A model generated the notes under the pieces. That model was not told the origin of the DNA. It ran no database searches and saw only the letters and a list, made by a program, of their open reading frames with translations. Positions 1 to 64,000 of a stretch of DNA of 64,000 nt are shown piece after piece; positions within the stretch are counted from its first letter, which is position 1; each line of letters starts with the position of its first letter. Location: positions 1-64,000 of the forward strand of contig QPMI01000437.1 of assembly GCA_004431415.1 (NCBI GenBank). Direction: 5' to 3'. This stretch comes from Cyanophora paradoxa CCMP329 (lineage: Eukaryota > Plantae > Glaucophyta). Position numbers and translations under genes: made by a program.

Positions 1-1752
1 AGATCCTCTCGGCGGCCATCTCCGTGATCGTCGGCGAGCTCTCGCACACGGTCCGCCGCCGCCCCGCTTAGCCCGCCTCTCCTCCCTGACCCCGGGCCCT
101 CGGAGCGCAGGAGGAGTCGGACGTTCTCACGGCGCGGGCGGACGAGTTCCAGCGCCAGGCGGAGAAGATCAAGTGCTGGTACGAGAAGGTGAAGAAGGCG
201 GAGGAGACGGACCTGCGCGACTGGGGCAGCAAGAGCGGCGACGCCGAATTCGACCGCGACAAGCTCAAGCGCGTCTTCTTCTGGATGCGCATCTGCGCCA
301 AGCTGGAGGCGCTGATGGACGAGTGGCACATCGAGGGCGTCCGTCTGGCGAAGGCGATGATCGCCATGGAGTGGGGCCACGGCCACCCGGCGCGCAAGGA
401 GTGCAGCATGCTGGCCAAGGAGATCGGCCGCCGGGGCCGCTACATCAAGGAGGTGGCCTACGGCATCGAATGTGCGTCCGCCCCGCCCTTGGCCTGCGCC
501 CCCGCCCTTGGCCTGCGCCCCGCGCTCTCCCCGCTCACCCCCTCTCCCGCAGTTACCATCCCGCTCGTCCAATTCTTCCAGCGCGAGTTTGTGCTGATCC
601 AGGCCTCCATCATCAAGATCGGGTCGCTCTCCGCCAAGGAGGTGGACGAGGCAAGGGACGAGGGCCAGGCGGAGGCGGAGGCGCGCTGGGACGATACGGC
701 GTTCAGTGCCGTCTGGGGCGTCGGGGACAACGCGCTCTCGCCCCCCGCCCCGTTCGGCTTCAGCGGGCGGCCCGCGCTGGCGTTCGACGAGCACGGCCTC
801 CCCGAGCTGGCGGAGGCGGACGCCGTCGGCTTCAACTGGGCGACGTTCGAGGCCCGCATCGACGAGAAGGCGAAGGAGGCGCAGATGCGGCTGCTGGAGG
901 AGGGCCTCGTCCCGGCGCCGGTGCCCGCGCCCTTCCCCCTTCCTCTCCTCCTCGGCCCCTCTCACCGCCTCCTCCAGCCCCCGGCGTCCTCGGCTCCGGC
1001 GTCCTTGGCTCCGGCGCCCTCGCCCCCGGCCCTCTGCCCACCTACGGAGAGAGGTGCGCCCACGGCGCCGATTGCGCCCTCAACGGCTCCCACCTCCTGC
1101 CCGCCAAGAAGGCCCGCCTCGGCCTCTTCTCACCCCACCCTCTCAGCCCGGTGAGTGACTCTGAATCGGAGGGCTCGGAGGCCTATAGCACGCCCCGCGA
1201 CCCCGACGCCCCGCCCCACAAGGCCGGCGCCTTCGGCTTCTGTGAGTGACGCCCCCGCGCAGGCCCTGCCGACGCCGCCCGTCGCCAACCGCACCGTCTT
1301 CGTCCAGGTGAGTGCCAGGGCTGCCGCGAGTGGCGGCTCGAGAACTTCTCGGCTCAGGTCCCCGCCACGCAGCAGGCCGGCGCGATCCCGGCCTCGCCGC
1401 CCGTGACCGTCGACGTCGAGGGCGGTATGTTCGAGATGGAGCTGGAGCCGGCGCCCTCGCAGGCCCTCGCCACCCAGGGCTCGGCCCCGGGCTCGCCGCC
1501 GCCGTCCCAGCCCTCCCTCCCGCTGGTGCACGCCAACTCCAACATCTTCGAGGGCTGCTGAGGGCCCTGAAACGGTGCGCGCAGGCCCGTCCCGCCCTCC
1601 CAGAGCAAGTGGTCCACAACGCCATAGTGGACGCCATGTGGGATAACAGGGGCCGCCTCCCCCACCCCTTCCGCTACGTCTCTATGGCCCTCCGCGGCCT
1701 CGCCTTCCCGCCCCCTGCACCGAGCAGCTCAACCAAATCCTGCGCGGTCTGA
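1..1752 (+). CDS. Partial spliced host gene, unknown product
   Basis: GC3-rich frame (ORF 189-1154, KIKCWYEKVKKAEETDLRDW...) with GT..CAG introns at ~51-110 and ~473-552; no recognisable domain; 3' boundary uncertain. Confidence 0.35.
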
Positions 1753-1819
1753 TTCATTACAGACTCGCCTACCCGGCCTGGGCCTGAGCTACACCAAGCT
1801 ACGGTGAGTCCGACCAAGC

Positions 1820-1942
1820 CTGTCCCGGGTCCCGGGAAAATTTATATTAAGATTCCAAAGACCTGGGACAGAAGTAGTCTGACCAAGAGACGTGTCCGGA
1901 CCCTCCCAATAATCATATAGAGTATTGGAAAGGTCCGGACAC
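1820..1942. terminator. Two tandem stem-loops between convergent genes
   Basis: CTGTCCCGGGTC/GACCTGGGACAG (1820-1871) and GTGTCCGGACC..CCAATA/TATTGG..GGTCCGGACAC (1892-1942); the second abuts the YqaJ stop codon. Confidence 0.35.
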
Positions 1943-2598
1943 TAGAGGAGGGCGTACGACTTAAACTCGCGCAGCGCCGCCTGCTCCTCGCTGAGGTTCT
2001 CTGACTTCATTCGATCGCTGTAGGGCTCGGGCGGCGTGCCCTCCTTGACGTGCATCCAAAATAGATGTAAGCACTTCCTCATGAGCTTGATGTACCTCTC
2101 GTCCCGTCTGACGTACCACGTTTGCACGCGCAGAGGAGTGAAGCAAAAAAGTTCGGCCCACTCGCGGCCCGTTATGTCCAGCAGGCCCTGGAGCTGGGGC
2201 ATGTAATAAGTTGGGACCTTTTCGTAGAGTTCTTGTTTGTAGGGGCATTTTATTTCAAGTATACGATCGCTTCCAATCAGCCCGTCCGGGCTGCCCGCCA
2301 GGAAGGGCAGTTCCTTATGTTCGTGCAATCCAGTATGTTGCACGTCCACGTTGTTGTTCGACGTTTTGTAGAGAGAGACCGCGAAGGGCTCATAGTCATG
2401 CCCGTAGGTTAGCGCAGGGTTGTCGAAGTTGTTTTCCTCCGCTATGCCGCTTAGCTCCGCCCAGAGGCGGGCCCTGGATTTCCAGGGGTTTATGCCGCAC
2501 GCAGCCGCAAAGTTCGAGGCAGTTAGCTTTTCACGGCGCGCCGCGTGCCACGCTGCGCTCCCCTGTTGCAAAGTCTCGCAATTTGTATCGGTATGCAT
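1942..2598 (-). CDS. YqaJ-like viral recombinase / lambda-exonuclease family nuclease
   Basis: Motifs QGSAAWHAARREKLTAS, YGHDYE, LAGSPDG, LEIKCPY, YMPQLQGLL; intronless. Confidence 0.9.
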   Translation of the reverse strand: MHTDTNCETLQQGSAAWHAARREKLTASNFAAACGINPWKSRARLWAELSGIAEENNFDNPALTYGHDYEPFAVSLYKTSNNNVDVQHTGLHEHKELPFLAGSPDGLIGSDRILEIKCPYKQELYEKVPTYYMPQLQGLLDITGREWAELFCFTPLRVQTWYVRRDERYIKLMRKCLHLFWMHVKEGTPPEPYSDRMKSENLSEEQAALREFKSYALL

Positions 2599-2648
2599 AG
2601 CGTAGCCTCGCAGTAGCGTTTAGAATTTCTTGATGTGTGCAATTGCAA

Positions 2649-3346
2649 ATGTCGGATGCAGAGGAAGCGCCCAGGGACGTGATCGCACAGTTCATAGATC
2701 AGGTCAAGGACCTTAGACGCTGGGTGGTAGAGCAGGCCTCGCGACCGAATCGACAGCGCCAACCCTGGCCGGTGCTAGAGCTGGCCCGGGCAGGGTGGCT
2801 AGACACGCATTACAACTCTGGCGGGGCCCTTTACGTTCGGAGCCACGACGAGGGCAGGATTATCGACGAGTTCAAGCGCATCTGGTTCGCCCTGGGCTCC
2901 AAGCTCAGCATACTCTCGACCCTCCCGGACCACATTCGCATGCAAATCCTCGAGTGGTACGCGAAGGCAAGGGACTCGCAATGGGACGACGTAAATTTGC
3001 GCGACCTCTCGCGCTTGCGCTCGGCTGTGACGGCGTATGTCACAAACTATGATTATCACGTCAAAAAGCCCCAATTCGAAGTTGAGCCAATTCCGATGAA
3101 TCTGGTACCCCTGGGATGGGAAGAGTACCCCGAGTACTCGTGGAACAGGGGCCTCAACCCCCGCGCCAGGCCCTGCCAGCCCCGCCCGCCCCACCGATAA
3201 ACGCCCCCGCCCCGCGTGACGTCAGACGGGACATACGCGAATGGGAGGAGTGGAGCAACGACCCGAAGAACTGGCTACCCGGGGAGGCGGAGATGCGGAA
3301 GCGCGCGAGGCTGATGCCCGGCGACAGGTACCCCGACCGCGAGTAG
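2649..3346 (+). CDS. Hypothetical protein, paralogue A (frameshift in C-runs at ~3157-3197)
   Basis: ORFs 2637-3200 and 3116-3346 together align with 3381-4118 (LPDHIRMQILEW vs LPAQVQQRIIDF; EWSNDPKNWLPGEAEMRK vs EWMDDTSHWVQGEAELRK). Confidence 0.6.
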
Positions 3347-3380
3347 GGGTACAGGTATAAATTCTCACCGAGCCGCGAGC

Positions 3381-4118
3381 ATGGCGCGAACACGCGAGTC
3401 CGACGTGCTGTACAACAACGGCGACCTGGACGGGGAGATTCGACAGCGGAACGTGGACTTGGAGGATGCGAACGCAGTGCTGGAGGGGAGGCGCACGTCC
3501 TCAGGGGGCGGCTCGCCGGCGGAGAACTTCATGGAGCGCGTGCTCTACCTTGTGCGCTGGATTAGAGACGAATTCCACGACGAGCGAGAGCTCCCGGACA
3601 GGGAGATGATCAGGGCCGCGGGCTTGATGGGTATGACAGAGAACCCGAGATCGTACCTGAGGCGCGAACGCAGGGATCTGAACGGCGATTGGGCCGACCT
3701 GCAAGCGCTGTGGACGGCCTTTGCGAACCGCAAGAGCCAGATCCTTGCCCTGCCCGCGCAGGTACAGCAGCGTATCATTGATTTCGTAGCCCCCTGGCGC
3801 GACGAGTCCCTCCAGCAGCCATTCATGCAACCACGCTTCCTCTCCGGGCTCAGGAGCGCGTTCTTCCACTTGGCCGTGAGCAGCGACCGGTATTTCACAC
3901 CGCAGAGGATCGTTCACGGCGAATTCGGCATACCCCCCGAGTGGCTGAATTTTGCCACCGTACCCCCTTCCCCACCCGCCTCGAAGGCCCCCCTCCCCTA
4001 CCCCGAGCAGCGTGAGTCACTCAAGCGTCAGAGGGAGGTACGCGAATGGATGGACGACACCAGCCACTGGGTACAGGGCGAGGCCGAATTACGCAAGTTC
4101 GGAAGGTTCGGGCAGTAA
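3381..4118 (+). CDS. Hypothetical protein, paralogue B
   Basis: Intronless 245-aa ORF, tandem paralogue of the preceding gene. Confidence 0.65.
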   Translation: MARTRESDVLYNNGDLDGEIRQRNVDLEDANAVLEGRRTSSGGGSPAENFMERVLYLVRWIRDEFHDERELPDREMIRAAGLMGMTENPRSYLRRERRDLNGDWADLQALWTAFANRKSQILALPAQVQQRIIDFVAPWRDESLQQPFMQPRFLSGLRSAFFHLAVSSDRYFTPQRIVHGEFGIPPEWLNFATVPPSPPASKAPLPYPEQRESLKRQREVREWMDDTSHWVQGEAELRKFGRFGQ

Positions 4119-5929
4119 CAGCGGGGGGTACAGCATTCAGTTAGAGCCTGAGCATCGTTAGAGGCCGGGAGGCCCCCCGAGGGGTACACCGGCTGTTACT
4201 CCCCGCGTCGGTTAGTGCTAGCCCCCCTGTTAGTGCAGCGTGTACCTGATCGCAATATAACACCCAAACCTCCGCGACGCGTGACTCATGCAACCTCCGA
4301 GGGTTAACAATGCATTGACAGCGAAGGGGCAAGCTCGAGAGCTCAACGCTTCACAAAGGCCCACATATATAGGCCCGGCCCGTACGTACTAGTACTGCCA
4401 GGCTGGCCATGGCCATGGGTATACGTATGTATACCGTATACGGCCTGCAGGCTGGAGTCGAGTGGCAGACTGGCAGTCTGGCACACGTGCGCGTGCACTG
4501 ACACTTCCTGCCATAGTATACGTAGCAGAAACGTTCGCTAGCAGCGGGCGTATCCTACCGCCGTACACGCACATGCGCACGCATCGCAAGTACGAGTGCT
4601 GTGCTGTATGCACGCTAGCGCTAGCGCTGCAGCTGTCTTGAGCATGACCAGCAGCAGCGGGTTTGCAGTTGCCAGATCTAGAGCCAAGATGTGCATGTGC
4701 ATGCGGAGCTCGAGGCGTCAATCCTTCATCATGATCCTTGCGCATGCATATGCAATCATCGCCTTCGCGATGTTGACTGGTTTGTTGCTTCTACTATATA
4801 TTCTAAAACATTTGTACAGCGGATCGACGACCATAACGTGCATATGCATGCGCACTTGCAATTGCACAATTTTGCAAGTGTTATATATATGTATATTAAG
4901 TGTAAAACTCTATTGCCGCGCACGAGTCCCGTCCCGTACACGTGCGCATGCACGCGCGCTTTTAATTCACGCACGGTGCGCGGCGCAGAGGCAGCCGCAT
5001 TGCCCACGATTCCCTTGCTCGCTGGTGCTACGGATGCTATGGGCCAGGGCTGGAACGTCATCCGCGAGGGCCGCAGCAGTTTCTGTGTTGGCAGCTTCCA
5101 ACCCCGTCCGGCAGCTGGTTTTCCGCCAGTACAAGGTCCGTTCAACATATATATTCGAGCTCGAATCTCAGGGGCTTTTAAAGATAACTTGGCTCACTAA
5201 CCTGCATGATAATCATCACATTGCAATGCATATGTACAATAATAAGCAATGAAATAAAAATGCTGCGGCATGCAATTAATGTTCCCGTATGCAATGTCGC
5301 AGGAACTGGGACGAGCGCGTCTTTTGCATTTGGGAAGGGCTTCCATCGGGATCTTTTAACAAAATTGGGCTACAGGGAACCTCGTGGACAGATCAGAAGT
5401 GAGAAAGCATCATCGTTATCCTGATATCGATATCGACTTGACGCATATATATAGCTACACGAATTAGATAATTATTTATATTTATTGCTCGCAGATATCC
5501 ATTACTCTGTCTACGACGGATTCTTGTACGTTGGTCCGTACGTCGCGATTGACTTACTGAAACTAGTACAATTAGGGAAGCTGAACTTCGGAAATTGAAG
5601 CTGAGGAGGCGCTCCTCGGGCGGATTCCATATATACTTTTAGTATTCAATAGTGTTTATTTTCGCTCACGGGGGGCGGACTGGACTACGGGAGGGCACCA
5701 GGTGCAGATTTAGCTATAGATCTAGAGACAGAAGGTCTAGAGTGCGGGTAGGGGAAGTTAAAAAACAATTTGCTCGGATAGGTCTGGCCAGGCAGGGAGG
5801 GGGTTGCCCCCCTCCCCACGCGCCGCTGTTTCCAGCGGCTCGGCCGGACCATCGGGTAGGGGAAGTTAAGGGCAGGCCTGGCTCTATATAGGGTGTGACT
5901 TCTGGGTCTAATCAATATCTTCGGCCCAA

Positions 5930-8809
5930 CAGGCACCAGGAAATACATCGCTCGTGTGACGCCAACTTGTGAGAGCCAGTTTGTGGCAGGACAGCCCACA
6001 ACTACGGTGTTTGGTAGCGTGTGGGCCAGCGCGAACGTCAACGACACGTACCCATACGCTTCTGCATCTTTGTTTGGACCTCCACGTATAAATGAAACTC
6101 GCGACGCTTTCAGCGGGAGCCAGCTTCCACAGCTGCATCCGGCAACTGGTGCACCTGTTGGGCTTTTCTACAAGGGAGCGTCCTTCGAGTTCGTTTCTTT
6201 TGTTATGTATATTTCCGCTCGAAATTCACTGGCCCATGGTAATGACATCGATATCGATAACAACTCTCAGCAATGTGCACGCAATGGCGGCAGTTTCTAG
6301 TACGCGACTCTACTTTCTCAGCGGAGGCGACAGCGTCCTCCATTCGCAAGACGTACGTATACGTGTATCGTGTGCATTTGCATGTGCCACACAATTGCAA
6401 TTGTACACGTGCACGCGTGGTTGACATCAACTGGCGCTCGCGCAGATCGGATATGTTACGCTCACAGATGGTGAACATTTTATTTTAATAAATATCTTGC
6501 ATTTGACGATGAAGATCACGATGCGTTTATTGAGTCTAATCTCATTATTGCTTTTACACCGGCGCAGGAATTGTCCGAACATACTCGGACTGGGGGGCGT
6601 ATGCGAAGAACAACACGATGACCACTGTTTGGAGCAGCACCTGTCGAGACACAAAGAACTCTGTTTTACACTACAGGCCCCGAGGAATGGCGCACCACGG
6701 TGGCAAGCTGTATGTTATGGCCATTAAGTTCAACTGCAACAGCTCGGCGCCGGCCGACCCATCAGACATCCCCTTCAATGACGGCGACCTTCCAGAAGGC
6801 TCTGTTTCTGTATTCATTTTGCCAGCTGGCGGGGAAATCGTCCGGCGTGGCGAGGAGCGTTTCGTCGCCACGCTGCAAACTGGATACGCCAGCGGCCCGA
6901 TCGCTGGCACGCGTATATTCTGTCAGGGTCTTGCGCTTGATTTCGATGGCCAAGACGTTGCGATCTACGTACCCCAGGTGCCAGACGGGGCGGTCGCGGA
7001 TGCCGCAGCAATCCGTACACGCATTTTGAAGGTCACAATACCAAGCGCGGACGTCAACAGCCCTGCAGCTGCCACAGTAACGACTTTCACCGAGTTGCCT
7101 GCGGGAGTCGTCGAAGTCTCGGATGTGCCGTCGCAAAATGATCCGAACGCTTTCGCCACGCTTACGACCTGGCTCGACATCAAAGGCCTGGCGGTTGTCA
7201 GAACTAGGTGTGTCGATAGCCATATATACTTGAAGGGTGTCAAGTATTCATCCAATGACGAGACTGACTGAGAAATGCACATGTATGTCTGCAGTGCTGG
7301 AACTTGGAGGCTTGTCGCTCAAGTTTACGGGGTCAATAAATGCGACGGCTTTCCGCAGGAGTACCTCTGGTATTTCTGCCCATGGCCAGATTTTCCTGCA
7401 GATGATTATGAAATGGATGCGCCTCAACTCCGTTACATCGAGTCTTATGACTCCAGCGGCAAGCCGATGGTTGCGGAAAGGATCGATGCTGTTCCAAGGT
7501 GATGATATGTCACATTTCAATCGTTTAGAGGTCAATTCGCATAAATACTATAACTTGGAATTTACAACCCGTTGGCGTAGGCCGGACCCAAAGGCTGTTC
7601 CCGCGAGCTATTTTGGAAGCCGTCGGGTGCTGAAGTCCTTCGAGGATACCATCGAGGCGCCCTTTGTGGGGATCGCGAACGTCGGAACTCGGGACTTTCC
7701 CGTCTTCTACTCCGTGTGGGAAGCGCTGTACGTCTTCGCGCACCGGCTCTGCCTCAGCTGCCGGGCGCCCACCCCGACGCCTTCGCCAATCCCCACTCCA
7801 TCCGCCACGCCGACCCCTGTAGTGGCGGCTAGGTGCCGCGGTTTTGATTTCCTGTCAGATGTTTACGCACTGCCTGCTGACGTGCGCAAACGTTCTTTCA
7901 TAATCAGCGCTTCGAACTCAAGCTCGACAGGTCCGGATCCAGTGGTGTCTCGCCCAACTCCTCTCCCGGGCACCTCGACCCCGCCCTCCGTACCCGGATT
8001 CGAATCCGGACCCAGTGCCCCCACCGACCCGCTCCGGCCTACCCCGTCGCCATTTCGTCGTCCCTTGCCTCAATTGAAGCCCCTGGTTCTGGTGCGCGCC
8101 ATCGATATTGATCACGAACACGTTAGTTAATCACATGAAATATTGCTTAAGCGGTTGCTTTCCGATTGCAGCCATTCTTTCTGGCGACCGAAACACCGAA
8201 CGCTGTTATCGGAAACATGACCAAAGAGTCGCGAATCAAAGTAAGTATGCGCAGCTCAAACCGCTCGTATAAATGATTATGCATGCTACAACAATATATA
8301 GCTTTCAATAACGATCAAAGATGCTTAAGTGCTCCAATCAAAAGCAAGCGCAATTCGAATATTTGTTTCAGTAAATAATAATAACATCTTGCGCAGCCGT
8401 CCCCGAGGAACTTCACGCTCACCAAGGTGCGGTACTCATTTATATAATTATTTGATTTGCCTAGTTATAGGCTCATTTGCAAAGATCGGAACTGAAGCAA
8501 AGCGGTAATATCCGGAAGCTGATCATGACCCCTGAAGCTCACGGCTGAACCGAATCCGCCTCAGGATAAAAAGGGAAACGATGTGTACACGATCTCACTT
8601 CCTAGAGCAATTGCTGTCACAATTGAGGTAACATTGGCCAATAGTATCGTTCCTTCATTAAGGATATGCCTAATGATAATATTTTTTCAGAGACCACACG
8701 CCTCCGCTAATCCGGAACGATTCGTCGAAGTAGTCTTGACTGGAATTCTCAAGGTGCTTTTCTTACCCCGACCCCGTTGACCCCGTTCCATTTATGCCCC
8801 CCCCCCCCC

Positions 8810-8856
<47 letters not shown>

Positions 8857-9350
8857 ACCCCCTCCAACCCCCCCTTCCCCACCGCGCGCCAGCCCTAGCT
8901 CTCCGCAAATAATTATTTCCCGGCACGCGCACGCAAATCTGAAAACGTCGAAGAGAGACCTTCAGAAATCCGCAAAGCATATGCGTGACCACACAGATTC
9001 AGATCGCTTATATTAATTATGCGTTTCATTGCGGCAGTCTGGACAGGAGGTTCTCGTGTTCATTGAGAACGATGCTGGCGATCAGCTGGGCACGGCGCAA
9101 GTCTCTGTCACCACCAGAAACTTGAACGGCATCCTCACCCCAAGGGACATAGTTCTGACGTTTGGTGCTGAACTTTCCTCACTTATAATAATTGTATATA
9201 AATCTGCTCAATTTCGTGGAAATGCGCTTACAATTTCTCGGGCGCAGAGCCTCCGAATCTTCCTTCAGCAATCAATCCCCGAAGTGTGCCCCGGAATCTT
9301 TTGGACGCACACGCCGCATTCGAGGTCAACACGAGGGTGCGGCTGTGCGT
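5930..9350 (+). CDS. Multi-exon host gene, probably an extracellular protein with a Pro/Thr linker
   Basis: Protein-like segments at 5956-6170, 6618-7207, 7294-7498, 7600-7830 (PTPTPSPIPTPSATPTP) and 9048-9160, separated by AT-richer GT..AG introns; boundaries approximate. Confidence 0.35.
8813..8855. repeat. (CA)n microsatellite
   Basis: Uninterrupted CA run after a poly-C tract. Confidence 0.95.
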
Positions 9351-11570
9351 AATAAACGAGGAATATATATATATATAGAGGCGCATTCGAATTCGCGATC
9401 GGACATAAATACCTGAAGATGAAGAAGATTGAGAAGGCCCGGTCCGGACCGGATACCGATGATGCCTGCCTTCGAATTCTCTTTATAATTCTGATGCCTT
9501 ATAATTTGACTTTGGATGATTGCACTCTACAAAGCTGAGATTTAGACCTGCGTATGCTGATTGCATTCACTGGACTTTTCCGCCGTGGACCACATATATT
9601 CATATATTATTCATTGCGCATGCGTTCACTGATCGCACTCGCTGCGAATGTATTTGCGCGCAGTACAACCTGCGGATTGAGCCGGCGCGTAGGCCCGGAC
9701 AGGCCCCTTTCATTCCTTTCATCCTAGGCGGGGTGCGCGTTTAAACGTTTAACTTGTATCAAACTCCAGCTTAAAAACCTTTGCAATCTGCGAGTCTAAA
9801 TCGTTGATATCGATCGGAATCCTCGGCTGAAGCTCTCGCCATCGCGCAGGCCTTCCAGTGGTATCCCACACCTCCCTACGTGGCGATACAAGACATGAGT
9901 CAAAGTCAACAAGCGGCACTCGGAATCTCATGCTTCCACGCCTCCGGCACGCTGCGGCTCGAGGACGGGCGCCCCCTCCGCCTCGACGATCCCGCACTCC
10001 GCTCTGGCCGCGGCCTGCCCCGCAGCTTCCGCGTGCAGGCTGTCGCCCCGGACGGCTCCCTCCGGTTTGCGGTGAGTCTCGAGCCTCCCGAATTGTTGAT
10101 CGTGACCTCCATTAATATTGAAGAGTCGTTTCCCTGTAGACGTTCTATGGGAACACGCACAGACCGATCTTCCGTCCGCGCCCGTTCGTGCGGGTCGCGA
10201 CTCGCTCGTCGTCTCTCACCCTGACGCCGGGTGCGGCGCCTTCAATTTCTTGTCGATGCATTTCTTGTCAATTAAAGGTTAACGTTAACGACTACGACGC
10301 ATCGGCATCAGGCCACTTCCTGTACGTGGCGGAGGCGCCTTCGTGGAGTGCAGCTCGCGTGGAGATGGCGGCACGCGTTCGCAAGGGCCACTTTGTGTTC
10401 GTGGAGCCGCCGGCGGATCCGGAGCGCACGGGCGACGTCGATGCGAGCGGCGACGGCGGGAGGCTCAAGCTTGTGGCCGAGGAGGTGACCGCCGTGGAGG
10501 AGCTGACGGAGCGCGGCGCGTTCGGCTTCTGGGTCGAGGGCGGCGTGCCCGTCGTCAGCGGCGTCGCCGCGTCTGTCTCCGCTGTCTCCGGTGCGACGCC
10601 GACGTCGCACGCGTTTTAAAAAAACATGCCATGATGTGACGCCAACTTTACTGACGCCTTGGCGCGCGGCGTTTTCAGAATGGTACTTCAGCGAGGATGA
10701 GCTCAGGGGCAAAGCGGACTGGAAGGTCGAGCTCTTCATGCTGCTCCATTACTACCTGCACCAGACGGCCCTCCTCTCGGCCCGCCTCACGCACCCGTTC
10801 TTCCTCGCGCTGTCGAACAACCCCCTCGCCGCCTTCGAGCGCTTCGCGGGGGCGGCCGGCCACGTCTACGTGTGCGTCGCCGTCGGCGCCGCGCTCGCGG
10901 CGTCTACCTTGGCGGCGTCCCGGAGGCTGGCGTCTCCCTCGCGATTGAAGCGCGTGTGATCCATTTCGGCCGGGGCATGCGCAGATGTATCGATTGAATT
11001 CGGAGATAGTCAGTTATTCGATGTAGTTATATAATTAGGTGTAGTTTCCATTCAGGCGAATTCGAACGTTAGCCATATAAATTGAGCGGCCACTTCTGAG
11101 GTGGTGATCATGATCGCGTCAATGTAATTTGTAATTGTGCGATTTGCATTGGCAGCTTGCAAATGATCCGGATCCGGACTCCGGGATCCGGTCACACTGA
11201 AAATATTAATGCAATGCAAATGCCATTGGAGCCGCCGCCGCCGTTGCCGGAGCCGCCGCGGGCGACGCAGCTCGAGCCACCGTGGCACTAGCGCCCGCCC
11301 TGCCCCGTTGGACATTACGGCGGAGGCAGCGGCGCCGGCGGGAGCAGCAGCGCGCCCGCCGGCGCGTCGTCGCCGGCCGGCGGCGGCCAGATTGCAAGGG
11401 CCGTGGAAAGCCCCCTGCAGCTGCCCTCTCGCGAATCGAGCCCCATGCCCAGCGAGCCCTCGTCGCCCTGGGCTTAATTAGGCCTGGCCCACCGGGGCCG
11501 TTCCGGGCCCTGGCCATGGTCCCTCTTCTCTGCCTCTCGCTTCTCGGACCGATATCAATTACAGAGGCGG

Positions 11571-14500
11571 TCAGGCGAGGTTCACGCCCGGGGGGCGGTA
11601 CGGGCGCGGAGCCCTGGCGATAGGGGCGGGGGCCGGGCTCGCGGCGGCGGCGGCCGGCGCGACGGGATCCGACGCGGAGAGAGACTGCGCGGCAGCCGAT
11701 GCTGCGAGGAGTGGCCCCGAGGCGGGCGGCTCGCGGGGCAGGGGCGAGGACAGGGAAGAGGAGGAGGAAGTGGAGACGGGCGCGGACGGGCCGGTCCCGA
11801 GAGCGAAGAGGGCGGAGCGGTAGGAGGGGGAGGGGGAAGAAGAGGAGACGGCGGAGGGCCCGGCGGGGAGCGGGGAGAGGAGGGGCCAGCCGCCGCCCAC
11901 GGAAACCGGGCCGCCGAGCGAGCCGAGGAAGGGGTCGGGTTGGGGAGATGCCCCGATGCGGGGGAAAACCGCCGCGGGGAAGGCCGGCAGGGGTACGGGC
12001 GAGCGGCTCTCGTACCCCGGCGGGCGCTCGGGGGACGCGCCGCCCCCCTGGGGGGGCGGAGTCTGGTACCGCAGGGGCCGGGGGGCCCAGGGGTCCAGGG
12101 GGGGCTCCTCCGAAACCCCGTACCCCCCGTGAGCGCCCTCCCCCTCCTCCGGGGCGTCCTCGTCCCCCCCTTGGAGCACCATCTCCTCCATGAGCCCGGG
12201 TAGGTCCAGCTCAGGCTCCTCGTCCTCGTACCCCGGTTCGAGGTGGTGGTACCCCGCCGCGCCCTCGAACTCGGCGCCCGGCACAGGTACCCCCACGAAC
12301 GCCTCTCCGTACACGTCGTACCCCGGCGAGCCGAGCGGGGGCCCAGGCCCCGGCTCCGCGGCGCCCATCGGGGCCTCGTGAAGGTACCTGGATTACGGCG
12401 TGAGGCGGGGCAGGGCGGCCGAGGGGCTGGCGCCAATGCAATTCTAGCGACTAGTTTGAGCACTCCTTTGCTAGCAACGCTTCTTCCGCTCCCCTTAGAC
12501 CCTCACGACTCTCGTTCTTACCTGCAGGTCTCGCCACGGGCGCAGAAGCCCCTCGCGAAGAATCGGCAGATCTCCTGCCCGCTGGCACTGCGCGGGCGGG
12601 TCAGAGGACCTCCCAGGACCGGTCCCGGGGTACAGGTACCTGTACAAAGGGCTCGGGGCCGACTCGGCCAGCCTGCGCCGCGGGGGTGAGCGAGAAGAAT
12701 GAAGAAAAAAAGAAAAGTGAATGGCGTACCCCGGGGAGGCGGAGCCCGAGGCGCGGCCGCCCTCCGACCCCTCGAAGAGACCGCGGTCGTGGAAGTACCT
12801 GCGCAATTCAGAATTCAATGAACGACAACTCTCTCGTACGAATTGAACAAAGGGGCGCGGCGCCGACGGACTTGCAGCCGTCGCCCCAGCCGCAGTAGCC
12901 GCGGGCGAAGTAGACGCAGGGTTGGCAGTCGGCGTTGTCGTACGCCGTCGGCCGCTCCGCCTCCTCCCGCTCCCTGCGCGCGCCCGACGGCGGCCGCGGC
13001 CGGCGTGCCGTCAGATAGGAAAGGAGCGGCAGGGCCGGGGGGAGGCCTATGTTCTCTCGCTCGCTAAAAGAAATGCTCTCGGCCTAAGAGGAACAACAAT
13101 GCGCCGGCCGCGGCGCGCGCGCGCGCACCTCGCGATGCGCTCGAGGCGCCGCCGGTGCGCGTCGCTGTTCAGGTGCTGCGGCGGCGGGGACCTTTGAGGA
13201 AGGCGGGGGACGGGTACCCAGGCTCGGGCTAAGGCGCACGTGCTGCATCTGGGCGGCGCTGTTGAAGGTCTTGCCGCAGGGCTCGCAGGCGTGGCCCTCC
13301 GGCCCCCTCTCCTTCTCCTTCTCCTTCTCCTTATCCTTCTCCTTCTTCTCCGCAGCTCCTTTCTCCTTCTTCTCGCTTTCCTTCGTCTTGAGCGAGGCTC
13401 CGCTGGAGGGGCCGGCGGCGGGCGCTTCGGTCGGCGCTGCCGTCGTCGCCGGGGCCGAGGCCGTCGCAGGGGCCGGCGCCGCCGCCGAGGCCGCCGGCGC
13501 CGCCGAGGCCGGCGCTGCTGCGGGTGCGGGTGCCGCGCCGGTTGCGGGGGCGGGAGGGGGGCCGCCTCCTCCTCCCTGGGCGCGGGCGGAGGAGCGGGGG
13601 CGGGGGCAGGAGCAGAGGCGGAGGGCGGGACGGGAGCAGGAGCAGGAGCAGAAGCGGGGGGCGGGGCGGGGCCCGGGCGGGGCGCGGGCCGCCGGAGGAG
13701 CGGCGGCCCTCTCCGGGGCGCCGCACGTCGAAGCTGCGGATGGGGGCGCCGCAGCCGCCGGCGGGGCAGGGCGCCCCCGCCAGCTGCTTGCCGTACCGCC
13801 TCTTCAGCTTGTTCCTAAGTAGAAGTCCGATAAGTACAATAATAATCTAGCAAGCGGGGCTTGTAACCATAACAGTAACAAAAGTCTTGTAATTGTTTAA
13901 CGGTGAGAGTCTCCTAGAGAGGAGGGCGGGGCGGGGGACGAGCCGAGCAGAATCTAAGAAGAGTCTAATGAGAATCTAATAAGAGCCTAGTAAGAACAAT
14001 ACAATGAGAATCTAACAATCTAACAAGGACGGACCAGCAAGTCTTGTGGAGGAGGGCGCCGCAGCCGCGCGCGCAGCCGACCTCCACCATGCTGCCGGGC
14101 GCGCGCGCGCTCGCTCGTTAAGAACAAGAATTCGAGGGCGGGCGGGCGGCGCGGGTTGCTATTGTTGTTAAGAACTCGGCAGGCGAGACTATAAGCTCTA
14201 CAAATCAGGAATCTTGTAGAGCGGGCGGGCGGGCGGGCGGGCGGGCGGCGCCGCGCACTCCGTTGAACAGATTATAGGAGGTCTATATCATATAAGAAGT
14301 CTATCCCCGGACACCATAAGACACAATAAGAATCAAACGCGCGCACTCCTCGCTGGGGCGGATGAGGGCGCCGAGGTCGCAGGCCGGGTCGCTGCACCTG
14401 CGCGGCGATACACGTCAGACAGAGTTTGAAGACTCTATAAGACTTCCTTCAAGACTTTTTAGAGGCTGCTTATAGGCTTTTCGTTGGATTCTTATAGGCT

Positions 14501-15780
14501 GCTTATAGGCTTTTTGTTAGATTTCTTTAAGGGCGCACCAGGGGCCGGCCTCGCCTCTCCCCGCCTCCTGCTCGCCCCCTGCCGGGGCCGGGGCCGGGGC
14601 CCCCTCCGGCGCCTCGGGCTTCGGGTCCTCCCCCTCGGCTTCCCCCCCTTCGTCGGCCTCGCCCCCGCCCCCGCCCCCGCCCCCGCCCCCGCCCTCGCCC
14701 TCGCCGGACGACGAGGGGCCGGCCCCGCCGGCTCCCTCTTCCTGCTCCTCGCTGCGCCGCGCGGCCTCGGCCGCGGCCTCCTCCTGCGCCGCCTGCGCCG
14801 CCAGGGCCTTCGCGCGCCGCGCCCGCGCCCTGCGCAGATTGTGAGGCCGCGGTGTCGGAGATTATTAATTAAGGGCCACCGCACTCACTCTTCGAGGATT
14901 GGCGACTGATGAGAGGAAGAAGAGGAGGATGGGGCGGAGGAGGAGGAGGAAGCGGCGGCCTCCGCCGCCTCGCATGCCGCCGCGCACTCCGTGTAGCGAG
15001 CCAGCCCGTGAAGGCACCCTGCCGCAGGCCCTGTGAGGAACAGCGGCAAGGCGAAGAAAGGAGGAGCGGGGGAGGCGCCTCTAGATCCACTCAAACATTG
15101 TCATTATTATCTAATTCTAGAAAGTAGAAGGTCTAATTCCATTGAGCGCGGGAGGCGCGCACGGGCCCGGCCGAGGTGCGCCTCCGCGTCGGCCCCGTCC
15201 CTCTGCACGAGCGGGCGGGGGGCGCGAGTGAGGATCCAGCGAGAGGAGTCCGATGAGAGGCGGGCGGGCGGGCGGCTAGCTAGAGCAGAGCAGAGCAGAG
15301 CGCAGAGCGTCTAACTAGAATTCAATACGAGTTAATTGTAAGAAGAACGGGTGGACGGCGACGGCGGCATCCCAGAGCGGAAGGGCGTCTAACTAGAGTC
15401 ATAGAAGAATCTAAGAATCTTATAAGAGTCTTATGAGAGCCTAACGGGAGTCTAATTATAAAAAGAAAGGGCGGACGGCAACGGCGGCGTCCCAGAGCCG
15501 AAGGGCGTCTTTCCAGCGGGAGGCCTTCATCAGAGAGGCCGCCAGAGCCTGCCGTAAATTGATTCTCATTAGATTCTTCAATAAGAATCTTGTTAGATTT
15601 GATATGTAATTATATAGGAGCCGCACCCGCTCCTTTGCGAAGCGACTGCTGTCGGCGGCGGCCGCGGCGGCGGCGGCTGCTGCGGCGGCCTGGGCGCGCG
15701 CCGGGGCCGGGGCCGGAGAGGCGGATGCGCTGTCGCCGAGCGCGTCGGAGGGCGAGTAGGGTACAACCTTCCCTCGGGCC
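11571..15780 (-). CDS. Multi-exon host RNA-binding-type protein (TPR-like helix, U1-type C2H2 finger, two CCCH fingers, Pro-rich tail)
   Basis: Spliced motifs CEPCGKTFNSAAQMQ..HLNSDAH (~13130-13290), PCVYFARGYCGWGDGCK/YFH (~12790-12920), EICRFFARGFCARGETCR/YLH (~12380-12575); may extend upstream to ~20225. Confidence 0.55.
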
Positions 15781-17016
15781 GCATCCACCGGGAAGCCTGC
15801 ATAGAAAATGCGGAGTAATCAGATCGTATACAACACCTCTTAGATTCCTCGCTGTTAGATTGTATCCGGCTCCTATTCGATTTCTTCTTACTAGATCATA
15901 ACATGAGAGTGTGGCGCCTGTGCTCGGGGCGGGGCAAAGCGGGGCGCGGCGCGGCGGGGCGGGGCGGGCCCAGGCCTTAGTAAACACTCGAGGCGTGCGG
16001 CGGGGCGGGGCGGGGTGGGGCGAGGCGGGGCGCGGCGGGGCGGGCCTAGACCTTAGCACACGCTCATTAAATGGAGTCTAATGGTGGGGTTTTAGAGTAG
16101 GGCGGGGCGGAGCGGGACGGGGCCGGGCGGATATAGCTCTTCCAGTAGCCGCTGCTTAATTTACGGTTCTATCGTAGACCGGGCCTGGCGGGGCCGGGCG
16201 GGGCGGGGCGGGGCGGGGCGGGGGCACCGCAGTGGCGGCCGTTGGGGCCCGTGGCGAAGACGACGAAGACGGGCAGGCGGGCGACGAGGGGCGCCAGCGC
16301 CCTGCGCGGCGGCGAGGCCGAGGGCGTTAGTTGCCAAGGGAGGAGTCGCCTCGCAAGATTCGAGGGGCCGAGGGAGGGGGGCGGGGGCGGACGAGGGGCG
16401 GCCAAGGCGTTAGTTGAGGGAGGGCGCTAAGTAGCTAATAGCATTTAAGTAAGCGGGCGTAAGATGTATTTAATGTATTTAAGTAAGATGGAAGGGGAGA
16501 TGTATATCTAAGTTAGCTCTGATAATGTATTTAAGTAAGATGGAAGGGGAGCGGGCGGGCGGGGGCGGGGGCGGGGGCGGGGGCGGACGGGGGGAAGGTG
16601 TGGAGCGGGGCGCAGTCGGGGGCGGGCCCCGACCCGAACTCCGCGGCGAGGATGTGGTGGATCATGTCGCTCCGCAGGCCCAGCTGCGGCGCGGTGGGCG
16701 GGCGGGCGGGCCCTCGTCAGAATCTTGTGAGAGGGAGATCTAGAAGCGGGATCTAACACGATTCTTCCGAGACTGCTAACAGATCCTTGTATTGACAGAC
16801 TGCTAATGATAGATCCTTACAAGAACAAGATTCTGACGGACCTTGGCGAGGACGCAGATGCGGGCGGTGATGCCGAGGGCCTCGGCGCCCTCGCCCAGCA
16901 GCCGCCCCACGGCGTCGCCCAGGGAGGGCCACGTGGCCGCCGCCCGGGGGCGGCCCAGCCCCGCGGGGAGCGGCGCGAAGGCGGCGGAGAGGCAGACGGA
17001 GAGGAGCATCGCCTGC

Positions 17017-17500
17017 GATCAGATCAGATCGGATCAAATTAGGTTGGTCGTCATTAAGAGATAGATTGCGGCACCTGGCCGGGGCGCGGGCGCTCGCAGG
17101 CGGAGGCTGCGCAGGCGGCGAAGGGCGAGGCCTCGTCGCCGCCCCAGTCCAGGCCGCTGCAGTCGGGGAGCTGGAAGAGGGGCCGGAGCCCCAGGCAGGC
17201 CCGCAGGACCTGGGGTCGGACGCGATCAGATCAGATCGATCAGATCAGATCAGATCAGATGTGATCAGATCAGATCAGATGTGAGCGGATTGGTTTCGTA
17301 CCCCGGAGAGCTCATCCGGCCCCCGCGAGCGCCGCCACTTTGCAAGCGCACGCGACACCGCTGCGAACGCCGGCGATATCAGTTCAGATCGGATCAGATC
17401 AGATCGAATCGGATCAGATCTGATCTGATCTGTTCTGACGCTTTGCCTCGCACCCTTCTCGACCTCTGCGCGGAGCGGGGAAGATCAGATCAGACTCAGA
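17017..17500. repeat. Intronic (AGATC)n pentamer tracts
   Basis: Runs of agatc/gatca at 17017-17036, 17224-17280 and 17385-17431. Confidence 0.7.
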
Positions 17501-20500
17501 TGAGGCGGCGGGCGGCTGGGGTAGGGGGGCCCGGGTCGCACCGCCGATGCGCTGCGTGATGGCGAGGCCTGCGGGGCGGGGGGCGCGGTCCGTAAGGGGT
17601 GCGAAGGCGGGTACGGTGGCGGCGGCGCCCCGGACAGCCTTAATAGCAGATTAACACTCATCATGTAGGATTCTTATAAGATTCAAATTAGATTCATGTT
17701 AGGCGGGGGCGCGGGCAGGCACCGAGGTCGACGGCCTTGGTCCGGCACGGCTCCAGGAGAGCCTCGGGGCCTGCCGCACCGGAAAGGATTAGATTCGATC
17801 TCTTAAGAATCTTAGAAGAGTTTGCGTTAGAATCTCACAAGAACTGCTGCAAGGCGCACCGAGGAAGACGCAGGCGAGCCGCGCGGCCTCGCACGTGTCG
17901 CAGCCGTAGACGGCCCGGCGCCCCGCGCCGCCCCGCGCCGCCGGCGTCGGGAACCTCCGGTCGGGGGGGCAGAGGCGCGCGGGGGACGCCTCCAGATCCG
18001 CCGCGGCGTAGCGGGGCGTGACTGCGTACAGGGCGAACGTGAGAAAGCTTAAGAGGACATGACTGAACTGGGGCGCACAGGGGTAGACGGGGGCGCGGGA
18101 GGGGTCGGAGGCGGCGGCGAAGGCGAAGGGGACGTGGGCGGGGCAGGCGGGGTTGCCCTTGACGGGGGGTACGATGCGCAGCTCGACGTCGAGCAGCTCC
18201 GGCCGGAAGCACAGCGACCGCGCCAGCAGCTGCGCACGAAGCCGAGTGAGAGCGCACGGGAAACGGGGGGGGGAGGGGGGCGAGGCGAGGCGAGGGAGGG
18301 GAGAGATCTAAGGATGCGAAATCTGTAGTCTTATAGCGTCTAACTATCTCATCTACTAGTCTTCTGGGTGACCGAAGAGCGCGGCGGGGAGGGCGCACGG
18401 CGAGCTGGTCGGGGGAGGCGGAGGCGGTGACGGGGTACGGGACGTCGCCGCGCTCGGCGGGGAGCAGCTCCTCGATCAGCACCCGCATCGTCGGCGCCCC
18501 GCCTGCCGGGGCAAGCGGTACGTCAGAGTTCGGAGGTCAGAGGTGACAGATCGGAGGAGAGACGTAAGAGAGATAGATGGGCGGCGGAGGGCTCGGGCGG
18601 CGTCCCCTCGGATCGAGGGGAGGCCGGACGCGGGGGGCGGGCAAGCGGACGGGCAAGCGGATGGATGGATGCGTGAATGGGCGGCGGGGGCCTAGGGCTC
18701 GGGCGGCGCCCCCTCGAGCTAGCCACTCCCTTGGAGCCCGGGGGCGGGGGGGCGGGTGCCGGGCGGGCGGGCGGGCGGGCGGGCGGGGGGGGATCGGATC
18801 GCCACGGACCGCCATCGTTCTGGATCGATTCCACGAAGTCCCGCACCAGCTCGAACAGGCACCAGCGCTGAGCGAGCGGAGGAGGGGGCCAGTTCGAATT
18901 CGAGGAGAGAACAACGATCTTATAAAGAGTCTAATAAGACTAGTAGGACGGAATGTAATGGGCCCAGCACCAGGCACCAGCGCTCAGCTGAGCGGAGGAG
19001 GCTCTCGGGCGGCCGGGCCGGGGGGCGATGGGGGGTACAGGCGCACCTCGAACCAAAGGTTGATGGGCCCGCAGTCGGTCGTGCAGCGGTCGGCGGCCGA
19101 GACCAGCTCCTGCGGGGCGGTTCAGGGGAAAGGAGGGGGGGAGGGGGGAGGGGAGGGGGGGTAGTAGCGCGGTGGCGCGGGGGCGGGGCGGGAAGAGAGC
19201 GCCGAAGAAGGTTAGACTAGGGTCAAAGCCGAAGCCGGGGCGCCGAAGACTAGATTGCTCAGACGAGGGTCGTCGGGTGGGGGGTGGGGGGGGTGGAAGA
19301 CGGGGGGGTACGCGCCTCAGTGGCGCGGGCGGGGCTCGGGCAGCGCCCGTCCCTCTCTATAGCATCGCGCAGCTCCTCGATCCGCTGCGGTGAAAGGGAA
19401 GGGCTGAGGGCGAGGGATGAGGGGGCGGGGCGGCGGCCCGTCTGACCTCTCGCCGCTCGTGGCGCCCCTTCGAGCGCTCCCCCACCAGCGCGAACGCCTG
19501 CGCCGAAAAAGCGGAGCCGTCGGCGTCGGAGGTGGGGGGAGGGAGGGGGGTACGCACGTGGTGGAATATGACCAGGGTCATGCCTGCAGGCACGCGGTCC
19601 GGTACCAGTCAGGTGCGCGGCTGCGGGGCGGGCGGGCGGGCGGGCGGGCGGGCGGGAAGCGGGGACGAACGCACTCCTTAGCAGAGAAGCAAACGTGGCG
19701 ACTGTAATCGGGGGCGCGGGGTCAGCGGAGCGGGGCGGAGGGGCGCGGCGAAAATGCCGGGCCGGGCCGGACTTTGAGTCGAAATCGACTGCTTGATGAG
19801 AAGTATGTGCAGGGGCGGCTCCGGGGGGCGCGCTGCGCGGCGCGCAGGCATCGGATGCGCGCGCGCAGCGGCGGCGGTGGGGCGCCCGGCGCACCGACGG
19901 GAGGCGCGGCCGGTGCCGGTGCCGGGGCGGGTGGCGGGGCGCTCGAGGACGGCCTGGGGCTCCCATCTCCCGCTTTCGCGGTGACAGCGCCCGCCGCATC
20001 GGGTTCAGGGGTGCGCCGCTCGGGCCTGATGGCGCGCACGACCCGCCGCGGGCCAAATGGGGCGGGGCTGGCCGACGCGCCGGTGCTGCCCGTGCCGTCC
20101 CCGGCCGCCGCGGCGGCAGGCTCGGGCGCCCGCACACGCCCGACAAACTCCACGGTCACTTCCTCTTCCACAATGACCTCCACGTCGATGCCCGATGCCC
20201 GGCAGTCGCGCTTCATGCAGGTGCAGACAGCTCGGGCCATGTGAGAGCGGCAGGGCTTCAATCGCCGTGCGGCGGGCCTGCTCCGCCTCTCGTTGAGGGC
20301 GCTCCTTCAACTCTCACGCCGGCATACGCGCTCTGCGTCGGAGTGCTGCGCGCGGGTGAAGGCCTGTCAGGCGAGTGCGCTTGCGGGTGATCGGGGGCGG
20401 TTGCAAGGACGGGGCCACGCACAACCATGCGCCCACAATGGCCGTTCGCCTCAGGCGGCTCGCCCGAAGAACGACCACATCGACCCGAAGACTCAAGTCC

Positions 20501-20616
20501 GCTGCGTTCGGGCTGCCACCGACTGACTGAGCGAGACCGACAACACCGAAAGCGTGTGCCTGCGTGAGAGCCGGTGAAGAAGTGACCGCCGAGGGGGGTA
20601 GTGTCAACTCGAACGC

Positions 20617-23600
20617 ATGGTCGCAGCGACGGCGGCAGCGCCAGTCGGCGCGGCTGTACCGATGAGCTGCGATGAAGCCGAGAGCGAAGGTGACCGGACG
20701 TCGCCCCTCCCGCCAGTCTGCTCGAACGCCTCCCTTGACTCGCGTCTGCCCCTCGCGCACGCAGAGCTCGTATCAGTCGTGTTCACTTGGCCCTTCTTGG
20801 TTTCAAAAGAAGCGCTCCTCGTGTTGGGCAGCTGGTGCTCTTCTCCGCTTGCGCGTCGCCGGCCGTCGCTTGACCGTACGATCCTCTGCAGGGATGAGTT
20901 GCCTATTGCGATGCAGAGGACGCCAGAGGGCTTGCACCAGTGCCGCATTCGGGTGCGGCCGGGTGTGCACATCTACCGGTGCGCGCGGCGCGGCAGCGCG
21001 ACGGCGCCTGAGCCTCCCGTGAGCTCCTCTCGCAGGTTCATCGTGGACGGAATAGCTTGCTACGCGCCGACCCAGCCGCTCACGACGTCGCCGAGGGGAG
21101 ACATCCGCAACTTCGTCCTCGTCCCTCCCGCGGCCGCGCAGCAGGAGGGCCTCTCGCAGGCGGCCCTCGCGGAGGCGGACCTCCAGATGCGCCGCGGGAT
21201 GCGCTGCCGCAAGTCCTCGAGCACTCCCGAGCTCAAGTTTCTTCTCCTGGACGACCTTGCCGAGGAGAGCGGCGAGGAGAACGAGGAGGAGAGCGACGAC
21301 GACGGGGCGGAGCTCGCGGCCGACGCGGAGGAGGCGGCGGGCCGCTGCAGCCCGGAAGGCGTCCCCGTAGACGGCGCGGAGGAGGCGGGAGAGGCGGGAG
21401 AGGCGGGCGAGCCCAACGGCGGCGGCGCCACCGCCAACCACCACCACCACCACCACCTCGGGACGGTCCTCGCGGACCACGACAAGCCGCGAAAGCGTGG
21501 CAAGCCGCGGCGGAAACTCCAGAGTGCGCGCGCCTGCGCGCCGCGCCGAGTCTGCTCGGCCGAGCCTCGCCGCCCGCGCAGTGGGGAAGATCGTGCAGTA
21601 CCGGAACAAGCAGATGGGCGAAGAGGACGACCAGCTGATGAAGAAGGCCAGGATGTGGGCCAAGAGCGAGCGCTTCTTCACCCCCTTCGACGCCAAGGTT
21701 CGCCCCGCCTTCTCCCTTTGAGCCTTCCGCCGAGCGAACGTTCGTTCGTCGACGCGCGCGCCCCCACAGGTCGTCTTTCCCCGCGCGCCCTCCTCCTCGG
21801 GCTTCAGCGTCGGCGGCGCCTCCTCCGGGTTCGACTCCCGCAGGTGCCTTTTCCTCTCCTTTTCCTCCTTTCTTTCCTTCCTTTTCCTTCCTTCTTACCG
21901 GGCCGGGCCGCGCAGCACGAGCCGCAGCGCATCTTATGTAGAATTTCCGTGGGCGGGCGCCGGGCACCCCGAGACCCCCCGCTCCGTCGCCTCGGGCACC
22001 CCCAACAACTCCTATCCCGCCTGGGTTCGCCCCGCCGCGACCCGACCCGCCACAATCTCCAATAAACTAAAAGAGCCTAATAAGAAACCTGACGAGAATG
22101 AATGAACGCAGTACGACGTGAACGAGCTGCCCTTCTTCGTGCGGGCGGCGCTCGCCTCCGAGGAGGGGGAGGGCCCCCGGCTCTACTGCTGGAACCCGGT
22201 GCGGCTCTTCTACAAATAGATAAAGTTCTAACGACTAGGCGGGGCTTCCCGTCCATTAAGATCTCGCCCCTCGCCCTCGTCCGCGCTGTGATGCGCCACC
22301 CGCCCGCCCGCCCACCCGCCCGCGCCGCCCGCCCCCACCTGCACTGGCGGGCTAGGGGCCGGCACATAGCTACCCAGCAAGCTAACTAAGTAGCTAGCAA
22401 GCTGTCCAGGGCCGCCCGGGCCCTCCTCCCCCTTCCTTCCCCCCTCACCCCCCCCACTTCTCACCCCCCCCCCCCCCCCCCTTTCCCTTTTCAGGAGGAT
22501 CGGCACGCGGACGTGGCGCTCACGCACTCGAACCTCTGCGCCTCCAAGTCCCAGGTCCGCATCTACCCCCTTCTTCTCCCCTCTTCTCTCTCTCTCTCTC
22601 TCCCCCCCCCCCCCCCCCCCCCGCCAGTCGTCGGCCCCCGGACGGCCATCTATAGAGGGGATGCTTGATAGCTTGCTGGCTAGATACCTTGCTGGCTCTC
22701 CGGCTAGCTCCCCCCCCCCCCCCCCCCCCCCCCGCTCGCCCTGGAACAAACGCCTCTGAGAACTTCGTTCGCAGCCGGGGCTCTACCGGACCGTGCGGGC
22801 CGCCTGCGCCGTCCCCGCCAACCGCCTCTCCTACTTCGAGGTCCGCCCTACGAGAATCTCACACAAATCTTATACAGAATCTCTTACAATCTTACATATA
22901 AATCCAGCAAGAGATCCTCTAAGAGTAATATGCAAGAGACCTGACGGAGCCCGGCCCGCCCGCCAGATGCACCTCTCGGCGGGGACGGACGCGAAGGGCA
23001 TCTGCCTCGGCGTCGCCACGCGGCGGCTCGCCACGAACGCCCTCTGCGGCTCCGACGGCTCCTCCCTCGGCTGGTACAGGCGAGCGAGCAATCTGCTTCC
23101 TTTCCATATTCTTGTGCGGTTTCTAACAGAGCGTCTGCAGCTCGGGGGACATCGTCTTCGCGGGGGAGTGGCGCGAGTTCTCGCGGGAGGGCATCCGCGG
23201 GGGCCAGACGGCCGGCGTCCTCGTGCACCTCGCCCAGCCCGGGGGCCCCGGCGAGGCCGCGCAGGCCTCCCTCTCCTTCTTCCTCGACGGCCGGGTCAGC
23301 CATCCGGATCAAATCAGATCAGATCTGATCTGAGCCGATCTGAGCTGAGCCGAACTGAGATGCGGCGCCCCCGCTCCCCCCGCAGCCCGTCGGCTCGGTC
23401 AGCCAGCCCGTCGCCGTCCCCGCCGACGCGGGGCCCCTGTACCCCTGCCTCACCCTCGTGCGCCTTCCCCCCCCCCCTCCACCCCCACCCCTCCCTCTCA
23501 GCCCGGCTGACCCCTTCTTTTCGACTGTGCCCAGTACAATATGAGCTCGAAGGTCATATGCCACTTCGCCGCGCCCGACATCCGTTACCGCTCGCACCTC

Positions 23601-23640
23601 CCGCCCCACTGCTGCTCCCTCGACGGCGTACCCCTCTCGT
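20617..23640 (+). CDS. Host protein with N-terminal CBM48 (AMPK-beta-type glycogen-binding) domain and C-terminal SPRY domain
   Basis: VSVVFTWP..VLGSW/..MQRTPEG..VRPGVHIY/RFIVDG..GDIRNFVLV (CBM48); TVRAACAVP..SYFE/..ICLGVAT..CGSDGSSLGWY/..GQTAGVLV..LSFFLDG (SPRY); GT..CAG introns. Confidence 0.7.
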
Positions 23641-25918
23641 GATCTCCCCCCTCCCCGCTTTCAAATTTCACGACTTCCCCCCTCCCAGGCGCTCAGTTTA
23701 GGCGCCGGCCGGGGCTTCTGTAGACACTATTTATCGGCAGCCTCGGCGTTTACTTACATATACGTAGCGCCGAGTCGCGGGCCCATGGCCCGGCAGAGTT
23801 TATACAGACAGTCGCATGTATATTAGATTTAGATAGTCGCAGTGCATTATGCGGCATATTCGCAGTGACGATCATCATAAGGCAGCAGTGCTCAAGCTCC
23901 GCGTTGCTCAAGTGTCCAGCTGCAGGTCGCTCAGTTTGAATTCCCAAGTTCAATGTAGGAAAAGCGCTGTAGTCAGCGAAGGGCAGTACTAATTAGTCAT
24001 GGTACGGTCATGGTCATGACTCAGTGATCAGTACCCTCAGAGTCGCTTTCACTGTACCGTAGTACATTCTTCATATATATCGAGCGAAATTATTGCATGC
24101 GCATGCGCACTGCCGCATGCCATGCGCATGCCGAGCTCGGCCTTCCATGTGATCATGATCGATATCATAGCTATAGTGTCGAGCTTTGGTTTAAGCTCGA
24201 TCGAGGCATGGCTAGCGAATGCCAGATCCGAATCCCGCCGGCACAAACAGGAAAGACGTTTTCAGGTACAAGAAACAGACGGTACGGAAAGACGGTTTCA
24301 TTGTGAAAAGGCGAACGCGGGCTCCGAAGAGAAGGGGGGGGGGGGGGATGGGGGGGGGGATGGGGACCGGAGGCGGGAGACCGGAGGGGGAGAGAGGAGG
24401 TGGGGGGAGGGGTGGGGTGTGGGCGAGGAGAGCCTTGGAATTCGAAGCCGAAGCGACTCCGAGCGGCTCCACTGGCAGCGAGCTGGAGCCGGAACCCCGC
24501 CCGCTGCTCCGGTCCCAGCACGCCCCGAACTGCTCCGGGGCCCAGGCGAGGGCGTTTGAGAGATGGGAGGGGGAGGGGAAGGGGGAGGGGAGGGGGGGAG
24601 GGGGAAGGGAGGAGGGGGAGGGGGAGGGGGGGGATGGAGGAGGGGGGAGGAGGCAGGAACCACTGGTCAAGGGTCAGCTTCGCCTCTAACACGAACGGGT
24701 CGGGGGCGCTCACCAGTGGGTTTGCGGTGCTCGAAAAGGGGCGGAGGGGAGTCTACCGGGGTCCTGGGGCGAATTCGAAGGTGGGGCAGCGAAAGGTCGG
24801 GGGGGGGGTACTGGTATTCGAACGCCAACCCAACGGCGTGCCGCACATCGTTCGATCGGAAGTAACGAGAAGATTTCAGCGGTGCGCTTGTCTGCGTTCG
24901 GCGGCGCCGTGGCTGGGGCGTGAGAGAGGCGGGGAGCGGCCGGTGGAGGGCGGACCGGGGGCGTACAGCGCAACCCTTCCCGGCGAGGGCACGAGCAAAG
25001 TCCTCTGCGATCGTGGGGAGCCTCCGCGGCTGCGCCTCCCAGAGACAACGCACCGCCCGCGGCCGCCCGCCGGCGCACTCCAGCCCATTCCGCGCATCCT
25101 GCCGCAGTGCCGCCCACTGATCCGCATCAAAGCGCTATAAACGCGCGATCCGGCAGGTATGCTGCGCGTACCGGTACTGAGGCCAGGAAGAGAGAGAGAG
25201 AGAGACTTGGCGGAAGGCGCCTGCGAAGTTCCCGGGGCTAGCGCACTCGCGCGCGGCGGCTCGACGAATCGGATCGCGCGCGATAGCGAGCGCGTGCGGA
25301 GCTCGCGTAGTGGGCTGGGCCGGGGCGCGTGCCAATCGGGGCGCTGGGCTGGGGCTGGGGAGGTTCGGCAGGTGGGCAGTCAATTGCAACAGACGGATGA
25401 GCTCAGCGGCGCCAGAGAGCAACTGAGAGCTGTGCCCCGCACTCAGAGGGCTCGTTGGCGGGCGACCGGACTCGCCCCGACGCTGCCGCTGCGCCGACTC
25501 CGCGCGGCGGTCCATGGCCATGGAGAGCTTGTCGATCAGCGTCCGACGCTCATGCACGAGCAGCGAAGCTGGATGCCGAGCATGGAGCGCGGCGCTCGTT
25601 CCAAACAAGTTCAGATTCAAGTTCAAACAAGCGGAACTGCATATACCGGTAAGCCGGTAGGCTGCGGTAGGCTCCGGAATGATGGCAGAATGCCAGAATC
25701 TATAAGGCGGGTACACGGAAGTCCAAGGCACACGGTATACGTATCTCGAGGCGAGCTCTGCCGCTGCCTGCCCGGCCGGACCCGGCCGGGGATCTCTGCA
25801 GCCGTAGTGTAGCCGAGCCGATCGAGCGATCGATCGAGCCGAGTACGGCCAGCAAAAAGCTGGTCAGCAGCCATCTCTCCGATCCAGCGTGAGCAAGCCC
25901 GGCCCGCTCGCCTGTAGC

Positions 25919-28900
25919 ATGGGCTGCGGCGCCAGCACTTGTTCTGGCGGTCTAGGGGAAGTCGCCCCTTCGACTTCGGATCGCCAAGGTAACTCGAGAT
26001 CTAGAGCTGCAGCCGGAGCTGGGACCGAGCAAGCGGCAGATCCTGCCGCCGAGAGCAGCAGCGACGCGAACGACAGCGCTCGCCCACTCTTCGTCGATGG
26101 CTCGGGCGCTGGCGCGGACTCGGAGCTTCGAATTCTGCGGCGCCCAATTGACCCCTTCGTTAGCACGTGTCAGCTGGAAGACTTGCTAGGGATCTCGCGG
26201 GTCGAATCGGTGCATACCGTGGCACAGCTCGCGGGCCTCCTGCGTTGGGAGCGCGAGCGGGCGGCCGCGGCCGCGAGCCAGGATCCGGAGAAGTCCAAGC
26301 TGAAGGATCTGCGGATGCTGCCTGCAGTGGAGGACCTGGCGCGCAGGGGGGACGCCGATGGAACGCTGATGGAGATCTGCCTTGCCGGTACATACGTATA
26401 TACGCTTAGAATTGGATTCGAATTCGAATCCGACTGAGCGTTCGCGCGGCGCGCGCGCAGTTTTGGAGGCCGTCTCGAACGAATCCAGCCTTTGCCAAGC
26501 GGCGGAGCTCGCGGACGTGGCCACGCTGGTTCACACGGGCGATCCTAAGTTGTGCCGCTCGGTGCCCGCGGCCGCCCGCCCCGCCCCGCCCCCGCTCCTT
26601 ACTTTGCCCGAGCTCACTCCGCCCGCGGCCGTCGCCTCAGCTGGTGAACGAGCTCATCGGGAAAGCGAAGAAGCAGGCCCTGACGGAGCGCGGGGCCCTC
26701 GCTGTGCTCGCGACCGCCGTCGGGCACCTGCCCCCCGGCACCCTCTCGGCCGCCGACTGGAACATCGTCCTCGACTTCTGTTCGAAGCAGGCGAGCGCGC
26801 CGTCGCGCGCGCGCGCGGGGGAAGCTCGAGGGGCTCACCTGATTGAGCCGCGCAGGTGGAGAGCCTGAGCGGCAAGGACCGGTCGATGTGGCCGGGCCCC
26901 GACAACGAGGACGCCCAGCTCGCCCTCGAGCTCACGGCTTCCGTCCTCGCCGCGTACGAGGCCGCCTCGGGCGCCGACGGCGCCGCCTCCCCCGGGGGGG
27001 GCGTTCCCTCCGCCCCTTCGGATCCGGGCCCCGCCACGGAGCCCGATGGCGAGGGCTCTGCTCCGGATGCGGGTGGCGGCGTCGCAGCGCCCGTACCCTC
27101 CGGTCGGCTCCGGGGATCCCCCTTCCAGCGGCGCCGCTCGCCTTCTGATCGTGATTCGATGGCACGCAGATCTAGAGGGGCGCATGCGGATGGGCAACGA
27201 GCGAGTCCAGAAGATGGGCAAGCAGCTCGAGGAGCTGGAGAGGCGCGCCAAGGAGGGGCAGTGGTGGCGGGCGGAGGCGTCGGCGATGCTCGCGGGTCAG
27301 GCGCTCGCGAGCGCCGGTGCGAGCGGCGCGCGCTTCGGCGACGCCGTCCGTCGGTGCAAGGCCGCCGGTTCGACCCCCGTCCGCCTGCGCTCCCCTGCCT
27401 GAGCTCGCGCCGGCCTCGCAGTGCGGATCGTGGGCAGGCTGTACAAGGCGGGCAAGATCATCGCGGAGGGGGTCTCCTCCATGGGCGCCACGACCGTCAT
27501 TGACCTCGTGATCTGGGCCAAGGCGAGCCGGGCCGGCGCCTGGGCCCCGGGCAGCGTGGGGCGCGAGCTGACCGCCGCCACCGCAGGAGGCCTTAACGGA
27601 CGAGAAAGGGGGGGTGCTGCAAAACCTGCGGGAGCTGTGGGACGACGTGCGCACCGTTGCGGGGAAAGGCCCCCAGGGGCAGGGCGCCTGGTTCGCCGCG
27701 GGTCCCGCCCGGTCGCGCAAGGACGGCGCTCACGGACGGGGGCGCAGGTACCCGCAGGCGCGGCTGCTGGGCTCGCTGGCGGCGGGCGGGCACCTCGCGG
27801 AGCTGGACGAGCTGCTGCGGGACAAGGACGGAGCGTGCCTCGACGCCTGCGCGTCCAGCCGCCCCCTCACCCTCACCCTCGTGAACGCCCTTGTCCGAGT
27901 GCGCGCGCGCCCCGGACCTCTGCGCCCGTGCTGCCGACCAGCGCGCGCCCGCTGACGGGATCGCTCGGTGGCAGGTGGCGGAGGGGCCGGACGGGGCTCA
28001 GGCCGCGGCGGCGGCGCGCTGGATCGACCGGCTGGCGCGGCGGGCGGCGGACCTGGGAAGAGAGGGCGAGGCGGCGGTGGCCATCAGGGCGCTTGAGCAC
28101 GTGGAGTTGCTGGAGGACGCGTGCGGCCGCCTCGTAGCGCCGGAGGGCACGGAATTGCTCCAGCGGCTGCGGGCCTACGCGGGAGGTCGGCTGCAGCCGA
28201 CGGTGGAGAAGGCCGTGGGCTGCCTCGCAGTCTTCGCGCGCGGCGCGCGGCGCGCCGCGGACGGGGGCATCGCGGTTGTGAAGGAGGCTGCCGACATCGC
28301 GACGGAGATGGGGGGAGAGGGGGCGGGCAGGTTCCTGGTGGAGGCGGCGTCTGCGGTGAAGCGCACAGTCGACGACCCGCGCGTGCAGCTGGCGCTGCGC
28401 GTCTCGGAGGCGCCCAAGCAGCTCCTCAGTCTGACGGCCGGCCCCGCAACGGCCGTGGCCGCGGGCCCCGGGCGCTCGGTCTCTCCTTCGCAGCCACCGC
28501 CTCCCGCGAGAAAGGTTCGGCGGATGCCGCTGCGCCCGATCCCGATCCAGGCAAGGGACGGCAAGATAAACGGGTACCTGGAGGGCGTGCTGAAGGCGTA
28601 CAAGAAGAAGGTGCGGCCCTGCCCGTGCCCGCCGCCCACGCCACAGCGGCCCTCCCAACGTCTGCGGGCGGCAGGTTGAGAAGGCGCTGCGGCCGGTGAA
28701 GCGGGTGCACGTCTACGGGCGGAATGAGGACGTGGAGCAGGTCATCCACATTCTAACTGACCTCGCCGACGACCTCTGGTGCGCCCCGCAGCCGCCGACA
28801 TCCCGCTGCTGCATGCGTACGCTGGCCGCGGCCGATTTCGACTTTGGAACCTTGGCGCAGCTCAAAGGAACCTTTCCGAAACATTCGCACCTGCGTGGAT

Positions 28901-31900
28901 CCGCTGTGCCCGAGCCGCGCAGTCGTGCTCGTCGCAAGTCGTGCGACGGCGCGGGAGGGCGCGTTTCTGAGGGCCCTCGACGAGGGTGCGCGCTGGGGGC
29001 TGGCGCCGGCCGTGGGCCGCGCTTCCTCATGCGGGTTCTTTGCCTCACGGCGCCGTCAGCGGTCGATGCGGGGCGGGTCGTCTTTCAGCTTTATCTGAAC
29101 AGGGCGGAGCTCGTGCTGCGCGAGATGCCCGTCGGCGTCGACATGCGCCTCAGCCGCTTCACCCAAGTGCGGCTTCCGCGCACTGAACTCCAAGTCGCTT
29201 TTCGAGCTGAGTCCATGTCCGCAGCGGCAGCTGGAAACGGCGGCGGTGTGGGATGAAGAGTTCGAACCCCTGCAGGACAGGAAGAGCCCCCTGGAAGCTT
29301 TCGTGAACGGCGTGCAGCACATGTGCAGCCACCCTCCTCTGACCGCTAGCGCTGCACCGGCTGCCGGGCGCCATCGGATCCAGACGAGATGGCATCGCGG
29401 CGCCATGGGCGCTCAGCTCGGGCCGCAGCCCGAGGTCGCCAGCTGGGTCCTTGCTGAGTTCCCACCGGCGGATTTGGACACTCGCGTCTACTTCTGCCAC
29501 GCACCTGAGGACGCGGCGGTCGTCCGAAAACAGGAGGCTTTTCTGGCAGAGGAGGCCTCGTCCTGCAGCAGTTGGTCCGCCTGCGATCGCGAACGCACAA
29601 CGCCCGAAACGCGTGGGCCATTGACACGGCTCCGCTCTGCAGGTCTGCTGCCGACCACTTGAAGAAGGGCGAGCGCTGGGTCGACGTTGGTGCGTAGCTG
29701 CTGCAGCTGCAGCGGAGCTTCGCTGTTGCTGACCGTCCGCTTTGCAGTGGCCCACGCCATTCGCAACTGCACCCACTTCATCCTTGTTGTGTCCTCCGCC
29801 TTCAACGGGTCGCAGGTTCATGTCCATGCCATCTCCTTTAGCTTGAATCCTTCTCGCGTTCAAATAAATACGATTATACAAACGGTAAAATACAAAGTAA
29901 AGCCAGATTAACAATCTTACAAGCGATAAACAATCTTACAATCTTACTAACGAATCCTCCTTGCGGTAAAATAATACAAACGATTTTCCTGGCAGCACTG
30001 CAGGGAGGAGCTCGCCTACGCCTGCAGCCGGGACTGCGCTCTGGTCGCGATGTACCCCAGGCCGCAGGAGAGCGCCGCCGATTGGGTCGAGCAGCGGCTG
30101 CGGCGCGTGCCGCCCAGCCGCGTGCAGAGTGTCAACGCCCCGCTGGACCGGATGTCCCTTGTCTGCGCTCTCAGGGCCGAGCCTCGAGCTTATGATCAGA
30201 TGCAAGCCGCTAGCGCTGGGGGGAGCTCAGCTGCGGTTGGACAGTGGATGGGCGGAAGGCGGCGCCCCCCACCGCCGGAGGTGTGTTGCAATCGCATGGC
30301 CTGCTGACTCTCGAGCCCTGTCAAGCGAGCCCAATGCGCAGGCGACTGCACTTTGTTGGTCAGAGGCGGATGTCGCCGCCTGGATTGGCTCTCAGGGGCC
30401 CCTCGCGCAGTGCGGCGCTGGCCAGATTAACTGCGCTGGCTCTGGTATCGATAATTCTCGAATGCGCAGATTCGCGGAGCGACTCTCATTTGTGAACGGG
30501 AGGGGTCTCCTTTCCATTACCGACTCGGCCCTGCATCAGCTCGGGATCGACAACGCTGCGGCGCGCCGGCTGCTGCTGTCGAAGGTAGCCAACCTCTCCG
30601 AATCCGCTCTGATGGTTGCAAGCAGCGATAAGGTGCCGCCGGCGGAGTAAATATCTTTTCGCGGTCGAATTCGAAGCTGATGCAACGGGCAGGATGAGGT
30701 TCTGTGCTGGACTGAAGAAGAGGTCGTCGCCTGGGTCCGCTCGAAAGGGCCTGTCGCGCAGTGCGTATTGCCCCGCCCATGTCCTTTCTAATTATAATAG
30801 AGACAAAATTGTGTGGCACGTGCAGATTCGCCGACTTGTTCTCGTTTGCGCGGGGCTCGCTGCTGCTTTCGCTCTCCGACGCGGACCTTGAGTGCATGGG
30901 GGTAGACAACTTCCTGGCTCGCCAGCGGCTCCTTCAGGAGATTGCCAAACTCGCCGCGCGGAAGCCAGCAGGAGAGAGCAGCATAGCCATCATTGCAGCT
31001 GTGCGTTTGTGCTCTTTCTTATATCTGTCTCATTACAGCAACATGCTGAGTGCTGCGCCTTCGATGCATATGTCAAGCTCGATGACAACAAAGCCAAGAT
31101 TGAGGACAACAGAGCATTGATCACAAAGGTGCATCTCTGCGCTTTAATTTAATAACTTGCTTGCTTGAGCGCTGCCCTCACGTGCACGTGTGCCACGCAT
31201 GCCCAGTTCGCAAAGGCGCTGTCTGCGGAGCTCTTTCAGGACCGAGACCTCGCGCTCTACGTCCCGCCCCTCGCCACGCCGGATCCGAAGCTACCGTCCG
31301 ATGTGCCCCCCCGGCCCGCGCCCCTGTCCCTGCGAAAACCCCTCGACCCGACTCGACCCCTCCCGAGCAGAAACACGTGGACCTTCACATGAAGGCCGTG
31401 GAGTTCATGTCGGCACTGCTGCGCGGACAGAGCGGCGATGCAAAGGCGAAGAAGAAGCGCGTGCTGCTGCTCCTCGGTGTGGCGGGCACGTCGAAGAGCA
31501 CCTTCCTTCGCTTCCTGCAGAGAGACGTCTGCGCGCGGTGGGTGGCGGCGGCGGAGGACCCCAGCTCGCCGCGGCCGCCTGTCGCGGTGCTGGTCTCGCT
31601 GCCGCAGCTCGCCGCTGCAGCAGGCGGCGTGAGCGAGGGGCTGCGGCAGCACGTTGCGTCCAAGCTTGGCGTCGCAGCGGATGCGTTGCCGGCTATCCGA
31701 GACGAGTGCGCCTCTGTCACCCGTCTCAGTCTTTTTCGCATCTCTTCCCCTAATCCTGTCGACGTCTTTAGATTCGGACTCGTGCTTCTCCTCGATGGGT
31801 ACGACGAGATGGGCGCTGCGGGCGGCGTGAACCTGTGGCAGGCGAATCGCGTGTCAGACTGGGCGGGCGGAGCAGTCCTCACGTGCCGGACAGAGTTCCT

Positions 31901-34106
31901 CGCCTCTTTTCCCATGGGGCAGCGGCCCGAGGTGCCTCGAGCTCCCGCTTCCTTCCTTTCATGCTGTCTGTGGCCCGGCCCTGAACTCTTTCCCGTAGGC
32001 TTCTTTCGCGCCCACAGGAGAGGACGACAAGCCGAGCGAGGCGGGGCTGATGCAGCTGCACACGGTGCCCTTCACGAAAGACCAGGTCTGTAGCGAGCAT
32101 ACCGAGAATCGCGAGATCGCCCACGGAACGTGCGCTCCGCTGTGCAGCGAGCGAAGTACCTCGGGCACTACGTGGACCAGCACGCGGGCGAGAGGAGCGG
32201 GTGGACCGTCGGGGAGTACGAGGCGGCCCTCGCGAGTACGCCAGGCCTGGCCACCTTTGCCGAGAACCCCTTTTCCCTCTCCATGCTCGCCCGCGTCCTC
32301 CCCACCAAGTGCGCTTCACATTCCCGCGTGCCGTCTGGATGCCGAGGCGTGCTGTGTGCAGGACGGCCTCCGGAGGCCGGCTCGGAATCAGAGACCTGTA
32401 CCGCTTGTTCCTGCGGGACTGGCTGCTGCGGGAGCTGCACCGAAGAGGAGAGGGTCTGCAGACTCTCGATTCGGGCATCTGCGCGCCTCAATTTGACGAT
32501 GCGGCCGCGGCAGACTGGGCATCCGAGGAGGACACGGACATGAGTATTTGTGAGGAGGCTTTCGTGGCTGAGGGGATGGAGTTCTGCAGCCGATTTGCCT
32601 GCCTTCTCTTCCGCGTGCGCTGGGCTCTAGCCTATTTCACCCGTCTTAGACAGCCTGTGATTGCTTACATTTCTGCTTGACCGTCGGACTGTGCAGAGGT
32701 CAGCTAGCCAGGCGACCGTCCCGGACCAACGGGTCCCGAGGCTTCAGAAGACAGGCGCTGGCGTAAACTCAAAGCCTGCAGCGGCTGCCCCGAGTCCGGA
32801 TGAACGCGCCCTCTCCGATCTGCTTGGGGACCGCAAGAAGCTCTTCGTTCGCAACAGCTGCCCCCTGCGGCGGTGGCGGCAGGGCGACAAGCTCGGCTTT
32901 GCGTTCACGCACAAGACGTTGCAGGAGTTCTTGTCCGCAGAGGCGCTGCTTGCTTCGTTGCTGCGGACAGCAGATGCGGCGGACCTCATTGGTATCGACT
33001 GGTCCATAAGGTGCGCACAAGCTTGCACAGCAGCAAGCGCGCGCCGCCTGTGCCCCACATTATTATTATTTACACTTGTCGACATGTTCGGCAGGAGCTT
33101 TGTCGAAGAGTCAACGCTTGTCCGGTTTCTGGCGGAAGCCGTCCAGCACGAGCCACAGGCGCCATCGCGCAGTGCGGACGCCCTCGTGCAAATCGTGCTG
33201 CGGAGCCGCGTCGCACCTGGGAAAGCAATATCATATGCGGATGGAGCCCCGGAGGTCATCGCGGCAGCGAATGCGGCGACTGTACTCGTTGCCAGTTCGT
33301 CAATTTTCCTTTGCTATCTTTGCCGTGATTCAAGTTGCCAATTGCAGGCCACACCTCGCTGTCTGGCCTCGACTTGCGGGGTGTGCGTATACCCAAAGCA
33401 AACTTGTGGCGGCTGGAGGCGGCAGGAGCAGATCTAAGAGAGGCGGATCTGCGGCACTGCGACATGCACGAGGCGTGTCTATCAGGGGCGAACCTGAGCG
33501 GAGCGCGCCTGGACAACTGCCGAGTTGTGCAGCAGCCAGCTCTGCTTCACAAGGACGTAGTTACGGCCGTTGCATGGACGCCGGTGAGCGGACCAGCAAT
33601 TCACCCTCAATTCACGAGGTGAAAGCACCGCAAACGTGGCTGCGGCGCGCAGGACGGAAAGCGGATCGTGTCAGGGAGCTGCGATAAGTTGGTTCGGGTG
33701 TGGGACGCGGAGTCCGGAGAGCTGCTGCTGCCGCTGGAAGGCCACGAGGGTCAGGTCACCTCCGTGGCCGTGTCAGCGGTGCGCAAAGAACGTGGCGGGT
33801 CTATAACTAATTTGGGGTGGCACAGTAAGCAATGGCCTAGGGGAGCTTGCAGACAGGAAGGGTAGCAGAAAGCCGCAATAGCCGAGGGATCCTAACGACG
33901 TCGACCCTGACAGGATTGAGAGGCATGTGAGTGCACGAGGCCACAGGGCGCTGACTTGGCTGCGAGGGCGTGCTGCACAGGACGGAAAGCGGATCGTGTC
34001 CGGCAGCAGCGATGAGACGGTGCGGGTGTGGGACGCAGAGTCCGGGGCGGAGCTGCTGCTGTTGGAGGGCCACACAGACGAGGTCACCTCGGTGGCCCTG
34101 TCAGCG
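25919..34106 (+). CDS. Host NLR-like STAND protein, 5' part: MGCGAS - helical region - TIR-like - TIR - SAM - SAM - NACHT - pentapeptide repeats - WD40
   Basis: TIR (RVYFCHAPED..LKKGERWVDVVAHAIRNCTHFILVVSSAFNGSQ/HCREELAYA); SAMs (WSEADVAAW..GRGLLSITDSALHQLGI; WTEEEVVAW..GSLLLSLSDADLECMGV); Walker A GVAGTSKS; Walker B LLLDGYDE; FTHKTLQEF; ADLREADL/ANLSGARL; WD exons 33653-33778 and 33981-34106. Confidence 0.85.
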
Positions 34107-34179
34107 GTGCGCAAAGAAGGGGGCGGGTTTGGGGCCGCGAACAGTTTACGTAGGGGCCGTGAAAATACGTAGGGGTCTC

Positions 34180-34185
34180 AACGAC
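34180..34185 (+). repeat. Left target-site duplication AACGAC
   Basis: Identical hexamer at 62715-62720 directly outside the right TIR. Confidence 0.95.
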
Positions 34186-34280
34186 ACACATATGTATAAA
34201 CTTATTTAAATCCCTCGTTCATCTCGATCGCTTCGCGATCTCGATTCACTCAGGATTTAAATAAGTTTATACATATGTGT
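34186..34280 (-). other. Left terminal 95-nt palindrome / hairpin
   Basis: Perfect 28-bp arms 34186-34213 and 34253-34280 enclosing an inner stem GATCGC-TTC-GCGATC. Confidence 0.92.
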
Positions 34281-34598
34281 CAAAATTAATACTAAAATAC
34301 GTATTTATCGATTAAATTCTTTAACTTTTTATGCAAACTTTGTATAAATTAATGCAAACTTTGTATTAAAAATGAAAAACGCGTTTAACTTTATGCATAT
34401 TTACGATTGAATCAATTGATCTTATATCGATTGATTATGTTCTTTGTCGATTACATACAAATCTGCGATTAATTTGCATTAAACTACTTAAAGATCGATA
34501 TAATCGCGATTAAATTGCATAAATTCGCAAAAACTCGATATATCTCTCTTGTATTGAAGTAGACCACCGCCCATTCTGTATCGAAAAACGCAAAAAGT

Positions 34599-34850
34599 GT
34601 CACAGAGTTGCATTGTGTCCAATTGAACAATCGATGAGATTGCTGATTTGCATTTTTGCACCCAAAAACTGTCACAGAGTTGCATTATCTCCAATTAAAC
34701 AATCGATTATATTGCGGGATTTTCTATTGGAATATATCGGAACTGCATCACGTCCAATTAAACAATCGATGGGATTGCGGATTTACATTTTTGCACCTAA
34801 AACTTGTCACAGAGTTGCATGGTCTCCAATTGAACAATCGATTAGATTGC
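34599..34850. repeat. Four imperfect 60-74-bp tandem units in the TIR (mirrored at ~62050-62301)
   Basis: Recurring core GCAT..TCCAATTRAACAATCGAT...ATTGC. Confidence 0.75.
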
Positions 34851-34963
34851 ATATGTTCTATAAAACAGAATAATTGAGATCAAGTGTGACAGGTAGTATT
34901 CAAATGATATTCAGTAAGAGATAGTTTTGTTTTTGAGAAAGTCAGTAAGAGGGGTGGAATGTC

Positions 34964-35400
34964 TGTGACGCCTGTGACGGCTGTGACGCCTGTTTTCAGA
35001 AGTCTGTCATTTTTGAAAATTTTAAAAAGTTTGAAAGTAGGTGTCACAGGCGTCACAGGCGTCACACTCAATTAAAATAGGTGTCACAGCGAAATTGCAG
35101 ACCATTTCCAGTAAGACAACTTCGCATTTTCGAAAAGGTGGATTAATGGATAGTGTTTTGTAGTTGTCAGAGGTGTCACAAGACGGATTTCAGTAAGACA
35201 AGAATATATTCTCTAAAATCTCAGTAAGAGAAAGAGATTCCATTTTTAATTGGGTGTGACGCCTGTGACGGCTGTGACACCTGTTTTCAGAAGTCTGTCA
35301 TTTTTGAAAATTTTAAAAAGTTTAAAAGTAGGCGTCACAGGCGTCACAGGCGTCACAGTCAATTAAAGAGGCGTCACAGTCAATTAAATAGGTGTCACAC
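34964..35400. repeat. Two iteron palindromes, (TGTGACGCC)3 - AT-rich spacer - (GGCGTCACA)3, in the left TIR
   Basis: Units at ~34964-35089 and ~35246-35400; same unit at 52703-52845 and in the right TIR. Confidence 0.85.
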
Positions 35401-35458
35401 CCGATTATCTGACCATTTTCAGTAAGACCATCTGAAATTCTGAATATCTCAGTGTCAA

Positions 35459-35860
35459 CTAACTCGGAAATCGCAATACTCTATGTTTCTCCGATTTCTC
35501 CAACCCTGAAAACACACCTGTTATTCTCTCATCTATCTCATGAGATACTCTCGTGGTTTTTCTCTCTGCTTCTAATCCACAACTGAATATATCAATCGCC
35601 AACATACCTTCATTTGAGTAACAATGAGCAGTGCAATGGCTCTCATCCAGCAGAAGAACCATTGCAAAACCAGGAGGAGAAATACCACCATCGAAAATCT
35701 CGCAATGCTTGTGAACTACTCGAATACCTTGCTCTTGAATAATAGTTTGCAAGAACTGCATTAACCACCTGGTTGTTGTCTCCAAGTTTTCCACTCCTAC
35801 TGCTAATTGGGTTCTGAATTTGTAATCCAGCATCACATGGAAGCCTCGATGAGTATTCAT
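35459..35860 (-). CDS. speD: S-adenosylmethionine decarboxylase proenzyme-like protein (prokaryotic short type)
   Basis: PPGFAMVLLLDESHCTAHCY..EGMLAIDIFSCG with the E-S autocleavage/pyruvoyl site. Confidence 0.88.
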   Translation of the reverse strand: MNTHRGFHVMLDYKFRTQLAVGVENLETTTRWLMQFLQTIIQEQGIRVVHKHCEIFDGGISPPGFAMVLLLDESHCTAHCYSNEGMLAIDIFSCGLEAERKTTRVSHEIDERITGVFSGLEKSEKHRVLRFPS

Positions 35861-35900
35861 TTATGAATAATTTAGAAAAATTAAAAACGCGATTGGTAGA

Positions 35901-36050
35901 ATGCGAACCATCTTAGCAAGAGTGCTACCTTATGAGTTGGTGGATATCATTCTGTTGCACTACCACAAGACCTGTCCAAACTGCTTTGACACATGCATAA
36001 TCACCAAGGGAAAATGGGGAAAGATTCTCATTTCTCTCTCAAAGATCTAA
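35901..36050 (+). CDS. 49-aa microprotein with F-box-like LPxEL..IL and CxxC motifs (absent from the ORF track)
   Basis: MRTILARVLPYELVDIILLHYHKTCPNCFDTC...; fills the intergenic gap exactly. Confidence 0.45.
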   Translation: MRTILARVLPYELVDIILLHYHKTCPNCFDTCIITKGKWGKILISLSKI

Positions 36051-36319
36051 TCGAAATATAATACTACTGGTTTATCATCTATCACAATTCCTGATGTAGT
36101 CTTTTTTCTATATGCATGAGAGGATTTCTTGTTGCACTCTCTGCATCCACTTCCCCTTACATGATTAAATGGGTAGGTTTGCAGGATCTTGTTGCATTTA
36201 AGGCATCTAACAGATACCTTCTCTTGTGCTTTTATATAGACTGTCTCACTATAATCGAATTTAGCATCACCATGAACCATCATTGCAGATTCTATGAATT
36301 GCTTTGTTTTATCATCCAT
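36047..36319 (-). CDS. DUF723-like zinc-ribbon protein
   Basis: FIESAMMVHGDAKFDYSETVY..KVSVRCLKC..NHVRGSGCREC. Confidence 0.7.
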   Translation of the reverse strand: MDDKTKQFIESAMMVHGDAKFDYSETVYIKAQEKVSVRCLKCNKILQTYPFNHVRGSGCRECNKKSSHAYRKKTTSGIVIDDKPVVLYFD

Positions 36320-36346
36320 CCCTCTCTCTATATATACCTGAGATTT

Positions 36347-37174
36347 CTATGGAGCAGTATCCTGCCCGAAAATGGGGAAGTAGCGATTTGTGCCGTAATA
36401 TTCTGCATATGTATTCTGTCTTGCAATAGCATCGGTTCTCTCAGCATAGAGAATGCATTTGTAGATACCAAATCTGGTGGCTCTCACCAAGAATTGGTAA
36501 TCTTCAAGACCGAAATTCACTCCATGATAAGCAATTCCGAAATTGTCATATGGGGTGATCACAACTGCAATATTTGGGGTTCCACCCTCCACTTGACAGA
36601 CAGCATAAACATCTGGTGGAATATCGACAACCACCTTGTAGTGGTCACCAATCTCAACAAGAGAATCAACTACTGATGTCTGCTCATTCACAACAATTGG
36701 GAAGATCTTGATAATATATGGTGCATTCATACTGGGGACATAGGTGCGAATTCTGGTGTTGGGATCAATGGGATTGGGTTGATCATTTACGAAAAGAGGC
36801 GCACCAACAGCTCCACCAATCCGAAGACCATCACCAATATATGCTCCCCCCGTTTTGCAGTTAATAGCTCCCGACCGAGATTCAAAAGAATAAGTAGAAA
36901 GAGGATCACCATAACTGTCTGGGTCTCCATAATGGGCAGAAAAGTTTGCATTTGTGACAAGTAGTTTCGTTGTCTTAACTATACCATTATTTTTATCACA
37001 TCTGAGTTCCTGCAATCTCAATTTATGGGTGGAACCAAAAGTATTCATGGTAGGTTGGACTTCTGTGGATTGGAGACCTTCTACATCATCAAAGGTAGCA
37101 TGCTGCAAAACGTGATTTGCAGGTGCTGCTAATGATAGTTGGGGTGTAATAATTCGCTCTACTGGGGCAGCCAT
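36347..37174 (-). CDS. Fibre/spike paralogue 4
   Basis: Shared N-terminal domain (..LRCDKNNGIVKTTKLLVTNAN) and GGAYIGDG shaft motif. Confidence 0.7.
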   Translation of the reverse strand: MAAPVERIITPQLSLAAPANHVLQHATFDDVEGLQSTEVQPTMNTFGSTHKLRLQELRCDKNNGIVKTTKLLVTNANFSAHYGDPDSYGDPLSTYSFESRSGAINCKTGGAYIGDGLRIGGAVGAPLFVNDQPNPIDPNTRIRTYVPSMNAPYIIKIFPIVVNEQTSVVDSLVEIGDHYKVVVDIPPDVYAVCQVEGGTPNIAVVITPYDNFGIAYHGVNFGLEDYQFLVRATRFGIYKCILYAERTDAIARQNTYAEYYGTNRYFPIFGQDTAP

Positions 37175-37197
37175 TTTACATTAAAGTGATATATAAT

Positions 37198-47201: not shown

Positions 47202-47444
47202 ATGAATCCCATCTACCAAGACCCTGCTATCATCCATGCTGCCCAATCAGACTGGATCCATGATTTCAAAACTGCTTTCTATTACAATTTCTTCATGTCA
47301 CAGCCAGAGCATGTGAGACTGTTCTTTGTTTACAATTACCAACTGGTTTCAAACCTTGAAACTTTCTTCTTGGAAATTATTGAAAAAGATAGACAAATGA
47401 GGAAAATTCGCCAGAGGTCTAAGAGATTCCGAAAGCGTTGTTAA
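47202..47444 (+). CDS. Hypothetical 80-aa protein with basic C-terminus
   Basis: MNPIYQDP..RKIRQRSKRFRKRC; preceded by AAAATTGA; stop codon abuts the integrase stop. Confidence 0.6.
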   Translation: MNPIYQDPAIIHAAQSDWIHDFKTAFYYNFFMSQPEHVRLFFVYNYQLVSNLETFFLEIIEKDRQMRKIRQRSKRFRKRC

Positions 47445-47445
47445 T

Positions 47446-48846
47446 CTATTTCCTCTGCCCACTTCGTAAATTAAATCGAGTTTGGGGTGCAGTATATGTT
47501 TCCTTGGTGGTTGAAAAGTCATTATACCATCTCTGACTGTTAACTTCTGATAATTTCTGGGTTCCTGCTATGGTCAACTTCTTTAATTCTTTCTCTACTC
47601 TACCCTTCTTTTGTGCTCTTGCTTCTGTGAGGGGCTCTTTTGGAACTTCACTTGCTTTTTCTATGCCCTCCTTTCTGATTGCTGAATCAACCCTGGCTTC
47701 CTCCTTTGCCTGTTCAAGAGCATCCACTGTGGGAGTTTCATGATACTCAACGCCTTTAATGGGCAGCAGTTCATGAAAAGCGAATCTACCATCAACTATC
47801 TCACCACTGGGACTTCTGATTCTGAACTTGAAGCCCTCTCTGCCCTCCACACTATAAACAATTCGAGACCAATTAACTCCCTGCTTTGCAAATGGGTTCT
47901 TTTCAACTTTCACTCTCACAAACATTCCAGGTTTCAGAGCATCAAGATACTCAATCGATTTCTTGAATCTCTGATCCTCCATATTCACAATCTCTTTGTA
48001 GTGGGCTTCTGTGGTCTCTGCTGGTTTTCTCTTGGTTGCAGAGTGAATGGTATTATTATAATTATACTCAATATCACCCAACACATCAAAAAATCGTGCA
48101 GTATTATTTGCAATGCAGTAGTTTGTGATTAATCTCTTGATCTGTCTGTTAAAGGCTTCAATCCGACCTTGGGTTCTGTGATCTGCAACATCACTTAGTT
48201 GATGCTCAATGAATTTGGTTCCCAGATAATCTGTGAATAAGACATTGGTAAATTCGCTTCCACTATCACTCTGAATGCGAACAATTGGTCTGGGGACTCT
48301 CTGTTCAAGTTGCTTGAATGCTGCAAGTGTAGTAAGAGCACTCTTGTCTCTCATTGGAATGATGAACCCAGTTCTTAGGGTTGATTCCATTGCACTCATA
48401 AATGTATCATAACCATCATTCTGCTTTTTGTATGCAGGAAAGAAGAGCAGATCAATCACATATGTATCAAGGGGTTGCCTAATTGGAATCATGGGATCTC
48501 TCTTTCGAAATAGGGTAGGTGCATTAATTTGGACAACCTCCTGCTTATCATACCATTCTCTCATCTTCTTGTAGTTCTCCTCTGGTAGTTCCTGTCTCAT
48601 TGCAGTAAATCCCTTGTAGCCTGTCCTGGGATCATAGAACTTCTTAGCAATCTTTGACTCTTTTGGTGCTGTCTCAGCTGGGAGTGTCTCTGGGATTAAT
48701 TGCTTGACCATCTCTGATCTTTTTAATATTCGACTGCTCTTCTCCTCCACTGGAACTGTGATGGGCAGGATATTCCCTCGATCTTCAATTGCCTCTTTTC
48801 TCACAATTCTTGGTGGTTGTCTCAATCCTATTTGTGTAGAAGGCAT
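47446..48846 (-). CDS. Retroviral-type (rve) DDE integrase
   Basis: YVIDL (D), IQSDSGSEF (D), GRIEAFNR (E), YNNTIHSATKRKP, SH3-like C-terminal region; start may be 48864. Confidence 0.95.
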   Translation of the reverse strand: MPSTQIGLRQPPRIVRKEAIEDRGNILPITVPVEEKSSRILKRSEMVKQLIPETLPAETAPKESKIAKKFYDPRTGYKGFTAMRQELPEENYKKMREWYDKQEVVQINAPTLFRKRDPMIPIRQPLDTYVIDLLFFPAYKKQNDGYDTFMSAMESTLRTGFIIPMRDKSALTTLAAFKQLEQRVPRPIVRIQSDSGSEFTNVLFTDYLGTKFIEHQLSDVADHRTQGRIEAFNRQIKRLITNYCIANNTARFFDVLGDIEYNYNNTIHSATKRKPAETTEAHYKEIVNMEDQRFKKSIEYLDALKPGMFVRVKVEKNPFAKQGVNWSRIVYSVEGREGFKFRIRSPSGEIVDGRFAFHELLPIKGVEYHETPTVDALEQAKEEARVDSAIRKEGIEKASEVPKEPLTEARAQKKGRVEKELKKLTIAGTQKLSEVNSQRWYNDFSTTKETYTAPQTRFNLRSGQRK

Positions 48847-49029
48847 CTTTACCTTATCTCTCATATAATAAATGCAAGAGTCTGTGTGGAAAGACAGTCC
48901 CATTCCCAACTATTTTGCAATCGAGCCCAATGATCCAGGATTAAGATGTATATGGCTGCTGCATTTAATTCGCGGTTTATTACTTCTTGGAGAGCGAAAC
49001 CAAAGAAAAAGAAAGATTGATGAAGTAGA

Positions 49030-52000
49030 TTAGAGCCCAAATGGAATGCTGTGAATTCCATCGTCTAATATCTTCCTTTTGCTATCGAGTTGGTTTAGAG
49101 CCACCCTTCTGCTCTCCAAATCATATAGGTTGTGGTCTTGTCTTCGCTTGTTTACTACTGCTACTGTTTTGGTGATTCCTTCAAACAAGCATCTTTTGAA
49201 ATCATCAAAGTGAACCTCTTTGGAGGAAGTCCCAGACATTTTTATTTTATCAAAGGTCTCAGTTCTGAAAGCATAGAGTTTCGATCTCAGACCTACATAC
49301 TCCACAATCTTTGCATTGGGAAACTCGTTTTTATATTTACCTGGAATCAAGCGATTTCTCCTGTCATAGAGAGGGTGGGCAGTATCATAATTACTGCAAT
49401 CCAGGTGTTCAGAAATTCGCTTCATCTCATTATTTAGATCATTTGTATGCAGCAGGAGACAGAAAGAATCTGTATCATGGAATAGTAGCTCTGCTGTTTC
49501 CCAAGTTCTCCTCACCACATCATAAAAGAACCTGCTATTATGGAGTTTCGCGAAATCCAGCACAAAAGCACCAATTGCAACAGGTTTATCTAAGTGAACA
49601 TGCTTGGAATACATCTCAAAGGCAACAGCATTTTCGTTTAATACATTGGTTGCCTTGATGAGTGGACTTGCAGCATATTTCTTGCAGAGTTTCTCACTGT
49701 TAGCAATCTTAACCACAGAGCGACCCCTGCATGATTCGAGGCATTTACCATAGATTGCATTGTTCATTAATTTAAAGAAGTCACTCTCGAATCTGGACAT
49801 AGATTGGCGCCTCAGTTTCGTATTTAGATCAATATAACTCTTCATAAATGCAGAGGTTGCAAATGAGAGAACCCTGTGAACCTTCGTGATTATAATACCT
49901 TTGCTCACAAGATAGACCAAGAGAGGTTGGGAGATCACATAGTTGTTTTTGGGTGTGAATGTTGCTGTGAGTTTGGGTCTTTGCTTATCTTCTCACCTGT
50001 GATATCCAGTAGTTTTCGTTGATACTCACCCAGCATTTCGGTGGTGACATGTTCTTTATTAACTACAAGTGGAAAATCATAATGATCTGTGAGAGTGTGT
50101 GGGTATTCCAGGTCTACTTCAATAAAGGCACTTCGTCCTGGGGTCTCTTTAAGTGCCTCTGAGACATCTTCCCATCGAAAATCTCCAATGGGCAGTTCTT
50201 GACTGAGAGCAAAACCATACAGATTATTTGCATCCAAGAGAACTATATGGTCATCTGGGTTTTCCACCTTTGCATATCGAGTAGGCATTGTAGCAAACCC
50301 ACCTCGAATTGCCCTCTCAATAAATTCGTATTGCCCTACATCACTGATCTGCTCAATCTTTGCTCTGGTGTAAATGAGCATTGCATCCCAGGATAATCCA
50401 GGAGCCGAAACATAGTGGGCAGGATCCAATCCATATTGGGAAAACGCCAATTCTCGGAATGTCTGGAATTTACCCATTAGATCACTTGCATCCACTGCCT
50501 GGAAGTCCATGAAGTGCGAAGCATCTATGAATTTCCACATGCCCCATTGCAGGGAGAGGTATTGGTCGAAATTCTTGCTCAGAATCTCAACACGAAGTTT
50601 ATCATCTTGCTGTGCAATTTTGCGGAATATTTCGTGTCCACATTCATCCATGTGATCCACCACAATTGCTACTTTGGTTTGCTTTGAGATTCTCCTGTGG
50701 AGGTTGCAGTTTCGGCATGCTTTCCCAATAAATGCTCCTGATTGATGACAATGGTCTCTCACTGGGAAATTCTCATGGGTAAATCGTTCAGCACAGATAT
50801 AACAGTGTTTAGTCATCTTGTATTTTGCTTTCTGCTCCTCTGTGAGTGGGTGCATTGGAATATTGGTGAATAGAGTGCGGATTACTTGGGGTCTGATCTC
50901 TGTGAGAGTGGTAAACAGAGCACCAAGTGGATCTGATCCCTCGAAATAATGAGAGATCACCTCATCCCCCATCACAACTGTTAAAGAAACCGATTTGACC
51001 TCTCTTTTACTGCGGTTCTCATCAATTGGAACCGAGTGACTGTCCATTTTTACATAGCAGATAGTGGGAAGCCACACAGTTTTGCGAAGGTGTTGAAGCC
51101 CAAATGCAATGTGACTTCCAGATTTCGGGCATTTACCTTTGCTCTCCCTCCAATCAATGCAGCGATTCGCTTCTATATGAACATCCAGCTTCTCCTGAGT
51201 TCTGAAACGAGACAGACAGGTCTCACAGTAATAAATGCGACCATCATGGGCTTTATCAAAGGTGGTTTTCAGGAGTCTACTCAGAGACATGATGGTGATA
51301 TAATGCCCTCTATCATCCTCTTCGTTTTCGATTAATAAAAGGTTGATCTTGGTCTTTCTCCTCGGGTTGCTGGATTGATGGAGAGGATAGAAACACTGTG
51401 CTTGATTATCTGCACCATAAATGTTGATACTCAGTTCAGGGTTCTGCTCCTCAAATCGATCAATAACCTCTGCATCACAGGCAACTGGAAACTGGATGCC
51501 TTCGAAATTGAGTTCGTTTAACCATCTTCTATACTGGCTGGGTTCATTGCTCTTGTGTTTATTAATATCATTTCGGTGCAGGTAAGCCAAGATTGCATAC
51601 TTGAAGCAATCTTGACCATCAATATTCTTGACATTCACAGTTGCTCTCTTTGATCCAATCCACTCAGGAGTTGAGAAGAAGCAACCACCCACAGGAGCAT
51701 AAGACATTATTACCACTCTCAGCATCTCAATGCGATCCAGTCTGTAACTGTCCACCTGCATCATCTGCTCCTGCATGGATTGAAGGGCATTTCGCAGTTC
51801 AACATCAATATTTCGTGATCTTGTGATGACAAAGTAATCACTGTAAATGAATTTGGTGATCCACACCCTTGGATCACTCACTTTGGTGAATTTACAAATG
51901 AAGGTCAACCGAGTCTTAATTGCTCTCAGGTCTTGGAGTTTCTGTCTGAGTCTCTGAGGTAGAGTGGGTGCAATTCTCTCCAAGAATTCAATCCCATCTT

Positions 52001-52310
52001 GGATAACCTCCCCTCTTGCTCGATAGGTTAACCAAGAATATGCTTTGTTCATTGCTTCCCCATCCTCAATCTCGGGTTCAATTGTTCCCAACCTTAAACC
52101 TTCATCCCTGAATTCCTCCATTTTCTCAAAACGATCATAGAGGCGATTTGTAATTTCTGTGAGTTGAGATAACCTTGGTCTCCTATCCAAGATTGCTGCC
52201 TGGCGATCATATTCGAATTCTGTAATATCACCAGTAACTAAAAGGGTTCCTAAAAGACCGAGTATTTCGTTTTTCTTCTCTTTGATGATTCTATTGGATT
52301 GGCGGGGCAT
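49030..52310 (-). CDS. Protein-primed-type family B DNA polymerase (pPolB), split by a -1 frameshift near 49972
   Basis: N-terminal extension, OTU-like DCFKYAIL..HY, C2H2 finger, endonuclease VII insert (CYIC..RDHCH..ACRNCN), motif A DANNLY, motif B KLMNNAIYGK, motif C HDTDS. Confidence 0.93.
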
Positions 52311-52366
52311 CTTTTACTTTAAGGGAACATATTATTTTTGGGCAATTTGAACGCATTTCGAATTTT

Positions 52367-52558
52367 TCAGGTTCTGATAATTCGCACATTCGTGCCTTTG
52401 GGGACATATACATTTACTGTGTCGAGTCTGCTTGCATACAATCGCTTCTTTTGATATGGTCTACCATTACTGGCTCTGATCTTTGCAATATATTCCGCTA
52501 CCTCTGCAATATCATTCTTTTCGACCAGCTGCCGCTGAATTTCGTCGAAATAATCCAT
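52367..52558 (-). CDS. Hypothetical 63-aa protein
   Basis: ATG-initiated, AAAATTGA 48 nt upstream, co-oriented with neighbours. Confidence 0.55.
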   Translation of the reverse strand: MDYFDEIQRQLVEKNDIAEVAEYIAKIRASNGRPYQKKRLYASRLDTVNVYVPKGTNVRIIRT

Positions 52559-52702
52559 GTTCTGTCAAAGTCAAAGGGAAAACGCAATGATCCCTTAAAT
52601 CGCCAGTCAATTTTTGTCAAAACACACCGATTTACGATACGTTTTTTTATATTGTCCGATAAAGAATCGAAAAAGTCATCGACCCACAGGGGGAGTCTGT
52701 GG

Positions 52703-52845
52703 TTAATTGGGTGTGACGCCTGTGACGCCTGTGACACCTGTTTTCAGAGGTTTGTAGATTTTTGAAATTTTAAAAAGTTTGAAAGTAGGCGTCACAGGCG
52801 TCACAGGCGTCACACTCAATTAAAAAGGTGTCACAGCTGTCACAC
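52703..52845. promoter_or_regulatory. Internal iteron palindrome, putative replication origin
   Basis: TTAATTGG(G)(TGTGACRCC)3..AT-rich..(GGCGTCACA)3 CTCAATTAA directly downstream of the primase-helicase gene. Confidence 0.65.
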
Positions 52846-52913
52846 AAACCATTTACAGTAAGGTTTTTAAAAAATAAGAAATTCAATCAGTATTAGAATC
52901 GATTCTGTTTTGT

Positions 52914-55277
52914 TTACTCATCCCCACCTTCAACATCACTGTCATCCACTAACTTGCGACTATGCTTCTTTTTGATCCCAAAGTAGCCACGAGCAAGAAC
53001 ACCATTGACTCGCTTTCTCTCAGCCTTCACATTAAAGACTTCGCGAAGTCTCTTCAAGATAGTGCATTCTGTGATTTTCTCATCAGATTTGCCCATGTGA
53101 TCCATCTTAAAGTGACTGATAATGGACTCACTTGTGGCGAAATCCCCTTGACTCTTGGTGAGTTCATAACTCTCACGAATCCATTCTCCAATCTTGTCAT
53201 TCTCATTGAAATATTCAACACCTTGATCAACAATGGACTGGGGTGGTTTGGTGACGAATTCATTGAGAGAATGGGTTCTCCACATTTCCAGGAGAATGGA
53301 CATATGCGCCATTTTATAATCGTCATCATTCTTCATTAGGCGCATTAGAGTGGTATCTGCTTTCTTCTCACCAGGCTGAGGATCGACCTTGAAGACATTT
53401 TCGAATCGGTAGTAGATAATTCGCCTTTGGATTGCTGCATCTGGTTTACTGATTCCCAGGTTGTCATTTGTGGACAAGAACAACTGGAACATGGGAATGA
53501 ATGTAACAAGATCTTTGAAAAGAGCTCGAACCTTCATCTCATTCCCACCAGTAACCTGTTTGATTTTGTTCAGTTGAAGCATATCACCATCTTCTGCTTC
53601 ATTACTGAAAACAATTCGTTTACCAAGAATGCAAGCGAGTTCTGGGGAAGCCTCTGACGAACTCTTCTTGGGTTTAGTCCAATATGTCATGTCCAGTGAC
53701 CCATAATACTCACCAAATGTGTCTTTCACCAACTCTTGGAGCAGTGATTTCCCATTTGCTCCAATTCCAGTCCAGCAAGTGTATCTCTGATTTTCTGTCA
53801 AACCACTCAGGGCATAGGCGATTAATCCCAGCATGAATTCGCGGTCTGTATCCGATTCAATAATATCTGCATAGATGGATTTAATCTTTGCAACCTTCTC
53901 TTGGTCGATTTCTGTGGTATAATCGTAGCCAACAGTCTTGCTCACCATATCATCTGGGAGTCCCTTTCGAAAAGTCATGGAGTTCAAGTCAAATACACCA
54001 TTTGTAAATCCAATGATGTTGGGAACAGTATCAAGTCTCTCGAAAAAGGTCTTGTCACTGAACAGAACTGAAAGATCAGACATAAGTGCAGTTCTGTATG
54101 TAGTCTGTTTGAGGCTCTTAGCAATTCCCAGCAGAATCTTTGACCTTTCCTCCAAGGAATTGCGGTTCTCTTCATCACGAAGAGCTCTCTGTGCGAGTTG
54201 AACAGAACGTTGAAGATAAACTGGACAGACCTTGCAGCTCAAACAGAGAAAGATTCGCTTCCCAGTTTCATCCATCTCCCAAATCCCACATACATCATTG
54301 AACTTGAACCAGGTCTTGTTGGAATACTTGTATTTGTCTTGCAGAACAAGATAGGCAACCTGTGCAACATCATAATGGGCACCATCAGATCCAGCAGACC
54401 GATCAATCAGATTTTCGATATTCGCATCTGTCTCTTCCTTCACACGAATTGTGATAAGTCGCTTCTTGCAGTTTGCACTGTAACTCGAAACAATATATTT
54501 GTCCTTCTCCTTCCCTTGAACAATATACCAATTGTTTGAGTCATGGCTTCCCTTGCAGCAGGGACAGATCAGACCTTTGTTCTCAGCAGTGAAATTGTAT
54601 CCCATCTTGGTCTCATTGATGATTGTGGGCAAGATGAAACCGAATTCTTCGAGTTTAGAAAGAATGTGTTTCTGCAAATTCTCCTCAGCGCACCTTGCAT
54701 AATAAGAATGTGCACCTTTGGGGAATTCGTAGTTTTCAACAATCCACTTTTGCAACTCAGCAGTGGGTTCATTTAACTCACACTCAGATGCCCATGGCTC
54801 TCTGATCCATGTTTTGTTGGGACTGGGGCAAACATTAATCACCCCAGCAGTCCCAGTGGATGCAATCGTTTTGCAGTCGATCTTGGGGTTTCCTTTGAAT
54901 GCACCCGCTTTATCCCAGATCTTAATGGTGTCGAATTCAGCAGGTCGAGCGAAGAATGCATGATATCCTTTTTTGGTTTTAGCAAGAGGATTAACACCAC
55001 CGAAATCATCAGGGAATTGCTCCTCGAATTTGGCGAAATCCTCCTCTTGGTCGAAGTCAATTACCAGGATATTACGAGCGAGAATGCCCCAAGCAGTATA
55101 CTTACCGGATTTCAGGGCTTCATCGAATTTATCCCAATTCCAGGCTCCGTCTTTATGAGCGAAAAGGGGTTTTTTGGTATCAGGATCAACAGGAATTACG
55201 AGATTCTCAGACAGGACATCGTCTTCACGAAGCCAGTCAACAAGGCGTTTCAGGGATTTCTTGGCGGCAGCGTTCAT
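52914..55277 (-). CDS. Prim-Pol primase fused to D5-like SF3 helicase
   Basis: ILVIDFD and KTKKGYHAFF (AEP Prim-Pol), CPCC..H zinc motif, IGFTNGVFDL (D5_N), GIGANGKS Walker A, KQVTGG..RALFK. Confidence 0.95.
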   Translation of the reverse strand: MNAAAKKSLKRLVDWLREDDVLSENLVIPVDPDTKKPLFAHKDGAWNWDKFDEALKSGKYTAWGILARNILVIDFDQEEDFAKFEEQFPDDFGGVNPLAKTKKGYHAFFARPAEFDTIKIWDKAGAFKGNPKIDCKTIASTGTAGVINVCPSPNKTWIREPWASECELNEPTAELQKWIVENYEFPKGAHSYYARCAEENLQKHILSKLEEFGFILPTIINETKMGYNFTAENKGLICPCCKGSHDSNNWYIVQGKEKDKYIVSSYSANCKKRLITIRVKEETDANIENLIDRSAGSDGAHYDVAQVAYLVLQDKYKYSNKTWFKFNDVCGIWEMDETGKRIFLCLSCKVCPVYLQRSVQLAQRALRDEENRNSLEERSKILLGIAKSLKQTTYRTALMSDLSVLFSDKTFFERLDTVPNIIGFTNGVFDLNSMTFRKGLPDDMVSKTVGYDYTTEIDQEKVAKIKSIYADIIESDTDREFMLGLIAYALSGLTENQRYTCWTGIGANGKSLLQELVKDTFGEYYGSLDMTYWTKPKKSSSEASPELACILGKRIVFSNEAEDGDMLQLNKIKQVTGGNEMKVRALFKDLVTFIPMFQLFLSTNDNLGISKPDAAIQRRIIYYRFENVFKVDPQPGEKKADTTLMRLMKNDDDYKMAHMSILLEMWRTHSLNEFVTKPPQSIVDQGVEYFNENDKIGEWIRESYELTKSQGDFATSESIISHFKMDHMGKSDEKITECTILKRLREVFNVKAERKRVNGVLARGYFGIKKKHSRKLVDDSDVEGGDE

Positions 55278-55471
55278 TTCGAAAATCGGGGGCTTCTTAT
55301 ACTTAATGGAGAAATTAATTTCTCCGGATCCTTGTCATTTTTTGGCGCCTAACCTTTAAATACCTTTGGGTTTTCCGATTGGCGCTCGATATATGGTAAT
55401 GATCCATCGAAACGTCGATTGATCATGGTAACAAAAAGGATTCAGCGGATATTTGGGACTTTGGGGGCGGT

Positions 55472-55699
55472 TCAGTATTTCCTGGGACGACCAACTGGGC
55501 GTTTTACTGGATTATTGGGATCCATCTCAGCAGCTTTCCTGCGATAATATCGTTCCAGTGCCTTTTTACGATATAATTCTCGAAATTCCTCATCTTGATA
55601 GCGTTTCTGGAAATACAAGCGGTCATACAACCTTTTCCTCTCATTGGGATCCACCTCGCTCATTGCAAGTTCGAATTCGACCACAGATTCAGTTTCCAT
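55472..55699 (-). CDS. Small AT-hook DNA-binding protein
   Basis: KKALERYYRRK..KRPVGRPRKY. Confidence 0.75.
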   Translation of the reverse strand: METESVVEFELAMSEVDPNERKRLYDRLYFQKRYQDEEFRELYRKKALERYYRRKAAEMDPNNPVKRPVGRPRKY

Positions 55700-55899
55700 T
55701 TGATATGTTCCTTATAATGGGACGAGAAAATAATTTGTCCGGTTCACCAATCAAACACACCTTACCCTTAAATCCCTTGTCATTTTTTGCAGATCGAGAC
55801 CAGTTCCTGTCTACGCTTTTTTATTGCGGCTTCTGTTGCATATTCAGCGGATTTCCTGTCCAGGATAGCATAGATCTCAGAGAGACTGAGCATTCGATA

Positions 55900-56133
55900 T
55901 TAATTACCGAGATTTAATTTCGGATCTGTGAAAGATACAGAGCGTCGCCTCACAGTCTCTGTTTTTATATGCTCCTCGAAATCAACCGAGTCTGTGGATA
56001 ATCGCCTACCACCAGATCCATGACTTTCAGTGTCAGAGAATTCGATTTCGACTTTTGTATCACAGCAGCCACTGTGACAATTGCTCACAATGTGGAGATT
56101 AAACATCTCTATGATTTTTCGCAAGAAATCCAT
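55900..56133 (-). CDS. Hypothetical 77-aa protein with SNCHSGCC motif
   Basis: ATG-initiated, co-oriented in the structural gene cluster. Confidence 0.55.
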   Translation of the reverse strand: MDFLRKIIEMFNLHIVSNCHSGCCDTKVEIEFSDTESHGSGGRRLSTDSVDFEEHIKTETVRRRSVSFTDPKLNLGN

Positions 56134-56160
56134 GATGCTCTCTCTCTTAATGCGAGATAA

Positions 56161-56895
56161 TTAAAGCCATACTCGTCGTTTATATACTGTGGGGGCAACA
56201 CCTTTATCGACCTCTGATTTGGTAGCACCAGGTTCAATGGTGCCCTTTTGGGTTTTGGTCTTCATCTCATCAACTGCCTGCTCATCAATTTGAGTCTCTT
56301 TCTTACCAATGAATTGCTTATCTGGGAGACCAGTAATTCCCATTCTATACACCTCCTTTCGCAGCATCTCCTTCAATTTCGCTCTCTCTTTCTTCTCAGA
56401 GACATACTGTTCAAGAGCACTGGATTTCGCTTCCAGATCTTTCAGTTTCGCAGTCATTTCGTCCCATTGGGCTTTGGGAATTCGGTGGATATTCTGTGTA
56501 GGTGCGACCTTGTAGGTCACCTCACCAGCCATGGATTGAATTACCTTGTCTGATTCCTTGGAGACACCTTCACCTTTGCGAGCAAGTGAGAGATCTTGGA
56601 GACCCAGTCCTTTGTCATCAGCAGCACCAATAATTCGACGAGCACCTTCACCAACTGCCTTCATCTTAGAGGTTTCGGGCGAAATATTGAGTTGATCACT
56701 GGTGGATGTTTGGGGCGCTTTATCATCTGGTGATTCTTCGTAAGCAGCATTGAGGGGATCTTCTTGTTGCTGTGATGCTTTAACTTCATTGACACCATTG
56801 AATTTCAGGGGCTCTGTGTTAATAGAACCGGTTCCAGAGGATGCAGAATATGACATAGCACCAGCAGGAACACCAACTTTGCGTTTGGAAGGCAT
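56161..56895 (-). CDS. Hypothetical K/E-rich protein, possible virion core protein
   Basis: Start MPSKRKV; low-complexity and coiled-coil; lies downstream of the ATPase. Confidence 0.6.
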   Translation of the reverse strand: MPSKRKVGVPAGAMSYSASSGTGSINTEPLKFNGVNEVKASQQQEDPLNAAYEESPDDKAPQTSTSDQLNISPETSKMKAVGEGARRIIGAADDKGLGLQDLSLARKGEGVSKESDKVIQSMAGEVTYKVAPTQNIHRIPKAQWDEMTAKLKDLEAKSSALEQYVSEKKERAKLKEMLRKEVYRMGITGLPDKQFIGKKETQIDEQAVDEMKTKTQKGTIEPGATKSEVDKGVAPTVYKRRVWL

Positions 56896-56923
56896 TGTAT
56901 ATTTATTAGAAGCAGAGATTATT

Positions 56924-57586
56924 TTACCGAGGAAACTTAAAGTCTTTAACGAGTTCCGCTTTATCAACATAGTATTCCACCGAATAATTCGCAGAACTCC
57001 AAATGAGAAACTGATAGGAGTGAACGTATTCCTCAAACATCTTATAGAAAGCGTCTTTATCCCGCATGATATTGTATTCTTCTTCAATGGCTTCCAGTTC
57101 TTTGCGATTGGCGGCACTGAGGAACATTGCATAATCCGAATTGACGCGAATGGTTGAAGAAACCTTACGCAGTTTCTGAGTTATGCAGAAAATTGTAATC
57201 GCCGAGTGGCGGCCGCGCGAATACAGAGATCCAATAATTTTATCACGGGTAAGGTCTACAATCTCATTGTCTATAAGATCATCGAGAACAACACATAATT
57301 GATTAACGGGTTCTCCTTTCTCAATTTTCTCTTGTCTTTCATCGAGAAGTTTAGCGATGTAAGGCGCATCCCATTTACCGAGCTGTAATGTTGCGACATC
57401 ATCCCAAAAATGATTGAATGATGTCCCACTTATAACAAGAACAACATCTAACTTTTTCGCATCGTGAAGTTGTTTTAGCCAATATTTTACGGCTTCTGAC
57501 TTGCCCGTCGCGCTTTTTCCGATTGCTAATACGCGAAAAGGGGGTTTAATCATCTCAGCAGCATTAAATTCGGGAACGTCAGACAT
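56924..57586 (-). CDS. A32/FtsK-like genome-packaging ATPase
   Basis: Start MSDVPEF; GKSATGKS, CVVLDD, SRGRH..IFCITQ. Confidence 0.93.
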   Translation of the reverse strand: MSDVPEFNAAEMIKPPFRVLAIGKSATGKSEAVKYWLKQLHDAKKLDVVLVISGTSFNHFWDDVATLQLGKWDAPYIAKLLDERQEKIEKGEPVNQLCVVLDDLIDNEIVDLTRDKIIGSLYSRGRHSAITIFCITQKLRKVSSTIRVNSDYAMFLSAANRKELEAIEEEYNIMRDKDAFYKMFEEYVHSYQFLIWSSANYSVEYYVDKAELVKDFKFPR

Positions 57587-57647
57587 GGCTTTGTAGATCT
57601 TTCTTATTAAAGATAGATAAAATAACGAAACGTTACTGATCATGGTT

Positions 57648-59021
57648 TTACAGATTAATTCGTCGGAGCCCATCTTTGTCAACAATAATGAAACTGTGCA
57701 TGAGAGCACGAACATTAACTGTGATTGTCTGGTCAGAAGGCATGTATAGAGTGAGGAAAGAGGAGGAGGAGTTCGTGAGATCAACATAGCCAGACTGGGC
57801 AATGTTGCGAATCGCTTTCTCTCCATCAACACAGAATGGTAGACCACTGAGGACATATTTGTCTGCAACCTTGTCCATATTTGAGCACTTGAAGGCATCC
57901 GCAATTAATTCGGCACCTTTGAGGAGAGGGATGGGCTCAGTAGCATAGAGACGTTGACCATTAATTTCAACAGTGAAAGTAATGTCTTTTGAGTTAGCAT
58001 GCGTTTTTAGGACACTGTGGGAACCATTGAAACCATCAATACCTGCGGCATCACGAACTGAAACAAGAAGACCATAGACAAGACCAGAGATCTGTGACAG
58101 GTTAATACGATTTGGTTGAGCATTGCCTTTTGCAGCAAAATTGACACTGTCTACGAAACCAATATCCAGAGCAGGAATAGCCATACCAGTGGTCTTCACC
58201 TTCTCAATGACAGTAGCAAACAGTTCATCAGAAACATTAATAGCATGCATGTAAAGACGAGGAGAAGTGACTTTAATTTCGGGGGTTGTTGTTGCACCAA
58301 TTCCAAAAGTGGTGATCTGTTGACCAACATGGGCAAGAGTAGCATTAGCAGTAGCACCAAGTCCATCATCCTCTGTCTTATCAGCAGCTGTTCCACCAAC
58401 AACTGGAAGAGCACGACCACCATAAGAAGTCTCAACATAACCCTTTCCAGCATCCTTGAACCAGACAGTTACCACCATTTCTCCTGAGAGAGCACCAAGA
58501 GGTAGGTAGTGGTTTAGCCATGGGACTGGGATTTCAGTGAAAAATGACCCACCAAGTCGGTTGGTTCCATGGGCAGGGATACCATGAACCATACCCATTG
58601 AACGCTTCTTCTTGGCGAGTTGATCCTCACTGTAATAGATAAGAGGGAAATGAGCAAGGAAATCAGAAGGCACATGGAAGGTGTAAGATCCATAGGTGAT
58701 TTCAAGTCGAGAGACAAGAGCACCAACTGGGCGAACGTATCCATTGCGAACAAGGTCGGTATCACCAGCAAAAGTGACAGCTGGAAGGTCAAACGCAAGT
58801 TCGAGTTTTCCACAGAAATTGTAGCGAGGGAGCTTGAAACTAATGCGATTTCCAGCATTATTCTCGAAAGTGTTGCTTGGGTTCACAACAACAAGAACTG
58901 GCTTCGACTTGGATTCAAGACCAAGCATGAGAGAGTTGTCCAAGAAGAACGCCTTGGCTTCTTCTGGGGTTGTTAGAGCTTCTTTCAGAGAAAGACGTTG
59001 GAGGGTCGAAGTAATATCCAT
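57648..59021 (-). CDS. Double jelly-roll major capsid protein (PLV/NCLDV-like)
   Basis: 457 aa; GNRISFKLPR..LELAFDLPAV, LVSRLEITYG, EIPVPW..YLPLGAL, GYVDLT; lies between ATPase and penton genes. Confidence 0.85.
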   Translation of the reverse strand: MDITSTLQRLSLKEALTTPEEAKAFFLDNSLMLGLESKSKPVLVVVNPSNTFENNAGNRISFKLPRYNFCGKLELAFDLPAVTFAGDTDLVRNGYVRPVGALVSRLEITYGSYTFHVPSDFLAHFPLIYYSEDQLAKKKRSMGMVHGIPAHGTNRLGGSFFTEIPVPWLNHYLPLGALSGEMVVTVWFKDAGKGYVETSYGGRALPVVGGTAADKTEDDGLGATANATLAHVGQQITTFGIGATTTPEIKVTSPRLYMHAINVSDELFATVIEKVKTTGMAIPALDIGFVDSVNFAAKGNAQPNRINLSQISGLVYGLLVSVRDAAGIDGFNGSHSVLKTHANSKDITFTVEINGQRLYATEPIPLLKGAELIADAFKCSNMDKVADKYVLSGLPFCVDGEKAIRNIAQSGYVDLTNSSSSFLTLYMPSDQTITVNVRALMHSFIIVDKDGLRRINL

Positions 59022-59075
59022 GATTATCTCTTTTATTATACTGCAACATAAAAAATTCACCAATGATCCTTGATT

Positions 59076-60086
59076 TTACGCAAAATTCGCAATAACCGGA
59101 TAAGATGGATGTGTTTCAGCCATTCTCCTCTTGAAGTATTCGTACACAGGATCACCAGCAGGTTCATCACCATATCGAATTTCGAAGGTGAGGTGGACAG
59201 GTTGACCCTCGAAATCAATTGGTTCATTAACTGCATTCACAATATCAACCGAAAATGTGGAGAGTCCCAGATTCTTGTTATAGTATTTATAAATCGGATG
59301 GGCTTCTGTCGAATTATAAACGACATGCTCACCATAATCTTTATCTGGAACAACGATTTTGTGGAAATATCCAGTGAGGAGACCATCACCACATTGCACA
59401 AGATCACCCAGCTCCTTTACTCTCACAAATAGGACACTATCCCTGGTCTTCTCGGGTTCAAATGAAGATATGATACCATGCACCATCGACCCAGTAAAGA
59501 TACCATCAGTCAGAGTATTATAAACTTGTGATTGGATTGGGGTGTTACCATATCTCCCAGGATCAAGACCAAGCAGTCGAGCAGAACTCAAAAACCTCTG
59601 AATCTGCGCCTGGGTTGGGTTTATTGCAGTTGAGAAAGCCAGGTAAAACGGTATGGTGGAATGGAATATTACTCGTTTCAGTGTATCATCCCATTTACAG
59701 CGAATTGCTACTGGTGGCTCTCTCAATGCAAGTTTGGAGTTAATTACATTCACCAGTTGTTGGTGGTTTTGAATGGGTGTGCTGCGACTTATCACAATGT
59801 GTTTCCATGATTCATAATCAGCAGCAGGTCGATCAGTTGGAATACCAGTGCTTCCTGCACCAGAATAATATTCAGACCAATAAAGGTAGATTGCATTATC
59901 AATTGTCACATCTCCTACTTTGGTTTCACCACTCACCATGGGAATGCTGTTATAAAATTCTGCTGAAACCAGTCTTACTGCTCTCACAAATTCATAGGTG
60001 CTGGGGAGGCGAGCAATAAAACTCGAAGTAGGTCCATCTCCCGAAATTGTATTGAAAGAGCTCACTTCGATGTAATCCACAGGCAT
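59076..60086 (-). CDS. Minor capsid (penton) protein 1
   Basis: YIEVSS..FIARLP..VRAVRLVSAEFYNS..LSTFSVDIVN..IDFEGQPVHLTFEI. Confidence 0.8.
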   Translation of the reverse strand: MPVDYIEVSSFNTISGDGPTSSFIARLPSTYEFVRAVRLVSAEFYNSIPMVSGETKVGDVTIDNAIYLYWSEYYSGAGSTGIPTDRPAADYESWKHIVISRSTPIQNHQQLVNVINSKLALREPPVAIRCKWDDTLKRVIFHSTIPFYLAFSTAINPTQAQIQRFLSSARLLGLDPGRYGNTPIQSQVYNTLTDGIFTGSMVHGIISSFEPEKTRDSVLFVRVKELGDLVQCGDGLLTGYFHKIVVPDKDYGEHVVYNSTEAHPIYKYYNKNLGLSTFSVDIVNAVNEPIDFEGQPVHLTFEIRYGDEPAGDPVYEYFKRRMAETHPSYPVIANFA

Positions 60087-60114
60087 CTTCTTTTATCTAT
60101 AAACATATATTAAA

Positions 60115-61047
60115 ATGATTCGGCTGGTCAATATAGATAGCAGAGACCGATCAGATGGACAAATAGAAAACTCCTACAAAGTTTCACTCACAACCCCAGT
60201 GACTAAACCAAGAGAATGTCGAGTTTTGTATGCAGAAATCCCCAACAGCATCTATAACTCCATTGGAACAGATCACCTTCTTGTCAGATTCTACTACCAA
60301 GGCATCTCTGAAACCAAACAGGTATACCTTCTCCCAAGTGGTTATATTAATCAAGGGCATTTCGGGGTCACCAGTCCATATAATTATGGTCTGAATTTCA
60401 CCTTTACTGGAAGCAACAATCTCACATATGCATTCAAGGTCTACTACAACCCTACTTCCTACAAATTGGAGTTTTACAGTAATGTTCAATTCGAGATGGT
60501 AGCATCTACACAGAGATTGGGTAAACTTCTTGGGGTTAGTTCTGTGGAGTGGGTCGCTTCAATTGAGCAAACCTACGATTTCCCAGAGTCTGCAAGGTCT
60601 TTATATGCCCCAGAGAATTTCCTCTATTTTGCAGGAATCCCAATCACCCCAAACCATCCCCAATGGGGAATCACATTCACAGGATATGAATTCGAGGCAT
60701 CTCGCTTAAACTACAAGTTAGAAGCAGCCAAGATGACAGACATGAATGCAGAACAGTATTTATACATGCACATTAAAGAACTCTCCCCATTTGCTACAAA
60801 CCACAATATTGTCCCAAGATCTCAACCACAAAATCAAGGGGCGATTCTCAGATTGCAATTGAGTAAAGATATTGGACAGTATGTTTATCACAGTGGAGAG
60901 CACAGTGAATACATAAAAATTACCGATCGAAACCTTGTGATTAGAGAGTTGACAGTTGAGTTTCGAGATTATTATGGTGATCTTGTTGATATGAATGGAA
61001 TTGACAACTCATTCCAGTTGGAGTTCTTGGCTATTGGTAATGATTAA
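60115..61047 (+). CDS. Minor capsid (penton) protein 2
   Basis: VNIDSRDR..YAEIPNS..YLYMHIKEL..LTVEFRDYYGDLVDMNGIDNSFQLEF. Confidence 0.85.
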   Translation: MIRLVNIDSRDRSDGQIENSYKVSLTTPVTKPRECRVLYAEIPNSIYNSIGTDHLLVRFYYQGISETKQVYLLPSGYINQGHFGVTSPYNYGLNFTFTGSNNLTYAFKVYYNPTSYKLEFYSNVQFEMVASTQRLGKLLGVSSVEWVASIEQTYDFPESARSLYAPENFLYFAGIPITPNHPQWGITFTGYEFEASRLNYKLEAAKMTDMNAEQYLYMHIKELSPFATNHNIVPRSQPQNQGAILRLQLSKDIGQYVYHSGEHSEYIKITDRNLVIRELTVEFRDYYGDLVDMNGIDNSFQLEFLAIGND

Positions 61048-61297
61048 ACCGATCCTGATAGAAGAACTCCCCATCTGTCTCGAAAATATTAAGAAGGGGA
61101 CTCTTAGCATCCTCTGTATACCATCTGCGAATTGTCTTATCCCATTTAGCACCATTCTTTTTCAAGAATCTACAAAGGGTTGTTCTCCTTGTAATTCGCA
61201 ATCCCATCTCTTGAAAGATCTCATAATGATCTTGCATTCTATTCACAATCAAGATGTAAGTTCCATGGAAATTGTGATATTGCTGGTTAATCGGCAT
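61031..61297 (-). CDS. DUF5710-like small protein
   Basis: Start MPINQQ; LKKNGAKWDKTIRRWY motif; AAAATTGA 32 nt upstream. Confidence 0.6.
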   Translation of the reverse strand: MPINQQYHNFHGTYILIVNRMQDHYEIFQEMGLRITRRTTLCRFLKKNGAKWDKTIRRWYTEDAKSPLLNIFETDGEFFYQDRFNHYQ

Positions 61298-61344
61298 GTT
61301 TCCTTTACAGCATGATGGGAAATCGTTTGTCAATTTTTGGCGAA

Positions 61345-62714
61345 ACGAGAGTATCTCATGAGATAGATGAGAGAATAACAGGTGTGTTTTCAGGGTTGGA
61401 GAAATCGGAGAAACATAGAGTATTGCGATTTCCGAGTTAGTTGACACTGAGATATTCAGAATTTCAGATGGTCTTACTGAAAATGGTCAGATAATCGGGT
61501 GTGACACCTATTTAATTGACTGTGACGCCTCTTTAATTGACTGTGACGCCTGTGACGCCTGTGACGCCTACTTTTAAACTTTTTAAAATTTTCAAAAATG
61601 ACAGACTTCTGAAAACAGGTGTCACAGCCGTCACAGGCGTCACACCCAATTAAAAATGGAATCTCTTTCTCTTACTGAGATTTTAGAGAATATATTCTTG
61701 TCTTACTGAAATCCGTCTTGTGACACCTCTGACAACTACAAAAACACTATCCATTAATCCACCTTTTCGAAAATGCGAAGTTGTCTTACTGGAAATGGTC
61801 TGCAATTTCGCTGTGACACCTATTTTAATTGAGTGTGACGCCTGTGACGCCTGTGACACCTACTTTCAAACTTTTTAAAATTTTCAAAAATGACAGACTT
61901 CTGAAAACAGGCGTCACAGCCGTCACAGGCGTCACAGACATTCCACCCCTCTTACTGACTTTCTCAAAAACAAAACTATCTCTTACTGAATATCATTTGA
62001 ATACTACCTGTCACACTTGATCTCAATTATTCTGTTTTATAGAACATATGCAATCTAATCGATTGTTCAATTGGAGACCATGCAACTCTGTGACAAGTTT
62101 TAGGTGCAAAAATGTAAATCCGCAATCCCATCGATTGTTTAATTGGACGTGATGCAGTTCCGATATATTCCAATAGAAAATCCCGCAATATAATCGATTG
62201 TTTAATTGGAGATAATGCAACTCTGTGACAGTTTTTGGGTGCAAAAATGCAAATCAGCAATCTCATCGATTGTTCAATTGGACACAATGCAACTCTGTGA
62301 CACTTTTTGCGTTTTTCGATACAGAATGGGCGGTGGTCTACTTCAATACAAGAGAGATATATCGAGTTTTTGCGAATTTATGCAATTTAATCGCGATTAT
62401 ATCGATCTTTAAGTAGTTTAATGCAAATTAATCGCAGATTTGTATGTAATCGACAAAGAACATAATCAATCGATATAAGATCAATTGATTCAATCGTAAA
62501 TATGCATAAAGTTAAACGCGTTTTTCATTTTTAATACAAAGTTTGCATTAATTTATACAAAGTTTGCATAAAAAGTTAAAGAATTTAATCGATAAATACG
62601 TATTTTAGTATTAATTTTGACACATATGTATAAACTTATTTAAATCCTGAGTGAATCGAGATCGCGAAGCGATCGAGATGAACGAGGGATTTAAATAAGT
62701 TTATACATATGTGT
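61345..62714 (-). repeat. Right terminal inverted repeat (1370 bp)
   Basis: Reverse complement of 34186-35554. Confidence 0.95.
62620..62714 (+). other. Right terminal 95-nt palindrome / hairpin
   Basis: Exact reverse complement of 34186-34280. Confidence 0.92.
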
Positions 62715-62720
62715 AACGAC
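62715..62720 (+). repeat. Right target-site duplication AACGAC
   Basis: Matches 34180-34185. Confidence 0.95.
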
Positions 62721-62798
62721 CCCTTAAGCTTGAGCCCTACAAGAAACCGAAGGCATGCAAGTGCATGGTTCTGTAGGTGCTGAGGGCGTGGGGCGCAG

Positions 62799-63960
62799 GA
62801 CGGGAAGCGGATTGTGTCAAGGGACAAATGCTACAAATTTCTGGCGTGGGACACGGAGCTCGGGGTGGAGCCGCTGCAGCTGCAAGGCTTCCCGGACTTC
62901 GGCTTGGCAGTGGCGTTGTCAGCGGTGCGCGAGAGCAAATGGGGCTAGAGCAGCCAAGAAATCGAAGCTCCCCAAAAGCTGGGGGCACATGGGGACCCGA
63001 ACCACTGATTGGCGCTTGACCCATGGTGCGCAGGATGGAAAGCGGATTTCGATATGCCAGCGGATTTGGAATTCGCAAGATGAGAATGACAAGGATGAGG
63101 ATGAGAATGCCGAGGATGACGAGCCTGTGATGCAGGTGTGCACATGCATGTGGGACACGGACTCCGGGGCGGAGCCGGTACGGTTGCAAGGCCACTTCGA
63201 CCGGTACCAGGACTATAGGGTGCACATGTCGGCGGTGCGTGAGATCGAATGCACGAATGCAGCGAATGCACGGGGGTGCAAACCGCTGATTGGGGTGCGG
63301 GGGCGTTTTGTTCACGTGGTGCGCAGGATGGAAAGCGGGTTGTGTTAAATTGGTGCAATGAGAATAACGATGGCATGATGCAAGTGTGGGACCCGGAGTC
63401 CGGAGTGGAGCTACTGCGGCTGCAAGGCCACACAGACGGGATCACCTCGGTGGCTGTGTCAGCGGTGCGCGAGGGAGGGTGCATGGTTGATTATAAAGTG
63501 GTGCAGCGAGCATGCAGGGGGGCTTACAAATGAAAAAGGAGGCCGCGAAGACGTGATAAAAAAACTTTAAAAAGCAGAGAAAATCTGTCAGCCCTTGGAA
63601 AGTTTGCGATAAGATTCAGAGGCGAACCAGACACGATGATTATATAAGATGAGGCCAGAGCAGCCCAGTTCACGTGCTCAAGCATGCATGGGAGCTTGCG
63701 GATAATAAAGGCAAACACAAGGATGGGATGAAGAGTGGAGAGAATTTGGCAACCCTCGAAAGGGTCACAATGAGAGACGAGTGAGCAAGTACACATGGCA
63801 AAGAGTTCTGACTGGGCATGGCGCATGTGCACAGGACGGGAAGCAGATCGTGTCCGGGGGCTTAGACATGTCGGTGCGGGTGTGGGACGCGGAGTCTGGA
63901 GCCGAGCTGCAACGGATGCAGGGCCATACGGGCTGGGTCAACTCGGTGGCTGTGTCAGCG
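62799..63960 (+). CDS. Host NLR-like gene, continued WD40 exons (runs past the window end)
   Basis: Exons 62799-62924, 63034-63234, 63327-63464 and 63835-63960, each CAG|DGK...SA|GTGCG. Confidence 0.85.
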
Positions 63961-64000
63961 GTGCGCAAGAAAAGGATTATGCATATGAATGGGGCGCCTC

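Follow-up and report, generated by a model that had tools for sequence, protein, structure and literature searches.

The gene studied here, from the glaucophyte Cyanophora paradoxa, probably encodes an NLR-like receptor of the STAND type, of which one TIR domain (TIR2) would function as an NADase. The window, i.e. the whole stretch of DNA that was analysed, is 64,000 nt long. The gene is transcribed and comprises about 35 exons, which tally with the public model of the locus (tig00020660_g12507.t1, 1776 aa, hereafter P0001). In a single spliced open frame, the order is helical N-domain, TIR1, TIR2, SAM, SAM, NACHT, pentapeptide repeats and WD40; Pfam matches on P0001 are TIR_2 (46 bits), SAM_1 (twice), Pentapeptide and WD40, and the domain scores at the locus greatly exceed chance expectation. 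The features that an earlier note had read from the letters (MGCGAS start, diverged TIR, intact TIR, two SAMs, NACHT, pentapeptide repeats and WD40s) were all found at or close to the coordinates it gave, and the architecture stands by Pfam, profiles and structural models. That note did not recognise the arrangement; likewise, the literature searched yielded no description of the TIR-TIR-SAM-SAM-NACHT-WD40 combination and no paper on TIR/NACHT proteins of Cyanophora paradoxa. Its gene end, at 33583, was wrong: the WD40 exons run to 34106 and restart at 62799, past a 28.5-kb element. The features are as follows.

25919..26386, + strand: first coding exon, ATG and peptide read in the sequence.
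26315..28610, + strand: N-terminal all-alpha conserved domain, 9 exons, P0001 residues 1 to about 585-590.
28675..29350, + strand: TIR1, exons 28675-28778, 28861-28985, 29060-29166 and the start of 29225-29574.
29480..30160, + strand: TIR2, exons 29480-29574, 29643-29689, 29748-29815 and 29996-30160(-30280).
30342..30632, + strand: SAM1, from Pfam; joints 30280/30342 and 30632/30693 in RNA.
30693..31000, + strand: SAM2, exons 30693-30760 and 30826-31000; joints in RNA from three runs.
31207..33294, + strand: NACHT-type STAND NTPase with helical and winged-helix parts, open frame, 10 RNA-supported introns.
33350..33583, + strand: pentapeptide-repeat exon, from Pfam; joints 33294/33348 and 33583/33653 in RNA.
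33653..34106, + strand: two WD40 repeats, 126-nt phase-0 exons 33653-33778 and 33981-34106; the public model stops here.
34186..62714, no strand assigned: Polinton/virophage-like element, 28,529 bp, about 39% GC, in an intron of the WD40 array.
62799..63960, + strand: predicted one-repeat WD40 exons past the element, 62799-62924, 63034-63234, 63327-63464 and 63835-63960.

The C-terminal part is formed by the pentapeptide repeats (Pfam 6.2e-20 on the exon, 4.6e-10 on P0001) and the WD40 array (9e-23 on P0001). The far-side WD40 exons have the same pattern as those before the element, with AG/GAYGGNAAR at the start and GCG/GTGCG at the end, and the array extends off the end of the 64-kb window. 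The element that interrupts this sensor array, missed by the earlier note, was flagged by a GC step relative to its flanks; with it subtracted, the intron would measure about 160 nt. It has terminal inverted repeats of about 1.37 kb, 100% complementary, and a 6-bp target duplication, AACGAC, at 34180-34185 and 62715-62720. Its Pfam matches cover replication and packaging (protein-primed PolB, D5-type primase-helicase, A32-type packaging ATPase), together with a weak rve integrase, patatin, C1q and lectin fibre-like proteins, and AdoMet decarboxylase. To judge from the complete identity of the terminal repeats and the intact duplication, the insertion is recent.

Since this virus-like element splits the WD40 array, the allele that carries it may yield a sensor-truncated product; and it is possibly defective, because the public model, ending at the element, includes just two WD40 blades (versus 14-15 repeats each in the relatives P0006 and P0007). 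That the locus is a disabled allele or pseudogene, with a transcript truncated by the element and any function left to the paralogue P0002 and other family members, is possible, if somewhat doubtful. The recent date of the insertion points that way, as do the degenerate look of the first two WD40 exons past the element and one RNA contig that continues unspliced to ~34183, the element's edge. However, the insertion is intronic, the roughly 35 exons upstream are transcribed and spliced, their frame is open and their splice sites are correct, and so recent an event does not invalidate the ancestral function as a description of the gene.

In the reading of the gene as that of a receptor, the effector would be TIR2, an intact-looking TIR of the NAD-cleaving type with a predicted activity. 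Pfam assigned it to TIR_2 (9e-12, with a gathering cut-off of 28 bits) and to TIR (2.6e-4). The Glu at the catalytic position is E859 of P0001, i.e. the second Glu of HCREEL (GAG, 30008-30010, the very codon previously proposed), and the Glu-Glu pair is invariant across four paralogues. A profile built from the TIR2 paralogues matched PDB TIRs with the Glu aligned, namely Cat1 (7.5e-5), TIR-STING (1.2e-3), AbTIR and TLRs. TIR1 is, by its residues and predicted fold, a diverged, catalytically dead TIR homologous to TIR2. It reads FLRAL at the place of CREEL, so that Arg-Ala aligns with Glu-Glu and an Ala occupies the position of the catalytic Glu. The Pfam search of P0001 gave no match for TIR1; hhalign aligned it to the TIR2 profile over 122 columns (probability 90.8%, E 1.2e-6). 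In the AF2 model its core had a pLDDT of 62-81, the best 37 rows of VIA-align were all TIR domains (Z 10-10.9, rmsd 2.6-3.5 A, 112-129 residues) and the best Foldseek matches were TIRs, though weak (E 4.6e-3). Both segments that had been called TIR-like on sight are thus TIRs by fold or profile.

The two SAMs fall on P0001:915-1090 (Pfam SAM_1/SAM_2, E 1e-13 and 5e-12), with SAM2 matching SAM_1 at 5e-11 over residues 1004-1063. The internal intron of SAM1, 30411-30470, is removed in the public model and its position equals that of the SAM2 intron. Against PDB, phmmer found the SAMs of Aveugle, liprin-beta and DGK-delta at about 1e-3 and that of SARM1 at 0.12. For the NACHT module, the Pfam score on P0001 itself (17.6 bits) is under the gathering score; 20 of the 25 aligned homologues match PF05729, at best with 1.4e-13, and the family profile matches the NACHT modules of NLRC4, NLRP1, NLRP9 and NLRP3 (E 3e-6 to 1e-2). 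The module carries a Walker B (LLLDGYDE, 31785-31808) and the motif 'FTHKTLQEFLSAE' at about 32901-32939; the DGYDE and a sensor-like TCRTE motif stand in the NACHT alignment columns. The Walker A, GVAGTSKS (31476-31499), where Ser replaces the glycine preceding the lysine, had been singled out as atypical; it appears to be no defect but a conserved family trait. That about 16 paralogues conserve it speaks for a retained function, and NTP binding is predicted.

The variant, G..G[TS]SK[ST], is common to about 16 (at least 15) GC-rich TIR-/N-domain-NACHT-WD40 proteins among the matches. All eleven relatives whose source was checked are from Cyanophora; outside it, a fungus of the Mortierellomycota and the endobacterium of that fungus, Mycoavidus, are among the nearest relatives with a name. 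The closest paralogue, P0002, has an identical architecture (TIR_2, two SAMs, WD40), and, as far as the domain matches tell, tandem SAMs of the SARM1 type are limited to two paralogues, P0001 being one. TIR and NACHT occur together in P0003, P0004, P0006, P0007 and P0008, with TIR1/TIR2 directly ahead of NACHT in P0003 and P0004.

At the N-terminus, the candidate start MGCGAS (ATG GGC TGC GGC GCC AGC, 25919-25936) is of the N-myristoylation/palmitoylation type. The public model begins at an internal Met, at 26315; the reading frame, open from 25808 on, holds no Met other than that of MGCGAS before 26315. Ahead of the public start, residues 84-154 of the first exon share 61% identity with residues 2-67 of P0002, and the relatives P0007 and P0017 begin with MGCKSGK and MGSACCKK, respectively. 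If the MGC start is real, its motif would point to membrane anchoring. A conserved helical domain of about 590 residues, missed by the earlier note, precedes the TIRs. It is conserved in P0002, P0009, P0011, P0012 and P0017. AF2 models it as helical throughout (pLDDT 61), Foldseek returned generic helical-repeat matches alone (E of at least 8e-3) and the domain of P0001 had no Pfam match; it is possibly a helical repeat.

This large conserved domain bears on another reading, in which the TIRs would be adaptors of the Toll/MyD88 type, or the protein a metabolic or stress sensor whose N-domain would sense a metabolite in the manner of the ARM domain of SARM1, and not a pathogen-triggered NADase. 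The weak ARM_5 match in P0011 (Pfam, 3.4e-4) fits it, and a TIR1 conserved without its Glu implies that non-catalytic TIR roles exist in the family. We nevertheless regard it as unlikely, given the invariant Glu-Glu of TIR2, the enzymatic nature of its best solved matches (Cat1, TIR-STING, AbTIR), the merely generic fold match of the N-domain and the many paralogues with repeat-per-exon WD40 arrays; a paralogue expansion of this kind is typical of non-self receptors.

The RNA contigs came from four runs in two studies, were short, had a depth of 2-6x and concern the region 3' of ~28400; none spans the whole gene. Fifteen listed GT..AG joints tile 29385-34183 and agree, as does the public model, with the manual splicing of the earlier note. 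The exons so joined (TIR2, SAM, SAM, P-loop, pentapeptide, WD40) are open in frame throughout, so that from TIR2 onward the TIR/SAM and NACHT parts do not lie on different transcripts; the part upstream is outside that tiling. All four TIR2 introns are GT..AG joints in a single 577-nt contig that also connects the TIR2 exons with that of SAM1, and further contigs connect SAM1 with SAM2, the linker and the pre-NACHT exon. Introns 31303-31370 and 33295-33347 were positioned from contig pieces or ends, and 33779-33980, in the WD40 region, is unspliced in the contigs. A fusion by gene prediction of two adjacent genes, N-domain plus TIRs and SAM-NACHT-WD40, would accommodate the uncovered stretch 29168-29359 and the limited reach of the contigs, but is highly improbable in view of these connections, of the continuous frame, of an RNA loose end that joins 28985 to 29060 across intron 28986-29059 within TIR1, and of the same full order in P0002 and the TIR-NACHT adjacency in P0003 and P0004.

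For a receptor of this make-up, a mechanism can be proposed from plant TNLs, SARM1, bacterial TIR systems and STAND proteins of the NACHT/APAF-1 type. The repeat region would keep the NACHT module off until a ligand or disturbance frees it; nucleotide-dependent oligomerisation would then gather the TIRs, possibly strengthened by the tandem SAMs, and the assembled TIR2 sites would cleave NAD+, causing its depletion or producing a nucleotide signal, so that the infected cell would likely stop growing or die. The dead TIR1 would most likely be a non-catalytic partner or scaffold for TIR2, and if translation does begin at the MGC, this N-terminus would hold the protein at a membrane.

The protein would thereby belong to the TIR-STAND (NLR-like) kind, a placement by architecture. 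Plant TNLs (e.g. RPP1, ROQ1, RUN1/RPV1) likewise have an N-terminal TIR with the catalytic Glu, followed by a STAND NTPase and then by a repeat sensor at the C-terminus. Solved TIRs from plants rank among the structures that match the TIR1 model best, and in both cases oligomerisation would be expected to assemble NADase sites from asymmetric TIR pairs. Here, however, the NTPase is a NACHT (DGYDE Walker B, solved matches NLRC4 and NLRPs) and not an NB-ARC, pentapeptide and WD40 repeats take the place of LRRs as the sensor, and the Cyanophora protein has tandem TIRs (one dead), two SAMs between TIR and NTPase, and the helical N-domain at its head. With SARM1/TIR-1, an ARM-SAM-SAM-TIR NADase, it has in common that tandem SAMs adjoin a Glu-bearing TIR and that the chain includes a large helical domain; the TIR of SARM1 superposes on the TIR1 model with a Z of about 10. 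Yet the order is reversed, the TIRs preceding the SAMs; SARM1 has no NACHT-WD40 module; the SAMs are no nearer to those of SARM1 than to those of Aveugle and liprin; and the N-domain matches generic helical repeats where SARM1 has an ARM. The likeness is confined to the parts and does not amount to orthology.

The NLR-like proteins HET-E/HET-D/HNWD of fungi, and NACHT proteins related to them in bacteria and fungi, similarly show NACHT followed by WD40, lineage-specific expansion and highly similar repeat units, but their effectors are HET, HeLo, PNP_UDP and the like instead of TIR/TIR/SAM/SAM. In the Cyanophora protein a pentapeptide block stands ahead of the WD40s, and the Walker A Ser variant is particular to the Cyanophora clade. 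Animal TeTIR-NACHT-WD40/TPR proteins (TEP1, NWD1, NWD2; bioRxiv 10.64898/2026.09.21.753143) also combine a TIR-type NADase effector with NACHT and WD40. Their TeTIR, a TIR-like domain extended to 200-350 aa, lies directly before NACHT, and the same source records a few members in protists and none in plants; by this description the Cyanophora protein is set apart, its TIR being canonical (TIR_2-type) and duplicated, with two SAMs before NACHT.

The GC content of the window is 63-74% up to ~34.15 kb, then falls sharply to ~39% until ~62.7 kb. Within the GC-rich part, the plus strand from 25.9 to 34.1 kb breaks up into short open stretches, with frame switching from one to the next, a pattern resembling a eukaryotic gene with numerous short introns. 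Searched with Pfam as raw pieces, it gave two SAM halves, a weak NACHT/AAA_16 P-loop, a pentapeptide match (6e-20) and WD40 repeats; no TIR was found by Pfam on the raw ORFs and stop-to-stop pieces, because the TIR domain is split over short exons. RNA contigs from four public runs of two studies (runs labelled 'RNA?' only) were aligned to 28400-34150. All 15 listed joints skip 53-180 nt and are bounded by GT..AG: the contigs are therefore spliced RNA. Fragments or ends of contigs gave two further introns: 33295-33347, which separates two fragments of the same contig, and 31303-31370. An intron within TIR1, the diverged upstream TIR, is backed by an RNA loose end (28986-29059). Once the RNA-derived introns are removed, the open frame is continuous from 29225 to the WD40 exons. 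A single 577-nt contig with four joints runs from the first exon of TIR2, the downstream TIR, to the exon of SAM1, the first SAM; others lead from SAM1 through SAM2 and a linker to the exon preceding the P-loop, and more tile to ~34183. This tiling is made of short, low-depth contigs and not of a single molecule; it covers the N-terminal domain and TIR1 in part, with gaps at bases 29168-29359 and in the 5' 2.5 kb. The contig tiling and the continuous frame thus argue, from TIR2 onward, against a distribution of the TIR/SAM and NACHT parts over different transcripts, an outcome that would have undone the reading proposed in the earlier note.

A representative protein library was searched with the stop-free stretch 31371-31931, which includes both Walker motifs, A and B, as well as an in-frame 66-nt intron. 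The best-scoring entry, P0001 (EukProt Cyanophora paradoxa tig00020660_g12507.t1, 1776 aa), matched at 100% identity and is the public gene model for the locus itself. The exons of P0001 fall exactly on window sequence and are consistent with the introns seen in RNA; the model has three in-frame introns beyond those. It was preferred to our own dynamic-programming model of 25919-29572, which over-called introns and was contradicted by an RNA contig at 29323-29442. Whole-protein domain tests were run on P0001, and exons were otherwise searched singly. Together with the RNA-supported splicing, the Pfam and profile matches of P0001 confirm the domain architecture as it had been read by hand. RNA contig X2, contiguous over 29992-30278, keeps an 84-nt in-frame stretch (30161-30244) that the public model treats as an intron; with it, the protein would gain 28 residues after TIR2, and this form may be an alternative isoform. 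Several other contigs of the 28400-34150 set align with the gene over short parts only and depart from it at loose ends (29124, 29160, 31246, 32259, 32442 and 34059). These resemble transcripts from close paralogues, in which case several family members are expressed.

The two TIR segments are the following.

P0001 residues ~588-740, plus strand: TIR1, by profile-profile homology to TIR2 and a TIR-fold model
P0001 residues ~785-910, plus strand: TIR2, by Pfam TIR_2

TIR2 (residues 780-925 in the searches) scores 46 bits on Pfam TIR_2 (E 9e-12, gathering threshold 28) and 21.3 bits on Pfam TIR (E 2.6e-4, gathering threshold 21.3). A profile of four paralogue TIR2 sequences matched the solved TIRs of Cat1 (7.5e-5) and TIR-STING (1.2e-3), and also AbTIR and TLRs. 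The HCREEL motif, whose Glu codon is 30008-30010, fits the alpha-C pattern W/x-C-x-x-E-L and aligns with the WCWDEL motif of Cat1 and the Glu of TIR-STING; this catalytic-position Glu is invariant in the four paralogues. The claim of an intact TIR with this Glu is thus borne out, both by the TIR_2 score and by its alignment to the catalytic Glu of solved TIRs. The 95-aa TIR2 exon also pointed to TIR families in a protein-language-model look-up (scores 0.80-0.88, a lead only). A phmmer match of the last TIR2 exon to RuBisCO in the PDB was a chance one, and a RuBisCO relationship was discarded. A word search with exon 29225-29572 gave no match among proteins of 64-204 aa, the size range it covered, and carries no weight for longer ones.

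TIR1 gave no Pfam match and no PDB sequence match. Compared profile to profile, it is related to TIR2 with 90.8% probability (E 1.2e-6, 122 columns). Its AF2 model is of low confidence overall (pLDDT 54, with 62-81 in the core); in VIA-align, 37 of the 37 top rows were TIR domains (Z 10-10.9, rmsd 2.6-3.5 A), and the best Foldseek matches were TIRs (E 5e-3). The model therefore predicts a TIR (flavodoxin-like beta-alpha) fold. The lack of such a fold, the other outcome named in the earlier note as fatal, was found for neither segment: Pfam speaks for TIR2, hhalign and VIA-align for TIR1. At the catalytic position TIR1 has Ala (FLRAL versus CREEL in TIR2) and, since three of the four paralogues carry Ala there and the remaining one Ser, it appears to be conserved as a dead TIR.

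The two SAM_1/SAM_2 stretches of P0001 reached E values of 1e-13 and 5e-12 in Pfam, and the same pair is found in the paralogue P0002. SAM1 and SAM2 have a common intron position, which marks them as a tandem duplicate. A complex prediction with four copies of the SAM-SAM segment scored 0.02, which speaks neither for nor against an oligomer.

For the NACHT module, P0001 scores 17.6 bits on Pfam PF05729, below the gathering threshold of 26.7. PF05729 is matched by 20 of the 25 aligned homologues at E <= 1e-3 (best 1.4e-13), and the best solved matches of the family profile are the NACHT modules of NLRC4, NLRP1, NLRP9 and NLRP3 (E down to 3e-6); membership is thus by homology and not by the protein's own, sub-threshold score. 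Walker B (LLLDGYDE, 31785-31808) fits hhhD[GAS]hDE, with its D, D and E invariant in 25 homologues, and the TCRTE and FxHKTLxEF motifs of the NACHT type are also present. In the Walker A, GVAGTSKS, the Lys and Ser of GxxxxGK[ST] are present and the Gly before Lys is replaced by Ser. The motif reads as the earlier note had it, but its description as atypical is to be qualified, the variant being clade-wide: G..G[TS]SK[ST] occurs in ~16 GC-rich proteins among the matches, and the eleven that were looked up are all from Cyanophora (11/11). Every other relative among the matches has the canonical GK. Judged from these sequences, the Ser variant is a conserved clade trait and not a sign of decay.

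At the N-terminus, the proposed MGCGAS start (25919) is indeed there, with the Met-Gly, the Cys at position 3 and the Ser at position 6 expected of an acylation motif (Met-Gly, Cys 3, Ser/Thr 6), but the public model starts 132 codons downstream, at the internal Met 26315. The 47 codons upstream of 26315 show 61% protein identity to the N-terminus of P0002, the frame opens at 25808 with MGCGAS as its sole in-frame Met upstream, and the relatives P0007 and P0017 begin with MGCKSGK and MGSACCKK. For these reasons an acylation-type start at 25919 is plausible, with chances that we put slightly above even. A conserved, wholly helical domain that recurs in several paralogues occupies the N-terminal 585 residues. 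Its model matches generic helical repeats alone, so that 'ARM-like' is at most a tentative label, and a protein-language-model look-up of the domain gave nothing. Three other NACHT relatives, P0037, P0048 and P0053, start with MGNTPTKQ, MGSYYANG and MGNRQSRS; their low Ala/Gly/Pro/Arg content is not of the GC-rich type, and they are probably not from Cyanophora. These starts hint at N-terminal acylation recurring in this NACHT clade, with Met-Gly starts in 6 of 53 proteins, a count not clearly above chance.

Downstream, the WD40 array is made of one 42-aa repeat per 126-nt phase-0 exon (33653-34106 and 62799-63960), and the exon boundaries are nearly identical in sequence, AG|GAYGGNAAR on the 5' side and GCG|GTGCG on the 3' side. 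Such a layout would allow the shuffling of repeats through exon gain or loss. The array is interrupted by a large insertion.

34186-62714 (28,529 bp, ~39% GC): Polinton/virophage-like element, in the intron after the second WD40 exon (33981-34106)

The element is bounded by perfect terminal inverted repeats of ~1.37 kb, each terminus opening with a short palindrome (ACACATATG...CATATGTGT), and by a 6-bp target duplication, AACGAC. The exon series restarts at 62799 and continues beyond the window end; the first two exons past the element are degenerate, one of them with an acidic 25-aa insertion. An assembly chimera or bacterial contamination as the source of the 39% GC block was rejected because of the perfect inverted repeats and the 6-bp duplication, and because a single WD40 exon series continues from one flank to the other. 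The element encodes a protein-primed PolB, a D5-type primase-helicase, an A32-type ATPase and a weak rve integrase, together with an HNH/AP2 protein, a patatin with an F5/8C domain, an AdoMet decarboxylase, and C1q-tailed and H-lectin fibre-like proteins. Two candidates without a Pfam match, 57648-59063 and 59076-60086, are likely the capsid genes. The public model terminates at the element; the allele may therefore be sensor-truncated.

Among the related proteins from the library search, P0002 (2009 aa) has the same order, TIR1-TIR2-SAM-SAM-NACHT-WD40. P0003 and P0004 are TIR1/TIR2-NACHT proteins, P0004 with pentapeptide and WD40 repeats in addition; P0006, P0007 and P0008 combine one TIR with NACHT (WD40 being found in P0006 and P0007), and P0009, P0011, P0012 and P0017 combine the helical N-domain with NACHT. 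Outside Cyanophora, the named relatives include the fungus Modicella and the fungal endobacterium Mycoavidus.

Plant TNL immunity is built around TIR domains coupled to STAND NTPases, and the NADase SARM1, which forms an octamer, is assembled by tandem SAMs. SARM1 has the order ARM-SAM-SAM-TIR, whereas the Cyanophora gene has TIR-TIR-SAM-SAM; the SARM1 SAM compares with the Cyanophora SAMs at E 0.12 only, and Pfam gave no match in the N-domain of P0001. By order and orthology, these sequences place the gene outside the SARM1 family. An animal NLR in the strict sense has NACHT and C-terminal LRRs, whereas Pfam found no LRR family in this gene, its repeats being Pentapeptide and WD40: hence the label 'NLR-like'. 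We know of no innate immunity described in Cyanophora, a member of the glaucophytes, one of the three primary Archaeplastida lineages. In the paper library that was searched, none of the papers connects Cyanophora to TIR domains or to NACHT architectures, and the sole mention of 'TIR-NACHT' found there concerned amphioxus. TeTIR-NACHT-WD40 proteins have been described in animals, with none reported in plants (2026 preprint, bioRxiv 10.64898/2026.09.21.753143).

As architecture, then, the earlier interpretation largely holds. By analogy, the gene would be a TIR-STAND receptor of a previously undescribed domain variant. If it works as plant TNLs, SARM1 and STAND proteins of the NACHT/APAF-1 type do, the NACHT would be kept off by the repeats until a trigger allows it to oligomerise in a nucleotide-dependent way, a step that the SAM pair may reinforce; TIR2 domains brought together in clusters would then cleave NAD+, with TIR1 as a non-catalytic partner. 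A more elaborate reading, which we hold to be improbable, would make the dead and live TIRs a built-in asymmetric dimer whose NADase is licensed only when two independent oligomerisers, a ring of SARM1-like SAMs and a wheel of NACHT modules, act jointly at a membrane. The whole would be a glaucophyte's independent TIR-STAND immunity against giant viruses or Polinton/virophage-like satellites, and the element in the sensor array a meaningful hit or a co-option and not chance.

Both devices (TIR plus STAND, and tandem SAMs) sit in one chain here, with a NACHT and not an NB-ARC switch, in a glaucophyte, and the TIR-plus-STAND design would have arisen more than once inside the plant supergroup. 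The gene offers a natural test case of two oligomerisation modules governing one enzyme; the conserved pseudo-TIR/TIR pair lends itself to testing whether asymmetric TIR pairing can be hard-wired, and the family of ~16 proteins with the Ser Walker A among the matches is a handle on innate immunity in this alga. Polinton/virophage-like elements abound in the Cyanophora genome, implying an unseen giant-virus pressure. One more candidate of viral type lies upstream of the gene.

1942-2598, minus strand: intronless ORF for a YqaJ-like viral recombinase (Pfam domain E 7e-30)

Its surroundings are of 48-56% GC, within a lower-GC block at ~2000-10000 where the flanking ORFs have no Pfam match, and on these sequence features the stretch is probably another mobile or viral insertion.
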